DNA from: Candidatus Parcubacteria bacterium
GTDB taxonomy: Bacteria > Patescibacteriota > Saccharimonadia > UBA4664 > JBIOIQ01
Direction of reading: 5' to 3'
NCBI GenBank assembly: GCA_963718875.1
Contig: OY970378.1
Coordinates: 68,396 to 132,395 of the forward strand
Length of the DNA stretch: 64,000 bases
Numbering within the stretch: position 1 is the first letter of the stretch; the number at the start of each line of letters is the position of its first letter. The position numbers and the translations under genes are program-made. The notes under the pieces are model-generated. The model saw nothing but the letters and a program-made list of their open reading frames with translations. It was not told the DNA's origin and did no database searches. Positions 1-64,000 of this stretch are shown here, one piece after another.

Positions 1-1650
1 GGCAATGTCCACCACTGGTTGTACCAAAATATACGAACCGGTGTCGTTTTTAAATTTGAGATCCACTTGTGGAGAGTAAATTGTGGCATCGACTCCTGGC
101 ACCCCAAAAGGAGCAATGTAGTAAGCAAGGGCGTAAGCGTGGTTTACGCGCTCAACAATTGGAAGCCCAGCCAACAGTGCCGCTCGATAAACAGTTGAGG
201 AAACTTGGCAAAGCCCTCCCCCGTATTCGGGTTGGATCTTATTGCCTACAATGGCTAGCCCCGGTCGAAAGCCATTGGCTGCATCAACATTTCCCAAATA
301 CTCATTGAAGGAAAAGATTTCATTCGGCTTGATGATAATTTGACTGTACTTATTGCTCCCTACCGTTATATTGGTAATTCTGTCGGCGGTGGAATGTGGA
401 AAATATGATATGCCTTCGGAAATTAGTTCCTTTATCCCTAGACTAGCCAAATTGTTTTCCGTAACGTCGGGCTGAGTAACTTTAACAGCTAGCGTTAACT
501 CACGGTCATAAGCTGATTTTGTTAAAGCAGTTTTTATTGATGCAACTGTGGCCAGCTGATCAAGTGATTGGCCTGGACGGCTTGGCTGCACCACAATCAA
601 CTGGTTGTTTTGCATCGCGAGCAAAGCATTTTTTCCAGCTTGATCGATCTTGGCCGCAAGACCCGCGACGTATTTGGTGACGGCAGCATCATTAAGCGAC
701 ATTTTTACCTCAGCGGGACCAGCATAGTAGTCGGCAATATTGTGGCTAGTTTCAAAGGTTTTGGAGTTGGGTCGCGAAAGTTTAATCCATGACACGATTT
801 GGTCCTGACTGACCGTAATGGTCTCTGTGGGTGTATCGAGTTTTAACGGACCAGACACATAGGTAGAGGCCTGGGCTTTGGCGGATTGAAGACTGGGGGC
901 ATCTATGGACGGAGCTACATCTGACACTGGAGCATCGATAGCTTCTAGGCTAGCACTCTCTAAGCGGTTTTTTACTTGCATTACAAAAGACCCAATATCC
1001 AATCGCTTCCCTGGATTATCAGCGGTAACAGTGACGCTGTTGCCACTGAAATTAAGGCTAGCGTCTGAGACGGCGCTAAATGTACTGCTATCAATTTGTT
1101 GGACAAAAGGAGTCAAAGCATCATCACTAAACTCTACATTTGACACATTGGTCGATCGGCCTAAAAGCGCCAAAATGTAATCTTTGGCCTGCTTCCAGGT
1201 GGAACCGCGTCGACCAACTTGTAACCCTTGGTCAACTGCTGCTGCCACATCATATTTAACATCTAGCTTAGAAGGGCTAAGCTGCAAGCTTGTGCCAGCG
1301 TAATTGACAGGAATCAGACTGCCTGAAAATTCATCGACGTGCTGTTGAACAGCGGCTATGGCGCTGTTTCGGTCCAAGCCGGCGATTTTGGCACCATTCA
1401 CTGCCACTCCCGGCAAACCCTTGCCACTGTAAACAAATATTATGACTAGCGCTAGCCCAACAACCAGTAAGACACTCCAACCGGCCAACCGCCAGGGCAA
1501 AGGAAGCCTTTTTGACCTGGGCTCTAGGTTCCAGTCTTCGGGTCGGCTATTATCGGGAGTGAAAACAATTGGGGTAGACCCGGCAGTAGGTTCGGACGCG
1601 ATGGCAGGCTCAGCAGGTATATTAAAGGAATGTTTTTTAGTCTTTGTCAT
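1..1650 (-). CDS. VanW domain-containing cell-wall protein (YoaR-like), 3' end beyond window start
   Basis: My own minus-strand translation from ATG at 1648-1650 gives one open frame to position 1, absent from the ORF track because it has no stop in the window. N-terminal TM anchor (LAGWSVLLVVGLALVIIFVY), then motif PGLAIVGNKIQPEYGGGLCQVSSTVYRAALLAGLPIVERVNHAY typical of VanW domains. The + strand ORFs 69-1657 in the track are antisense artifacts. Confidence 0.7.
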   Translation of the reverse strand, partial: MTKTKKHSFNIPAEPAIASEPTAGSTPIVFTPDNSRPEDWNLEPRSKRLPLPWRLAGWSVLLVVGLALVIIFVYSGKGLPGVAVNGAKIAGLDRNSAIAAVQQHVDEFSGSLIPVNYAGTSLQLSPSKLDVKYDVAAAVDQGLQVGRRGSTWKQAKDYILALLGRSTNVSNVEFSDDALTPFVQQIDSSTFSAVSDASLNFSGNSVTVTADNPGKRLDIGSFVMQVKNRLESASLEAIDAPVSDVAPSIDAPSLQSAKAQASTYVSGPLKLDTPTETITVSQDQIVSWIKLSRPNSKTFETSHNIADYYAGPAEVKMSLNDAAVTKYVAGLAAKIDQAGKNALLAMQNNQLIVVQPSRPGQSLDQLATVASIKTALTKSAYDRELTLAVKVTQPDVTENNLASLGIKELISEGISYFPHSTADRITNITVGSNKYSQIIIKPNEIFSFNEYLGNVDAANGFRPGLAIVGNKIQPEYGGGLCQVSSTVYRAALLAGLPIVERVNHAYALAYYIAPFGVPGVDATIYSPQVDLKFKNDTGSYILVQPVVDIA

Positions 1651-1725
1651 TACTTGACATTATATTACATAGACAGTAATAAGGTAAGAATAATCGGATC
1701 TAGTAGTTACACTTATGCTATAATA

Positions 1726-2352
1726 ATGACAATGAAACCCGGGGGTAAAAAACTGAAAAAAATCAAAATACGCCAAAATCTACCACTGATTATCACTGGA
1801 TTAGTGGCCTTGGGGCTAGTGAGTACGGCAGCTTACGTTTATTTTAACCGTCCGGAAAACCGCTTAGCCACGGAGACTAAGAAGCCCACTGATCATCCTG
1901 GTGCCGGTGCGGCAGAAATTACCAACAACCCTGGATCGGGCGGTGTTGCGGAAGGAAATGAGGGTGGCTCATATACCAGCCCAAGCGCCAACCAAACGGA
2001 TCCTCAATACAATTCCACAACTTTAGCTTCTCCGATCCAAACCTTTAACAAATCTCGTACGCCAGTTTCATTGAGCCAAACGGATACCAGCCAACCTGAT
2101 CATCCAACATTAGTTTCTACCTGTCAGTCCGTAGCTGGGGCTACTTGTGAAATTCACGCTATCCTTGGTAGTGCGGATATTGTGGTGGCTGGGCCAATGA
2201 CTGTGTCTGATGACACAACCGGAGCGGAAATGTCTTGGAACGCCAAGGATAAAGGCTTGACTAAGGGGGTGTGGACAATCAAGGCCGTTGCAAAAAAAGG
2301 CGGCCAAACTAGCACATCAACCTCAAACTACACTTTAACGGTCAACCCATGA
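1726..2352 (+). CDS. membrane-anchored surface protein with Thr/Ser-rich C-terminal domain (hypothetical)
   Basis: ORF 1630-2352; likely true start at MTMKPGGKKLKK (ATG 1726), followed by a TM helix (LPLIITGLVALGLVSTAAYVYF) and a low-complexity extracellular region; the stop overlaps the next start (ATGA). Confidence 0.5.
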   Translation: MTMKPGGKKLKKIKIRQNLPLIITGLVALGLVSTAAYVYFNRPENRLATETKKPTDHPGAGAAEITNNPGSGGVAEGNEGGSYTSPSANQTDPQYNSTTLASPIQTFNKSRTPVSLSQTDTSQPDHPTLVSTCQSVAGATCEIHAILGSADIVVAGPMTVSDDTTGAEMSWNAKDKGLTKGVWTIKAVAKKGGQTSTSTSNYTLTVNP

Positions 2353-4385
2353 AATACCAGCTTACAACCTTGGCAAATTTCGACGGCAGAACCTCCGCTC
2401 CTCGTTTAAAGAAATTGCGTTGGCTCACTCCCCTGTTAGTAGCCTTTGGTGTGGCTGTAGCTCTGAGTGGTCAGGCTTCGGCTTACTCCAACTCTAGACT
2501 GATGGACGACCAGGTTTTTGATAATGTCGGTTCATTGAATGCTGCCCAAGTGGCGGATTTTTTAGCGGCTAGAACGGGTCCTTTTACTAAGTTATCGGGG
2601 CCTTCGCCTTGTTTGTCTGGTCACTCAAATATTAATTTTCATTGGGACAATGTTAAGTGGCACTATGGCAGTGATGCAGACTGGAATACGGCTTGGGGGC
2701 CTGCCCAGATTGCGGCTTCAGACATAATATATAAGGCTGCTCAAATGTGGGGCATTAACCCACAAGTTTTAATTGCTACTTTGCAAAAAGAACAAAGCCT
2801 GATTACCGGGACATCTTGCGATGGTTGGCGTTACAATTCCGCCATGGGGTACGGATGTCCCGACTCTGGCGGATGTAACCCAAAATACGCTGGTTTTAGC
2901 AAACAAGTACTGTGGGGGGCATGGCAACTTAAATTTAATAAAGAGCGTAGCTACGGCAACACCACGTGGGATGGAGACGACGTAATTACGTATGTTGGGT
3001 ATATGACCCAAGGCACGCGTAAACGTTGCGGGACCTGTACGGCTAATTATTATGACGGTTACGCCACGATTGATGGTCAGACGTTTTATTTGGAAAACGG
3101 CACCACTGCGTCTCTCTATACATACACACCTCACCTTGGACAAAGCTTTCCCGGTATTTTTCAGGGTTGGTTTGGCCCAACCATACTGCCAACGCATGCG
3201 TGGAACTTTGCGGGCCAGACTAGCACAAAAGACCTAAACGGCATCATAGTGGGGCAAACAGCAACATTATCGGTGTCGGCCGTAAATGCTGGTAATACCA
3301 CTTGGACCAATAGTGGGGCTAACCCGGTCCGGCTTGGAGCAAGCCAGCCCAGAGATCGTAAAAGTCTTTTTGCCACCTCCGGTTGGATTGCGCCCACCCG
3401 ACCCGCCAACCTAGATCAAGCTTCGGTAGCGCCGGGTCAAACCGGGACTTTCACTTTTACTATCCAGGCGCCGGCGGCTCCGGGTGACTACAAAGAATAC
3501 TTTAATCTTCTGGCTGAGGGAGTTACTTGGATGAATGATCCGGGAGTTTACTTTACTATTCGCGTTGCCCCTATTACATATACATGGTCTTTGGCAGGAC
3601 AAGCTGCCTACTCTGATTCGGGCAAGACAACTGGGATTGATTTGGCCGCGTTTTCTCCTGGGCAAAGTGGCTGGCTGGTTCTCAAAGCTAAAAATACCGG
3701 AAATGTTATTTGGAGTAATTCTGGTGCTAATCCCATTAGAGTAGGAACCGAGGCGAACAAGGACAGGCGAAGTTTGTTTAACACTGGTGGCTGGTTGGCC
3801 CCACATCGCCCCAGTAACATGGTGGAGTCCAGTGTAGCTCCAGGTGCGATTGGAACTTTTGAATTCCCTATCACAGCTCCTGCTAACGGTGGCACATATT
3901 TTGAGCGGTTTAATGTCTTGGCTGAGGGTATTACTTGGATGAATGACCTTGGTTTATATTATTACATCAAGGTAAACTCGGGTTACTCATGGACTCTAAC
4001 AAGCCAATACGCCTATGCAGACAGCTCTAAAACTGCAGGGGCTAATTTGGCTGCACTTTCACCAGGCCAAACAGTCTTTATAGGCTTGACAGCCAAAAAT
4101 ACCGGTACAGCTACTTGGTTTAATTCGGGCCCATATCCAATGGATTTGGCGACTTCGCGCCCGATTGATCGGATCAGTAAATTCCAGGCAGTTGGATGGT
4201 TGGCTCCTCAGCGACCGGCGCGGATGAAGGAAGCCTTTGTGGCTTCAGGGCAAACAGCCACATTCGAGTTCAATTATACGGCCCCAGCCCAAGTCGGCAC
4301 TTATTTTGAGTATTTTAACCCCGTAGCCGAAGCCATTACCCATTTGAACGACATTGGGATGTACTTCTACACCGTCGTTCAATAA
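2349..4385 (+). CDS. secreted protein: N-terminal possible lysozyme-like region plus three tandem ~115-aa repeats
   Basis: Signal peptide/TM at residues ~25-45. Three consecutive repeats share NTGNxxWxNSGANPxRLG ... R(K/R)SLF ... GW(I/L)AP.RP ... SVAPG..GTF.F ... AP...G.Y.E.FN.LAEG(V/I)TWMND.G.Y. The QKEQSLITG stretch is weakly reminiscent of lysozyme-like folds. Confidence 0.55.
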   Translation: MKYQLTTLANFDGRTSAPRLKKLRWLTPLLVAFGVAVALSGQASAYSNSRLMDDQVFDNVGSLNAAQVADFLAARTGPFTKLSGPSPCLSGHSNINFHWDNVKWHYGSDADWNTAWGPAQIAASDIIYKAAQMWGINPQVLIATLQKEQSLITGTSCDGWRYNSAMGYGCPDSGGCNPKYAGFSKQVLWGAWQLKFNKERSYGNTTWDGDDVITYVGYMTQGTRKRCGTCTANYYDGYATIDGQTFYLENGTTASLYTYTPHLGQSFPGIFQGWFGPTILPTHAWNFAGQTSTKDLNGIIVGQTATLSVSAVNAGNTTWTNSGANPVRLGASQPRDRKSLFATSGWIAPTRPANLDQASVAPGQTGTFTFTIQAPAAPGDYKEYFNLLAEGVTWMNDPGVYFTIRVAPITYTWSLAGQAAYSDSGKTTGIDLAAFSPGQSGWLVLKAKNTGNVIWSNSGANPIRVGTEANKDRRSLFNTGGWLAPHRPSNMVESSVAPGAIGTFEFPITAPANGGTYFERFNVLAEGITWMNDLGLYYYIKVNSGYSWTLTSQYAYADSSKTAGANLAALSPGQTVFIGLTAKNTGTATWFNSGPYPMDLATSRPIDRISKFQAVGWLAPQRPARMKEAFVASGQTATFEFNYTAPAQVGTYFEYFNPVAEAITHLNDIGMYFYTVVQ

Positions 4386-4461
4386 GCTTGCTTCGACACA
4401 ACGAAGGTTATCAGGCACGGTCAAATCTGTTATGATAATGCTACTAAGCTAAAGGAACTTT

Positions 4462-6212
<1,751 letters not shown>

Positions 6213-6216
<4 letters not shown>

Positions 6217-7460
6217 AACAACCAATTATTGAAATCAAGAACCTTAGCAAAGTTTACACTATTAGCCATGAGCAGCAGTCGTCCGGCAATGCCACTTTTC
6301 GTGACGCCCTGGTAAAGCTAGCTAAAAAACCGATTGAACTAGTGGCGGGTCATCGTCAAGAAAAAGAAAAGTTTCATGCTTTGCAAAACGTCAGCGCCGA
6401 TATTCAAAAAGGGGATGTAGTAGGCCTCATTGGCAAGAATGGCTCGGGTAAGTCCACTTTGTTAAAAATTTTGTCGCGGATTGTGGAGCCAACCGAAGGG
6501 GAAATTATCATGCGAGGCAAGTCTGCTAGCTTACTTGAAGTTGGCACCGGCTTTCATCCAGAATTAACTGGCCGTGAGAACATTTTCTTTAACGGGGCGA
6601 TTTTGGGCATGAGCCGGCGTGAAATTAAGAGCAAGTTTAATGAAATTGTGACTTTTTCAGGTGTAGAAAAGTTTCTCGATACTCCAGTTAAGTTTTATTC
6701 ATCGGGAATGTATGTACGTTTGGCTTTTGCCGTAGCTGCCCATTTGGAGCCTGATATTTTGATGGTTGATGAGGTGCTGGCAGTTGGCGACGCTGAGTTC
6801 CAGAAAAAAAGCCTTGGCAAAATGCGTGACGTCACTAGTAACCACGACCGCACGGTTATATTTGTGAGCCATAATATGGATGCTATCCAGAGCGTTTGTA
6901 ATAAATGTATTTGGCTGGCGGGTGGTGAAGTGGTTGAATTCGGTAATACCGATGATGTTGTCAGAAACTACATGGCGCTAGTGGGCCCACAAAACCAAAT
7001 GCCAATTGCGGAGCGCAAAGACCGCAAAGGCAGTGGTCGTGTTCGGATAACAAAAATTGTTATCGATGACGCGATTGGTAAAAATCGTAGCCTAAAGCTT
7101 GATATTGAACTCAATAATAAGACTGTTGAGATTTATGATGATTTTAAGCTTTCACTGGATTTATACGATAGCCTTGGAAACCACATCAGCAATTTGTACA
7201 ACAATACGATCGAAAAGAGACTCAACCTGAGACCGGGTATAAATCGTGCAAAACTAACCATTCACAACTTTAACCTTGTGCCGGGTACGTATAGCTTCAA
7301 CGCATTTGCAGCGTCTGATCATCACAACACTGAAATTTTTGACTGGATTGATGATGCCACATCATTTGTTGTTCCAGCCTATGATTACTATAAAACGGGC
7401 ACTGTTCCGACCTTCCGTGGGAAATTTGTTTTTATGGATTTTGACTATGCCATTGAATGA
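6213..7460 (+). CDS. wzt: polysaccharide export ABC transporter ATP-binding protein (Wzt/TagH family) with C-terminal extra domain
   Basis: Walker A GKNGSGKST, ABC signature YSSGMYVRLAF, Walker B ILMVDEVLAVGD. A ~170-aa C-terminal extension resembles Wzt-type glycan-terminus-binding domains. Confidence 0.8.
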
Positions 7461-8151
7461 TATAGCAAAAAAATTCAAACACCGCTTAGTAGGCGCGCCG
7501 GCCGATCCATTTGGCTTGACTTCATATTCTCAAGAAGGCGAGGATATGGTTTTGCGCCGGTTTGTCGGCGATAAGCTTAATGGGTTCTATGTCGATATCG
7601 GGGCTCACCACCCTAAGAGGTTTTCTAATACCTATTACTTTTATAAGCTGGGCTGGAGGGGGATAAATGTTGATGCAGACCCACTACTTATTAAGGAATT
7701 TGATAGCACCCGCCCAGATGATATAAATATTGCTTGTGGAGTTGGCAACTCAAATGAAGAGCTTACTTTTTATGTGTTTGATGAGCCTGCCATAAACACC
7801 TTTGATAGTGCTTTAGCTCAGGAAAGAGTTGCAAAGCATGGATACAGAATTGTTCGAGAAGAGAAAATTGCAATAAAAAAATTAGACTTAATTCTTAATG
7901 AATTTTTACCAACAGGACAAAAAATTGATTTTATGTCAGTTGATGTTGAAGGTAAAGATCTTGAAGTATTAAAATCAAATAATTGGTTAAAATACCGTCC
8001 TAGGTTTTTATTAGTAGAGTGCCTTGATACGAGCAGTTTAGAAAAAGTGTTGGTAGATGGGGTGACAAGCTATCTTAAGGGCGTGGGTTACAAACCAATA
8101 GCTAAATCATTATTTACAGTCTTTTTCGCAGATACGGAAAATCCAGCGTGA
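7447..8151 (+). CDS. FkbM-family SAM-dependent methyltransferase
   Basis: ORF 7276-8151; probable start ATG 7447 (MPLNDIAKKF) overlapping the wzt stop. Motif FYVDIGAHHPKRFSNTYYFYKLGWRGINVDADP fits the FkbM methyltransferase family. Confidence 0.6.
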   Translation: MPLNDIAKKFKHRLVGAPADPFGLTSYSQEGEDMVLRRFVGDKLNGFYVDIGAHHPKRFSNTYYFYKLGWRGINVDADPLLIKEFDSTRPDDINIACGVGNSNEELTFYVFDEPAINTFDSALAQERVAKHGYRIVREEKIAIKKLDLILNEFLPTGQKIDFMSVDVEGKDLEVLKSNNWLKYRPRFLLVECLDTSSLEKVLVDGVTSYLKGVGYKPIAKSLFTVFFADTENPA

Positions 8152-9707
8152 CTAATAATGATACTCCGGTAGTTCTGTTTGTTTTTAATCGGCATGAAAA
8201 TTTGGCCGATACTCTGGCCTGCCTGAAAGCCAACAGCATCACAAAACTTTATGTTTTTTCAGATGGACCCCGCAACCAAGACGATGTGGCCGGGATAGCT
8301 AAAGTGCGGGAGATTATTGCCCAAATTGATTGGGTCGAGGCCGAGATAATTGAACATCAAGCAAATCAAGGTTTGAGCCAATCGATCCAAAATGGGCTTA
8401 GCTATGTTTTTAAAAAACACGAAACTGCTATTGTGGTTGAGGATGACATTAAGATTGCCCCAGATTTTTATAATTATGCTGTCCAGGCACTTGAGGGCTA
8501 TCGTCAGGACAAAAATGTTATGGGTATTACTGGCTTACGATACCCATTTAAGCGCGACGGCCTTGATGCCGCTAGATATGACGCGTTTTTTACTCCCCGT
8601 TTTTCCTCCTGGGGATGGGCCACTTGGCGAGATCGGTGGCAGCGGGTTTCATTTGATTTAGAGGCAGTTAAGTCGGCTATAAAATCTAAATCAGACTTTG
8701 ATCCTAGCATTGCCGGAGCGGATATTCCGGGAACAATACAGGCATTGCTTGATGATAATTTGACTGGCTGTTGGGACGTATTTGTATTGATTCATATGCT
8801 TTTAAATAACAAGCTTTTTGTTTGGCCGCGCTATAATATGGTAACCAACACGGGGTTGCTGGAGGGCAGTCATGCCAATGGTATAGCCCCTTCCTGGAAG
8901 TTGAAATGGGAAACAAACCCAAGTACCGGATGGAAGTTACCTGGGCATGCAAAGGTTGACGAAAATATTTTGCGTGACTTCCGTCAGTTTTTTTTAAACA
9001 TAAGCAGTAAAGAAGGAATATCAATGAAGCAGCAAGTAAAAGCGGTCTTAAGGAAAATAAAGCATAGTTTAGAGCCCACTCCACCTACGCACGAGCCCAA
9101 AGAGTATTCAACTACCGATGAGCCTATGGAAGTGCCGTGTCAAAAGGAAGCCTATTACTTAGCATTAAACAAATACATGCAGGACGGAGATAAAGTCTTG
9201 GATGTTGGTTGCGGGCTTGGTTATGGCCTTAATTTACTTTCGATCAAAGCAAAGTCGACTTATGGTGTAGATGTTGACCCAAAGGCGGTTGAATATTGTA
9301 AGCAAAATATCCTGGGTAAAAATCCGCGCCTTCAGAGTGTCCAGGCTTACGACGGTTACAGCTTACCGTTTAAAGACAAGGAGTTTGATATTGTAACTAC
9401 AGTTGACGTGTTGGAGCATGTTGAGGATTATGATCGGTTTATTGATGAGTTAATACGAGTGGCTAAGCGGGCAGTAATCATAAGCACACCCAACCGCAGG
9501 CCGGAATACACCAATCCAGACGGGACTCCAAAAAACTTTTGGCACTTAAGGGAGTGGTCGCACTCGGAACTAGAAGACATAGTGAGTAGCCATGGCGTAA
9601 AACAAGATTGGAATTTTATCAACGGACCTTGGGACGGACCATTTGCCACTTCTGCCAAGGTTCAAGATGATACTATGACCTTAACTCCTGCCCTCATACT
9701 TAAATAG
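8148..9707 (+). CDS. bifunctional glycosyltransferase / class I SAM-methyltransferase
   Basis: N-terminal domain (VVLFVFNRHENLADTLACLKAN...VVEDDIKIAPDF) is glycosyltransferase-like. C-terminal domain carries the SAM-binding motif VLDVGCGLGYGLNLL and DIVTTVDVLEHVED. Confidence 0.6.
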   Translation: MTNNDTPVVLFVFNRHENLADTLACLKANSITKLYVFSDGPRNQDDVAGIAKVREIIAQIDWVEAEIIEHQANQGLSQSIQNGLSYVFKKHETAIVVEDDIKIAPDFYNYAVQALEGYRQDKNVMGITGLRYPFKRDGLDAARYDAFFTPRFSSWGWATWRDRWQRVSFDLEAVKSAIKSKSDFDPSIAGADIPGTIQALLDDNLTGCWDVFVLIHMLLNNKLFVWPRYNMVTNTGLLEGSHANGIAPSWKLKWETNPSTGWKLPGHAKVDENILRDFRQFFLNISSKEGISMKQQVKAVLRKIKHSLEPTPPTHEPKEYSTTDEPMEVPCQKEAYYLALNKYMQDGDKVLDVGCGLGYGLNLLSIKAKSTYGVDVDPKAVEYCKQNILGKNPRLQSVQAYDGYSLPFKDKEFDIVTTVDVLEHVEDYDRFIDELIRVAKRAVIISTPNRRPEYTNPDGTPKNFWHLREWSHSELEDIVSSHGVKQDWNFINGPWDGPFATSAKVQDDTMTLTPALILK

Positions 9708-9752
9708 AATGTTTTTCTCTTGTGATAATTCCATATTTAGAGAGGCCGCTTA

Positions 9753-10931
9753 ATGTTGGGTCGTGCCAAACGGGCTGTTTTACAAAAATTAGCCACAAGC
9801 CGGGGATGGCTGAGCATAGAAGAGGGGCAAAGACCTTATGTATATGACTATAAAAAATACTTAAAACCAGGGCCGTCCAAGCGGGCGTTATTATCATATT
9901 TGCCAAATTTTGTTATAGATGAGGCCGCCGGGTTAAAGACTAGCCAGTTTAGTAATGTGGGGCTAGCCTTAACGTTGCCTAAAGTACTAAATAACTTGGG
10001 CTACAGTGTAGATATTGTAAGCTGGGATGACACGACCTTTAAGCCCAATAAGAAATACGATTTATTTATTGGGCACGGGGCAAAAAATTTTGAATTGCTT
10101 CATAACTTGATGCAGCCCAAACCGTTAACAATTTACTTTTCAACTGGAAGTTATTGGCGTTTCCATAACGAACAGGAGGATATGAGGTTGGCTGGGTTTA
10201 AAAAGCGCCATCACGTAGAGCTACCTAGAGACCGTTACATTTATGAATCGGAGGAGCTGGCAAATAAAGCGGCGGACGCAATTATCTGCTTAGGTAATGA
10301 AGACGCTAAGCAAACATATTTGGGCTTTCCAGCTGTTTATAGTCTGCCTATTGCCTGTTATCCGGAAGTTAGACCTCTGCCTGAAATGACGGCGGAACGA
10401 CGGCAAAGCTTCATCTTTTTTTCGGGAGGCGGTAATATTCACAAAGGCTTAGACTTAGTGTTAGATGCTTTTGAGGGAAGCCAAAACGAGCTATACATCT
10501 GTTCAATTCTTGACCCTGAATTTGAGACTTATTACAAAGACCTGCTGTATCACTCACCCAATATCCATTATGTTGGACTCGTTGAGCCACGTAGCCAGCA
10601 ATTTTACGAAGTTATGGATAAATGCGCCTTTACAATTTTGCCTTCCTGTAGCGAGGGTAGCCCTGGTTCGGTAGTAGAGTGCATGCAACAAGGTCTTGTC
10701 CCGATAGTGAGCAACGAGGCTCATATAGACGTGGCCGACTTTGGTATAACGCTGAACAAAACAAATGTGGAAACAATAAAAGCGGCCGTTGAAAAGAGTT
10801 CTGAGATTCCGATCGCGGATTTACGTTTGCGGTCCAAAAAGTCTAGGCGTTCTGCACAAAACTATTCCATCGAAAAATTCGAATCGAATCTTGAGGCGAT
10901 ATTCACTAAGATTAGCGCTGAGGTTTTATGA
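9753..10931 (+). CDS. glycosyltransferase (GT1/GT4-like)
   Basis: 392 aa; C-terminal EGSPGSVVECMQQGLVPIV motif matches the E-x7-E nucleotide-sugar-binding site of retaining GT-B enzymes. Confidence 0.55.
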   Translation: MLGRAKRAVLQKLATSRGWLSIEEGQRPYVYDYKKYLKPGPSKRALLSYLPNFVIDEAAGLKTSQFSNVGLALTLPKVLNNLGYSVDIVSWDDTTFKPNKKYDLFIGHGAKNFELLHNLMQPKPLTIYFSTGSYWRFHNEQEDMRLAGFKKRHHVELPRDRYIYESEELANKAADAIICLGNEDAKQTYLGFPAVYSLPIACYPEVRPLPEMTAERRQSFIFFSGGGNIHKGLDLVLDAFEGSQNELYICSILDPEFETYYKDLLYHSPNIHYVGLVEPRSQQFYEVMDKCAFTILPSCSEGSPGSVVECMQQGLVPIVSNEAHIDVADFGITLNKTNVETIKAAVEKSSEIPIADLRLRSKKSRRSAQNYSIEKFESNLEAIFTKISAEVL

Positions 10932-12070
10932 AAATCGGAATTGTAGCTTTAACTTTTGCACCCGGTAAGTCAGGCGGGATAGAAATATATTTTCGAAACT
11001 TAATCGAGTACTTACAAAAAACCACGTCTGGAAATCAATACTTTATTTTTTTGCCGACTGAGCATGCCGGGGAAATTGAGTTAACTTCGGAGGCTTTTAA
11101 GATTGTGCCTATCTCAATGACGCCTAAGTTAAAGTCGAAGATTGTAGCTAAACTTAAAAAAGAAGATTCTTTACAACTACAAGCATCTAAGGAAATTAAT
11201 AGCTATATGTGCGATTTAATACACTTTCCCCTTCAAATAATTTATCCGGCTGGAGTAAAAGGCCCTAAGGTGCTTAGTTTTATGGATTTACAACAAGAGT
11301 ACTATCCCGAATTTTTTAGCCAAGAAGACTTGCTGTCTCGAGCCAAAACTTACAGACCCTCTGCGGAAGCAGCCGACCATATTATTGCTATTTCTAATCA
11401 CACCAAAGCTAGCTTAACTGACAAATACCTTATCCCCGCTGCTAAGATTTCTACAATTTACTTGTCCTACGATGAACAGGTGTTTAGCCAAGACACTCAT
11501 GCAAAAGTCCCGGTGGAGTTTAAATATTTTTTTTACCCGGCTGCGACATGGCCACACAAAAATCATCTGCGTCTAATCGAGGCTTTTGCGTTACTGGCAG
11601 AAAAGTACCCAGATATTAAACTGGTTTTTTCGGGTGCTAAAAAACAAACAAGTGATGATTTAGTAAATAAAATAGATGAGCTAGAGCTAAGTAAGCGGGT
11701 TACTTTTATGGGGTACTTGCCATATGAAGACTTACCTTTAATGTATCGCCACGCAATTGCATTGGTATATCCGTCCTTATTTGAGGGCTTCGGCATTCCA
11801 CTACTCGAAGCTATGGCTTCTGATTGCCCAATAGTGGCCTCAGATGTTGGCTCAATACCAGAAATAGCCGCGGATGCAGCCCTATATTTCGATCCCACAA
11901 AACCTCAGGACATGGCTGAAAAAATGAAAATTATACTAAAAAATGATGAGATTAAAAAAAAGCTGGTTGAAGCTGGCAGAAAAAGAGTTAAGACTTTTTC
12001 CTCTGCTAAAATGGCGGATGAGACACTAGGGGTTTACAGGAAAGTATTGAGGCAATCTAATGGAGACTAA
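10928..12070 (+). CDS. glycosyltransferase family 4
   Basis: YPSLFEGFGIPLLEAMASDCPIVASDVGSIPEI, the canonical GT4 motif; start overlaps the previous stop. Confidence 0.8.
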   Translation: MKIGIVALTFAPGKSGGIEIYFRNLIEYLQKTTSGNQYFIFLPTEHAGEIELTSEAFKIVPISMTPKLKSKIVAKLKKEDSLQLQASKEINSYMCDLIHFPLQIIYPAGVKGPKVLSFMDLQQEYYPEFFSQEDLLSRAKTYRPSAEAADHIIAISNHTKASLTDKYLIPAAKISTIYLSYDEQVFSQDTHAKVPVEFKYFFYPAATWPHKNHLRLIEAFALLAEKYPDIKLVFSGAKKQTSDDLVNKIDELELSKRVTFMGYLPYEDLPLMYRHAIALVYPSLFEGFGIPLLEAMASDCPIVASDVGSIPEIAADAALYFDPTKPQDMAEKMKIILKNDEIKKKLVEAGRKRVKTFSSAKMADETLGVYRKVLRQSNGD

Positions 12071-12992
12071 GCAGACACCGGCTGTCACTGTTGTGACGCC
12101 TATATATAATGGGATTGAGCACACCATTCCTTACCTTCGATCACTAAAAAAAGTAAAATATTCATACTTAGAAATTGTAATTGTAGACGACGGTTCTACG
12201 GATGGATCGGCTGAAAAGATTCGAGCAGAGTTTCCGGACGTTGTGGTTCTACAAGGAGATGGTTCGTTGTGGTGGTCCGGGGCAACAAACTTAGGAGTTA
12301 AATATGCACTTGAGCACAATGCCGATTATATATATACCGTCAATAATGACGTAGAGCTTGAATCTGGGTCAATTGGAAATTTAGTAAAGCTGGCGAAAGA
12401 AAATCCAACTGCCCTTATTGGATCAATGGTCTGCTACCTTGGCGAGCCGGACAGAGTTTGGTATTGTGGGGCAGAGTTTGACAATAAAACCAAGGATTTA
12501 ATTCACCGCTCTGGCTCGCGCGATCAATTCACTAAAATGGAGTCTTCTGAATGGCTAGCAGGTATGGGCGTGTTAGTCCCAGCTAGGGCATATGCGGATG
12601 TAGGGCTGTACGACCAATTAAATTTCCCTCAATATTTTGGTGACGCCGACTTTTCACTGCGGGCCAAAGCCCAAGGCTATTCGCTTTTGGTTGCCCCTTC
12701 AAGCGTGGTACTTGTAGACGACACTTCGTCTTGGGTGTTCAAAGCTTTCGAAAAAGGCTCCTGGAGTTTCATTTTTGAAGCCCTGGGTTCAATAAAATCT
12801 CAATACAACTTCAAGGTCAGATATAAATTTTACCGACGATATTGGCCAGGGTCGTGGCTAGGGGCTCTGTCTGGTTTTTATATTCACTTTACTAGCACTA
12901 TGTTAATCCCCTTCATAAAAATGAAAACTAAGCGGATCATATTAAGACTGTTTCCTTTTTTAGCTCGCTTTGAAAAAGGTGACCAGCAATGA
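12060..12992 (+). CDS. glycosyltransferase family 2
   Basis: VTVVTPIYNGIEHTIPYLRSL...EIVIVDDGSTDGS is GT2 GT-A fold with a DxD region; overlaps neighbours on both sides. Confidence 0.75.
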   Translation: METKQTPAVTVVTPIYNGIEHTIPYLRSLKKVKYSYLEIVIVDDGSTDGSAEKIRAEFPDVVVLQGDGSLWWSGATNLGVKYALEHNADYIYTVNNDVELESGSIGNLVKLAKENPTALIGSMVCYLGEPDRVWYCGAEFDNKTKDLIHRSGSRDQFTKMESSEWLAGMGVLVPARAYADVGLYDQLNFPQYFGDADFSLRAKAQGYSLLVAPSSVVLVDDTSSWVFKAFEKGSWSFIFEALGSIKSQYNFKVRYKFYRRYWPGSWLGALSGFYIHFTSTMLIPFIKMKTKRIILRLFPFLARFEKGDQQ

Positions 12993-14002
12993 GCGTGCGG
13001 CATTTTGGCCCAAAAGACAAAGGCAATAACGGGGTAGCCAAGTATTCTACAATCATCGACGGGATAATTGATACCTTGCCAAAGCATTTAAACAATATTG
13101 AGCATTTTGAGCTTGGTTATACCGGACATAGAGAGTTATGGATGGCTCTTTCGGCGATAAGGAAGCATAACTCCAAAATTGTTCTTACATTGCATGATCC
13201 GCTTATTGTAACGGGCAAGCCATTTTACAAATATTTGCCTGGTAGCTTTCTAATAGTGAAGTTAATTAGAAAAGTGCTCGATGTAAGCTTTGGCAAACTG
13301 ATAATTCGGGAAGTAGTCAGAAAAGCTTCGGCCATAATAGTTTTAAACCCGCTGGCGAAGCCCGAAGTCGCAAAGCGATTTAATGTGCCTCCACAAAAGA
13401 TTCATAGCCTGCCTCTTCCTCCATTGCTACAGAGCGCACCGAGCGCTAACTCAAAGGGTTTTAATATATTAACTTTTGGTAATCTATCTCCACGCAAAGG
13501 GGTCGACTTATTAATTGAGGCCTTTGCCGGAGCTTTCGCGGATGATAAAAGAGCGAGCTTGGTGGTTGTGGGCGGATGCAAGGGGGAAGAAAAATATATG
13601 CAAAAGCTAGAGGCCATGAGCCACGGCATGAATGTGGCTTTTAAAGGTAGCCTTTCGGACAATGATTTAGCAACGGACATTGGAAAAGCTAATGTAGTGG
13701 TGTTACCTTACTATGACCCCGGGATTATACACGCCAGCGGACCACTAATTGCTGCTATGGCAGCCGGTAAAGCAGTAGTAGCATCACGTATACCTATTTT
13801 TGAAGGGGTAATGGAAGACGGAAAAACTGGTCTGCTTTTTGAGGAAGGTGATGCTAGCGACCTTAAGATAAAGTTATTGGAGCTAAAGAATGATCAAGCT
13901 TTAGCAAAGCGTATTGGGCAAGCCGCAGAGCAACATATACGCAAGTATCACAACCTGGATATAATTAAAAAACAGTTAATAACCACATACGAGTCACTAT
14001 GA
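12989..14002 (+). CDS. glycosyltransferase family 4
   Basis: GT-B C-terminal domain (LIAAMAAGKAVVASRIPIFEGVMEDGKTGLLFEEGD). Confidence 0.65.
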   Translation: MSVRHFGPKDKGNNGVAKYSTIIDGIIDTLPKHLNNIEHFELGYTGHRELWMALSAIRKHNSKIVLTLHDPLIVTGKPFYKYLPGSFLIVKLIRKVLDVSFGKLIIREVVRKASAIIVLNPLAKPEVAKRFNVPPQKIHSLPLPPLLQSAPSANSKGFNILTFGNLSPRKGVDLLIEAFAGAFADDKRASLVVVGGCKGEEKYMQKLEAMSHGMNVAFKGSLSDNDLATDIGKANVVVLPYYDPGIIHASGPLIAAMAAGKAVVASRIPIFEGVMEDGKTGLLFEEGDASDLKIKLLELKNDQALAKRIGQAAEQHIRKYHNLDIIKKQLITTYESL

Positions 14003-15150
14003 AAATTGGCGTTGAAACATCGGTACTAATTCGAAAACAAAAAACAGGGGTAGAAAACTATACTCTTAATATTCTTAGAGAAGTTGTTAAGCAAATGCCT
14101 AATGACCAGTTTTACATGACTTATATCAGCTTTATTACAAAAAAATCGGCTGATCTTGGCGTTCGTGGTCCAAATGTTTTTCAAAGAAAAATTAATCTAC
14201 TCCCGGGGAGACTTTATCATTTGTTCGTTCGTAAACTGGTTGGGATTCCATATGATTTTCTAGCTTTGTTGAAGCCAGATATTTTCTTTTTTCCAAATTT
14301 TATTAGGTGGCCATTAGCCTGGACAAAAAAATCCGTAATCGTTGTTTATGACTTATCTTTCTTAAAAGCTAGTGAATACGCCACAAAAAGCTTTCGAGAG
14401 TATATGACCAAAATTGTGCCAAAATCCATTCGGCAGGCGTCCCAGGTAGTGGCAATTTCTGAGAGCACAAAACGGGAAATTATTAATGAGTATGGGACTG
14501 ACCCAAATAAAATAACCGTGATTTACCCGGCGGTTGACCATGAATTTTTTCGGCCCGCCAGTAGCAACGAGGTGGAGGATGTAAAGCAAAAGTTCCAGAT
14601 TGAGGGGCCGTATATTTTGAGTGTGGGCACTCAAGAACCACGTAAAAATTTGCTCGGGCTACTCAAAGCTTACGCTAAGCTCGACGAAAAGATTCTTAGC
14701 AGCCATACTCTTGTGCTTACCGGGGGCAAAGGCTGGCTGGATCAGGAGCTTAATAGCTTGTACGATAATTTAATTAAAAACTATAGCATCATCCGTACTG
14801 GGTACGTTGACGAAAAAGATTTACCAGCACTTTTTACAGGGGCCAGCGTTTTTGCTTACCCAGCTTTTTATGAAGGCTTTGGCATGCCTCCACTTGAAGC
14901 CATGGCCTGTGGTACGCCGGTGATAACGTCTAATAATACTTCCTTACCCGAAGTTGTGGGAGATGCCGGCCTGATGGTTGGTGCACATAACATTGACGAA
15001 TTGACGGCTGCCCTGACTCGTGTGCTAAGCGACGAAAAGCTGGCCCAAAAAATGTCAAAAGCCGGGCTGGAACAGTCCAAAAAGTTTGTCTGGAGTCACG
15101 AAGCCGCAAAACTAGTAAAAGTTTTTGATGGGCTTGGTAAATCAAAATGA
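13999..15150 (+). CDS. glycosyltransferase family 4
   Basis: [40 protein letters not shown]4 motif. Confidence 0.8.
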
Positions 15151-16067
15151 AAGCTTTAGTTACTGGCGCCAATGGTTTTGTGGGCCAACACTTAGTGGAT
15201 TTGCTCATTGGCGATAAGGTTAGGGTGGTTGCAACTGGGCAGAGCCCTACTAGCCCTTTTGGTGAAGGTGTTGAATATGTTTGCGTTGACCTTATGGATG
15301 ATAATAAGGTAAAAACCTTGCCATTAGCTGATGTCGGTGTCGTTTTTCACTTGGCTGGGTTAGCCGCCATTGGCCCAAGCTTTGAGATGCCTAGAAAATA
15401 CATTGAGACAAACGCCGGTATTCAAATTAATTTGTTTGAAGCGTGTTTGGCACAAAAGATTTTTCCTAGAGTTGTTGTGGTGAGTTCAGGGGCACTATAT
15501 GACCCTCACAATGTATTACCGCTAACGGAAAAGTCCGCCACCTCCCCTAACTCGCCCTATGCTGTTAGTAAACTGAGCCAAGAAGCTTTGGGTTATTATT
15601 ATGGCACTCGTGGATTTGAAGTAATAGTTGCCCGTCCATTTAATCACATTGGTCCGGGGCAAGGGCCGGGGTTTTTGGTGCCAGATTTGTGCAAGCAAAT
15701 CGTGGAGGCGGAACAGTCGAGTAAAAGCAAAATTAAAGTGGGAAATCTTGATTCAAAACGCGACTATACTGATGTACGTGACATCGTGCGGGCTTATGTG
15801 CTCTTGGCAGACAAAGGCACAGCTGGCGAAGTTTATAACGTTTGTAACGGTAGCTCGGTGTCTGGCAAAGAAATTCTTAATCAACTGCTGGCTTTATCTG
15901 ACGCGGCCATTACTGTAGAGGAGGATGCGGATAAATTGCGCCCCTCTGACATTCCTGATCTTTATGGCGACTACTCAAAGCTGCATCAAGCGACCGGCTG
16001 GCAGCCGCAAATTCCACTAGATCAGACTTTGAAGGACACTTTAGAATTTTGGCGTAAGCGAGCTTAG
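15147..16067 (+). CDS. rmd: GDP-4-dehydro-6-deoxy-D-mannose reductase (Rmd-like NAD-dependent epimerase/reductase)
   Basis: TGANGFVGQHL Rossmann motif, SPYAVSKL catalytic YxxxK, ARPFNHIGPGQ and YNVCNG, all strongly reminiscent of Rmd (GDP-D-rhamnose synthesis). Confidence 0.65.
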   Translation: MKALVTGANGFVGQHLVDLLIGDKVRVVATGQSPTSPFGEGVEYVCVDLMDDNKVKTLPLADVGVVFHLAGLAAIGPSFEMPRKYIETNAGIQINLFEACLAQKIFPRVVVVSSGALYDPHNVLPLTEKSATSPNSPYAVSKLSQEALGYYYGTRGFEVIVARPFNHIGPGQGPGFLVPDLCKQIVEAEQSSKSKIKVGNLDSKRDYTDVRDIVRAYVLLADKGTAGEVYNVCNGSSVSGKEILNQLLALSDAAITVEEDADKLRPSDIPDLYGDYSKLHQATGWQPQIPLDQTLKDTLEFWRKRA

Positions 16068-16089
16068 ACGGGAGGGCTTGGAAAGAGGT

Positions 16090-17103
16090 CTATTGTTTAA
16101 TTTTGGCGCCCTCAATTTTTAGGTCGTGTTCGACCATCATTTTGACTAGCCCAGGAAAGTCCACTTGACGCTTCCAACCCAAGACTTTTTCCGCTTTAGT
16201 GGCATTCCCTAGCAGCAAGTCGACTTCAGACGGGCGCATAAAAGCTGGATCTTGTTTAACATACTTTTTCCAGTCATTGACCCCAATCGCTTTGAACGAG
16301 AGAGCTAAAAACTCTTTGATGTCGTGGGTCTCTCCTGTAGCTAAAACGTAATCATCCGGTTCCGTTTGTTGCAGCATACGCCACATACCTTCGACATAAT
16401 CCCCCGCGTAACCCCAGTCTCTCTTGGCATCCAAATTGCCGAGGATAATTTCTTCTTGAAGCCCTAGCTTGATTCTGGCTACCGCTTGGCTGATTTTACG
16501 GGTTACAAATTCTGGACCGCGTCGGGGGCCTTCATGATTAAACAAGATCCCACAACTGATGTGCATACCGTAACTTTCGCGGTAATTGCGGCTAATCCAG
16601 TGGCCATAAAGCTTGGCTACGCCATAGGGGCTGCGGGGATGGAAGGTAGCGGTTTCGTCGTACCCGGTGTCGGGGCGGTTATACGCCAGGCCGCCGAACA
16701 TTTCGGAAGTTGAAGCTTGGTAAAATCGAACGGTTGGTTCGCCACCAGATAGCCGGATTGCTTCCAGCATATTGAGAACGCCGCCTCCAGTAACTTGGTG
16801 CGTCAGGATTGGGTCGCGGAATGAGTAGCCGACATGGCTGATAGCCGCCAAGTTATAAACCTCATTTGCCTGAGACTCCTGCATTGCTCGAACCAGTGAG
16901 GATAAATCGAGCAGATCCGCCATTATGAGATTAACGTAGGGCATTTCCTGCTTAACAGCTTTGTAACGCGGGTGGCTGGCTTCCATTTGACCACGGATGA
17001 TGCCATAGACCTCATAGCCTTTTTGGTGTAAAAGCTCTGCTAAGTGGCCTCCGTCTTGACCTGCAATTCCGGTAATAAGTGCGCGCTTAGTAGGTTGTGA
17101 CAT
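16090..17103 (-). CDS. gmd: GDP-mannose 4,6-dehydratase
   Basis: MSQPTKRALITGIAGQDGGHLAELLHQKGYEVYGIIRG plus a conserved Gmd core along 337 aa. Confidence 0.9.
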   Translation of the reverse strand: MSQPTKRALITGIAGQDGGHLAELLHQKGYEVYGIIRGQMEASHPRYKAVKQEMPYVNLIMADLLDLSSLVRAMQESQANEVYNLAAISHVGYSFRDPILTHQVTGGGVLNMLEAIRLSGGEPTVRFYQASTSEMFGGLAYNRPDTGYDETATFHPRSPYGVAKLYGHWISRNYRESYGMHISCGILFNHEGPRRGPEFVTRKISQAVARIKLGLQEEIILGNLDAKRDWGYAGDYVEGMWRMLQQTEPDDYVLATGETHDIKEFLALSFKAIGVNDWKKYVKQDPAFMRPSEVDLLLGNATKAEKVLGWKRQVDFPGLVKMMVEHDLKIEGAKIKQ

Positions 17104-17149
17104 CGTGTCCTTTCGTAAAGTACTGCTTTAAAGATTTTCTCTGCTCCAG

Positions 17150-17215
17150 ATACAAAAGTCAAACACATGGCTCGTATGCCGCTACCCGTAATCCGTCTTC
17201 CGTCGCCTTGCCGCG
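17150..17215. repeat. ~65-bp direct repeat, copy 1, flanking the BrnTA cassette
   Basis: ATGGCTCGTATGCCGCTACCCGT...TCCGTCGCC...GCGGC.TGC.GA.AAC recurs at 17835-17905 on the other side of the TA pair. Confidence 0.6.
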
Positions 17216-17235
17216 GCTTGCAGATAACCTATAGC

Positions 17236-17496
17236 TTACTTATTGGCAAAACGGTGCAAAACAGAGCTAACCAGAGTCTGATATGGTAACCCGTTTTCGG
17301 CTGCCTTGGCCTTGATTTTAAGTAAAGCTTTTTCCGACAAGCGAATATTAATATTTTTGGTTTTGCCTAAACTTTCTTTGGCAACCAGCTGAAAACGCTT
17401 TTGCTCTTCTTCTAAATTGCCAACACTGGCAAACTCGCCCTGTTCTACGTCGTCCAGGATCTGTTGCTCTTCTTGGCTAAGTTCATAAAACTTCAT
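17236..17496 (-). CDS. brnA: BrnA-type antitoxin (ribbon-helix-helix)
   Basis: 86 aa; C-terminal NINIRLSEKALLKIKAKAAENGLPYQTLVSSVLHRF is typical of BrnA; overlaps the upstream toxin gene by 4 nt. Confidence 0.7.
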   Translation of the reverse strand: MKFYELSQEEQQILDDVEQGEFASVGNLEEEQKRFQLVAKESLGKTKNINIRLSEKALLKIKAKAAENGLPYQTLVSSVLHRFANK

Positions 17497-17783
17497 GACT
17501 TTTTCCTTCTATCAATTAAGTATTTTTTGGTGGCTTTTCTACTGGAGATAATGGTTTTTAGGAAAATTTTTTGTTCATCCTCCACAAAAGGCACGAGGTA
17601 GACATACTCGTATATTTCTACAATCAATACCCGCTGGTTTTTATATTTGGTTTTATTGTGATGCTCTACAATGTCCAATATTTTTCGATCTTCGATGGCA
17701 AGCTCAACCTCTTCAAAAGAAGTATTACGTTCTATCTTTAGCGATTGATTCTTATCATTATCCCAATCAAAATATTTCATCAA
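17493..17783 (-). CDS. brnT: BrnT-type toxin (DUF497 ribonuclease)
   Basis: 96 aa, MKYFDWDNDKNQSLKIERNTSFEEVELAIED...RVLIVEI signature. Confidence 0.65.
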   Translation of the reverse strand: MMKYFDWDNDKNQSLKIERNTSFEEVELAIEDRKILDIVEHHNKTKYKNQRVLIVEIYEYVYLVPFVEDEQKIFLKTIISSRKATKKYLIDRRKKS

Positions 17784-17834
17784 TCAAATTGTATGACAAC
17801 TAGTATGTAATGTCAATAATTCTGAGTAAATTGA

Positions 17835-17905
17835 GTATGGCTCGTATGCCGCTACCCGTGCTTACGCTTTCCGTCGCCATATGCGGCCTGCGGAGAACGG
17901 AGAAA
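17835..17905. repeat. ~65-bp direct repeat, copy 2, flanking the BrnTA cassette
   Basis: Shares a 23-bp identical core (ATGGCTCGTATGCCGCTACCCGT) and further motifs with 17150-17215. Confidence 0.6.
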
Positions 17906-17917
17906 CGGAGGTAGCAT

Positions 17918-19243
17918 ATGATAGAATACCTGGGTATGAAATTCCTCAAGAAATACTGGATTTACTTTTTAGTCGCTTCCCTACCCTTTGAACGAATCCC
18001 CTCTTTCAATATTTCACTCCAAGGCCGTAGCGTAACTGTGAGGCTGAGTTATATTGTGGCGGTACTTGGGCTGGTGCTGTTTGGGAAACAGCTTTTAAAG
18101 GTGCTTAAATGGCGTTGGACCTCTCCTGTGTCGTGGTTATTGCTGTATCTTTTTGTAGCCTTCCTTTCTACTATTGCGGCGCTTGATGTTGCGAGAGCAG
18201 TAATAGCGTTGGTGGCCAGCTTAATTACGATTGGAACGGGGCTTGTTGTAGCCCAGGTCGTAAAGCCCAACATGATGCCACAGATTTACCGCGTCCTGTC
18301 AGTTGTAACGGTTGTAGCTTGTTTAATAGGACTTTACCAATTCTTTGGTGACAGTTTTGGTCTTTCACCGAGCCTAACTGGTTTGACGCCGAATTATGTC
18401 CATAAAGTGTTTGGTTTTCCTAGGATTCAATCAACTGGTTTAGAGCCGCTTTTTTTTGGTAATTTCCTTTTAATCCCGTTTGGATTAACTTTGGCCAAAA
18501 TCTTAGGTAATCGTTACAGTAAATGGACTGCATTACTTTTGATATTAATCACGATCACAATTGTTCTAACCCTGTCACGTGGCACCTTTTATGCGGCGTC
18601 GGCTGGCCTAATTGGTCTGGCTATCACCTTGGTTCGCCGCAACAGATTAAGAAGCGCTGGAGTTGCTTTAGCAGCATTACTGGGGGGAATAGGGATTGGA
18701 GTTGGTTTGATTGTGGCGGTTACAACTCTGAACCCTTACGAGGGGCGGAGTGGTAAAAAATCAATCCAACAGTTTGCTAAGCAATCAACCACCCTCAATG
18801 CTAGCGCAACTTCGGCTGATAGCGATCGGGTAGTTAATCGTCGACTGGCTGTTCAAGCCTTCGAAGCAAGTCCATTTTTAGGTAATGGCCTTGGTAATTT
18901 TGGAACTTACGTTCAAGCCACCAACCCTGACCTTTATGGTCCTCGTACTTCTAAGGTAGTGGTAAACAATGAATACCTAGAGGTGTTGGCGGAAACTGGT
19001 ATTGCAGGGGCTTTTGCTTTAGTCGGCTTTGTGCTTAGTTTGGCTTGGACGGTATTCAAACGTGTAATATTTGTGATGGATGAAGAAAGGATGTGGTTAC
19101 TTGGCCTGACTGCAGTCTGCGGCGGTTTTTTGATTCAGTTTTACGCGTTTTCCACTTTGTATGTGATGCATATTTGGGTAGCCGTTGGCTTGCTTATGGG
19201 GCTAGCCCAGTTTAATGGTCGGACGGCCAAAGATAGGGCTTAA
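17918..19243 (+). CDS. O-antigen ligase/polymerase family membrane protein (Wzy_C-like)
   Basis: 441 aa, ~10 TM helices with a large loop containing LSRGTFYAASAGLIGLA and NGLGNFGTY, consistent with the O-antigen ligase family. Confidence 0.6.
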   Translation: MIEYLGMKFLKKYWIYFLVASLPFERIPSFNISLQGRSVTVRLSYIVAVLGLVLFGKQLLKVLKWRWTSPVSWLLLYLFVAFLSTIAALDVARAVIALVASLITIGTGLVVAQVVKPNMMPQIYRVLSVVTVVACLIGLYQFFGDSFGLSPSLTGLTPNYVHKVFGFPRIQSTGLEPLFFGNFLLIPFGLTLAKILGNRYSKWTALLLILITITIVLTLSRGTFYAASAGLIGLAITLVRRNRLRSAGVALAALLGGIGIGVGLIVAVTTLNPYEGRSGKKSIQQFAKQSTTLNASATSADSDRVVNRRLAVQAFEASPFLGNGLGNFGTYVQATNPDLYGPRTSKVVVNNEYLEVLAETGIAGAFALVGFVLSLAWTVFKRVIFVMDEERMWLLGLTAVCGGFLIQFYAFSTLYVMHIWVAVGLLMGLAQFNGRTAKDRA

Positions 19244-19248
19244 GGCAT

Positions 19249-20388
19249 ATGAAAATTGTAATTGATGGGCGCATGCTGGCCTGGACTGGTATTGGGCGAT
19301 ATACCAGTGAGTTAATCCAAAATTTGGCAAAGATAGACAAAGACAACGACTATACCGTTTTACTTGATCCAAAAGATGCAGATAAGCTTGGTGCGTTACC
19401 GACCAACTTTGAAAAAAGAGTTGTAAATATTAGGCCTTATGGATTACAAGAACAGCTGGTGTTGCCATTTATTCTGTACAAACTACGGCCAGACTTGGTT
19501 CATTTTGTGCATTTTACCGCTCCTCCTTTGTATTTTGGTAAACGGGCGGTAACTGTTCATGACCTGACTCTGGTACGCTACAAGACACATCGTGGAACAG
19601 GATTTAAGCGTCTTGTATTTGAACTTAAGTACTGGATTATGCGCTTTCTATTACGCTGCTCAGTAATGCGAGCTGACGCGGTTTTGACTGATACCGAATG
19701 GGTTAAGCGAGATATTTTGAGCTTTTATAGGCATTCGGTTTTCCGCAAGCTTTTAGAAGGTAAAATAACTGCTACCTTGCTATCAATTAGCTCTTCAGCT
19801 ACACAGATTGATGCTAGTAAGGCAAGCATTAAGATTGATGAACCGTTTTTGCTCTATGTCGGAAACTATTACCCCAATAAAAATATATTCACTTTGTTAA
19901 GCGTTTTTGAACGGCTACGAGCCGCCCGACCCAAACTAAGGCTGGTATTAGTCGGCCCCAAGGATTATTTTTTAGAGCAAGCGAAACTCCAAATCACAAA
20001 AATGGGACTAAACGACTCCGTGACTGTAACCGGGTGGATCACAGATGCGGACTTGGCCTGGTTATATAAAAAAGCGGCGTTATTTGTATTTCCGTCGCTA
20101 TCCGAAGGGTTTGGGATGCCACCGCTAGAAGCTATGGCTGCTGGCACCCCAGTAATATCGTCTGATTCAACTTGCCTGCCAGAGGTTTTGGGAGATGCGG
20201 CGGCTTACCTTGACCCTACTGATCCCCAAGACATGGAAACTAAAATAGATGCCCTGCTAAAAAACGACAAAGAGTTAGGGCGGCTGCGTAAAGCCGGTTA
20301 TGAGCGGGTTAAGCTTTTTTCTTGGCACCGAACAGCTAAGCAGACTCTGGATGTGTACCGGAAGGTTCTTTTCGCGAATAATGAATAA
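19249..20388 (+). CDS. glycosyltransferase family 4
   Basis: [38 protein letters not shown]. Confidence 0.8.
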   Translation: MKIVIDGRMLAWTGIGRYTSELIQNLAKIDKDNDYTVLLDPKDADKLGALPTNFEKRVVNIRPYGLQEQLVLPFILYKLRPDLVHFVHFTAPPLYFGKRAVTVHDLTLVRYKTHRGTGFKRLVFELKYWIMRFLLRCSVMRADAVLTDTEWVKRDILSFYRHSVFRKLLEGKITATLLSISSSATQIDASKASIKIDEPFLLYVGNYYPNKNIFTLLSVFERLRAARPKLRLVLVGPKDYFLEQAKLQITKMGLNDSVTVTGWITDADLAWLYKKAALFVFPSLSEGFGMPPLEAMAAGTPVISSDSTCLPEVLGDAAAYLDPTDPQDMETKIDALLKNDKELGRLRKAGYERVKLFSWHRTAKQTLDVYRKVLFANNE

Positions 20389-20563
20389 GGAATTATAAAT
20401 TAGGTTTACCGAAGCGCTTGCCTGAGCTTGTCGAATACTAAGTAGGCGCCGTGCCCAGCCCTTCGACCCTTCGATTACGCTCAGGCCAGGCAGGCTCAGG
20501 GAGTAAAATGGAGGCATTGTAAGCGCCGTGATTCTTGATTCTTAATTCATGATTCGTTAGTGC

Positions 20564-21955
20564 TTACTTGCCGATGCAGAAATTACTAAAAATCTGGTCA
20601 ATCACGGCCTTGTTGACCGATTCGCCAAGTAGTCCACTTAGCTTTTCAGCAGCAATGGTTAGCTCACCAGCTAGAACATCGAATGGGGCCCCGTCATGCA
20701 GGGCGTGGGAGGCTCGACCAAGTCCTTCATTGGCTTCTTTAAGGCCGTTAAGCTGACGAGCGCTGGTAACAAAAGCGGATTCGACCTTAACTGAACCTGT
20801 ACCTATTTGATAAAGTTTTTGTCGCAAATTATCCAGCCCCTTGCCCGTCTTGGCCGAGGTTTGGATTACAACCGTAGGTTTGAATGGCCAGGCTATACCA
20901 AGTCTTGGGTCTTGAGTCTTGAGTCTTGAGGGGGGTGCGTCATCGGCCATGTCTATTTTGGTTTGAACACCAATCACTGGCGTTCCCGGAGTAAGTCTTA
21001 AGCTCTCAAACTGTTCTAGCAACTGGCCCATGTTTTGCTCGGCGCTAGCTGCCACCAGCAGTACGTCGGCCTGACGAGACTGAGCTTGGCTGCGGGCTAC
21101 CCCCTGTTGCTCGACAATTTCGGCGGCCTCCCGCAATCCGGCTGTATCAACAAACACTACTCCCAGCCCATGGATAGAGATACTCTCTTCCAGGGTATCG
21201 CGAGTGGTGCCAGCTAAGTCAGCTACAATAGCACGCTCGTATCCAACCAGGGCATTGAGCAGACTCGACTTTCCAGCGTTGGGCAGGCCAACAATTGCAA
21301 CTCTAAGCCCGTCCTTGGCAATTAAAGCCGTCTTAGCATTATCAAGCCACAAGGAAATGACATTCTGCAGCCCTTGTAAATCAGTCGCGATGGTGGCTGG
21401 GTCAAGATCAGGAATGTCTTCTTCGCCAAAGTCGAGGTTGGCCGATATCTTGGCGATGAGATCTACAATGTCTCCCCGCACTTGTTCGATCTGCCGCGAC
21501 ACCACGCCAGAAACTTTTCGCTCTGCTAGGAGCAATGCCGCTTCTGTATTGGCATCAATTAAATCGGCAACGGCCTCTGCTTGCATAAGGTCTAGTTTGC
21601 CATTTAAGTAGGCGCGCTTGGTAAATTCACCTGGTTCGGCCAACCGAGCACCGGCGGCCATAGCACCAGAAATAAGTTTTTCGACCACAGCCGTGCTCGC
21701 ATGCAGCTGCAGTTCAACAACGTCTTCGCCGGTGTAGGAGTTGGGAGCCGGCATGGCTACAACTAACGCTTGATCAATTGCCTCATCATTGGATTGTGCA
21801 GAACCCAAAATGAGCTCACGCGGACGCTGCCAGGCTAACTTAGAGCGGTTGTGCAAAGACAAACTTATGGCCTCAGCTTGTGGTCCGCTGAGTCTTATTA
21901 CGGCAATCCCTCCCCTCCCGGGTGGCGTTGCCAAAGCTACAATAGTGTCATTCAT
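20564..21955 (-). CDS. mnmE: tRNA modification GTPase MnmE
   Basis: N-terminal DTIVALATPPGRGGIAVIRLSG, G-domain GLPNAGKSSLLNAL...DTAGLRE, C-terminal CIGK. Contains a 7-bp x4 tandem repeat at 20901-20928 inside the coding region. Confidence 0.9.
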   Translation of the reverse strand: MNDTIVALATPPGRGGIAVIRLSGPQAEAISLSLHNRSKLAWQRPRELILGSAQSNDEAIDQALVVAMPAPNSYTGEDVVELQLHASTAVVEKLISGAMAAGARLAEPGEFTKRAYLNGKLDLMQAEAVADLIDANTEAALLLAERKVSGVVSRQIEQVRGDIVDLIAKISANLDFGEEDIPDLDPATIATDLQGLQNVISLWLDNAKTALIAKDGLRVAIVGLPNAGKSSLLNALVGYERAIVADLAGTTRDTLEESISIHGLGVVFVDTAGLREAAEIVEQQGVARSQAQSRQADVLLVAASAEQNMGQLLEQFESLRLTPGTPVIGVQTKIDMADDAPPSRLKTQDPRLGIAWPFKPTVVIQTSAKTGKGLDNLRQKLYQIGTGSVKVESAFVTSARQLNGLKEANEGLGRASHALHDGAPFDVLAGELTIAAEKLSGLLGESVNKAVIDQIFSNFCIGK

Positions 21956-22158
21956 GGGCTAAATTTGGCTCCTATGCTTAGCGCCCAAACCTGTCATCCC
22001 CTATCGGAAGGTCATTTTTACTTATCTGTAATATAACAATTGACCGCTCCGGATAGGGGAACCACCAGCCAATGTTGATCCTGAACGGTAGGAGCCTGCC
22101 TGCCGGCAGGCAGGCGGCCATTTAATACTGGTTTTCCTCTTTTAGGATGACAAAAGAG

Positions 22159-22611
22159 CTAGGGTTTTGGCTTAATCACTACTCTGCGCTCACGTCCGTC
22201 CCCTTGGCTTTCCGTTACAACTTCGGGGATATCGGCCAAAGCCATGTGGACAATCCGTCGTTCCGCTGCGTTCATGGGCCGTAATGTCCGTGGCTCCCCC
22301 GTTTGGGCAACATGTTGGGCGTCATTTTTTGCTGACTCAGACAAAGCTTCGGCGCGGGCTTTTTTATAATCACCTACGTCAACACTTATATAAACATGCT
22401 CGGCAGTATGAGCCCGCACTAGAGCATTAACGAGTTGTTGCAAGGCATCGAGCGTTTCCCCGTGACGTCCTATTAAACGACCGGTGTCGTCGCTTTGGAC
22501 AGACAGAGTAATAGTTGACTCGTCAAAGTCGGCTTTAGCGGAGGTGTTAACACCAAAGTAAGTCAACATTTCTTCCAGCCGCAATTTTGCTAAAGCCGCG
22601 ATGTCTTCCAC
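22159..22611 (-). CDS. jag: Jag/KhpB-like RNA-binding protein (KH + R3H domains)
   Basis: 150 aa; KH-like LIGRHGETLDALQQLV and R3H-like C-terminus; position downstream of yidC matches the conserved yidC-jag arrangement. Confidence 0.7.
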   Translation of the reverse strand: MEDIAALAKLRLEEMLTYFGVNTSAKADFDESTITLSVQSDDTGRLIGRHGETLDALQQLVNALVRAHTAEHVYISVDVGDYKKARAEALSESAKNDAQHVAQTGEPRTLRPMNAAERRIVHMALADIPEVVTESQGDGRERRVVIKPKP

Positions 22612-23354
22612 TATTTTTTGACCTCTTCCATTTCTTCCACGTCGCGGTTAAGCACCAGGTGTTGTTGCAAGATCGCCACCAGGCTAGTAACTGTCCAGTA
22701 CAGCGCTAGGGCTGCAGGCAGCGTTAAGGCAAATACAAAAGTTACCACTGGAAAAATTGTTCCAGAAATAGCCATGGCTTGAGCGCTGGCATCTTTTTTT
22801 TGCTTGGAAGGGTTTTTAGGAGTCAGTTGGCGCGTTTGGACAAACTGCGTTAAACCAGCTAAAACTGCCAGCACCATGCTTGGCTTGGATAGGTTGATTA
22901 TGCCAAGTAAGCTGGTATGAAGATGTTCGGGGTGGGCAATGATGTCCTTAACAACATCAAAGTTTTTAATTGGCTCGTAAGCTAGCTTGGCAATTTCACC
23001 GGCTTTCAAGACGTCTCGTAAAACGATAAATAGAGCAAACAGTAGAGGAAGTTGGATAAACAGCGGAATTAGGGCCGTAAACGGACTAATCTCTTTTTCT
23101 TTATATAACTCCATGAGTAATTTGCTTTCGAGCTGCTTGTCGCCTTTGGCTTTTTCGCGTACCTTGGCAATTTCCGGAGCCAGCTTCTGCATGGCCCGCT
23201 GCGAGTGGAGCTGCTTATTTACCAACGGCCACAACAGTAGGCGCATGGCAATTGTAAGGGCTATAACAGCTATGCCTAAGTCGTGGCCAGGAATTATGGA
23301 ATAGAAAAATAGCAGGAGATTAAAAAGCGGCTGAATAAGAATGGTGTTAAACAT
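22611..23354 (-). CDS. yidC: membrane protein insertase YidC/Oxa1 (short Gram-positive type)
   Basis: 247 aa, 5 TM helices, conserved QLHSQRAMQKLAPEI...LYKEKEISP core. Confidence 0.85.
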   Translation of the reverse strand: MFNTILIQPLFNLLLFFYSIIPGHDLGIAVIALTIAMRLLLWPLVNKQLHSQRAMQKLAPEIAKVREKAKGDKQLESKLLMELYKEKEISPFTALIPLFIQLPLLFALFIVLRDVLKAGEIAKLAYEPIKNFDVVKDIIAHPEHLHTSLLGIINLSKPSMVLAVLAGLTQFVQTRQLTPKNPSKQKKDASAQAMAISGTIFPVVTFVFALTLPAALALYWTVTSLVAILQQHLVLNRDVEEMEEVKK

Positions 23355-23370
23355 GCAGACCTTTCCGTGA

Positions 23371-23715
23371 TTATTGTGTTAAGACGCCCGATTTACGCAA
23401 TGCGGAGTTTAAATCTTGGCCCAGCGCTGTAGGGGCAGTTTTGGACACATCCTCCCGTACAGTTACTACTATATCGTAACCAGGCTGAACTGTCTGCCAG
23501 TTGTCGCCCAGGTAGCCAGACAAGCGCCGTTTTATACGGTTGCGAACCACTGCTCGCTTAGAAATTTTTTTGCTTACCACGATGGCGACTCTGCTGGTGG
23601 GGAGCTTGGATGACAAAGCTTTGACTTGAAGCGAAGAGACACCACCATACCGCCCTTTGCGGTAAACCATAGCGATGTCTTTTTCACGGCGCAGGCGTTT
23701 GTCTCTAGATAACAT
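23371..23715 (-). CDS. rnpA: ribonuclease P protein component
   Basis: ORF 23371-23799; likely start at MLSRDKRLRRE (23715) giving a 113-aa protein with the RNR motif region KISKRAVVRNRIKRRL. Confidence 0.85.
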   Translation of the reverse strand: MLSRDKRLRREKDIAMVYRKGRYGGVSSLQVKALSSKLPTSRVAIVVSKKISKRAVVRNRIKRRLSGYLGDNWQTVQPGYDIVVTVREDVSKTAPTALGQDLNSALRKSGVLTQ

Positions 23716-23879
23716 AAAAATAATCCCTAATATGCAAATCCCGTAAAGGGACGAGGTCCCCGCGGGACTTTTGGTCCGAAATCCGAAGGAATGAACCAAG
23801 TTCTAATGTTTAAACCATTCGTTACTGGATAATTATTTCGTCCGTCAGCTGACGGATTCGAGCTTAAATATTAGGTATT

Positions 23880-24017
23880 TTAGGCAGAAAGGACTTTGCG
23901 TCCTTTAAGACGGCGGCGCTTGAGCACGTTTCGACCCACGCGCGTAGCCATGCGACTCATAAATCCGTGCACTCTTTGGCGGCGGCGTTTTTTTGGTTGG
24001 TAGGTTTGCTTTGACAT
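23880..24017 (-). CDS. rpmH: 50S ribosomal protein L34
   Basis: Not in the ORF track (45 aa). My minus-strand translation: [45 protein letters not shown]. Confidence 0.9.
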
Positions 24018-24134
24018 TACCGAGGAATTTTACACTAATCTGGCCTTCCGGTCAATTCTGCCTTGGTTGAGCGAACGATACACGGCGCCACTTGTGTAAT
24101 AAGCAACTAATCACTCCCGCCTGTTTAGCAAGAC

Positions 24135-24395
24135 TTACTCGTACAGTTGCGAGTGCGTTCCGACAGCTACTAAGATGATGGTGTCGGGAGCCGATTGTAA
24201 AAAATGAACTCTCAAATCACCGCCGGCACTGATGGAGAACTGGGGATAATATTTGCCCTTGAGTTGATGAAGCCGCAACTGTGAGTTGGTAGAGTCTTTG
24301 ATAAATAACTCGATACTTGTGTTGACGCGCTGCTGCTTTCGCAAAGGCAGTTTTACCCATTGTTTGATGTAATTGCGATGGAGATCAATCTGCAT
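24135..24395 (-). CDS. RelE/YafQ-family type II toxin (mRNA interferase)
   Basis: 86 aa with GDLRVHF...IILVAVGTHSQLY C-terminus typical of RelE/YafQ; overlaps the antitoxin gene by 11 nt. Confidence 0.6.
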   Translation of the reverse strand: MQIDLHRNYIKQWVKLPLRKQQRVNTSIELFIKDSTNSQLRLHQLKGKYYPQFSISAGGDLRVHFLQSAPDTIILVAVGTHSQLYE

Positions 24396-24672
24396 GCGGT
24401 AACGACTTGAGGTAGGCCAGAGCCTGTTTGGCGGGCATGGGGCCCGTCAAATTGCGGCCAGCACGAACGTCGCTCTCTACTCCGTCTAGTTGTTTGGCAA
24501 ATGCAGCATTTGGTACTAGTGCTTCAGTGAACTCGACTGTTCGTTCAGCTAAAACCTTGCGGGCCTGGTTGTTCAAAATTGCGCTCATACTGAGGCCGAC
24601 GCTTTCGGCAAAATCCTGCAACTCTTCTTTAATTTTTGGATCCATTTTGATTGATACGACTACGTTTTTCAT
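24385..24672 (-). CDS. RelB/DinJ-family antitoxin
   Basis: 95 aa, MDPKIKEELQDFAESVGLSMSAILN ribbon-helix-helix N-terminus typical of DinJ/RelB. Confidence 0.6.
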   Translation of the reverse strand: MKNVVVSIKMDPKIKEELQDFAESVGLSMSAILNNQARKVLAERTVEFTEALVPNAAFAKQLDGVESDVRAGRNLTGPMPAKQALAYLKSLPHAD

Positions 24673-24839
24673 ATATACAAGGTATTATTTTGTTAGTACT
24701 TTGTCAATACGTGCCTAGCTCTTGAGTCTCAAAACTCACATCACCGTCATTCCGATGGGAAGTCCCACCCTGGCGGGACGCTCCTGATCCGTTCTCCGTA
24801 GCACTACGAAGGATGAATCGAGGATGTCAAAAAAGATAA

Positions 24840-25073
24840 GGTTTTTCGAAAATCTTCTCCACCGCCGGAGTGGACTTTTCCACCGTTTTCTCAGATAGAC
24901 CACAGTTTTGCACAGCTTTTTTGGTCTAAAAAAGCATTAATTTTAACGTTGTGGAAAAACATCATGGTGGTTATGATTATTACATTAGGTTTTTGAGAAG
25001 TGTGAACGAATATTTTTTAGAAGTTTTATTCTAAAATGCGTTTGTTTGTGAACTCATTGCCCTACTAACAAAG
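24840..25073. promoter_or_regulatory. dnaA upstream region with DnaA-box-like motifs (candidate oriC portion / dnaA promoter)
   Basis: TTCTCCACC (~24866), TTTTCCACC (~24885) and TGTGGAAAA (~24951) match TTWTCCACA in 6-8 of 9 positions; the surrounding tract is AT-rich. Confidence 0.4.
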
Positions 25074-26462
25074 GTGGTGAAAGTGGAAAAAAGGGGTTTG
25101 TGGCAGGCTGTGCTTGGCGAATTAGAGCTAACGATTAGCAAAGCTAATTTTGGTACATGGTTTAACCACACAGCAATATTGTCTAATGAAGATGGCCATG
25201 TAGTTATTGGTGTCCCCAATATTTTTACCAAGATTCGACTGCAAGATAAGTACCATGGTGCCATCAAAGACACTTTGGCGCGCATGACACCGGTGAAATC
25301 GATTGAATATAAGCTCACGCCCACCTCAAGCACCACTATTACCTCAAATCCGTTTGTGATTGAAGCCGCGCCAATCTCATCTCCCTCTGAATCTGTACCT
25401 ACGACCAAGGCTGTTACTGCAATGTCCGCTCCATCTACCACTACGCTTAACCCTAAATACACTTTTGACTCCTTTGTGGTAGGTTCAAGTAACGAGCTGG
25501 CCTATGCCGCCTGTATGGCGGTAGCAAAGAGCCCCGGAGCCAAATATAACCCCCTCTATATTTATGGAGGTGTCGGCCTGGGCAAGACGCACTTAATGCA
25601 GGCTGTGGGAAACGAGGTTTTACGGGCCGACCCGACAAAGAAGATTGTTTACATCACAACTGAGGGTTTTACCAATGAGTTTGTTGACAGTATTCGCAAC
25701 AAAAAACCCCAGGGCTTTACCAACAAGTTCCGGGGCGTGGATGTCTTAATCATTGACGACATGCAGTTTTTGGGAACCAAAGAAAAGACTCAGGAAGCTT
25801 TTTTCCATACTTTCAACGCGCTGCACCAAGCTGGCAAACAAGTAATTATTTCCAGCGACAAACCGCCCAAAGCCATTCCCTCACTCGAGGAACGCTTGCG
25901 ATCACGTTTTGAATCGGGCATGATGGCCGACATTCAGCCGCCCGATCTTGAAACCAGAGCAGCCATTTTGCAAAGCAAGGCCAGCGCTCAGGGCGTAATG
26001 TTGCCGCCGGAGGTGATCGAGTACCTGTCGCGCAATATCAAGCAAAATGTGCGCGAACTAGAAGGGGCATTAACTCAGCTGGTAGCGCACTGTGAGTTTT
26101 TGGGAGTGGACCCAAGCATTGCCACTGTTACGGGCATATTAGGCAATATTGCCATGGCTAAGCCGAAGCTAAAAACTTTATCGGCGCGGTTGGTAATTGA
26201 GCGCGCGGCTGGTTATTACGACTTATCGATTGATGACATTACAGGGCCAAAGCGCGATAAGGAGATTGTGCTAGCTAGACAAGTGGCAATGTATTTAATG
26301 CGCCATGAAATGAGCTTGAGTTTCCCCAAGATTGCTAAGGCAGTCGGCGGACGTGATCACACCACTGCCATGCACTCAGTGCAGAAGATTGAAAAATTGG
26401 TGGAAATTGATGAAATGCTGCGAAGTGAAATCAATGCTGTGCGCGAACGGCTATTTGTCTAG
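25074..26462 (+). CDS. dnaA: chromosomal replication initiator protein DnaA
   Basis: AAA+ Walker A GGVGLGKTHL, Walker B LIIDDMQFL, C-terminal DNA-binding domain; probable non-ATG (GTG) start. Confidence 0.95.
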   Translation: MVKVEKRGLWQAVLGELELTISKANFGTWFNHTAILSNEDGHVVIGVPNIFTKIRLQDKYHGAIKDTLARMTPVKSIEYKLTPTSSTTITSNPFVIEAAPISSPSESVPTTKAVTAMSAPSTTTLNPKYTFDSFVVGSSNELAYAACMAVAKSPGAKYNPLYIYGGVGLGKTHLMQAVGNEVLRADPTKKIVYITTEGFTNEFVDSIRNKKPQGFTNKFRGVDVLIIDDMQFLGTKEKTQEAFFHTFNALHQAGKQVIISSDKPPKAIPSLEERLRSRFESGMMADIQPPDLETRAAILQSKASAQGVMLPPEVIEYLSRNIKQNVRELEGALTQLVAHCEFLGVDPSIATVTGILGNIAMAKPKLKTLSARLVIERAAGYYDLSIDDITGPKRDKEIVLARQVAMYLMRHEMSLSFPKIAKAVGGRDHTTAMHSVQKIEKLVEIDEMLRSEINAVRERLFV

Positions 26463-26504
26463 GCTTTAGATGTGCCCTCACGAGGAGGCTCCTTCTTTTA
26501 GCGG

Positions 26505-26533
26505 TCTATTGCACGGGTGCCTCCCGTGCAATA
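26505..26533 (+). terminator. hairpin downstream of dnaA
   Basis: ATTGCACGGG-TGCCTC-CCGTGCAAT, a perfect 10-bp inverted repeat, followed by ATTTCC (weak U-tract). Confidence 0.35.
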
Positions 26534-26624
26534 TTTCCAAACCAACCATCTTTTTGTGATTACCTTGGAAACTCCTCCATCGCCGCCACGTTAATGAGGA
26601 CGATGGAGGGTAGAACCGCGGCCG

Positions 26625-27056
26625 CTAGTTGCCGCCGAGCTCGATGCACTGGCCGCCGGAAAGTTGTCGAAGACGATCGCGGACGTCGTCGGGGTAAACG
26701 CCGAACTCCTGCGACAGCTCAAACACCCTTCGGCTATAGATCTCCCTCCAGGTTCCGTCGGCTCGGCGATAAGAGGAAACCAAATAGCAATCAAGGCATT
26801 CTCGCTCGGGTGTATTGCGATGAGGTTTGGTCGCATCTTTGCTCGCAGTCGTGCACGAGCGAAGTCTCTCAAAGCGCCAGTCCGGCAACAGATAAAAAGC
26901 GGCAGCCCATAGCTGGTTTGCACTTTCCCATTCGGGAGTTTGGACGAGGCACCTCGCGCAGATTACGCCAGTGGGGCTGGTTTTGATCTGTACGAAGACT
27001 GCAAACTCGCCTTTACATTGCGAGCAACTAAGGCGGCGTTCGGTGAATTGTTGCAC
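26625..27056 (-). CDS. hypothetical protein inside the high-GC insert, Cys-rich (CxxC...CxxC)
   Basis: 143 aa ORF in the ~60% GC segment 26470-27790 between dnaA and dnaN; no recognisable family. Confidence 0.35.
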   Translation of the reverse strand: MQQFTERRLSCSQCKGEFAVFVQIKTSPTGVICARCLVQTPEWESANQLWAAAFYLLPDWRFERLRSCTTASKDATKPHRNTPERECLDCYLVSSYRRADGTWREIYSRRVFELSQEFGVYPDDVRDRLRQLSGGQCIELGGN

Positions 27057-27207
27057 GTACGGTCCTTTCCGGTAGACGGATGCGTATCGCGATGTGAAGA
27101 GCTAGCCGAACTCATTCGACCCCCAAGTTGGCAAAGTTTGTAAACTTAGGGGTCGGCCCCGCCGCTGCCGGTTAGGGCAAACGGCGGGGCCAAAACAACA
27201 GTTGCAT

Positions 27208-27771
27208 CTAGGGGCGGAAGGCGTTGACGGCAAAGATGGTGCCCGGCTGCCACTCGGTCTCATCGGCCACGGTGAGCAGACCGAGGTGCCGCACCTCGTC
27301 GCTGTCGCTGCCGACGTGTCCCACCCAGACATTGGGGACGCTCCAGACGCCCTTACGTACCTTCTTGGTGAGGCGAAGACCGACCGTCACCCTCATGGCA
27401 CGACCTTCGAGCTGTGCGATGGGATCGCAGGGAAAGTCAGGGTGTTGAGCCAGGGCCGCCAGGACGCGAGGTCCAGAGGGCAAAAGGGTGTCTCGACCTC
27501 TCTCGAACATCAGGCTGGCCTGGATCTCGGCCGTGGTTGCCCAGTCGTCGAGCTCGTAGAGCATGACTGTACCGGAGTACCCATGCCCCTCGAACTCGTC
27601 GCTGTAGGCGGGGTCGGCAAGGAGGGCGGCGTTGATAGTGAGGTAGTCGCTGGCGGATTGTGCCAACGAAACGCCACTAGGGACGTCGACTCGTACCTGA
27701 CGGATGTCTCCGGATTTCCAAAGACGCTTCATGATGGTCCCTTCGGGGTTTGGGGCAGGTGCCCGGTACAA
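27208..27771 (-). CDS. hypothetical protein inside the high-GC insert
   Basis: 187 aa ORF, same orientation as 26625-27056; a GC-rich hairpin (GGCCCCGCC...GGCGGGGCC, ~27150-27190) lies immediately downstream. Confidence 0.4.
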   Translation of the reverse strand: MYRAPAPNPEGTIMKRLWKSGDIRQVRVDVPSGVSLAQSASDYLTINAALLADPAYSDEFEGHGYSGTVMLYELDDWATTAEIQASLMFERGRDTLLPSGPRVLAALAQHPDFPCDPIAQLEGRAMRVTVGLRLTKKVRKGVWSVPNVWVGHVGSDSDEVRHLGLLTVADETEWQPGTIFAVNAFRP

Positions 27772-27963
27772 CAGCTTTTGAAGAACGTCCTGAGCACAAA
27801 AAACAGTAAATATTGGGTGATGCGATCAGTTGGTTATAGATATTACACTATGAATCATAATTTGTCAAGTATTGAAAGGTTATTTTTTCTTTATATCTGT
27901 TAATTTATAAAATAACTCGGATAAATTGACGTATATATGAATAAATGATAATATTTAATTGTT

Positions 27964-28515
27964 ATGGCTAGACCAGCAACCACAATTCACTTTTTAATGA
28001 CGGGTGGGACGATTGATTCGGAATATAACGGCCGGCAAGACTTAATATTGCCCAACAGCAAGTCGGTGATTCCCGAATTTATTCGCGGGTTGAGGCTCAA
28101 GCAAGGTGCCAAGTTTAATGTGGTGTGTATGAAAGACAGCCGCGAGATAGATAAAATTGATCGGCAAATGTTGCTTAACGCTATTGAGGTTAGCCCGTAC
28201 CGAAAAATTATTGTGACGCATGGACTTTATACTATTACCGAAACTGCGCGCTATCTGGCAAAAAATCTTAAGCGCCGTGACCAAGCCGTTATTTTGGTGG
28301 GGTCGCTCTTGCCTATTCGAGGGTTTGCCCCATCAGACGGACCTTTCAACCTCGGCGTTTGCGTAGCCGAAATACGCCATCTTAAAAAAGGCGTACTTGT
28401 GGCCAATGGTAACCACTTGGTGGACGCCTATGATGAAATGGAGTTGGCGCAAACAGTGTTTTTGAGCTCGCCTTTTTCAGAAAAACCTATTGCTTCAAGC
28501 TCAGCCCAGAGCTAA
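27964..28515 (+). CDS. L-asparaginase N-terminal-domain protein (truncated asparaginase/GatD-like)
   Basis: HFLMTGGTIDS matches the asparaginase TGGTIAG threonine motif; 183 aa is about half a full asparaginase. Preceded by a very AT-rich tract (27800-27960). Confidence 0.5.
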   Translation: MARPATTIHFLMTGGTIDSEYNGRQDLILPNSKSVIPEFIRGLRLKQGAKFNVVCMKDSREIDKIDRQMLLNAIEVSPYRKIIVTHGLYTITETARYLAKNLKRRDQAVILVGSLLPIRGFAPSDGPFNLGVCVAEIRHLKKGVLVANGNHLVDAYDEMELAQTVFLSSPFSEKPIASSSAQS

Positions 28516-28873
28516 ACCTTAAATTAGGGTTTTTAAAACCTGTGGTAATGCGACAAAACAGATTGCGTCCATGTATACTTTGGTAAGTAACTGGTAGTTT
28601 TGGAATGGTGGAAATAGTTCGGGAAAGGATGTGGGAAAAGATGATATTTCCCCAGTTTTGCATAAGCGCTTTGATAACTCATCCACAAGCACCAACACTT
28701 TACCCCACTCCCGCCCGCGGTTATCATGCTTATGTTCACAGTTTTATTTAAAGTATTATAACTTCACAAAGGCTTTTATAATGGTTATGCCCAGTGTCCC
28801 CAACCACTATAATTATGCTTACTGTCTTAAAGTCATCCTATAATAAACTAATAAGAAAGAGATAAGGGGATAA

Positions 28874-29986
28874 GTGAAAGCTAGCGTTACACAAGAAAAC
28901 TTGAATAAAGCCCTCGGTCTAGTTGGTAGAATAGTTAGTTCACGTAGTAGTTTGCCCGTACTGGGAAACATTCTCCTTAGTACTGACAAAAATCGTTTAA
29001 AGCTAGCGGCTACCAATCTTGAAGTTGGAATAAACTATTGGGTGGGTGGAAAAATTGAGCAAGAAGGGGCAATAACCGTACCTGCGAGGTTGGTGTCTGA
29101 GTTTGTGGCGAGTCTTCCAAGTGGGACAATTGAGCTAGATGCTAATGAATCAGGTGTGACCGTTAAAACCAATCATTATCAATCGCATATTAACGGAATA
29201 TCAGCCGATGAATTTCCGCTTATTCCGCAGATTAAGAACAAGCCAGTGTTAACACTCTCGGCTGAACAGTTTCGAGATGCCTTGCAACAAGTGGTTGTGG
29301 CTGCGTCAGCTGACGAGTCGCGTCCCGTACTTGCCGGCGTTTACATGTTTGTGGAAGACAAAAATTTGTTTTTGGTTGCCACAGATAGCTACAGGTTGGC
29401 TGAACGAACCTTAGCTTTAAAAGAAAACCCAGCTGAAAAACTAGAAGTAATAGTGCCTGCTCGTACCATGCAAGAGCTAGCTAGGATTTTGGCCGAGGCA
29501 GAGTCTGAATTGTCGATATATGTGGCGGATAATCAAATAATGTTTGAAGTCGATAGTGTTGAGCTGACGTCTCGTTTAATTGATGGCCAATTTCCTAACT
29601 ACAGGCAAATTATTCCGGCCAAAACCGAAACGGCAATTGAAATTGATACCGCCGAGTTTAGTCGTATTACTAAAGTGGCGAGTTTGTTTGCGAGGGAGAA
29701 TGCTGGTGGTGTTAAGCTTGAAATAAAACAAGGCGGACAAGTAAGTATTGTGTCGGCGGCTTCGCAATTGGGCGATAATGTTTCTACGGCTGATTGCGTT
29801 ACCATTGGTCCCGACGGTGAAATTTCGCTTAATACGCGCTACTTAGCTGATGCGTTGGCGGTTATAAAAACGCCTCAAGTGGAGTTTGCCACCAGCGGCA
29901 AACTGTCGGCTTGTATGTTACGGCCAATTGATGACAAGGGTAAAACTACCAACTACCTGCATATTATTATGCCGCTGCGAACTTAG
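28874..29986 (+). CDS. dnaN: DNA polymerase III subunit beta (sliding clamp)
   Basis: 370 aa, GTG start; three-domain clamp signature (LLSTDKNRLKLAATNLEV..., VVVAASADESRPVLAGV...). Confidence 0.9.
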   Translation: MKASVTQENLNKALGLVGRIVSSRSSLPVLGNILLSTDKNRLKLAATNLEVGINYWVGGKIEQEGAITVPARLVSEFVASLPSGTIELDANESGVTVKTNHYQSHINGISADEFPLIPQIKNKPVLTLSAEQFRDALQQVVVAASADESRPVLAGVYMFVEDKNLFLVATDSYRLAERTLALKENPAEKLEVIVPARTMQELARILAEAESELSIYVADNQIMFEVDSVELTSRLIDGQFPNYRQIIPAKTETAIEIDTAEFSRITKVASLFARENAGGVKLEIKQGGQVSIVSAASQLGDNVSTADCVTIGPDGEISLNTRYLADALAVIKTPQVEFATSGKLSACMLRPIDDKGKTTNYLHIIMPLRT

Positions 29987-30029
29987 CTGTAATCCCTAGC
30001 CCCTAAGTTCTAGAGGGTATAATATCCTT

Positions 30030-31106
30030 GTGGCACTAACCTCTCTTAACTTGGTTAACTTTCGCTCTTATCGCGATGAATCTTTTGAATTTGGTAACGG
30101 GGTCACTTTGGTGGTGGGGCCAAACGCTAGTGGAAAAACCAACTTACTCGAAAGCCTATATGTGCTGGCTTCAACCAAGTCGTTTCGGACTCGCGATCCA
30201 GGGTTGGTTTGTCATAATCAAGATTATTTTCGGATTGTCGGACACTTTCAAGATGATGAAGTGACACTATCGTATGGGCTTCAAAACGGACGCTCTACGA
30301 AACACGCCAGTCGCAACGGAGCAAAGCAAAGCTTAGTGTCGCATGTTGGTAGTGTGCAAGTGACATTGTTTGAGCCCACTGACCTCGAGCTTACTAGTGG
30401 TGCGCCTGAGCGACGTCGGCGCTATATAGATTTTATACTTTGCCAAACCAACCGCGCCTATTTAACGACCTTGAGTCAATATCGAAAGGTGTTACGTCAG
30501 CGCAATAGCCTGCTTAGTAGTTTTGATACATCCCGTATAAAAGACGAGATTTTTGCTTGGGACGTCAAGTTGACAGAGCTAGCAAATGAGATTTATAGTC
30601 GTCGGCTGGAATTTTTAAACTATCTAAACCAAGTGGCTCCTGATTTATACTACGACGTGTCGGGCGAACTAGTTAAAATTAAGTTTGAGTATCAGCCTAG
30701 TGTGGGCGCCAGCGATTATGCAGGTAATTTTTTAGAGGAGCTAGCCAGGCGGCTGACAATCGATTTGGCGGCTGGGTTTACAACTATTGGGTCACATCGA
30801 GAAGACTTTAGGGTCACGTTTAAAAGTAATGACATTAACTCAGTGGCTTCAAGAGGAGAAAACCGCAGTGTAGTGCTAGTAATGAAACTAGCTGAGCTAG
30901 CTTACAACGAGGAGCGCAGCGGCATAAAACCAATTCTTTTACTGGACGATGTTTTTAGCGAGCTAGATATCAACCGGCGCAAGTATTTGGTTAAAAAAGT
31001 TAGTGACCACCAAACCATTATCACGACTACAGAGGCCGAGGCTATCAAAGACATTATGGGTGACTACCATCTTATATCTACTGAGGACAGTTATGCTCGG
31101 CAGTAA
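30030..31106 (+). CDS. recF: DNA replication and repair protein RecF
   Basis: GTG start; Walker A GPNASGKTNLLESL and Walker B LLLDDVFSELD. Confidence 0.9.
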   Translation: MALTSLNLVNFRSYRDESFEFGNGVTLVVGPNASGKTNLLESLYVLASTKSFRTRDPGLVCHNQDYFRIVGHFQDDEVTLSYGLQNGRSTKHASRNGAKQSLVSHVGSVQVTLFEPTDLELTSGAPERRRRYIDFILCQTNRAYLTTLSQYRKVLRQRNSLLSSFDTSRIKDEIFAWDVKLTELANEIYSRRLEFLNYLNQVAPDLYYDVSGELVKIKFEYQPSVGASDYAGNFLEELARRLTIDLAAGFTTIGSHREDFRVTFKSNDINSVASRGENRSVVLVMKLAELAYNEERSGIKPILLLDDVFSELDINRRKYLVKKVSDHQTIITTTEAEAIKDIMGDYHLISTEDSYARQ

Positions 31107-31347
31107 CGATTATTTACGCCAAAAAGCTAGCGAGCTAGATCTTGCGCGCGGCGACTTCTTAGAAGCGGTCCAGCGGCTTTTGGAGCAATGGTATCCGGGG
31201 ACAGTGCGGGCTGTGAGTTTCAATAAGGGGACTTTGCGCCTGGTAACGCCTAATGCGTCGGTGGCGGGTGAACTAAGGTTACGTCAAGTTGAGCTGTTGG
31301 AGGCCATTAAAGAACCGGTGGAGCGGCTGCAGATAAACATTGGCTAA
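31093..31347 (+). CDS. DUF721-family protein (conserved recF-downstream gene)
   Basis: ORF 31003-31347; likely start at MLGSNDY (31093) overlapping the recF end; GTLRLVTPNASVAGELRLRQVELLEAI fits the DUF721 pattern. Confidence 0.5.
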   Translation: MLGSNDYLRQKASELDLARGDFLEAVQRLLEQWYPGTVRAVSFNKGTLRLVTPNASVAGELRLRQVELLEAIKEPVERLQINIG

Positions 31348-31349
31348 TA

Positions 31350-31392
31350 GTTTTATAGAGTCTTTAGAATCCGTAACGTCCTAAAGTAGTTC
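31350..31392. terminator. hairpin between convergent genes
   Basis: CCGTAACG-(21 nt)-CGTTACGG inverted repeat between the DUF721 stop (31347) and the minus-strand stop (31392). Confidence 0.3.
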
Positions 31393-32870
31393 TAGTTCAC
31401 GTTACGGTTGTTAACCGGTTTGGAGTCGAATAGGAGTGTATTTGATTTGCTGTCGTATAAGTATAGTCGGATTGTGGTGAGGTCATAATATTCCATTTTG
31501 GCGCGGAAGGTTCGTTGGCTCATGGCAATATTAAAGTTGGCGGTGGCTTTGCCAGTGGGGTTTTTGCGGTCAATCGGTTCAAGATCAACGTTGGTTATAT
31601 CGACGACTTTGGGATTTAGGCTTGAGCTTAAGGCGTATTGGTAAATAGCGTACTTAAGGCTGCTTGACTGAGTGTTGGTTAAGCCATGCTTCATTAGTTC
31701 TTCTATGCCGGAATAGTTCCATTGGCTAGGCTTAAATGGTTCAATTTCCTTTGTATCTAGTTGTTCCGGAGAGGCAACGTAGGCGTTGTTACTGGAATCT
31801 AGCAGCAAAATTTGGTCATTTTCGTAAGCTACGACCTTTAAATTTGAAGGTATGGCCTGCCCTTTTGATAATTTAAAGCTTAGCTCAAAAATTTTGCCAG
31901 TTCCATCATCCAAGTATCCTGTGAGTTCGTTTTCGCCAACCGTTTCGACTGCAGCCCAAGCGTCGGCTGATCGGCTCCAGGCTGCTGTGCCAGAAAAGGC
32001 CGTATCGATGGTTGTGGGACTAGCCGTGTCGCTTAACGACAATAGTTGCAGGGGGCCGTTAACTTCGCTCAGGGCTTCTTGGCCTTTTTTAATTTCGATC
32101 GGGACTATTAATCCAGCTACCCCGCTGGTATTTAAAACAGTTAAACCTTTGAAATTGTCGTACAGGACTTGAACGGTTTGGTCTTTGATATTGAGCTGGC
32201 TCAAAGTGTGTTTATTGGCGGTATCGACTTTGTAAATAAGCTTATCTTGGTCCGCCCATAACAAATTCGGGCCATCAATTTTTGCCAAAGGGTTGTTGGG
32301 GCCACCTAATGATCCAGAGAATACCGTGTATTCGTATGGTTGGCTGCGGAAAAGTTGGATCTGGGTGTAGTAGTACGTCTCACCATCAATTGACCAAACG
32401 GCGCTATTTATAACTGTGCCGTCGGAAGCGGCGCCATCTGAAGACGGGCCTTGAGGCGAACCCACCAACTTTATTTGGCCGTTTGAGAATGATACAGACC
32501 ACCAGTATGATGCGTTGGACGGCAGTCGTTCTTGGTCAAGAATAGGCTTCAGCTGATCCAACGTGCTGTAGTCATTGGCTTTGAATAGGACACCATTTTT
32601 AGACCACTGGACTTCAAGAACGTTGGGTAGCGAATAGATTGGTGTTAGGGGGCTGGAGGCTTGAGTGGCCAGATCGAATTTTAAAAAGGTACTGCCGTTA
32701 AAATAGTAGGCTTCGGAAGGAGTTAGTTGGGCCGGATAACGAAAGTTGGAGGCTACAACTTTGCTAAAAAATAAGTTTTTTTGGGGAGACAATATTCTTT
32801 GCCCAAATAGCAGGATTGCAACCAAGACTACGGCTACTACAGCAACAGCAATTACTAATTTTTTATTCAT
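31392..32870 (-). CDS. secreted/membrane-anchored T4SS-associated protein (hypothetical, beta-rich)
   Basis: 492 aa, N-terminal signal anchor MNKKLVIAVAVVAVVLVAILLF, no recognisable catalytic motif; last gene of the minus-strand T4SS-like gene string. Confidence 0.5.
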   Translation of the reverse strand: MNKKLVIAVAVVAVVLVAILLFGQRILSPQKNLFFSKVVASNFRYPAQLTPSEAYYFNGSTFLKFDLATQASSPLTPIYSLPNVLEVQWSKNGVLFKANDYSTLDQLKPILDQERLPSNASYWWSVSFSNGQIKLVGSPQGPSSDGAASDGTVINSAVWSIDGETYYYTQIQLFRSQPYEYTVFSGSLGGPNNPLAKIDGPNLLWADQDKLIYKVDTANKHTLSQLNIKDQTVQVLYDNFKGLTVLNTSGVAGLIVPIEIKKGQEALSEVNGPLQLLSLSDTASPTTIDTAFSGTAAWSRSADAWAAVETVGENELTGYLDDGTGKIFELSFKLSKGQAIPSNLKVVAYENDQILLLDSSNNAYVASPEQLDTKEIEPFKPSQWNYSGIEELMKHGLTNTQSSSLKYAIYQYALSSSLNPKVVDITNVDLEPIDRKNPTGKATANFNIAMSQRTFRAKMEYYDLTTIRLYLYDSKSNTLLFDSKPVNNRNVN

Positions 32871-34045
32871 AGTACTCCCGGTAACTTTAGAAATGTGGAA
32901 ATTAAATTGGGCTGAGGGTCAATATAGTGCGTGCGCTCGGATTGGTCTTCGGTATTGGTAATCATAACGGAACTCATTTGAAAGTGGAGGTGTGGTGGGG
33001 TGCCTTCGGCGCAGGCAGACGGGCCAATAGTGCCTAGTTCTGTCCCGGCTGTTACTTCTTGTCCGTCGTGAATCTTAATAGACCCAGGTGACATGTGGGT
33101 GTAATAGTAATAAATGTTGTCAGTTCCCAAAATCTGCACCCTTGGTACATTTGTGCTTCCGGTACAAGTGGTGTCGACGGCTCTTATAACTGTACCGCCA
33201 ACAGCAGCCACAACTGGGGTGCCAATGGCGTCGAATATATCGGCCGCCCGGTAGTCGTGGTGACAGCTAGTGGGACTGTCGAAACACCAACCTCCAGCCG
33301 CCTTAATGGATTCTTGGGTGGTTTTTAGCGGAAATGTAAAATCGCCGCTAACCCCAAGTCCACCGCTGCAGGTGGGAGTGGTTCCTGGTGTAGGCGTGCT
33401 TACTGAAGCATTTGTGCTGCTTGTGGAGCTAGCATATAAATCATAGGCTTGTTGCGCATATTTGACGCGATCTTCAAAGTGAGCTCGGGCAGGATCTGGT
33501 CTTTCAAAACCGTCCATAAAAACCTTTGTGGCATCCCTTACTGTCGTTGTGCTTTTAAGGGTTGTTAAGGTTTCCCCATAGTCTTCGCTTAGTTCTTTCC
33601 ATAAAAAACCCAATTGGGGCTCGAGGGTGTTTACTGGCTTACTAACTGATTGGGCGTAGGCCACTAGTTTTTCTTGTCGCGATGGGAAGGTCCATTGGGC
33701 TATGCCAAAGCCTTCGTGTGGGTAGGGGTTGGGGTCTCCTTTGTGATTAGGGTTTTCTTGGGCAGTTGGGTCAATGATGCCGGCGCCTGATTCCCAGCGG
33801 ATGTTTCCTACTATGCCGGCGGATTGTTCCGGAGTTAGCCCTTGGCTGACAAAATATTTAAACGACGTTTCAATAGCGTCTGAGCCAATAAAAATTCCAG
33901 TGTCCTCCACGGTTTTACAGCGTTTTTCAGCATTATAATAAATTGCGTCGTAGTCGACAGATATTGGTACGTCGGCCAGAACTTGGGCTGGGAGCAAACC
34001 GATTAAAAGTGCCAATATAAGACGTCGTTTGATATAGGTTATCAT
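32867..34045 (-). CDS. secreted bifunctional cell-wall hydrolase: lysozyme-like domain + M23 (LytM) peptidase
   Basis: Signal peptide; GIVGNIRWESG...EGFGIAQWTFPSR resembles the phage-tail-type lysozyme family. C-terminal HHDYRAADIFDAIGTPVVAAVGGTV...THMSPGSIKIHDGQEV...PPHLHFQ is an M23 peptidase (HxxxD ... HxH). Confidence 0.6.
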   Translation of the reverse strand: MITYIKRRLILALLIGLLPAQVLADVPISVDYDAIYYNAEKRCKTVEDTGIFIGSDAIETSFKYFVSQGLTPEQSAGIVGNIRWESGAGIIDPTAQENPNHKGDPNPYPHEGFGIAQWTFPSRQEKLVAYAQSVSKPVNTLEPQLGFLWKELSEDYGETLTTLKSTTTVRDATKVFMDGFERPDPARAHFEDRVKYAQQAYDLYASSTSSTNASVSTPTPGTTPTCSGGLGVSGDFTFPLKTTQESIKAAGGWCFDSPTSCHHDYRAADIFDAIGTPVVAAVGGTVIRAVDTTCTGSTNVPRVQILGTDNIYYYYTHMSPGSIKIHDGQEVTAGTELGTIGPSACAEGTPPHLHFQMSSVMITNTEDQSERTHYIDPQPNLISTFLKLPGVL

Positions 34046-34048
34046 AGA

Positions 34049-36679
34049 TTAACTTCCGGTTACCGACCAGTGCCAAGGTTCGTTGGGAAGCAAGCCCTTA
34101 AGCCCATAGGTCCCAGCATTTTGTGATAACCAGGCAAAGCATTGATCTCCCCTGGACACTAGGCTGCCATTGCAGCTGAAGTCGATGGCGAGTCCCATTT
34201 GGTGGTTTGATTTACCTGGTGGGGCTACCTCTGCCCCACCTGAATCTCCGTTAAAAAGGTCCTGTTGGTGTTGCATGGTACGGAAGGTGCTGGTAGCCGC
34301 AATAGGTAGGTTGGCCGCTTTGGCGGCTGTTGCCAGGGCCAGGAAGGCTCCTGAGGCTCGCGAATTAACTAAGGCTAGGCCGTTGGCGCCGTTGATGTAG
34401 TATGGATCCCCTGGCGAGCTTTCTCTACTGCTACTCGCTAGGTTGGGGAGGGTGCAAAGTTTGATTTGGATGGGCGCCTCATTGTGATAGCCAGTATGGT
34501 TGCCGACTTCATTGGTTCCGGGAGAGCAGCCAATATTATCCGAGGGCTGGAAAACAGTGTTTAAATCAATTGTTCCACCAGCCGTAGTGCTGCTGCCGCC
34601 TACACCCGCAGCTGTAAGAAGAGGGTTTTTGTTTTTTAAACGCATAATGCCATGGATAACCATTTGGTCGGCTTTATATTGGCCGTAGCGTTGGGCGTCA
34701 ATGTCGCCTGCAAGGTTGTCGCATTTAGAGTTTGGGCCATCAATAATTCGTTGGGCGTAATCCTCAGAACTGCCGCCGTAGCACTTGTCATACTTACTCT
34801 TGAATGTTGCCAAGTTAGCTTCAATGTACTTGGCGTTTTCAAGTACTGGCCAGGTGGGAGCGTTGAGCGGAATCCCTACAAATGGTTGGCCAGTTACCGG
34901 GTCAACTGGGTCGGCCGCAAAGGCAGTTGGGGGTGAAACGGTGGCTAGGGCAAGCCGTCCGCTAGATAGTGCAAACTTGGCTGGACTAAAAATGGTCCCA
35001 AAAAAGTGGTTAATTTGCGCCAACATTCCGGAGGGTGATGATGGAATGGCAAACAAGGATTGGGTAAGTACGGAGCGAGGGTTGTTGGTATCAACTAGGC
35101 GCCAGGCAAGCCCTTTTTTCTTATCTAGAGCCAATCGCTCTTGGTGGATGACGGTTTCAAGAGCAACGTTTTCTGCAGGGGTGAGTTGTTTGCAACCGGC
35201 GCTGAAACAGGCGTTGTCGGCAATTATTTTGGTGCCTCCAGACATATAGTTGCCCCAGGCAAGTGGGCTGGCATTGGCTGATATGGCGGTGTGGGCCATT
35301 TGGGAAACTACGTGTACAGCCAAAGCTTTGCCGGCGATTCCAGCAAAAACTACCGCCCCGCCCGCTACAATCGATCCGACTACAGCTCCAACAGTGACGT
35401 TAACACCCGGAGTAAGAACAGCTCCTACTAAAAGCACTACTCCAGCGCCCGCTACCGCAAATTGCACGCCGGGCTTTAGGATGTAGGAACAAGCTTCTTC
35501 AATTTTAGGAATGCCTAAAAAGAAATTGAGAGCCTTGCCAACATTACCACCCGGTGGAGTGTTGGTTGGCTTGGCTTCATCACTAAGGCCTGGGCCGGTA
35601 ATCGGTTGCCCTGAAGCTTGCTGCGCGCCAGCGCTGTTTACAAAAGATTCTTGGCTGTTATCGAGCTTACTAGCAACGGCGCCAATGCCCGCTAATGGAA
35701 CTTGTCCTTGTTTTTGCCCATCGGCCCAAGCGTAAACCGACTCAGCGGCTTTTACGAGGCCTTCGGCCTTGTAAGCAATATAGGCTTTTTTGGAGGCACC
35801 CCAAATGTCTATGGCAATGCAGGCGATGGTCACTTTTGAAAAAATACTCAGGGCTTTACCAGTTGATTCAATTAACCTGGTAGCCGTGTTTTCAACCACA
35901 ACTTTGGGGTCACCGCCGTCTTGTACACCCTTTTTTGTTTCATCAACTGTGTCTTTAACCTCAGCGTCTGGAATTCCGCCTGGTCCCTTGCCTGGATCGT
36001 CAACTTTTGACTGAAGATCTTTGTCGACCGCCGCTTTTATGTCCGCGTCTGGTTTGGTGGTGTCTATGCTCGCTACCGAACGGTCTCTGACTTTGAATCT
36101 TGAATCGGTGTCGGCTCCTGGTGAACCCGATAAGTCTGATTTCATGTATGCGTCAACGTCGGCCTGGAGTTTTATTCGTTCCGGCGAGTCAAGATCAACT
36201 GGCAAGGGACCTTCGCCTTTAGCTTGAGATAGTTGGAGGTCCAGCGGGGCTTCTTTGGGTGCTGGGGCTTGACCTGCTTTTCCGGCTGGCACTGCTCTAG
36301 CGGCTTCCAGCGAGGCAGCAATGCGTTGGGATACAACTCGATTAAATTTGGCAAAGCGGTAAGAAATAAACAGCTCTTTTACGTGGTTAAGCTTAAACAA
36401 AAACAAGAACATAAAAAACAATATAAACGGTGCTAGAATTCCAATAATGCCGCCAACGCCAGCAATCATTTTCCAGCGTTTACTCAAGCCATTGATTTTG
36501 CCCTTCATGTTTTGGGCTTTCCCTTTGGATGATGCGCCTAGGCCAATTCCGTTTGCGCTTCCTCCGCCTCCGGGTTGGCTATCTTGGGCAAACTGATCGC
36601 GTGCGTCGTTTGAGGCAGTTTGTGGGGCCGACTCGTCTTGGGCGGTTGTTTCGTCTTCTGGTAGGGTACCCAGTGCCAT
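34049..36679 (-). CDS. large membrane protein with C-terminal M15 (VanY/LAS-type) peptidoglycan peptidase domain
   Basis: 876 aa; TM helix near residue 70, long Asp/Lys-rich linker, a Gly/Ala/Val-rich hydrophobic block, and C-terminal SNHQMGLAIDF...EPWHW characteristic of peptidase M15. Confidence 0.6.
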   Translation of the reverse strand: MALGTLPEDETTAQDESAPQTASNDARDQFAQDSQPGGGGSANGIGLGASSKGKAQNMKGKINGLSKRWKMIAGVGGIIGILAPFILFFMFLFLFKLNHVKELFISYRFAKFNRVVSQRIAASLEAARAVPAGKAGQAPAPKEAPLDLQLSQAKGEGPLPVDLDSPERIKLQADVDAYMKSDLSGSPGADTDSRFKVRDRSVASIDTTKPDADIKAAVDKDLQSKVDDPGKGPGGIPDAEVKDTVDETKKGVQDGGDPKVVVENTATRLIESTGKALSIFSKVTIACIAIDIWGASKKAYIAYKAEGLVKAAESVYAWADGQKQGQVPLAGIGAVASKLDNSQESFVNSAGAQQASGQPITGPGLSDEAKPTNTPPGGNVGKALNFFLGIPKIEEACSYILKPGVQFAVAGAGVVLLVGAVLTPGVNVTVGAVVGSIVAGGAVVFAGIAGKALAVHVVSQMAHTAISANASPLAWGNYMSGGTKIIADNACFSAGCKQLTPAENVALETVIHQERLALDKKKGLAWRLVDTNNPRSVLTQSLFAIPSSPSGMLAQINHFFGTIFSPAKFALSSGRLALATVSPPTAFAADPVDPVTGQPFVGIPLNAPTWPVLENAKYIEANLATFKSKYDKCYGGSSEDYAQRIIDGPNSKCDNLAGDIDAQRYGQYKADQMVIHGIMRLKNKNPLLTAAGVGGSSTTAGGTIDLNTVFQPSDNIGCSPGTNEVGNHTGYHNEAPIQIKLCTLPNLASSSRESSPGDPYYINGANGLALVNSRASGAFLALATAAKAANLPIAATSTFRTMQHQQDLFNGDSGGAEVAPPGKSNHQMGLAIDFSCNGSLVSRGDQCFAWLSQNAGTYGLKGLLPNEPWHWSVTGS

Positions 36680-36680
36680 A

Positions 36681-38549
36681 CTAGGCTACCTCGCTGCCTT
36701 GCGTGTAGCGTTCTTCAATTGATGGCGGATTGCTTTGGATCAAGTCGGACTCCGTGGCGGATGCTAAGATACGAATAATAACGTGGTTGAGGCCAGCAAA
36801 AAACAAACCTTCCCCTACTGGGAACTGGCTTAAACGGGCTTTTTCAGCTCCCGTTAGCTTAAAGGTGTCGGCTACAATATCTACGGCTGATGGGGCTTGT
36901 TTTAAAAGTAATTGCAAAGACGAGTTGGCAACTACAGCCCGGCCTAGCCTGGAACTAAGGAAGTCTTCGACGTCTTGGGAAATTGTAGTTAGGCCTAGTG
37001 AATACTTGCGGGCGCGCTTGGCGATTGAGAACATAAAGTTGGCTGAGTCGTCGTAGCGCATTAATTGCCAGGCTTCATCGACAATCAAAATACGTTTGCG
37101 CTTGTCGGATTTAACCTTATTCCAGATGTAATTCAGGATAATGTACATGGCGACTGGCCGCAGCTCGTCTTCGAGGTCGCGAATGTTAAACACTACAAAT
37201 TGGTTATTGATGTCGACATTTGATTGCTGGCTAAAAATACCAGAAAACGTACCGGTAGTGTATTTACGCAACCGTTGGGCTAGTGCTGGTCCATTACCGC
37301 TCATGCTTTCGAGCATACTATAAAGGTCATTCATGGTTGGCGGTGTAGCAGCATGGGTTAGAGGATCATTAGTAATGCCAGCTTTGGCGTAGGTGTTAAT
37401 GATGGCCACATCTAAGTCAGCGTCTTCGGCCGGAGTAAGTGCCCCATAATTGGCTTGGCTGGCGGTTTGAGTGCCAGCTTGGGCTTGGGCGCCACCCATC
37501 ATCAACCGCAGTAACCCATGGAGAGTAATAATATTGGCCCGGAGAGAATTATCGGCATCTTCGTCATCGAGAACCCGTGGCAGGTCAAATGGGTTGAGGC
37601 GAGTATCGGAGGCTAAGGAGACGCGCAGGTAGCTCCCCCCTACGGCATCACTGAGGGTGCGATATTCGTCTTCTGGGTCAATAATTATGACTTCAGTACC
37701 AAGCATTAGTGAGCGCAAAGCCTCTAGTTTTACAGCAAAACTTTTACCAGCGCCAGATTTGGCAAATACTACCATGTTGGCGTTTTCCAGACTAAAGCGG
37801 TCAAACAATACTAGTCCGTTGTTGTGGCGGTTAAGTCCATAAAGCACGCCTTCGTTGCGTGATAACTCGGTGGAGGTAAAAGGAAAACAGGTAGAAATAG
37901 CGCCGGTGCTCATATTGCGGCTAATCTGGAGTTGGTCGCTAGCAATCGGCAAAGTTGAATTAAAGGCTTGTTCCATTTGCAGAGAAGCCGGCTTGGTGTA
38001 GACAAGTGATTGGCCAAACATGCCTTCGATTTTGCGTTGCATGGTGGTAAGTTCTTCTAGGCTATCAGCGTACATTGTGACATAGAGGCCAAAGCGGAAA
38101 AAACGTTCCTCCCCAACTTGTAGTTTGTCGCGTAGCTCTTCGGCATCGACTATGGCTGCCTCTAGCCCCGGGTCGCGTACCCGGCCTTTTTCTTGGTTGA
38201 TGGTGTAGGAAGCTTGCAGCTCCCCTACCTTGCGGCGTAAATTGTTAAGGACCACTTGGCTCTCAACTGGGTAAATGTTGATACTGATGTCGAGTATTTC
38301 ATCGAGGTTAATGAGAGGGGAAAGCCAGCCGGTAAAAATTTGGCGGGGGTAGCCGTAAACGTACAACGTTCGGGCAAAGCGCTTTCCCAGCTGAAGGTAG
38401 GACGACTCAATTTTAAGAGACGGCGGCGCAATGAGGTCACGCATAGTAACAATTCCCTGACGGTAAACTGTCTCGGCTTCTTGCTGATCGCGGGCTTTTT
38501 GGCCTTCAGCCAGCATCACTGGATCGACTTTTGGTTTAAATAGACCCAC
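36681..38549 (-). CDS. virB4: VirB4/TrbE-family type IV secretion ATPase (ATPase domain ORF)
   Basis: Walker A VVFAKSGAGKSFA, Walker B ILIVDEAWQLM, plus conserved TISQDVEDF / FAGLNH C-terminal motifs. Confidence 0.85.
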   Translation of the reverse strand: MGLFKPKVDPVMLAEGQKARDQQEAETVYRQGIVTMRDLIAPPSLKIESSYLQLGKRFARTLYVYGYPRQIFTGWLSPLINLDEILDISINIYPVESQVVLNNLRRKVGELQASYTINQEKGRVRDPGLEAAIVDAEELRDKLQVGEERFFRFGLYVTMYADSLEELTTMQRKIEGMFGQSLVYTKPASLQMEQAFNSTLPIASDQLQISRNMSTGAISTCFPFTSTELSRNEGVLYGLNRHNNGLVLFDRFSLENANMVVFAKSGAGKSFAVKLEALRSLMLGTEVIIIDPEDEYRTLSDAVGGSYLRVSLASDTRLNPFDLPRVLDDEDADNSLRANIITLHGLLRLMMGGAQAQAGTQTASQANYGALTPAEDADLDVAIINTYAKAGITNDPLTHAATPPTMNDLYSMLESMSGNGPALAQRLRKYTTGTFSGIFSQQSNVDINNQFVVFNIRDLEDELRPVAMYIILNYIWNKVKSDKRKRILIVDEAWQLMRYDDSANFMFSIAKRARKYSLGLTTISQDVEDFLSSRLGRAVVANSSLQLLLKQAPSAVDIVADTFKLTGAEKARLSQFPVGEGLFFAGLNHVIIRILASATESDLIQSNPPSIEERYTQGSEVA

Positions 38550-38562
38550 TGGGAACCTCCGC

Positions 38563-38667
38563 GAATAATGAATAATGAATCATGAATAAAGGGAAACTGT
38601 CTTGCGTTTTGACCCTATAATTCTTAATTCTTAATTCGTGATTCTTAATTCGTGATTCGTGATTCGT
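38563..38667. repeat. inverted arrays of AT-rich heptamer repeats (GAATAAT-like / TRATTCK) in the virB4N-virB4C gap
   Basis: GAATAATGAATAATGAATCATGAATAAAG (38563-38591) and TAATTCTTAATTCTTAATTCGTGATTCTTAATTCGTGATTCGTGATTCG (38627-38667) are reverse complements of the same 7-bp family. Confidence 0.7.
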
Positions 38668-38674
38668 TTGCATA

Positions 38675-39433
38675 TTATTGTCCAAATGGTCCTGCTAATG
38701 GTGGTGGCGGGGCTTGACCTACGCCCTTGGTGACGGCAGCTGTTTGGAGTTGGCTAGCGTCAATCATTTTTTGGTTAGGGGCAACGTCTGGGTTGTAGGA
38801 AGCATAGTAGAGGTCAATGAGCTCTTGGGTATTGAGCGGGATGGCTCTAAGTCCCATTTGCGCGAGCCCCGCTGATACTAGCTGTACGCGTTGGGCTAGT
38901 TCGGATTTGGCTTTCTCGAAATCAGCGGCTGTAACAGTTATAACGGGTACCGGTTTAAAGATATTGGCGAGTCCTGAAGCCACATTGATTTTTGAAGGGT
39001 CAAGATGGGGGTAAAACGGCACCACAATAAAAAACAACTTGTCCATAATGTTGACTTCTTCGATCAAGCCCTTGATGTTAGCTATGTAATCGTCCATAAG
39101 CTCGGCTAAAAGTGCATTGCCTTGGTCTGAGCGAAGCTTACCAAGGTTGTCGATGTAGCTATCGAGGTCAATTTTTTGGGATTTAATTACAATTTGAAGC
39201 GGGAAATGTAAAGAGTTTAAAAATCCTTGATAAGCATATTCTACGGCGTCTTGTTCTTGCTGGCTCATCAGGTCAAAATTGATGGCGCTGGTCAAAATGA
39301 CTGCGCGCAAACTGCCATCGCGCAACACCACAACTCCATCTTTAATTTCAGATATCAGGAGGCTGCCTTGGGTGCTTTTGGTGCTGGCAGTTACAGGATG
39401 GGCTGGTTGGTTGATGGGGGGAGTTTTTGCCAT
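38675..39433 (-). CDS. VirB4 N-terminal-domain protein (separate ORF)
   Basis: 252 aa; LRDGSLRAVILTSAINFDLMSQQEQDAVEYAYQGFLNSLHFPLQIVIKSQKIDL resembles the N-terminal domain of VirB4/TraC-type proteins. A 125-bp gap to the ATPase ORF is filled by heptamer repeats. Confidence 0.5.
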   Translation of the reverse strand: MAKTPPINQPAHPVTASTKSTQGSLLISEIKDGVVVLRDGSLRAVILTSAINFDLMSQQEQDAVEYAYQGFLNSLHFPLQIVIKSQKIDLDSYIDNLGKLRSDQGNALLAELMDDYIANIKGLIEEVNIMDKLFFIVVPFYPHLDPSKINVASGLANIFKPVPVITVTAADFEKAKSELAQRVQLVSAGLAQMGLRAIPLNTQELIDLYYASYNPDVAPNQKMIDASQLQTAAVTKGVGQAPPPPLAGPFGQ

Positions 39434-39573
39434 TAAACATTAACCTTAGTTAAGTAAGAAACAAGCTACAAGATACAAGAAACAGATAGCTTCAATATTC
39501 AAATTTTCAAACAAGTGGAAAGTTTTTGTCGCTTGGGTATTTGTATCTTGTCTTTTGTGTCTTGGAACTTGCC

Positions 39574-40599
39574 CTAGGCTGCGGGCTGATCTGGATGTAT
39601 CGCTACGGCTTGGCCTTCCACAAGTACTGCCGGGCTGGTGGCCTGGGCGGCAATTTGGCTCACCTGGCTCACCTTCAGGTCGGGCGTCTCCATGGCTCTC
39701 TTTAGTATATCAGCAATGGGATTTGTAGTCATCTCGCTTATGTTGGCTTGGGCTGTTTGGACCACGGCTGCAGAGGGTACGATGGCTGGCGGAATGGGTG
39801 CTGACTGCATTACAGCTGTTGGAGCAGTTTCTGGACTGGGCGTAGGAACTGAATTAGGTTGGACTGACAGAGTCGGAAGGTTTTGACTTTGAGTGGGGGC
39901 TGTTGGCTTGGTAAGGTCGCCGGGGTGAGCGTGGATTGGTGAGGGAAGTTCTTCGCGGATTTTTTGCATGACCTCGTCGTGAATACTTTTTTCGGAGTCC
40001 TCAATCAGGACGCTCAAGTTGCGGGCAGACTGATTGTTATCAAGGTCGAGCATGTCGTCTTCCATGTTGACTACGGATGTGGGTCGAATAGGAGCTATGT
40101 CGAGTTCATTGGTCTTTAAACGCCCGTCCAAGTCTATTACCGGATGTTCTGTGGGCTCCTGTACCTCTGGCTGCTTGCTTTCCCATCCCCTGGTATCAAC
40201 TATTTGGGCTAATTTTTCGAGCTGGCCGCGGACTTCGCGTGGGTCGCGGTGGGCTTCTTCGGGTTTGGGCAATGGTTGCTCAATTTTGAACACTTCTGCA
40301 ACATCCTCCTTAAGCCAGATGCGCTGACGAGGCTTAAACCAAAAGTTAACCAGTGCTAAAAAGTAGGCTTCAAATGGCTGGCCCTCACGTTGGTAAAGGC
40401 CAAGCAGTAGCATCATAGCTGTGGGTGGGACTCCAATAAGTACAAAAAGTATTAGGGCTTTTTTGAATATCTGAAAAGTCAGCAGTCCGTAGGCTACGCC
40501 AATAACGGCGTAAATGAACTGCTTAAGGGTTAAAACCCCAATTATCTTATCTTCGGCTTCGACGTCCTGAGGGACTTTATACTGACCCATTAAGCACAA
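39574..40599 (-). CDS. VirB3-like small-membrane-domain protein with long Pro-rich C-terminal extension
   Basis: The first ~100 aa hold two TM helices (LKQFIYAVIGVAYGLLTF / LILFVLIGVPPTAMMLLLG) immediately upstream of virB4, as for VirB3/PrgI; the remainder is an acidic/proline-rich low-complexity tail. Confidence 0.45.
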   Translation of the reverse strand: MCLMGQYKVPQDVEAEDKIIGVLTLKQFIYAVIGVAYGLLTFQIFKKALILFVLIGVPPTAMMLLLGLYQREGQPFEAYFLALVNFWFKPRQRIWLKEDVAEVFKIEQPLPKPEEAHRDPREVRGQLEKLAQIVDTRGWESKQPEVQEPTEHPVIDLDGRLKTNELDIAPIRPTSVVNMEDDMLDLDNNQSARNLSVLIEDSEKSIHDEVMQKIREELPSPIHAHPGDLTKPTAPTQSQNLPTLSVQPNSVPTPSPETAPTAVMQSAPIPPAIVPSAAVVQTAQANISEMTTNPIADILKRAMETPDLKVSQVSQIAAQATSPAVLVEGQAVAIHPDQPAA

Positions 40600-40700
40600 G
40601 TATAACTCATCTTGGTAATGAACTACGAATATTGAATAAGGAATTATGAATGAAGAGACTTGGAGTTGACAAAAGTTGAACGATTTGATAAGTTAAACGT

Positions 40701-40931
40701 ATGAAAACCGTTATACTTTCAAGTAAATACCAAGTGGTTATTCCTAAAGAGATTAGGGAGTCATTGAATCTTAAGCCTGGGCAAAAACTGCATGTGCAAA
40801 AGGGTAAGAACGGTGCTGTGGAGATTCAAACAAAATCGGCTTTGGATGAGTTATATGGTAGCGTGCCAGGCGTGTGGGGAGATGACGCAGTGGCTTACAT
40901 TCGGAAACAACGCGATGATTGGGAAGGCTAG
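40701..40931 (+). CDS. vapB: AbrB/MazE-fold antitoxin (VapB-like)
   Basis: 76 aa, MKTVILSSKYQVVIPKEIRESLNLKPGQKL swapped-hairpin motif. Confidence 0.65.
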   Translation: MKTVILSSKYQVVIPKEIRESLNLKPGQKLHVQKGKNGAVEIQTKSALDELYGSVPGVWGDDAVAYIRKQRDDWEG

Positions 40932-40964
40932 TTGTTGCTTTCTGCGGATGAACAGTAGGCAAAA

Positions 40965-41390
40965 TTGCTGATAGCTCTCGACGCCAATATTTTTATCTAC
41001 GTTCTTGAACGTGACTATCAGTTTGGGCCGCAGGCTTTAGCTATCTTAAAAGCAGCCGAGTTGGGTACAATCGATGCTGTTACCTCTGAGCTGGTGTATC
41101 TGGAAACACTGGCAAACAGTAAACTGCAGGCTAGCGATGTTAATCGCATCAATCGATTGCTGGAACTTTCAGGAGTAGTATTTGAGCCAATTGAAAAACC
41201 GGTTGTTTTGGAGGCCGCAAGATTAAGGCGCATTTATGGGATTAAAACCCCCGACGCCATTCATATTGCCAGCGCACTTGGTGTAAAGGCTACCCATTTT
41301 GTAACCAACGACAAGCAGTTGTTGAGGCTCAAGATTGCTGGACTTGAAATAGTTTCTCTCGATCAGGCTCTTTTGTTGAGTGAAGCATGA
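40965..41390 (+). CDS. vapC: PIN-domain toxin VapC
   Basis: 141 aa; LDANIFIY ... ETLAN ... TNDK acidic residues spaced as in PIN domains. Confidence 0.65.
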   Translation: MLIALDANIFIYVLERDYQFGPQALAILKAAELGTIDAVTSELVYLETLANSKLQASDVNRINRLLELSGVVFEPIEKPVVLEAARLRRIYGIKTPDAIHIASALGVKATHFVTNDKQLLRLKIAGLEIVSLDQALLLSEA

Positions 41391-41490
41391 GGAAGAGTAA
41401 ATTCCTAATACCTAAACTCGAAATCCGAAGGGATTAACCAAAGTCTAATATTTTAAACATTTGCGCTTGAGTTATCCCTTCGGATTTCCC

Positions 41491-43572
41491 TTAAGGGGTT
41501 CCCGGCAGTCCTTGGTGTTCGATCTTACCGGTGTCAGCAATGTAGTCGTTAAAGAAGTCAACGCCAGTCATATCCCGATTGTCGAACCTTATGCTTTCTG
41601 CTGCCAAGATATTGTGGAATTCGTTGTCGGTTCGAACCTTATCTTTGAAATACGCAACGAGTTGTTGGTCAACCTTGGAGCGTTGATCAGCTGAACTAGC
41701 GATAGTACGGAAGTTGCTGAGCGCCTTTGATACACGGTCTTTTTTGCCTGCAGCAACGTCGGCTGGGTTAGCATCGGTTCCAACAGGAGCCATGATACGG
41801 TTGAAATATTTGTCGGCACCTGAACCATGGATTGATGCTACCTGAGAGGCGCTTAAACCATCATAGGCAACATGTTTTTTGCCTGGGTTAAGCATAGGAA
41901 TGGCTTGAATGGCTTGGGGCATGACGCCACTAGAGCCCATGCCTCGGAACCAGGTATCAGCTGATTCATTGCCAGTAGGTAGGCCCAAACCAGCAATGTA
42001 CTCACCTTTGTAATTGTCTCTCGTAGGATCAAAAATTTGAGCATGAATTTTATTTAGCTCAACGTTGCCGCCTTGCTTAGCAATTTGACCTATAGCTTGA
42101 GCTTGCATGGCTTTGGTAATTTTTTCCTTTTTTGTTCTACCATCTAGCCCGGTGTAAATAAAATCATTGCCGTGTCCTGCCAAAACAACTTTTTTCATTA
42201 AGTCATCATTACTAAGCCCAAGATCATCGAATCTGATGCCCCAGTCTTTCATTTGGGCGCCAATGGCAGCGTCATAGCCTTTAGCTAGTCGACGTCGACC
42301 AGGTTGTCCTAGGCCGGGTTGCCCAGCTCGGGCTCGTCCCAATGCGCGTTCCCATTTATGGCTCGCGTCACGTTGGGCAATAAAGCCCTTTTCCTGACGT
42401 GATTCTTTGATATCTTTCTTTAACTGGCCACCAAGAAAGCCTTTGGCACGATCCTGAGAGCCAAACACCCTACCGGAAACAGTTCCCATAATGCCACTGG
42501 CGATCTTGAAAGTTGCTGGTATGGCCAGGAACACTAGGATGGGGATGAGGCTGGCAAAAATAACGTTAATTTCGTGCGAGCCAAAAATGCCGTCGGTCTC
42601 GCTAGCAACTCGGGCTAGAAACCCACCGATGGAAAGCAGGATAACAATTAGCGGGTACACTAAAATAACCCGAACCATGTTTTTTACCCACTGCTTAAAG
42701 TAAACTTCGGTGTTGGGCAATACCCAAGCGGCAAAAGCCAGTGGTGAGAGTACAATTAAAACAGCAATAATTAGTTGTCTTAGGGCCAGCGTAAAGAATA
42801 CCCCCAGCACACTGATGATGAATCCACCTAGCATCAAGAGGATGGCCGGCCAGGTCAAAATAACTCCGGCTATGACAGCGGTTAGTCCGGCTATACCAAA
42901 AGTGATTATCGAACCGACATTAAAAATACCGTGAGTTATGTCTTGAGAGGTTCCGGCGGTTGTTCCTAACTGGCTCATGATGCTACCTATGCCGGCACCA
43001 GAAACATTACCGATATCAATGATGAAGGCGGTTACAAAGAAAGATACTTGCACTCCAATGGCGGCAATTATGAGTTTGGGTAAGAGGCTTTTAAGGGCGT
43101 ATGAGCCTTCAGATGAAACCATGTTTCCAAAAATTAAGGCTAGGAAAATGAGGATAAACATTACATCGGCCAAGTTTCGAATAGCTTTCCAAGCTTCGTA
43201 GAGGCCGCTGTCTTGGGTTAGCGGCTTGGTTTCAAGCATATCAATTACGAGCTTGCTAATCTTGGCCACGGTTTCAACGCCAGCATTAATAAGCGGGCAA
43301 ACAATCCAGCCCAAGCCTCCCCCGCTACATGATGGTTTGGTGTAGCTACTAGGGTCGGAATCGCCATTACCGCCGGGAAGAATTGGTGCAGTGCTAGTTG
43401 GGCTTGTAGAAGTGGGTGATGTTGTGGAGGTTGTTCCTGGTGTAGTGGTTGTGGTTGTACCAGTTGAGGTGGTTGCGGGTGCGGTTTGGGCGTACACTAA
43501 GCTCGCTTGACTCATGCAGAGCCAGGCGATAAGTAAGGTGATTAAACCGGTTGCGAACCTTCGAATGGACAT
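41491..43572 (-). CDS. VirB6/TrbL-family polytopic T4SS membrane protein with Thr-rich N-terminal region
   Basis: 693 aa; signal peptide, TTSTGTTTTTTPGTTSTTSPTSTSPTST linker, then six or more TM helices and a C-terminal cytoplasmic domain. Confidence 0.65.
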   Translation of the reverse strand: MSIRRFATGLITLLIAWLCMSQASLVYAQTAPATTSTGTTTTTTPGTTSTTSPTSTSPTSTAPILPGGNGDSDPSSYTKPSCSGGGLGWIVCPLINAGVETVAKISKLVIDMLETKPLTQDSGLYEAWKAIRNLADVMFILIFLALIFGNMVSSEGSYALKSLLPKLIIAAIGVQVSFFVTAFIIDIGNVSGAGIGSIMSQLGTTAGTSQDITHGIFNVGSIITFGIAGLTAVIAGVILTWPAILLMLGGFIISVLGVFFTLALRQLIIAVLIVLSPLAFAAWVLPNTEVYFKQWVKNMVRVILVYPLIVILLSIGGFLARVASETDGIFGSHEINVIFASLIPILVFLAIPATFKIASGIMGTVSGRVFGSQDRAKGFLGGQLKKDIKESRQEKGFIAQRDASHKWERALGRARAGQPGLGQPGRRRLAKGYDAAIGAQMKDWGIRFDDLGLSNDDLMKKVVLAGHGNDFIYTGLDGRTKKEKITKAMQAQAIGQIAKQGGNVELNKIHAQIFDPTRDNYKGEYIAGLGLPTGNESADTWFRGMGSSGVMPQAIQAIPMLNPGKKHVAYDGLSASQVASIHGSGADKYFNRIMAPVGTDANPADVAAGKKDRVSKALSNFRTIASSADQRSKVDQQLVAYFKDKVRTDNEFHNILAAESIRFDNRDMTGVDFFNDYIADTGKIEHQGLPGTP

Positions 43573-43807
43573 TGCGGTACGCTCTTCCTTGTAAGCAAGT
43601 TGACAATTGTGTCAACGATCGCGAGAATACTTTCACGCGAATTACAAAGTATACCACATTTATGGCGCTTATGGAAGAGTTTTATCTGTTGGAAGCACAA
43701 GCGTTTAAGTTTGTGAGAGGAAAACAAAACACAAGCATTTCGAGGGAAGCTCCCTCTTATTGCTTGTGTTTTGTTTTTTGCCTGATCACAAGTCCAGATT
43801 AGACTTA

Positions 43808-46522
43808 TCACGGCGGTGGCGGTGGCGGTGGCGGTGGCGGTGGCGGTGGCGGTGGCGGTGGCGGTGGCGGTGGCGGTGGCGGTGGCGGTGGCGGTGGCGG
43901 TGGCGGTGGCGGTGGCGGTGGCGGTGGCGGTGGCGGTGGCGGTGGCGGTGGCGGTGGCGGTGGCGGTGGCGGTGGCGGTGGCGGTGGCGGTGGCGGGCCT
44001 GATACAGAAGGTGGGGGCGCCTTAAGAGTTTTTGATGCACGGTCAACATGGTTGTCAAGGAAGTCTTGTAGGCTCATTTCATTACCGTTGAGAGTAATTT
44101 TGTGTGCCCGGGTGTTAACAGTAGGGTCTGACTCAAGAGCTAGAAGTGCTTCTACGCCCTTGCTTGAAAAGTTGGTTCTAGAAGTGGAATCTTCCATGAC
44201 TTGAGCGATTTGACCCATAAGGGGGTCAATTCTGCCTTCACTTGCAGCAAGCTCAACAGCTTCGGCTTGGCGCTCTTTAGAAAAATTGGCAAGCGCTTGA
44301 CCATTGGCTCCTCGGAGTTGCTCGTAGCCGTCAGGACGGAAGCCAGATTTTGCAGCCCAAGAACCATTGGATCCTTCGTGAGCATTCGACCATAGTTGCG
44401 CGGCTTTTGTTGCGTTGATCCTTCCCCCAGTTTTTGCTTTCAGCTTATTTGGGTCAAATTTACCATTTGCGCCTTGAAGACCTGCAGAAGTATGTACCAC
44501 TGCTCCAGTTTCGTCTTTCCAGTCGCCGCCTTGCATAAGTTTGGCGTATTCTGAGCTCCCTCCATTGCGCATTAGTCTTTCAAGAGCTGCTTGATACATT
44601 TGATCGTCCATTTTGGTTCCATCTGGTAATTCTCCCTTGGCCAAGGCTAAACCTAAGGCCACGTTGTCCGGGGTAAGACGCTTAAGCGTCTCGTCGTGGT
44701 CTTTGCGTCTAGCGGCCTCGGCGGCACCGATACTGGCATTCCTTCTTCGTTGGCCTGTCGGCCCATAGCTAAAAGCATTGCCCGATCCGACCCGACCCAG
44801 AACTTTTTTTATGCGGCCAGAGTCTGGGTCGCCCATCATAAGAGCGGCTTTTTCTCGGCTGGATTCTTTGGCATTTTTCATCAAGCCATTACTTCTTAGG
44901 CCCTTGCTCATTTTGCTGGCTCTCCCCTGAATGGCGCCGCTGACTGCTCCCATAAGCGTTCCCGAGGCCTTAAGGGTTTTTAATACCAAGAAAAATAAAA
45001 TGATGGGACCTAAGGATGACATAACTTGTTGGATTGGATCGCTTGCATTCCCCACCAAAGCCGGAAAGTCACTAATGATTTTGCCAGCGTAAATAAGAAT
45101 TACGATCATAGGGAACATTAGTAGTAGCTTAATTAAATTGGTGGACCACATTTTGAATAACTTTTCGGTATTGGGTAGTACCCAGGCAGCAAGTGCAATC
45201 GGAGACATTAATACCAAGAGATAGAGAATTATTATTCTGGCTTCGAGAGTAACAAATACTGCCAGGATCGAAACTAATGCACTTGCTAGTAAAAGTAACA
45301 AGGGTATTACAAGCCCTACAGCAACAGCGGCTGTGCCGGCAACAGCACCAATAGCCACAGCTTCTAGCCCTCCAAAGAATTGAATGGTACCACTATTGCC
45401 GCTACTAACGTCGTTTAAGGTGCTAAGTGGGGCTAAGAGTCCGCCTATGCCTCGTCCTAAAACATTGGTAAAGTCGATGGCAAAGGCCATAAGTACAAAT
45501 GAAAATTGCACCAAAATAACTGATAGTACTAGTCGTGGTAAAACTTTTTTAATGGTGTAGGCGTCTAAACCTAGGGCGTTACTTCCCAAAATAGCAAAGA
45601 ATATTAAGACAAAAAACACGTTGGCAATGTTTCGAATAATTACCCAGGCTTGGTAAACTGTGGTTGCGTTGCCACTACTATCTTCTGATGCCAGCGGGGC
45701 TGATTGGAGATAATTCAAAATTCTTGTTTCCAAGAAATTGACGGACCCTGTGGCCATGGAAATTAGCGGGCAAAGAATCCAACCTAACCCGCCTTGAATG
45801 TTGCATTTATCTTTAATGGAACCTGAATTTGAGGAGGCAAGACTAACTGAAGCATCGGGCGGCGTATTGCTGATAAGGACGGTACGCGTATCATTTGATT
45901 CGCATGCGTAGGTATTAAAAAATCCCACAATGGTTCTTTGAGTTTTCCTAGGGGTGAAGCGGCCAGTTTCACTGTTAGGGGCGGTTTGGACGGTGCTATG
46001 GCAGTCGCCACTGTTTTTTTGGCCGTAGATATTGGGTTCTGCTGAATTGTTTTGAAAAATTTCGGCCCCAATTTCATCATGTTGTCCGGTTTTAGCCCCT
46101 TTTAGCTCAAAATCGTAATTTGTGAAGGCCGGAGTTAAGGTGTCACCACTGGTCCTATAAAAGTAGACAGATGCTCTGGCTACTTCGCCCATTTCGAGCG
46201 GACGCTCACCGTCATATATGCAGTCAGAGTTGGCGGGATTGGAATGAAAGGAAAATAGGGTGGCTTTTGAGCTAGGATTTGGACTGCCCTCAAACCGTCC
46301 AATCCAGTTTGAGCAGGTTTTGTCGCCATTCAAATAATATTGACGTCCACTATCACCCAGAATGTTATCGATATAGACATCGTTGCCAACCTTGATATGG
46401 GCAGCGTCCAGCCAGGTGGCGTCAGCTGCATAAGCTGGAGTGGTAGGTAGGAGGACGGCGATCATGGGGATCAACACCAATAACATAAACGCTAATGCGC
46501 TTTTTTGCCTCAACCGGTTCAT
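43808..46522 (-). CDS. VirB6/TrbL-family polytopic T4SS membrane protein with large N-terminal ectodomain and ~60-residue C-terminal polyproline tail
   Basis: 904 aa; signal peptide, ~220-aa extracellular domain, multi-TM core paralogous to 41491-43572, C-terminal KAPPPSVSG(P)n encoded by the microsatellite. Confidence 0.65.
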   Translation of the reverse strand: MNRLRQKSALAFMLLVLIPMIAVLLPTTPAYAADATWLDAAHIKVGNDVYIDNILGDSGRQYYLNGDKTCSNWIGRFEGSPNPSSKATLFSFHSNPANSDCIYDGERPLEMGEVARASVYFYRTSGDTLTPAFTNYDFELKGAKTGQHDEIGAEIFQNNSAEPNIYGQKNSGDCHSTVQTAPNSETGRFTPRKTQRTIVGFFNTYACESNDTRTVLISNTPPDASVSLASSNSGSIKDKCNIQGGLGWILCPLISMATGSVNFLETRILNYLQSAPLASEDSSGNATTVYQAWVIIRNIANVFFVLIFFAILGSNALGLDAYTIKKVLPRLVLSVILVQFSFVLMAFAIDFTNVLGRGIGGLLAPLSTLNDVSSGNSGTIQFFGGLEAVAIGAVAGTAAVAVGLVIPLLLLLASALVSILAVFVTLEARIIILYLLVLMSPIALAAWVLPNTEKLFKMWSTNLIKLLLMFPMIVILIYAGKIISDFPALVGNASDPIQQVMSSLGPIILFFLVLKTLKASGTLMGAVSGAIQGRASKMSKGLRSNGLMKNAKESSREKAALMMGDPDSGRIKKVLGRVGSGNAFSYGPTGQRRRNASIGAAEAARRKDHDETLKRLTPDNVALGLALAKGELPDGTKMDDQMYQAALERLMRNGGSSEYAKLMQGGDWKDETGAVVHTSAGLQGANGKFDPNKLKAKTGGRINATKAAQLWSNAHEGSNGSWAAKSGFRPDGYEQLRGANGQALANFSKERQAEAVELAASEGRIDPLMGQIAQVMEDSTSRTNFSSKGVEALLALESDPTVNTRAHKITLNGNEMSLQDFLDNHVDRASKTLKAPPPSVSGPPPPPPPPPPPPPPPPPPPPPPPPPPPPPPPPPPPPPPPPPPPPPPPPPPPPPPPPPPPPPP
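43816..43995. repeat. perfect (GGTGGC)n hexanucleotide microsatellite, ~30 units
   Basis: About 180 bp of uninterrupted GGTGGC repeats; on the minus strand the TrbL-like ORF frame reads CCA CCG = Pro-Pro. The other frames give the artefactual RW/AV/HR ORFs in the track. Confidence 0.95.
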
Positions 46523-46594
46523 GAATACAGTTTAGCATAAAACGCTAATGGTTATGTCGCTTACTGATAACGCAACCAAAGTTATGTCCTGCCT

Positions 46595-46624
46595 TTGACA
46601 TTGTGGTTTTGCTTCGGATATGAT
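46595..46624 (+). promoter_or_regulatory. candidate sigma70-type promoter for the pilin array
   Basis: TTGACA (46595-46600), 18-nt spacer, TATGAT (46619-46624), 8 nt upstream of the first pilin ATG, in the divergent region between the TrbL gene and the pilin genes. Confidence 0.35.
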
Positions 46625-46631
46625 CTAGCTA

Positions 46632-47336
46632 ATGAAAAAGTTAACAGCTCTAATCCCAGTCCTTGCTTTTGCAGTTGTAGTCACATTGTTATTTAGTCCA
46701 CGCGCTGCATTGGCGGATGAAAAAAGTCATTTGTATGGTAACTCAATATCGGAGTGCCGACCCGGGAGCTATTTGTTGTCTGAGCAAGCTGGGCCGGCGC
46801 TCGGAAATTCCTGTTTAACGTTGAGCGATGATAGGACTACTTATTCATCCGCGCCGGCGTCATCCGGTGCTTGTCCAGACAATAGTGAGGGCGCCAGGGG
46901 ATTTAAAGCCAGGCAAGGCACCGATCCAGCGCGATGTTTTTATTTTCAAACCGGTACACTTGAAGTTTCAACCCCTTCTTTATCTACGCCCACGCCTCAA
47001 GCCGGGACATCTCAGGCGTTTCAAGGAGGCTGCAATAACGGCGGCGTCAAGCTAGGGATTAATATTAACTCGAGTGATAATAATTGCGCCGGGGGCAATG
47101 GCGTAAACCCAATTTACGCTTATTTGCGCAGTATTATCCGTTTTGTATCGGGGCTGTTTGGGATAATTGCGGTATTAATGGTAATTCTGTCTGGTTTTCA
47201 ATACATGACATCCGCTGGCAGTCCAGAGGCTGTAAAAAAAGCTAAAAGCCGCTTGGCAAATGTAGTCTTGAGCATTATTGTATTTGCCATGATGTTTGGC
47301 ATCCTTAACTACTTGATTCCGGGAGGGGTAATTTAA
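46632..47336 (+). CDS. VirB2/TrbC-like pilin paralog 1 with extended Cys-containing N-terminal domain
   Basis: 234 aa; signal peptide; C-terminal ~75 aa has the shared two-helix module (IRFVSGLFGIIAVLMVILSGFQYMTSAGSPEAVKKAKSRLANVVLSIIVFAMMFGILNYL). Confidence 0.55.
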   Translation: MKKLTALIPVLAFAVVVTLLFSPRAALADEKSHLYGNSISECRPGSYLLSEQAGPALGNSCLTLSDDRTTYSSAPASSGACPDNSEGARGFKARQGTDPARCFYFQTGTLEVSTPSLSTPTPQAGTSQAFQGGCNNGGVKLGININSSDNNCAGGNGVNPIYAYLRSIIRFVSGLFGIIAVLMVILSGFQYMTSAGSPEAVKKAKSRLANVVLSIIVFAMMFGILNYLIPGGVI

Positions 47337-47683
47337 TGCATGCGTTTAAGATTTTGGCTGCTGCATGCACGCCGGGCGGTAACAATACTAGTTTTTTGTT
47401 GCCAGATCTTTACAAGGGTTTGCGAGGGTCCGACGGTCTCTGCATTACGAGCTTAACCGCTATTGAAGTATTGCTCATGAACATAGTGCAAATAATATTG
47501 GCTTTAGCGGGACTGGCGGCGGTATTCATGGTGATTTTTGCTGGATTTACTTACATTACTTCCAATGGTAACGCTCCCCAAATTACCAAAGCTAAGGATA
47601 CGTTGATAAACTGGGCGTTTGGTTTACTTATAATTATTGGTGCTTATGCTATTGTGGGTCTAGTGGCAGGAGCTTTGAACTAA
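47336..47683 (+). CDS. VirB2/TrbC-like pilin paralog 2
   Basis: 115 aa; signal peptide + hydrophobic helix - GNAPQITKAKDT - hydrophobic helix; start overlaps the previous stop. Confidence 0.55.
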   Translation: MHAFKILAAACTPGGNNTSFLLPDLYKGLRGSDGLCITSLTAIEVLLMNIVQIILALAGLAAVFMVIFAGFTYITSNGNAPQITKAKDTLINWAFGLLIIIGAYAIVGLVAGALN

Positions 47684-47684
47684 G

Positions 47685-47990
47685 ATGGCTGTTGAATTTT
47701 TAGCTCAAGCCCAACAGCTTTGTCGGACTGCGGCTGATTGTGGCCTTCCTAATGTGGCTTTTACCAGCAGTACTTTGGGTCAAATTATTAGCTTGTTATA
47801 TAAGGTGTTGGCGGCCTGCTCAATTTTATTTCTTATGTTTGGGGCCTTTAAATACGCTGCTTCAGGTGGCGACTCAGCGGGTATAAAAAACGCCAAAGAA
47901 ACAATTTTGTACGCAGTTTTTGGCCTGATTATTAGTCTTTTAGCCTTTGTTGCGGTAACATATCTATCGAACAGAGCGGGAGGATTATAG
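47685..47990 (+). CDS. VirB2/TrbC-like pilin paralog 3
   Basis: 101 aa; ...FGAFKYAASGGDSAGIKNAKETILYAVFGLIISLLAFVAV. Confidence 0.55.
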   Translation: MAVEFLAQAQQLCRTAADCGLPNVAFTSSTLGQIISLLYKVLAACSILFLMFGAFKYAASGGDSAGIKNAKETILYAVFGLIISLLAFVAVTYLSNRAGGL

Positions 47991-48394
47991 TGATTAAGCT
48001 AAAATCGGCATTTTTGACATTGCTTGTGGCTGTTGGCCTAGGCGGTGGATTAAGTGTGGTTCTTCCCTCGCTGGCTTTGGCAGCTGATACGCCTTCGCAA
48101 ATTATCACTACTCAAGCCTGTAAAACCAATCCATCTGCCCTTGGCTGCCGTGCAAACGATAAAGTCTTTGGTGCTGGCAGCATATTTAATAACGGCATAG
48201 CCGTATTGATAGGTTTAATAGCTTCAGTCTCGGTGGTGATGGTAGTAGTTGGTGGCTTGCGTTACGTGCTTTCTGGTGGCGATTCAGCTGGTATAAAAAG
48301 CGCTAAAGATACCATTTTGTATGCATTAATTGGGTTGGGTGTGGCGTTGGTGGCGTTTTTGATTGTTGGGTTTGTAATAGGAAGAATAGGATAA
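47990..48394 (+). CDS. VirB2/TrbC-like pilin paralog 4
   Basis: 134 aa, GTG start overlapping the previous stop by 1 nt; VVGGLRYVLSGGDSAGIKSAKDTILYALIGLGVALVAFLIVGFV. Confidence 0.55.
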   Translation: MIKLKSAFLTLLVAVGLGGGLSVVLPSLALAADTPSQIITTQACKTNPSALGCRANDKVFGAGSIFNNGIAVLIGLIASVSVVMVVVGGLRYVLSGGDSAGIKSAKDTILYALIGLGVALVAFLIVGFVIGRIG

Positions 48395-48395
48395 C

Positions 48396-48812
48396 ATGAG
48401 TATTATGAAACGAAGATTTCGAGATTATATTTATACCTCCGCCTTGCTGGCTCCAGCTGTTTTGCTTGGTGGGCGAGCCCTTGCAGTAGATCCCAACTCC
48501 CCTACAGCGCAGGCTTGCACTGGTATTGGCGGTACGCTTAATGCAGCTGGTAAATGTGTGGTCGCTACCTCTAGCGGCAAGGTTGGTGATCTGGGCACAG
48601 CTTTTAAAGCAGTGGCTAACACGCTCATTTTTGTTGTAGGGGCGATTTCGATCATCATGGTTATTATTGGGGGCTTGCGCTACGTGCTTTCAGGGGGTGA
48701 TTCAGCTGGGATAAAGAGCGCTAAAGATACGGTTTTATATGCCCTCATTGGTGTGGGCGTGGCAATTGTGGCTTATGCGCTAGTTAACTTTGTCATAACT
48801 GCAATCACATAA
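48396..48812 (+). CDS. VirB2/TrbC-like pilin paralog 5
   Basis: 138 aa; IIGGLRYVLSGGDSAGIKSAKDTVLYALIGVGVAIVAYALVNFV. Confidence 0.55.
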   Translation: MSIMKRRFRDYIYTSALLAPAVLLGGRALAVDPNSPTAQACTGIGGTLNAAGKCVVATSSGKVGDLGTAFKAVANTLIFVVGAISIIMVIIGGLRYVLSGGDSAGIKSAKDTVLYALIGVGVAIVAYALVNFVITAIT

Positions 48813-48924
48813 TCCAAATTAATTTTTATTATTCTTATGCTTAAATGTTGTTTTGGCCTAGTCAAGCGTTAGCAATTGTGATACAAAGAAACAGTAAACA
48901 AGCCTTTAAGGAGAACTTATTCAA

Positions 48925-49350
48925 ATGACACAAACAATAAAATCGTTGGGTGGTAGGGCAGCTGGTGCAGCCGTATTAATAGCTACATTTGGTACTGGAG
49001 CATATGCTGGAACGCCAGTAACATGTGACCCTACAACAAGTACCGATCCTATTCAAAGCGGCGTAAACTGCAGTCAGCCTGCAGGTAGGGCTGGAAATTC
49101 CCAACTTTTTGGTGGGACCGGATCTATTTTCCAAACTGTTGCTAATACACTTATTTTCATCGTAGGAGCTGTTTCAGTAGTAATGCTTATCATCGGTGGC
49201 TTGCGTTACGTATTGTCGAGTGGTGAAGCCTCAGCTGTTAAGGGTGCTAAAGACACCATTCTTTACGCCATTGTGGGTATTGTAGTGGCTATTCTGGCCT
49301 TTGCGGCCGTATCGTTTGTGACTGGTCGATTTGGCGAGCCTACTGCTTAA
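48925..49350 (+). CDS. VirB2/TrbC-like pilin paralog 6
   Basis: 141 aa; IIGGLRYVLSSGEASAVKGAKDTILYAIVGIVVAILAFAAVSFV. Confidence 0.55.
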   Translation: MTQTIKSLGGRAAGAAVLIATFGTGAYAGTPVTCDPTTSTDPIQSGVNCSQPAGRAGNSQLFGGTGSIFQTVANTLIFIVGAVSVVMLIIGGLRYVLSSGEASAVKGAKDTILYAIVGIVVAILAFAAVSFVTGRFGEPTA

Positions 49351-49367
49351 GCTTAAAAAGTTTTTAT

Positions 49368-49406
49368 ACAAAAAAATCGCCTCTGGTAATGAGGCGATTT
49401 TTTTGA
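49368..49406. terminator. bidirectional rho-independent terminator (pilin array / hsp20)
   Basis: AAAAAAATCGCCTC-TGGTAAT-GAGGCGATTTTTTTG: perfect 8-bp GC-containing stem flanked by an A-run and a T-run. Confidence 0.8.
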
Positions 49407-49508
49407 TGGCGGATTTCTTGTTTTGATTCAGCAGACGAGAGATGGAGCCCTATAGGTGGGAACATAGTTCGTCAAACTTTTAAAAGGTTGTTAGAGGAAA
49501 GAAATTGG

Positions 49509-49967
49509 TTATCCTACTGGCTTAACCTTAATTTTCTTAACCTTATCTTGGGCAACTTTGGGGATTGTAACGGTTAATACGCCGTCTTTAAGAGCAGCTG
49601 AGGCTTTTTCGGCAATGGTGGAGGTAGGCAGAATCACTGAGCGGGAAAACGAGCCCCAATAACATTCTTGAACGTAATAATGCTCGCGGTCAACTTCGCG
49701 CTCTTCTTTGCGTTCGCCCCTTAGGGTTACAACGTCTTCGGATACACTAATGTCAATATCGTCGGCTTTAACTCCAGCAATGGGAGCCTTAATGACCACA
49801 GAGTCTTTGGTTTGGTATACGTCAACGGCTAGCTGGCCTTCTAGCTCTTCGTCACCTAGCCAATCTTCGCCCGTACTGCTGTTATTATCGAGAAACTCGT
49901 CTTGCAAGACGTCTTCATCACCGTTTGGAGCGTTTTTCTTACCCGCCATTTTTACCATTTCCTCCAT
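49509..49967 (-). CDS. Hsp20/alpha-crystallin family small heat-shock protein
   Basis: 152 aa; ACD core PAVDVYQT...VVIKAPIAGVK...ISV...VLTLRGERK...GVLTVTIPK. Confidence 0.8.
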   Translation of the reverse strand: MEEMVKMAGKKNAPNGDEDVLQDEFLDNNSSTGEDWLGDEELEGQLAVDVYQTKDSVVIKAPIAGVKADDIDISVSEDVVTLRGERKEEREVDREHYYVQECYWGSFSRSVILPTSTIAEKASAALKDGVLTVTIPKVAQDKVKKIKVKPVG

Positions 49968-50134
49968 AATTATCAGGTTTGCTACCGTCCCCTCGGGTTG
50001 CTTATTTCAGCCACTTTCCACTATTATATGCAGACCAGGGACGGAAAAGCAACACAAGCAAGCATTTGGCGCTACGCGTCGGATGCTCATAACCAAGGAA
50101 AATGGGCCATGAGGGTGGGCTTTGACTCACTAAT

Positions 50135-50803
50135 ATGGCTTTTTTTGAAACACTTATTGCTATGATTGCACCTCATGCTTGCGTTCTTTGCGGAGTGGAA
50201 GGGCAAATGTTGTGCAAGAGCTGTTCGGCTAAGGCTGTGATTGTAAAACATTCAACCTGTTACCGATGTAATGCTCTGACTGACGACTGGCGGACGTGCC
50301 CATCGTGTAGGGTAAATACCCAGCTAAGTGGGGTGGTGGTTTCGGCCTATTATGACGGCGCAGTAAAAGAGCTCATTCATGAGCTTAAATACGAGCGCGC
50401 ACGGGCAGCTGCAGAAGTTTTGGCTACATTTTTGACCCCTCGTATCAATTCTAAAGAGTTTGATTTTGTGACGTCTGTACCAACTGATCCAGCCCGGAGG
50501 AGGCAAAGGGGGTATAACCAAGCGGAACTGATTGCAAAGGCTGTCGCCAAAGAGCTGAGCCTTCCTTACGTGCAAGTGTTGTTACGGGTGAAGCCAATTC
50601 ATCAAGTGGGGGCGGAGCGAAAACGGCGTTTACAACAGATTAAAGGAGCTTTTTTACCTTATCGAGAGCTGTTTATTAACGAGTCTCGCGTGTTGGTTGT
50701 TGATGATGTGGTAACTACGGGAGCGACATTGGCTGAGTGTGCCAGCGTTTTAAAAGCTGCTGGGGCCAAGCGAATTTGGGGAGCCGCCATTGCCAAGCAT
50801 TAG
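50135..50803 (+). CDS. comF: ComF family protein (ComFC-like phosphoribosyltransferase-fold competence protein)
   Basis: N-terminal four-Cys zinc finger (CVLCG...CKSC...CYRC...CPSC) and C-terminal PRTase motif VLVVDDVVTTGATL. Confidence 0.75.
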   Translation: MAFFETLIAMIAPHACVLCGVEGQMLCKSCSAKAVIVKHSTCYRCNALTDDWRTCPSCRVNTQLSGVVVSAYYDGAVKELIHELKYERARAAAEVLATFLTPRINSKEFDFVTSVPTDPARRRQRGYNQAELIAKAVAKELSLPYVQVLLRVKPIHQVGAERKRRLQQIKGAFLPYRELFINESRVLVVDDVVTTGATLAECASVLKAAGAKRIWGAAIAKH

Positions 50804-50810
50804 CCTCCTT

Positions 50811-50870
50811 ATGTCATCCTGAAGAGAAAGGTCGCTCAAGGCGACCGCTTCTACTGTTCAGGATCTTTTA
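50811..50870 (+). terminator. extended hairpin downstream of comF
   Basis: CATCCTGAAGAGAAAGGTCGC-TCAA-GGCGACCGCTTCTACTGTTCAGGATC nested inverted repeats followed by TTTTAAT. Confidence 0.35.
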
Positions 50871-50944
50871 ATCCAGAATGGGTGGATGCGAGCAGTTGAG
50901 TTGTAATCTAGTGCTCATAGATGGTAATCTAACTTAGTTCATGC

Positions 50945-51020
50945 GCGCTCGTAGCTCAGTGGATAGAGCATCAGCTTGCGGTGCTGGGGGTCGGAGGTTC
51001 GAGTCCTCCCGGGCGCACCA
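50945..51020 (+). tRNA. tRNA-Arg (anticodon read as GCG)
   Basis: Hand-folded cloverleaf: acceptor GCGCUCG/CGGGCGC (one G-U), U8 A9, D-stem GCUC/GAGC, anticodon stem UCAGC/GCUGG with loop UUGCGGU (U33, G37), T-arm GGAGG-UUCGAGU-CCUCC, discriminator A, encoded CCA. Confidence 0.7.
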
Positions 51021-51232
51021 TCGAAAAACACCTGTGTAATTACACAAAATTTTAAAAAAGAGACTTAGCAAAGTCTCTTTTTTTGTATCTAGGGGCACTT
51101 GTCGGGGCAATCAAATGTCAGGCAATTAAGTGAGAAGTTGCTCTATCCCCTTTCGATCGCTCCGCTTGAAGTCTGTAACGTTGCATAGTGATCCAGCTTC
51201 TCGCAGTGTGGTTCAATGCCGATTCATTTTTG
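51015..51232. repeat. att-like ~215-bp repeat E, copy 1 (starts in the tRNA 3' end GCACCA)
   Basis: Contains the 14-bp perfect palindrome TGTGTAATTACACA (51033-51046), an intrinsic terminator (AAGAGACTT-AGCAA-AGTCTCTT + T7, ~51054-51085) and ~130 bp further conserved sequence. Copies at 58451-58668 and 60095-60317 are ~85-90% identical. Confidence 0.8.
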
Positions 51233-51290
51233 CGAGACGCTTTGTTCCGGAGCCTTTACAGATACAACTGGCTTGTGTTCAAATTGATAC

Positions 51291-52376
51291 ATGGAATTTA
51301 TACCAGGATTGCAGTTAAGCGAACTCTTTTACAAAGAGGCAGTTCTGCCGATTCTGGAGGCGAGCTTCCCCCACTTAGCCCATGGGGCTGGGCTTATAGG
51401 TGAGGGGTCGGAGGTGCTCGGGTTTGATGACGAACGTTCAATGGATCACGATTGGGGTCCCAGATGTCAGATTTTTCTGAGCCCTGATGATCACAAGAAG
51501 TTGGCTAGCCAAATCACAGAAGTACTTGGTAAGGAGCTCCCCCGTGATTTTCGCGGGTTTCCTACCCGTTTTAGCGTTTATGAAGATACGGGCGCAAAGC
51601 TTCTGGATCGTAGTGAAAGCGGGCCGGTGACGCACAGAGTTGAAATCGAAAGCATCCCGGAGTTTTTTGGCGGGTATCTGGCATTGGATGTTGATAAAGC
51701 AATGTCTGTCTACGACTGGTTGACCACACCAGAGGAACTCCTGCTTATTGTCACTTCCGGCAAAGTTTTTTCCGACCCTCTCGGCGGACTCCAGCAGATC
51801 CGACAAAAATACTCGTACTATCCGGAGGAGGTGTGGCTGTATTTGCTCGCCTCACAGTGGCGCATAATCAGCCAAGAGGAAGCATTTATTGGTCGCACTG
51901 CGGCGGCAGGGGACGATTTGGGCTCTCGAATATTGACGGCCAAGATGGCTGGCTATTTGATGAAGCTGGCATTTCTAATGGAGAAGAAGTATGCCCCATA
52001 CAGCAAGTGGTTCGGTAAGGCATTTAGTCAGCTTGAAGCTGCAAAGCTGCTGGCTAGCCCTTTGAAATCGGCCCTTGATGCATCTGAATATTCTGAGCGT
52101 GAAGGCTACTTGTCAGAAGCTTATGAAATTGTCGCAGGTATGCATAACCAGCTTGGCATCACAGACGCCATTGACCCAACAGTTCGCTCGCATTACTACG
52201 ATCGACCCTATAAGGTCATCAAGGCCGATAGATTTGTCGATGCCATTGCGAACAAGCTTAAAGGCACTGAGCTAGCCGAGATAGCGGGCATAGGTTCCGT
52301 TGATCAGTTTGTTGCCAACGTTGACCTATTGACCCATCCTGAGCTTTGCCACAGGCTATCTGCTCTATATCTTTAA
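51291..52376 (+). CDS. nucleotidyltransferase-fold protein with DUF4037-like C-terminal region (island cargo)
   Basis: 361 aa; N-terminal GLIGEGSEVLGFDDERSMDHDWGPR resembles the GS...D.D motif of polymerase-beta-type nucleotidyltransferases. Sits between repeat E and repeat F, which are directly fused in the third copy. Confidence 0.4.
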   Translation: MEFIPGLQLSELFYKEAVLPILEASFPHLAHGAGLIGEGSEVLGFDDERSMDHDWGPRCQIFLSPDDHKKLASQITEVLGKELPRDFRGFPTRFSVYEDTGAKLLDRSESGPVTHRVEIESIPEFFGGYLALDVDKAMSVYDWLTTPEELLLIVTSGKVFSDPLGGLQQIRQKYSYYPEEVWLYLLASQWRIISQEEAFIGRTAAAGDDLGSRILTAKMAGYLMKLAFLMEKKYAPYSKWFGKAFSQLEAAKLLASPLKSALDASEYSEREGYLSEAYEIVAGMHNQLGITDAIDPTVRSHYYDRPYKVIKADRFVDAIANKLKGTELAEIAGIGSVDQFVANVDLLTHPELCHRLSALYL

Positions 52377-52380
52377 TCGT

Positions 52381-52605
52381 TTTTGCTCTTGCAGATCTTT
52401 GCTTTCGGCGCGACAATCGCGGTAATTAACGAGAAGTAGTCATGAAGCAGCCCAAACCCCGTTCGCAGCGCCGCGTCAGAGTAACTGGAGTTAAGAAGAA
52501 AGAGCCGAATGTAAAGCTTTTCACATTGGCTCTGATCGAACTAGCAAGGGAGCAGGTGCAAGCTGAGGACAAGAAGACAGGCGACAAATAACGTCTACGT
52601 TACGC
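52381..52605. repeat. ~220-bp repeat F, copy 1 (carries the small basic ORF and ends in the CGCTCATGCTTG box)
   Basis: Second copy at 60318-60545 is ~85% identical and includes a GGCGCGACAATCGCGG inverted-repeat motif. Confidence 0.75.
52442..52591 (+). CDS. small basic protein, 49 aa (duplicated; paralog at 60376-60531)
   Basis: Below the ORF-track size cut-off; my translation is MKQPKPRSQRRVRVTGVKKKEPNVKLFTLALIELAREQVQAEDKKTGDK. The paralog MKQPKPRPQRRVRVAGIKKKEPNVKLFTLALIELAREQMRTEDEKKDKSIT differs mostly by conservative changes, which suggests a real gene. Confidence 0.5.
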   Translation: MKQPKPRSQRRVRVTGVKKKEPNVKLFTLALIELAREQVQAEDKKTGDK

Positions 52606-52693
52606 TCATGCTTGTCTTAAAATCACTGTGCCCTGAGCAGTAAGTGATTCGGTCGACTGGTTTCGAACCACATTCTTTATCTGTCCTTTGGCG

Positions 52694-53341
52694 TTAGGCG
52701 AAGAGACTGTATATGACCGGCTTCTCGGCTCTATGATAAGACACGAATAATCTATCGGAACACAGATTGCCCCAGGACAATACCGACGCCAGGATTTCGG
52801 CTGGCGTCCAACGGTAGGTTACGAACGATGTATCACTTACGGCCGTTGATACGCTCGTTTCCATATGGGAGGTTTGCGGATCAAAGCCCGGGATGAGGGG
52901 CTCATAGGTGAAAATGAGGCTTCCTTTGGAGTTTAGGTGTTTCCCGACCTGCAGTAGCACCTGGGGGAGATCAGGGATAAACTCCAGACTTCCAATGGCC
53001 ACCACAAGGTCAAACAGGCGCGCATCCCTCGCGAGGAACTGCACAAGGTCTTCGGCATGAGTCTCGGCTGAGGGGAACTTCGCCGCAGCTATGTCGATCA
53101 TTGCTGGGGAAATATCCACAGCCACCAAAGTCTGGAGATCTGGATATAGCTCGCATATCTGGCTAAGAGTCTGTCCGGTGCCGCAGCCCAAGTCGAGCGC
53201 CGTCGAAGCTCTGACCGCGCTGGCTAAGAGTTCCTCGCCCAGGACACTGTTTGGTATCCACGCACCATCACCCGTTGCTGCGTCATATAGCGGGGCTAAC
53301 CCATTCCAGTATTTTGCTGTACTCTTATTCAGGTCCACCAT
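52694..53341 (-). CDS. class I SAM-dependent methyltransferase
   Basis: ALDLGCGTGQTLSQI motif I and DLVVAIGSLEFIPD; high-GC gene. Confidence 0.7.
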   Translation of the reverse strand: MVDLNKSTAKYWNGLAPLYDAATGDGAWIPNSVLGEELLASAVRASTALDLGCGTGQTLSQICELYPDLQTLVAVDISPAMIDIAAAKFPSAETHAEDLVQFLARDARLFDLVVAIGSLEFIPDLPQVLLQVGKHLNSKGSLIFTYEPLIPGFDPQTSHMETSVSTAVSDTSFVTYRWTPAEILASVLSWGNLCSDRLFVSYHRAEKPVIYSLFA

Positions 53342-53607
53342 TTAATCCGATTATATACTACGAATAAGGTGGCACTAATTTCGCAAAAGAACAAGTTGCA
53401 GCAGTCGAATCGAGCAAGAGAAATGACGCTAACCAAGCCTACTTTCTCTTTCCCTTATGCTTGGTCAATTGAGCTCAATGTCATATAATGTTGTTTCGGG
53501 TTGACCGGATTGGTTCTTATCCGAATCTGATTTACTTCTGCTTAGCGCTCTGATGAGCCCAGTGCGCTGAGCTTGGGAAGTACCTGAGCCGGCATGGAGG
53601 CAATCCC

Positions 53608-54006
53608 GTGACAATCGGTATCTTCGAAGACGTCCTGCCGGCAGGATGGTCGTCCGATGTTGGCAATCCACCACAGCTCGGCGACGTCATCATGAGCATG
53701 CAGAGCAACCGGTCATTTCCAATCCCCATGCTTCTCGAGGTCACCGATCCATCGGGCATGCTGCCGCCGGAAGAGAGCGTCTACCTTCCGGTGCGTGCGA
53801 CCTCGATCCGCACGGTCTACCCGCAGGGCTGGGACGAGCCCGAGTACGAGGTCGTGGGGTACGTGACTCGCACCAGATCGGAGCGGGAGATCACCTGGGT
53901 TCGGATCGATCTTCGTACGAACGGCGATACCACCATCAAGGAAGCGACGGCGTATCTCCTTGGCCCAGGGGAAGAGATCGGGCTCGATCAGACCATCAGG
54001 AACTGA
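53608..54006 (+). CDS. hypothetical protein (island)
   Basis: 132 aa; preceded by promoter box TATGCTTGGTCA-N17-TATAAT (53455-53492) and followed by hairpin element A (54060-54110). The overlapping Arg-rich 53646-54110 frame is rejected. Confidence 0.45.
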   Translation: MTIGIFEDVLPAGWSSDVGNPPQLGDVIMSMQSNRSFPIPMLLEVTDPSGMLPPEESVYLPVRATSIRTVYPQGWDEPEYEVVGYVTRTRSEREITWVRIDLRTNGDTTIKEATAYLLGPGEEIGLDQTIRN

Positions 54007-54059
54007 GCAAGATTCGGGAGGGCCCCGAGCGGCCGACATCGCCGCGCATCATTGCAAAG

Positions 54060-54110
54060 GCAGGGAACTGGGGTTCGCGCCCCAGTTCCCTGCCCCACTT
54101 TTATGACTAG
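54060..54110 (+). repeat. hairpin element A, copy 1 (GGAACTGGGG-TTCGCG-CCCCAGTTCC + CTGCCCCACTTTTATGACTA)
   Basis: 10-bp GC-rich perfect stem; copies at ~56350-56397 and ~61808-61856, each directly after an ORF stop. Confidence 0.75.
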
Positions 54111-54232
54111 ATACATTGTTAAATAGTCGTTTATGCTTGGCATTAATTCATTTTGGTATTAATATATTCCTACGTTTCAATACGGACCAAACAGCCAACC
54201 TTGGCTAACGTGTTGAACGGTGAGGAGAGTGC

Positions 54233-54568
54233 ATGACAACTGGCGTTTTGACGGATGACGACATCAACGGCAGGCGCAGGATGATTCGTCTCGAACTGCT
54301 CAGTCGCGGCCAAGTCGGCGTGGTTGGTGCGGGGGGCATGGTTCCGATGCAGGAGCTGACTCCCTACGAGCTGCACGAGCACATCGGCAACGTCGGATGG
54401 GAACTCGAAGGCTTGACTCGGACCGACTGGATCAACCTCAGCGCGGCCGAACAGGAGGCCTTCCTGCACAGCATGGACAACCTGGAGAGGTTGCTCGACG
54501 CCGATCCCGAGGCGAGCGTCCCCACGGCACTCGAACTCGGTATCGATCCCAACTTCCTTCTGAACTAG
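54233..54568 (+). CDS. hypothetical protein (island)
   Basis: 111 aa, ~60% GC; upstream TTGGCA-N17-TAATAT box at ~54137-54165; followed by hairpin element B at 54603-54661. Confidence 0.45.
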   Translation: MTTGVLTDDDINGRRRMIRLELLSRGQVGVVGAGGMVPMQELTPYELHEHIGNVGWELEGLTRTDWINLSAAEQEAFLHSMDNLERLLDADPEASVPTALELGIDPNFLLN

Positions 54569-54602
54569 CCCCATCGGCGACGACGCCGAGCTCACCCCCC
54601 GT

Positions 54603-54661
54603 CCTTATTCGCCTCTCAGACAAGGCTCCTCGCCAACTCTGGGAGGCGCCTTGCGTTTAGG
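54603..54661 (+). repeat. hairpin element B, copy 1 (CGCCTCYCAG-N~20-CTGGGAGGCG + CCTTGCGTTT)
   Basis: Copies at 55565-55626, 59299-59355, 59978-60030 (diverged) and 61120-61180, always 10-35 nt after an ORF stop and before the CTCATGCTTGCC promoter box. Confidence 0.8.
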
Positions 54662-54735
54662 CAACCTGTTAAACCCCGCCTGAACCTTTGCGCTCATGCT
54701 TGCCTAATTGAGTTCATATCAGTATTAGTATCTTA

Positions 54736-54823
54736 TGCTCCGCCGCAGCAAACTGAGCACTTCGATTAGCACTCAGCTTGCTGCGAAACCGGAAAGTCCG
54801 GATAAGCGGAGGAGGCTCGTGAT
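54736..54823 (+). ncRNA. conserved structured 5' leader (candidate cis-regulatory RNA), copy 1
   Basis: CTCCGCCGCAGCAAACTGAGCAC-loop-GCACTCAGCTTGCTGCG long helix, CCGGAAAGTCCGG hairpin, then GCGGAGGAGG (SD) whose GCGGAG can pair with the 5' CTCCGC. Second copy at 61237-61319 upstream of an unrelated ORF. Confidence 0.4.
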
Positions 54824-55144
54824 ATGACCGACCAGGCATCAGCTTATCATGTCCCAGTTCTGAGCCACTATGCAATTTGGTACGGACCAAACATCGACGT
54901 TTTGAGCGCTGCCGTTCCATCCCGTGACCCTCGAGGCACGATCAAGCCGGGGGCCGACTACTTCCGGTTCTACGACGTTCTGGAACTTGAAGCGGAAGTC
55001 GATGGGGAGATGGTTCGCTTTTACAGCGGCCCCGCAACTACTCGTCGTTCTATTTTCCTGGGGGTGGCTTCCTTACTGGCGACGATCGTGACAACGCCCT
55101 ACGTCGCCGAGGAATTTCGTTCGAGCTCGACAAGTATCTGGTGA
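54824..55144 (+). CDS. hypothetical protein (island)
   Basis: 106 aa behind the conserved leader. Confidence 0.4.
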   Translation: MTDQASAYHVPVLSHYAIWYGPNIDVLSAAVPSRDPRGTIKPGADYFRFYDVLELEAEVDGEMVRFYSGPATTRRSIFLGVASLLATIVTTPYVAEEFRSSSTSIW

Positions 55145-55192
55145 TCTGGACTCGCTACCGCGTCGTACTCCTGACGGCGGAAGAGCTGGCGG

Positions 55193-55549
55193 GTGCAGAT
55201 GTTGAGTTCCCTCCCCTGGCATCATCCGATGTTGTCTGAGGATCTAGCCACTCTGGCCGCAATTTGGCGAGACTGGCACACTGTGCACTTCGCTCTCGGA
55301 ACCAACAGTGAGCCGGCCGAAATCAAGGTTGTTCAAGAAGCTCACGAGTTCCGCGACCATCCTTCTCTGGCAGAAGCTGCCGACGTGATTATTCCTCTGC
55401 TGACCTGGCTCGATACCAAAGGTCACGCTGTGGAGGATCTGATTGGAGCGGTGGCGGCAAAGATCCATGAGAACATGCGGCGAACCTGGGTGCGTCAACC
55501 TGACGGGACTTTCCAGCATGTCGAAGATTCTGATGAACCAGCCGGCTAA
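55193..55549 (+). CDS. MazG-like all-alpha nucleotide pyrophosphohydrolase (putative)
   Basis: 118 aa; ...VQEAHEFRDH...SLAEAADVIIPLLTWLDTKGHAVEDLIGAVAAKIHENMRR matches the E..E / EEADV-I-LL...G.D...A...K...N..R pattern of MazG/HisE-type NTP-PPases. Confidence 0.4.
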   Translation: MQMLSSLPWHHPMLSEDLATLAAIWRDWHTVHFALGTNSEPAEIKVVQEAHEFRDHPSLAEAADVIIPLLTWLDTKGHAVEDLIGAVAAKIHENMRRTWVRQPDGTFQHVEDSDEPAG

Positions 55550-55665
55550 TGGCCGCAACGATCCGTTCTATTCGCCTCCCAGGCCAAGGCTCCTCGCCAT
55601 TCTGGGAGGCGCCTTGCGTTTTGGGGATTTGTTTCTTGCTCATGCTTGCCTAAAGATTCAAAACG

Positions 55666-55694
55666 TTGACATATTTCAACTTTTAGCATATAAT
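55666..55694 (+). promoter_or_regulatory. consensus sigma70-type promoter (TTGACA-17-TATAAT) inside a conserved CTCATGCTTGCCTAA box
   Basis: TTGACA 55666-55671, 17-nt spacer, TATAAT 55689-55694. Equivalent boxes sit at ~53455, 54137, 54683, 60547 and 61197, each after a hairpin element. Confidence 0.55.
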
Positions 55695-55798
55695 ATGACA
55701 CGGCATTTTTGAAAGGGCTTCGGAGTCTCGCCAGCAGTCTGCTGCTTTTTGCAGGAGCCGCCTGCTGTCCGGGACTCTCACGAAAGGCCTGATTCATA

Positions 55799-56281
55799 AT
55801 GCTGACCTTTGAAGAACTGTTTGCCGAAGTCGTTGTACGCTTCGACGCCGCTCCTGACACCCGCATTGAAGCTGACGGAGTGCTCTATGCAAACGACTAT
55901 GTCCACTTCGCTTGGCTTTTGACTGAAGAGCGCATTACCACGCGGGAGGAAGCGCTTGAACTCATTCAAGACATGGTGCGGAACTATGAAGTTCCGAACG
56001 CATCTCCTAGAGACGGCTTGGAGTTCACCGACTGGGTAGGACTGGCGGTTCAGCTCTTTGTCACCCTGGTCGAAGGGAGGGTTGAAAGTGACCCTGTTTT
56101 GGAACGAGCTGAGCGCAGGCGAAGCGTGTTGGTCTCTGTAGCAACCGAAACTGGTTTGGCCGCTAAGGCCAACCTCGAAGAGAGTGGTTTTACGACCACT
56201 GTGGACTGGGGCAATTTGCTCCTTCTGAGAATCGGAGCAAAGGATCTCGTTCCGGTGCGAGCGCCTGAAGACGAGTCCTGA
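55799..56281 (+). CDS. hypothetical protein (island)
   Basis: 160 aa, followed by hairpin element A copy 2. Confidence 0.45.
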   Translation: MLTFEELFAEVVVRFDAAPDTRIEADGVLYANDYVHFAWLLTEERITTREEALELIQDMVRNYEVPNASPRDGLEFTDWVGLAVQLFVTLVEGRVESDPVLERAERRRSVLVSVATETGLAAKANLEESGFTTTVDWGNLLLLRIGAKDLVPVRAPEDES

Positions 56282-56404
56282 TCCAATAACACTCCATTTC
56301 AACGTTTCCCAGGCTGTTTCGGAGTGAGGCTAGGAGTCCTTGTTCACCGCAGGAGTTGGGGTTCGCGCCCCAGCTCCTGCCCCACTTTATGACTACACAG
56401 CTCG

Positions 56405-56640
56405 CCGCCTGGCGGAACTTCCAGGTTCTTAACGGCAAGAATCAGCTGATTTCTGGATGTTCGGCCAATGTTCGTCAGAGCCTGCCACGGTATAACGACA
56501 AAGAGGGTCTCTTTTTGTAGTTTGTGTAAGCGGGTGTAATCGATGTTGTGCCGGGTCTTAAGCTTCCAGAGTGGAATGATACAGAATACTGATCGCGTCA
56601 TGGATTCCTGGGTTTGAAAGCTGTCCGATTAGGGGCACCA
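56405..56640. repeat. ~230-bp direct repeat D+, copy 1 (ends in the GCACCA core)
   Basis: Near-identical copy at 58224-58452, with partial copies at ~56690-56715 and 60063-60100. Contains the GGAACTTCC palindrome and a terminator-like AAAGAGGGTCTCTTTTT. Confidence 0.75.
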
Positions 56641-56833
56641 ACGTAAGAATTATTCTCAAAACGTGGCTTATCAAAGCCACGTTTTTTGTGGTTTGAATGC
56701 TGTCCGATTAGGTGCCTAATCGAAATGATGACTTGGATGTCCTTGCAGGTATGGTCGAGTAAGTGCGTGATTGCTCAAAGCACAGCTGCCGAGAGCAAGC
56801 TCGACGTAGGCGTTTGCCAAGATAGGCAGTAAA

Positions 56834-57316
56834 ATGGGAACCATGGAGAAATGGTCCCTACCCCCACGGATCAAGATATACGAGGCGCTCGGAGCCATCG
56901 CGGACGGGCGACTGACACTAACGACGCCGGGCGCTGCCACTGTCTTATCCTCTTCTGGCAACAAGACGTACAACGTTACCTACAATGCCGAGACAGGTGA
57001 AGTTACCTCGAATGATAATGGCTCGTATTGGCAAGGATACCTGGGATACCCCGCGATTGCCTATTTCATGGCTAAGGGCATTTTGCAGTACGAGTCAACA
57101 GTCGCGGCGTGGCTCAAAGGAATTGCCTGGAAGGATGTCAACACTAAGTTCGAGAACGACTATGTCCAGACCGAGGCTTTAGTGCGCAGCTATGTCATTG
57201 AAGCAGGAGGCGACCTGGTGGTTCTTGATAGTCAGATCAACAAGACAACACACCAGCTGACGCTCCTTCCTCTCAGGAAGGGCGCTTCCTTGAACAAGCC
57301 CCCTGGGGATTACTAG
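56834..57316 (+). CDS. hypothetical protein (island)
   Basis: 160 aa, lower GC than neighbours, no recognisable motif. Confidence 0.4.
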   Translation: MGTMEKWSLPPRIKIYEALGAIADGRLTLTTPGAATVLSSSGNKTYNVTYNAETGEVTSNDNGSYWQGYLGYPAIAYFMAKGILQYESTVAAWLKGIAWKDVNTKFENDYVQTEALVRSYVIEAGGDLVVLDSQINKTTHQLTLLPLRKGASLNKPPGDY

Positions 57317-57430
57317 GCGAGATATTCTCCAATGCGCCCATTACTCCCCGTGCAACTAACCCCTTGTCCGGCGCTATTTCATATCACATGATCTTGTGAT
57401 ATAACGGCAACAACAACCTTACCAGCGTCC

Positions 57431-57757
57431 GTGAGAACTGACTGGAGGAGACAAAAGCTAAGACGAGGAAATCGATCCATGAAGCGCATCCAGTACGAAC
57501 AACGTTCCAGGCCGATCGCCGCTCTCTGGGCATTCTTGGCCCTAGTACTCAGCCTGCCGATAGTGGGAGGTGCGTGGTTCTTCCTGTCGGCATGGATGGC
57601 GTATAAGTGGGGTGGTGGTTTCTTTAGCCAAAGCCAGCCAATAGCCAGCTGGTATTCCTACGCTTCGTACGGGAGCATTCTGATCGCTCTTGCCATCGAA
57701 GGCGCGATCGTGATATGGGCATATCGTATGGTTCGAAAGCGTACATTGAAGCCTTAA
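57431..57757 (+). CDS. small membrane protein (island)
   Basis: Two to three predicted TM helices (IAALWAFLALVLSLPIVGGAWFFLSAWMAY; GSILIALAIEGAIVIWAY); the true start may be the internal MKRIQYEQ. Confidence 0.4.
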   Translation: MRTDWRRQKLRRGNRSMKRIQYEQRSRPIAALWAFLALVLSLPIVGGAWFFLSAWMAYKWGGGFFSQSQPIASWYSYASYGSILIALAIEGAIVIWAYRMVRKRTLKP

Positions 57758-57859
57758 CCGGCCCCCTCTCTCCCGGTACGTCGGCGACGCTTGCTTTACC
57801 GACTGACTTGTATGTCAAACAAAATGGTGAAACAATTATGACAGTTATTAGGCTATGTC

Positions 57860-58153
57860 ATGAAGAGTTCTTCGCAATCCCCTTATCGTTATTTAATTGC
57901 TGTTGGGATAAGTTTTGCTGCTGTTGTAGAAAGCTGGTGGGTAGTTTCAAAGCTAATCCCTGCTCTCTCAAGCCAGACAGGTATCATGGGGGCGGCACAC
58001 CCTCGTCCTCGGTTTCCTATTTACCTGGCTTGGCTAGTGATGATTGCTGTACTTGGAAGTGCAGCACTTAGCTGGATTAAGTCGAAGTATGCAATCGGGC
58101 TTTTTGCAATCTGTAGTCTCGCGACGTTTATTCTAGCCTTAGCTGCTATTTAG
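57860..58153 (+). CDS. small membrane protein (island)
   Basis: 97 aa, three hydrophobic helices. Confidence 0.4.
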   Translation: MKSSSQSPYRYLIAVGISFAAVVESWWVVSKLIPALSSQTGIMGAAHPRPRFPIYLAWLVMIAVLGSAALSWIKSKYAIGLFAICSLATFILALAAI

Positions 58154-58450
58154 GATCGCTTGTCTGATCCCGTTCCGAACCACACAGAGAAGCAAGAGAA
58201 GTTGCAAACTCAGGGTTCGAACGCCGCCTGGCGGAAGTTCCAGGACCATAGCCGCAACAATCAATCAATTTCTGGACGTTCGGCCAATGTTCGTTCAAGC
58301 CCGCCACGGTATAACGACAAAGAGGGTTTCTTTTTGTAGTTTGTGTAAGCGGGTGTAATCGATGTTGTGCCGGTCTAGGCTTCCTGCGTGGAATGATACA
58401 GAATACTGATCGCGTCATGGATTCCTGGGTTTGAAAGCTGTCCGATTAGG

Positions 58451-58668
58451 GGCACCATCAAATTTCATGTGTGTAATTACACAAAAGTATGGAAAAGAGA
58501 CTTAGCAAAGTCTCTTTTTTGTATTTAGGGGGTAGCCGTCGCATGTATCAATTGCAAGCAACTTAGTAAGAAATCGCTCTACCCCCTCTCGCTCGCTCCG
58601 CTTGAAGTCTGTAATTTTGCATAGTGATCCAACTTCTTGCAATGTGGTTCAATGCCGATTCATTTTTG
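58451..58668. repeat. att-like repeat E, copy 2
   Basis: GCACCATCAAATTTCATGTGTGTAATTACACAAAAG...terminator...GGTTCAATGCCGATTCATTTTT; preceded by D+ copy 2. Confidence 0.8.
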
Positions 58669-58720
58669 AGGGCTTAGGCTTTTGCCACTACGAGTAAGCT
58701 AGAACCCCGTATCCAGCTAT

Positions 58721-59272
58721 TTGTTTCGGGAAGGACATCTGGCTGTGTGTTGGGAGAGAGCAATCAGTGTCTATTTTGGAAGTGAGGGCGGCGGGTGTAC
58801 AATTAATACAATGCATGGATCCACGAGACGTATATCCTCACTGACACTGCTAATAGGTGTGCTGGGAGTTCTTTACGTATCTTGGACTTTGAGCTCTAGT
58901 TTTACCGGCGAACAGAAGGCCGACCCCCAGCTACAAATTCTTCGCCACGATCCAATGGCATCTTGGGATCCCTCTGTTGTAACTGGGACTGAGCAGAGAA
59001 CCGAGCGAGCCTCAAGTGACGGGTTAATAACCGGTACGAACGCCAAGCTCCTGCGCGTTATTCCTCTATCGACTGAGGTTGGTGTACTTGACGAAGCATC
59101 ACGAGCCGCAGCGTCCGCGGGATGGGTATTGCAGGATCGAGCGCAGGCCGATACTATTATTGGTTCCCGAAACATAGAAGCACACGTGGTAACTATTAGT
59201 CTGAGCCTGTTACGACCGCCTGACTCAGGTATCAATGGACCAACTCTTTTGATCAGCCTGACAGGGACCTGA
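58721..59272 (+). CDS. secreted/membrane-anchored hypothetical protein (island)
   Basis: Probable start at the internal MHGSTRRISSLTLLIGVLGVLYVSW (signal anchor); followed by hairpin element B copy 3. Confidence 0.4.
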   Translation: MFREGHLAVCWERAISVYFGSEGGGCTINTMHGSTRRISSLTLLIGVLGVLYVSWTLSSSFTGEQKADPQLQILRHDPMASWDPSVVTGTEQRTERASSDGLITGTNAKLLRVIPLSTEVGVLDEASRAAASAGWVLQDRAQADTIIGSRNIEAHVVTISLSLLRPPDSGINGPTLLISLTGT

Positions 59273-59504
59273 CAGGCTGATCGTCTGTCAGGCAGATGCC
59301 GACGCCTCCCAGGCCAAGGCTTCTCGCCAATCCTGGGAGGCGCCTTGCGTTAAGATCACCCCTTAATAGCAAATGTTGAGCTTCCTATATAGAGTTCAAG
59401 AAAGGCCGTTGGCAAGTAGCTTTTTCTTTGTTTTTATTTTCTCACGTCTCAATATGTACCTATCGCTATTCCGGCGAACTTATTGGGCGGAAGAGGAGCA
59501 CTGA

Positions 59505-59936
59505 ATGACCAACCCGTTCCAGCAGTTGTCTGACGACGAGGTTGCAGCCAGGATAGCTACCTGTCGTCATCTGTTGACCCGGCTCGGCGTAGTCCGCGTG
59601 CACATCGGCCGTGCTTTGCCGATGAGCGAGCTGACCGTTGTCGAGCTCGATGACCGCACCGCCCACATGCAGGCCCTACTCGACACCAAGGGCCAGCCGG
59701 AATCAGTCCGTGACGCAGCAGTGGAAGCCGCTGCCCTGCGCCGCGAGTTCGAGGTCATGGAGTATCTGCTCCAGCACCCCCACGCATCGCTGTTGTCTAC
59801 CGATACCCTCGGGCCTCCGCCCGTTTCGGAGGGTCCCGGCGTGGTGTTGCCAGTCGGAGGTCCTTCGTCCGCAGTGGTGACTCTGTTGCGAGCCAGAAGG
59901 GCTGTTCCCGTCCCTGCCATGGCCATGGCGGCCTAG
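59505..59936 (+). CDS. hypothetical protein (island)
   Basis: 143 aa, high GC, followed by the diverged hairpin element B copy 4. Confidence 0.4.
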   Translation: MTNPFQQLSDDEVAARIATCRHLLTRLGVVRVHIGRALPMSELTVVELDDRTAHMQALLDTKGQPESVRDAAVEAAALRREFEVMEYLLQHPHASLLSTDTLGPPPVSEGPGVVLPVGGPSSAVVTLLRARRAVPVPAMAMAA

Positions 59937-60094
59937 CTGCAACCGATCATCTCCACCTAACCAAGCGACTTCAAGTCGCGACCGCCTCTCACGCAAGGCT
60001 CCTCCTTGCCTGACGGCGTCTTGCTTTAGTCACGAATCACCAAATCACACAAAACAGCCAGAGAAGCCGTGAATTCTGGGTTTGAAAGCTGTCC

Positions 60095-60317
60095 GATCAG
60101 GAGCACCATCAAATTTCATGTGTGTAATTACACAAAAGTATAGAAAAGAGACTTTGCAAAGTCTCTTTTTTGTATTTAGGGCCACTTGTCGGAGGCATCA
60201 AATGTCAAGCAATTAAGTAAGAAGCTGCTTTACCCCTCTGGTTCACTCCGTTTGAAATCTGTAATGTTGCCCAGTGATCCAGCCTCTCGCACTGTGGTTC
60301 AATGCCGAATCATTTTT
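60095..60317. repeat. att-like repeat E, copy 3 (directly fused to repeat F copy 2, 60318-60545)
   Basis: Same palindrome, terminator and core sequence. Here E runs straight into F, whereas copy 1 has 1.15 kb of cargo between them. Confidence 0.8.
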
Positions 60318-60375
60318 TGCTCTTGTAGATATACCGCATCGGCGCGACAATCGCGGTAAATAATGAGATATAGCA

Positions 60376-60531
60376 ATGAAGCAACCCAAACCCCGTCCGC
60401 AGCGCCGCGTCAGAGTAGCTGGAATTAAGAAGAAAGAGCCGAATGTTAAACTTTTCACCTTGGCTCTGATAGAGCTTGCCAGAGAACAGATGAGGACTGA
60501 GGACGAAAAGAAAGACAAGAGTATAACTTAA
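60376..60531 (+). CDS. small basic protein, 51 aa (paralog of 52442-52591)
   Basis: MKQPKPRPQRRVRVAGIKKKEPNVKLFTLALIELAREQMRTEDEKKDKSIT; not in the ORF track. Confidence 0.5.
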   Translation: MKQPKPRPQRRVRVAGIKKKEPNVKLFTLALIELAREQMRTEDEKKDKSIT

Positions 60532-60625
60532 GCGTCCCGCTCATGCTTGCCTAAATAGTTCTTACTTCAGTATAATTAGGCTATTCTTCCGCTTCCGGGC
60601 TTGGCGCTTTGTCTGTCTTATCAGA

Positions 60626-60889
60626 TTGGTAGTGCGCCCGGTCTGGAAATGCCATGACTTGAAGGCTGGAGAAACGATGCCTGATACACAAAATGAAATG
60701 GGCGACCGTCTGCTCAACGGATGTCTTGCCGCCTGGGTCATATTCGGACTTCTCGTCGGCTGGACAGGAGCTTATGAAGGCGGCTGGGAGTTCCTAGCTT
60801 CCGTAAGTGGCTTCTTGGTCACAATTGGTCTAGGAGAGTGGGTGTACGTGTTATTCCCAACATCCCTGCGCACCGCCACGAAGGAGTAA
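60626..60889 (+). CDS. small membrane protein (island)
   Basis: 87 aa, two TM helices; upstream TTGCCT-N18-TATAAT box. Confidence 0.4.
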   Translation: MVVRPVWKCHDLKAGETMPDTQNEMGDRLLNGCLAAWVIFGLLVGWTGAYEGGWEFLASVSGFLVTIGLGEWVYVLFPTSLRTATKE

Positions 60890-60894
60890 TCTCA

Positions 60895-61098
60895 ATGGAA
60901 TCTTTCCTTGTCATCGCAGCGTGGACCCTCGGTGGAGTAATCCTCGGCTGGTTCGCCCCTTACCTATCACTTGAAATCATGAACGTATCTCCGGACACGT
61001 GCGAATACCGTTCGAGCATCACGTTCATGCGATTCTTCACCACGCCTGCCATGGCGGCGTTTTTCCTCCTGACCTATCTCGAGCTCATCCGAGTCTGA
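60895..61098 (+). CDS. small membrane protein (island)
   Basis: ORF 60838-61098; likely start at MESFLVIAAW (ATG 60895); two TM helices; followed by hairpin element B copy 5. Confidence 0.4.
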   Translation: MESFLVIAAWTLGGVILGWFAPYLSLEIMNVSPDTCEYRSSITFMRFFTTPAMAAFFLLTYLELIRV

Positions 61099-61236
61099 GG
61101 GATAGCTAGTCCGCCAAGTTCTATTCGCCTCCCAGGCCAAGGCTCCTCGCCAACTCTGGGAGGTGCCTTGCGTTTTAGGGCCTCAAAGACGCTCGTGCTT
61201 GCCTTTTTAGGCTCATTTCAGTATAAGTACCCTATT

Positions 61237-61319
61237 CCTCCGCCGCAGCAATCTGAGCACTTCTTCCTTAGCACTCAGTTTGCTGCGAAACCGGAAGTAC
61301 CGGATGCGGAGGAGGACGC
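61237..61319 (+). ncRNA. conserved structured 5' leader, copy 2
   Basis: CTCCGCCGCAGCAATCTGAGCAC...GCACTCAGTTTGCTGCG...CCGGAAGTACCGG...GCGGAGGAGG; ~85% identical to 54736-54823. Confidence 0.4.
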
Positions 61320-61781
61320 GTGACAACAGACGGTGCAACCCAAACCATCGAAGAGCTGATGGCGCGCCTTTCGTGGCATACGAATTACGACGTTGAGGTT
61401 TCTGTTCTAAGCGGGATGGGGTTTTCAGCTAAGATCACCGACCCATCCTTCGGTTTGCCCGTCGTGTATGGATTCGGGATCGGCAAAACGGTTGTTGAGG
61501 CGCTCCAAAACGCCGAAAGACATGCGGAAAATCTACGAATGGCTGGGTATGTACCCACCGCTGAGCGGAACCAGCCATGCCTCAGGTGCAACAATGACGG
61601 TTTCTTGCCCGAATCGAGCCATGCAACTGGCGCTACGTGCAGATGCTCTTACGGCCGCAGGGCGCGCTTAGCGGAGCGAGCGTTTCAGGATCGGGGGCAA
61701 CAGACGGACGGTGTCACTCGAGCTTCCTCGAGAAGATCAATGGCTCCGCGAGGAAGATGTCGACGTACTGGTCCGGCTTGA
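61320..61781 (+). CDS. hypothetical protein (island), Cys-rich C-terminus
   Basis: 153 aa, GTG start; followed by hairpin element A copy 3. Confidence 0.4.
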   Translation: MTTDGATQTIEELMARLSWHTNYDVEVSVLSGMGFSAKITDPSFGLPVVYGFGIGKTVVEALQNAERHAENLRMAGYVPTAERNQPCLRCNNDGFLPESSHATGATCRCSYGRRARLAERAFQDRGQQTDGVTRASSRRSMAPRGRCRRTGPA

Positions 61782-62000
61782 TACCCAATCACATGTCCTT
61801 GACCACCGCAGGAACTGGGGTTCACGCCTCAGTTCCTGCCCCACTTTATGACTACAGGACTTCACAGATGGCTCTGTCATCTGTGAGTGTTTATTGAAGC
61901 CTCCCCGTGGACGATGGCGCACGAAAGTCGTCCAATCAGGTGTGTTATAGCTAATCCATTACTTATTGCAAAATGTAATGGTATTTGATAAAGTAATGGT

Positions 62001-62252
62001 ATGAGAACAACGCTTACCATCACTAGTAAAGGGCAGACTACTATTCCGGTTGAGATACGCAAGAAGTTAGGTATTTCAGACGATGGAGGAATTTTATCAA
62101 TTGATTTTAACGAGCAAAAAGGCGCAGCTATTATTACAAAGCCTATGAGTATTGAGCTGCTTAGTGAGATAGTCAGCAAAAATATTCAACCAGGCACTGT
62201 TCCTGTGATAGATGCAGATAGTTATTACCAAGAGCATCGAGGGAAAGAATAA
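62001..62252 (+). CDS. vapB: AbrB/MazE-fold antitoxin (VapB-like)
   Basis: MRTTLTITSKGQTTIPVEIRKKLGI swapped-hairpin motif; stop overlaps the toxin start. Confidence 0.65.
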   Translation: MRTTLTITSKGQTTIPVEIRKKLGISDDGGILSIDFNEQKGAAIITKPMSIELLSEIVSKNIQPGTVPVIDADSYYQEHRGKE

Positions 62253-62656
62253 TGTCTAAGCTGGTTGGTTCGCTAGATGCAAATGTTATTCTAAGACTGC
62301 TTTTAAATGACGTTCCGGAGCAGCATCAAGCAGCTTTGAGGCTGTTCCATGGTGCAAATGGCCAATTTGCCGTGGCAGATACCGCCATTATTGAAGTGGT
62401 TTTTGTGCTGTGCCGAGCTTACGGTTTTACCAGAGAACAAACCCGGCAAGCCGTGGCTGGTTTGATGAAACTTAGCGAACTCAACTTGAATCGAAATGCC
62501 TTTGACCTGGCATTGCCGCTATTTGTAAGTTACCCAGGGTTGTCATTTGAAGATTGCTGTTTATCGGTATACTCCCAGCTCAATGACGCCGAGCCGTTAT
62601 GGACTTTTGATAAAAAACTGGCTAATCAAGTATCGAATGCTCAATTGGCTGCGTGA
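62252..62656 (+). CDS. vapC: PIN-domain toxin VapC
   Basis: 134 aa; LDANVILRLL...D...E...D acidic quartet spacing of PIN domains. Confidence 0.6.
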   Translation: MSKLVGSLDANVILRLLLNDVPEQHQAALRLFHGANGQFAVADTAIIEVVFVLCRAYGFTREQTRQAVAGLMKLSELNLNRNAFDLALPLFVSYPGLSFEDCCLSVYSQLNDAEPLWTFDKKLANQVSNAQLAA

Positions 62657-62708
62657 TGATTTTTGCCCCCTACTGCTCTTAATTGGAGGCCCCAAACGGG
62701 GCCTTTCG

Positions 62709-63374
62709 CTATCTAACGATGGTTGATTGTTTCAATATTTGGTTGAACTCGTCGACAAAGTCATGTGAATCGGTAATAAATTCGAGGGTTTTGTCTCGGA
62801 CGGGTACAAGCACAATAATCCCATTGTGCTCCGCGTCAAATTTACCGTCCAGCCAGGTGGCGCCAATGCCCGATACTGTAACGCTTTTTTCGGTTAATCG
62901 GCCGGCTTTTACGGCGTTTTTATAGTAGGTGTCGTATAGGGTAGATTGCTTTTGGTTAATTAAGAGTGCTCTAAAGGCATAGAGGTTAGTGCGTATGCTG
63001 CGGTCGAGTTTTACAGCGACCGGGTGAAGCAGTAGGTTTACTTGGGTTAGGGCGGTTTGGTCTTCTATTACGTAGGCATTCCAATTTTTAGGGAATGAAA
63101 TTACAAAATTTCCATAAAGGTCGGGGGCTTTGTACTGACGATAAGGCAACGCATTGGCAGTAGCGTACTCCTTGTTGTCGGCATCCCTTTGGGCGGCTTG
63201 GCCTTGTTTGTAGGAGGCGGCTTTAAGTACGTCAGTGGCTTTTTGGGTTTGTTGGTTGTTGGTGTAGGCATAAATTGCCAGGATGCCAAAAATAAGTGTG
63301 CTCAAGCCCAATAGTAAGGTTGAGATAAGTAGAATGTTAACTTCGCCGCGAGTAGATCGTAATATTTTAAACAT
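62709..63374 (-). CDS. membrane-anchored hypothetical protein
   Basis: 221 aa with N-terminal TM (VNILLISTLLLGLSTLIFGILAIYAY). Confidence 0.45.
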   Translation of the reverse strand: MFKILRSTRGEVNILLISTLLLGLSTLIFGILAIYAYTNNQQTQKATDVLKAASYKQGQAAQRDADNKEYATANALPYRQYKAPDLYGNFVISFPKNWNAYVIEDQTALTQVNLLLHPVAVKLDRSIRTNLYAFRALLINQKQSTLYDTYYKNAVKAGRLTEKSVTVSGIGATWLDGKFDAEHNGIIVLVPVRDKTLEFITDSHDFVDEFNQILKQSTIVR

Positions 63375-63623
63375 GCTTGTGCTTATAATACCGAATTTTA
63401 GAGAATGCGCAAAGGACTAGAGACCTAAAATATTTGGAATTGGTCCCACGTGATCATAATTATCTAAGGCCGTATTGGCTGCAAGTTGGTACCCGGCGGT
63501 AGCTGTAGAGCTGATGCAAAGTAGTTTTTAAAAAGCTGTTGCAGGCATTCTGTAGTTCTATATAGTTAAGAGAATAAACTTCCAAAAAGCGCAAAACAAT
63601 CAATCACGCCTTTTAAACATTGT

Positions 63624-64000
63624 TTATGTTTGTACTCCGGGCCGCTCCCAGTTTGACGTGTCTAATTTAGTAAGATCGGCCGAAATGAGAAACTCGCGAC
63701 TTCGATCTTCTGGATCCTCTTCGATTAATCCTGCGCGAGCTAGGGATTCTATGGCCTGTTGGTTTGTTATTGGGATGTTCATTAATCTGTAGCTAGAGAG
63801 GGCTTGATCTCGAACCTTGTATTCTATGTCATCACCCAATAGCTTAGCTAAGACTTTTAAGGAAAAGTCATTAACAACTGATGCTCTCAATTGAGTAGCT
63901 CCATGGTCAACTGCATAGGCCAGTGAGGCTTCGATCAGTCTTTGTCCGATACCCCTATTGCGTAAAGCAGGATTTACTCGAACATATCCAGGATTGTATA
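63624..64000 (-). CDS. GNAT-family N-acetyltransferase, 5' end beyond window
   Basis: The minus-strand frame continues open to the window end; NPALRNRGIGQRLIEASLAYAVDHG is GNAT motif A (R/Q-x-x-G-x-G/A). Confidence 0.55.
   Translation of the reverse strand, partial: YNPGYVRVNPALRNRGIGQRLIEASLAYAVDHGATQLRASVVNDFSLKVLAKLLGDDIEYKVRDQALSSYRLMNIPITNQQAIESLARAGLIEEDPEDRSREFLISADLTKLDTSNWERPGVQT

Follow-up and report, generated by a model that had tools for sequence, protein, structure and literature searches.

Two copies of a leader with a predicted three-way-junction fold precede unrelated genes in tandem integrase-less elements beside a tRNA-Arg gene

Two copies of a 5' leader predicted to fold into a three-way junction were found on the + strand of a 64,000-nt stretch of contig OY970378.1 from a Candidatus Parcubacteria bacterium (positions 68,396 to 132,395, hereafter the window), leader A at 54736–54823 and leader B at 61237–61319. 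The leader most probably acts as the structured 5' UTR of a portable promoter–leader module. The more specific proposal, that it is a cis-acting structured 5' UTR within the conserved backbone of small elements beside tRNA-Arg, is put forward tentatively and stands somewhat short of an even chance. It is a modest, as yet unproven motif of a known kind, previously undescribed. If the fold is real, it would represent an undescribed portable leader that sets the expression of any cargo placed behind it in small tRNA-linked elements, part of a natural standardized expression cassette made up of promoter, structured leader, strong RBS and closing hairpin, and it would serve as a useful marker in the search for such elements among poorly known bacteria. 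Fewer than three copies are known, too few for the leader to be called a family as yet, and it opens no long-standing question.

The ~85% identity of the two leaders given in the preliminary description was reproduced by alignment, and BLAST found a core of 59 nt common to both at 90% identity (E 1.5e-12). Self-comparison of the island matched 54606–54822 to 61122–61323 (77% over 223 nt, E 1e-38), so that the repeat begins ~130 nt 5' of the leaders, where it had first been taken to start. The full repeat spans ~220 nt and runs, in this order, through an 11-bp hairpin, a box GCTCATGCTTGCCT, a -10-like hexamer and the leader up to the start codon. The leader arm sequence has no other occurrence in the window. 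Homology between the two copies ends a few bases from the start codons and the proteins beyond are unrelated (BLASTP E 31), in line with the original claim; the 106-aa protein on which half of that claim was based, however, is encoded by an ORF of a frameshifted copy of a 138-aa gene. The repeat and its palindromic architecture are real.

Next to tRNA-Arg (50945–51020), the sole Rfam match in the window at the gathering threshold, four related integrase-less elements are arrayed in tandem (51012–61900, + strand). Leaders A and B belong to separate elements of this array and are on this ground conserved backbone ahead of variable cargo. The elements are E1 (51012–56640, 5.6 kb), which contains leader A, E2 (~56640–58457, 1.8 kb), E3 (58449–60108, 1.65 kb) and E4 (60100 to ~61900, 1.8 kb), which contains leader B. 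Their left ends (51012–51232, 58449–58668 and 60100–60317) share 83–86% identity, the right ends at 56403–56640 and 58222–58457 share 91%, and a stretch of backbone at 52380–52620 matches 60314–60555, giving 80–91% identity overall for left ends, right ends and backbone. Each element opens with a divergent repeat of the 3' end of the tRNA (GGTTTGAAAGCTGTCCGATTAGGGGCACCA at 56611, 56690, 58428 and 60079). Together with the adjacent tRNA-Arg and a rise in GC content from ~45% across most of the window to 51–55% in the island, these tRNA-3'-end-like repeats agree with the island setting proposed earlier. No integrase domain was found in any island ORF tested and no phage genes were found in the island. 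All genes neighboring the leaders are on the + strand. What had been described as two unrelated island genes is variable cargo behind one conserved backbone module in two sister elements.

In module A, the promoter-like stretch (54693–54728, + strand) comprises the box CTCATGCTTGCCT (54693–54705), which includes TTGCCT as -35, a 17-nt spacer and the hexamer TATTAG (54723–54728). In module B (61192–61227, + strand), CTCGTGCTTGCCT (61192–61204) is followed after a spacer of the same length by TATAAG (61222–61227). Transcription would then start near 54735 in module A and near 61234 in module B. Five copies of the box GCTCATGCTTGCCT were present in the island at 0–1 mismatch and, allowing up to two mismatches, 10 matches were found against 1.4 expected. 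The module A stretch is further homologous to a promoter at 60547–60576, TTGCCT-18-TATAAT, which is called by the promoter scan. The same scan made no call at TATTAG or TATAAG, both of which end in G and lack the conserved final T; for this reason both transcription starts are only inferred, and the onset of P1, 3 nt past the start, is counted from imperfect, uncalled -10-like hexamers.

The repeat opens with a hairpin of repeat family D6, at 54610–54648 in module A (+ strand; an 11-bp stem with the conserved loop CAAGGCTCCTCGCCA, followed by CCTTGCGTTT), where it sits at the 3' end of the preceding cassette, and at 61126–61165 in module B (+ strand). Two other copies in the window (55573–55611 and 59303–59341) bring the number there to four, and one more was found on the metagenome contig L002 described below (823–860). 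In the consensus fold, the copies show G.U-tolerant one-sided changes on the + strand, with one pair occurring as GU, GC and AU. A canonical intrinsic terminator was rejected for this hairpin, as the T-run begins 8 nt past the stem and the terminator scan made no call. The hairpins were also considered as integron attC sites and rejected, since RYYYAAC/GTTRRRY core sites are absent in the copies and no integrase domain occurs in the island. The loop bases CAAGG are complementary to CCTTG directly after the stem, an H-type pseudoknot being sterically possible, and these bases are identical in all copies (54610–54660, 55573–55623, 59303–59353 and 61126–61177 in the window; 823–872 in L002).

Structure prediction, a check suggested in the preliminary description, returned the same three-way junction of helices P1, P2 and P3 for both leaders, with the minimum free energy (MFE) structure equal to the centroid. 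In P1, CUCCGC of leader A (54738–54743) is predicted to pair with GCGGAG (54806–54811) and CCUCCGC of leader B (61237–61243) with GCGGAGG (61306–61312), the 3' strand being in each case the 5' half of the SD sequence GCGGAGGAGG (54806–54815 in leader A, with the ATG at 54824; 61306–61315 in leader B, with a GTG at 61320). P2 abuts P1 on the 5' strand with zero gap in both leaders and joins 54744–54760 to 54769–54785 around the loop 54761–54768 in leader A, and 61244–61260 to 61271–61287 around the loop 61261–61270 in leader B. Read on the + strand, it has helical segments of 8, 5 and 2 bp, the first two separated by a 1x1 mismatch and the last two by a 2x2 CA/CA internal loop. P3, a CCGG hairpin, joins 54789–54793 to 54797–54801 in leader A and 61291–61294 to 61300–61303 in leader B. 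The 17-bp imperfect helix and the short hairpin previously reported for each leader could thus both be found in the sequence. MFE values were -40.7 kcal/mol for leader A and -40.0 kcal/mol for leader B (z -4.35 and -4.07, respectively), and 0 of 200 shuffles were equally stable.

The SD-sequestering role first ascribed to the 5' CTCCGC holds only in part: its pairing with GCGGAG is predicted, but only 2–3 bases of the AGGAGG core fall inside P1, leaving GAGG (A) or AGG (B) unpaired in the predicted fold. Complementarity between 5' end and SD exceeded that of random 16-mers from the island (p 0.03 for A and 0.003 for B), values that count as one event because A and B are homologous. In this duplex test, 5'-end/SD pairing in the other island leaders was at background, with only A and B above it, which ruled out such pairing as the design of all island leaders, as folds had suggested. 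SD accessibility was no lower in island leaders than in host genes, a crude control that is uninformative.

Closer examination of the differences between the two leaders showed that 0 of 50 paired and 8 of 22 aligned unpaired nucleotides had changed (Fisher p = 2.7e-5), in addition to four indel columns, with all substitutions and indels falling in loops, mismatches or linkers. Specifically, the P2 loop, of 8 nt in A, 10 nt in B and 8 nt in L002, differs in sequence as well as in length over unchanged stems. The 1x1 position of P2 is A.C in A and U.U in B, still a mismatch though both sides have changed, which is consistent with a + strand RNA whose internal loop has been maintained. Across the 2.6 available copies (A, B and the partial L002), none of the 25 pairs varies, and hence none covaries, in a comparison that, with fewer than three copies, all of them close relatives, has no power. 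The preliminary description had named loss of helix conservation, or a lack of compensatory changes among homologues, as evidence against the structure; the stems proved invariant and compensatory changes numbered zero in these 2.6 copies. The copies are ~80–90% identical overall, with 86–90% in the leader against 78–83% in the adjacent coding DNA, and the conservation of paired bases may in part come from recent duplication or exchange. The confinement of variation to unpaired bases argues against neutral decay of a passenger sequence and against a riboswitch; taken alone, it does not distinguish a helix in RNA from an inverted repeat in DNA.

The search for further leader copies gave one addition, L002, a partial copy on a 1083-bp metagenome contig that was reached via homologues of the cargo protein. 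The copy begins inside the P2 loop and its positions 8–63 are 98% identical to leader B, and it stands ahead of an A-type cargo homologue, P0003 (65% protein identity). This pairing of a B-type leader with A-type cargo indicates that leader and cargo are exchangeable modules. Distant cargo homologues (P0005 and P0006; eleven loci, L005–L015) have other, unrelated leaders. A covariance model of A, B and L002, which scores leader A at 98.6 bits and leader B at 99.9 bits, detected nothing in the L005–L015 loci and no further clear copy. Searched as an exact pattern, the leader sequence CTCAGNTTGCTGCGAAACCGG gave 0 matches in the genome collection, 0 in the viral collection and one in the metagenome collection, the latter inside a coding sequence and attributed to chance. 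The 5' half of the leader gave 0 matches in viral contigs, and the linked hairpin and promoter box gave 0 in the viral collection and two in the genome collection, both in coding sequence of unrelated organisms and again ascribed to chance. No match to the module turned up when phage and plasmid records were searched with BLAST, nor did a viral protein-pattern scan for the cargo return any. Chance matches aside, neither the 185,579 species genomes nor the metagenome and viral collections contained the element. The Rfam scan proposed at the outset assigned the leaders to no family: none reached the gathering threshold in Rfam 15, local matches up to E = 10 were only miRNA-type noise of 12–20 bits, and a scan of the island up to E = 1 gave nothing at the leaders.

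A stretch at 53534–53601 was considered as a third family member, with a model score of 14.2 bits and apparently three compensatory P2 pairs. It was rejected as covariation because, in a plain alignment, its 5' arm lines up with the 3' arm of the A and B leaders. The stretch serves as leader to a 132-aa gene and follows a promoter of the same family; its TTAGCGCTC and GGAAGTACC recur in leaders B and L002, and the stretch may be a rearranged relative.

The best-supported account, on the basis of the model, is fixed tuning in cis, by which the mRNA would be stabilized and initiation damped. The backbone module would consist of the hairpin, the promoter-like box with its -10 hexamer and the leader, with variable cargo joined exactly at the start codon. 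Transcription would begin ~3 nt ahead of P1, and the RNA would fold immediately into the three-way junction, P3 filling the junction and P1, stacked straight on the long hairpin P2, tying the first mRNA nucleotides to GCGGAG(G), the upstream half of the RBS. With its 5' end buried in a helix, the mRNA could be shielded from 5'-end-dependent decay, and with 2–3 bases of the AGGAGG core held in P1, initiation may be damped to a fixed level set by the breathing of P1. The leader would then sense nothing and serve as a fixed expression-tuning leader. Stem-loops that stabilize mRNA from its 5' terminus are known from the E. coli ompA 5' UTR, the B. subtilis aprE leader and the SP82 and ermC leaders. 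Like these, the present leader places a stable helix a few nt from the putative 5' end, followed by a strong RBS, and would be cis-acting and portable between genes; unlike them, its basal helix also takes up half of the SD, and it shares no sequence similarity with them.

The main rival to fixed tuning in cis, although unlikely, is a factor-dependent translational gate, in which the RBS would stay shut until a trans-acting factor opens or cuts the leader. The most plausible such factor is RNase III, cutting the ~24-bp coaxial P1–P2 stack, with an RNA-binding protein or helicase encoded by the island or by a helper as the alternative. SD-occluding leaders opened by RNase III are known from the lambda N leader, and T7 early mRNAs have sites such as R1.1. 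The likeness extends to the mobile element, the similar copies before different genes, the helix of about two turns with internal loops and the SD at its base; in contrast to those systems, SD occlusion here is partial and known from a predicted fold, and the leader has no similarity to those sites. P1 runs directly into P2 on the 5' strand, for about two helical turns in all, with the 1x1 and 2x2 internal loops at conserved positions, and in anatomy only, P1 (6–7 bp) and P2 together provide the stack of at least ~20 bp with internal loops that is typical of an RNase III site. The fold is too stable in silico for spontaneous opening, and conserved helices with variable loop sequences would suit a recognizer of double-stranded RNA shape. 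However, the SD core is partly free in the fold, so that a gate is not strictly needed, and there is no alternative conformer with an open SD, GCGGAG having one complement only in the leader. Less probable than a gate is a functionless passenger, that is, a palindrome copied along with the promoter at a recent duplication or exchange. The few copies (2.6), all close relatives, the higher identity of leader than of coding DNA noted above, the zero covariation and the absence of the element from the collections searched are all compatible with it. Neutral decay would nevertheless affect stems and loops alike, whereas the differences are concentrated at unpaired positions, with three substitutions and a 2-nt indel in loops beside stems with none.

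A role in DNA is improbable to a greater degree. The 17-bp inverted repeat 3' of the promoter would in that case be an operator bound by a dimeric island regulator, which would block or roadblock both cassettes. Both modules carry this long conserved inverted repeat at ~+10 to +50 from the putative start, conserved arms around a variable spacer are an operator pattern too, and a small basic ORF of 49/51 aa is conserved in the E1 and E4 backbone. Nevertheless, RNA is favored over a DNA repeat because the arms are 8 bp apart in A and L002 but 10 bp apart in B, a displacement of the half-sites by 2 bp and a rotation of ~70 degrees that would be hard for a rigid dimer to accommodate, and because P1 and P3, outside the palindrome, are equally invariant; in addition, the arms are imperfect at the same positions and the other island promoters lack further half-sites. 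It is less probable still that the - strand is the functional one, as antisense RNA or single-stranded DNA. P2 is an almost perfect 18-bp hairpin there and folding is stronger, with -47.5 kcal/mol (A) and -44.6 kcal/mol (B) for the whole fold (z -6.4 and -5.4) and -30.1 and -25.7 kcal/mol for P2 alone, against -20.5 and -20.8 kcal/mol for P2 on the + strand. The better fold arises because + strand A.C and C.A mismatches, which include all three of those in A, turn into G.U pairs; three transitions of one type are expected by chance in ~1 in 8 cases. The + strand is favored as the functional form because the nearby genes are all on it and no - strand promoter-like site or T-run brackets the leader, because the conserved block stops at the start codon, with no room for a conserved antisense promoter, and because the 1x1 position is unpaired on the - strand too, passing there from U.G in A to A.A in B with loss of pairing. 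Moreover, single transitions from a perfect palindrome yield internal loops only as A.C. Cis-antisense control of the FinP/traJ or CopA type was likewise rejected, there being no - strand promoter-like site or T-run near either copy.

Nothing supports the riboswitch or RNA thermometer first suggested for this leader, and sensing of a ligand or of temperature is the least probable of the explanations considered, even though the SD lies in a helix that closes a multi-helix junction. Against a riboswitch, it is the unpaired junction and loop bases, which would have to form any ligand pocket, that vary and the helices that are fixed, opposite to the pattern of an aptamer; no Rfam family matches, the cargo genes are orphans unrelated to one another that share no metabolic theme, and neither half of P1 has an alternative partner, so that, with the MFE and centroid structures the same, there is no expression platform. 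The leader resembles ROSE and fourU thermometers in pairing the SD to an upstream pyrimidine stretch within the 5' UTR; those, however, are weak U-rich or mismatched helices that melt at 30–42 °C, whereas P1 is GC-rich, with five G-C among its six pairs, and stacked on a 15-bp helix. In silico, P1 is >90% paired at 65 °C and predicted to be stable, still largely paired, at 75 °C, and the probability of being unpaired for the SD bases in P1 is <=0.06 at 55 °C and <=0.16 at 65 °C. An attenuator or intrinsic terminator was rejected, P2 being followed by AAACCGG and P3 by ATAAGCGG or ATGCGG, with no T-run and no scan call. An upstream ORF or leader peptide was rejected as well: copy A has an ATG at 54735, where B has ATT, and a TGA at 54827, and the reading frame is lost between the copies through indels of 1, 2 and 2 nt. 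The ORF in copy A, of 30 codons, spans the whole leader, with its ATG at the putative start and its TGA overlapping the main ATG (ATATGA). Finally, it is very doubtful, though a shade less so than a - strand function, that the leader belongs to an island-wide circuit, in which the Arg/Lys-rich backbone protein of 49–51 aa or a helper factor would bind the nascent P2/P3 hairpins, like an N/nut- or put-type site, after which the RBS would be opened or RNA polymerase would read through the inter-cassette hairpins. Were this true, all cargo genes of the tandem elements would be switched on together, a kind of control new for such elements.

The cargo gene of module A (54824–55239, + strand) belongs to a 138-aa orphan family and is frameshifted, the 106-aa ORF covering 54824–55144. 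The frameshift lies at a C-run (55030–55033) with CCCC where the homologues P0002 (138 aa) and P0003 (137 aa), which align past the frameshift, imply CCCCC. A 1383-bp Logan contig of ERR12037361 carries the 138-aa gene intact, with the same spacer of 255 nt between it and a 111-aa gene, and with flanking proteins identical to those of the window. The module A frameshift is either specific to the strain, as a pseudogene or phase variant, or an error in sequencing the homopolymer. The 106-aa query retrieved three proteins and a profile of the 138-aa family five; structure prediction for this family (mean pLDDT 50) was too poor for a fold search and sequence searches of the PDB were empty. The start of the second gene of operon A (55229–55549, + strand) overlaps the stop of the 138-aa gene, an order also seen in L002, and its product is weakly similar to MazG-type dATP/dGTP pyrophosphohydrolase (PF04447, E 0.0017, below the curated cut-off). 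The cargo gene of module B (61320–61781, + strand) encodes a 153-aa orphan with a Cys-rich center, the sole match of which among 5.8 billion proteins was itself, with no match in Pfam, PHROGs, PADLOC or PDB. Moron-type cassettes of prophages carry their own promoter, one or two genes and their own terminator. The cassettes described here resemble morons in being short, with a promoter-like box upstream, a hairpin or terminator downstream and unrelated orphan cargo; unlike morons, they are set in tandem elements at a tRNA gene in which no phage genes or integrase were found.

In addition to the leader modules, the backbone of E1 and E4 contains the Arg/Lys-rich small ORF of 49/51 aa (52442–52591 and 60376–60531), which is conserved with many synonymous differences, has a palindrome GGCGCGACAATCGCG 5' of it and a promoter-like box immediately 3', and has no match in Pfam. 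A 72-aa counterpart occupies the same place in related metagenome islands (L006, 5618–5836). The leader at 60579–60676 and a leader of the distant island L006 (5903–6003; the same in L007–L011) have a common outer stem, GGCTTGG...CCCGGTCTG. The L006 leader precedes a different gene, and its inner hairpin differs in sequence with pairing kept. The leader type at 60579–60676 may represent another structured leader that is portable and shows some covariation.

The tRNA-Arg next to the array has the anticodon GCG instead of the usual bacterial ACG. The flanking chromosome encodes dnaA (25074–26462), mnmE, a VirB4-type ATPase, three T4SS-pilin paralogues, Hsp20, a ComFC-like gene and a VapBC pair, with the pilin paralogues (PF18895) in tandem at 47990–49350, 3' of the VirB4-type ATPase cluster and near dnaA. 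The host of the island appears to be without a close relative in databases, and the MnmE of the flanking chromosome is a singleton at 90% identity in the protein collection. A perfect (GGCGGT)n tract of ~190 nt (43812–43997) is located at the 3' end of a 904-aa ORF on the - strand (43808–46522).
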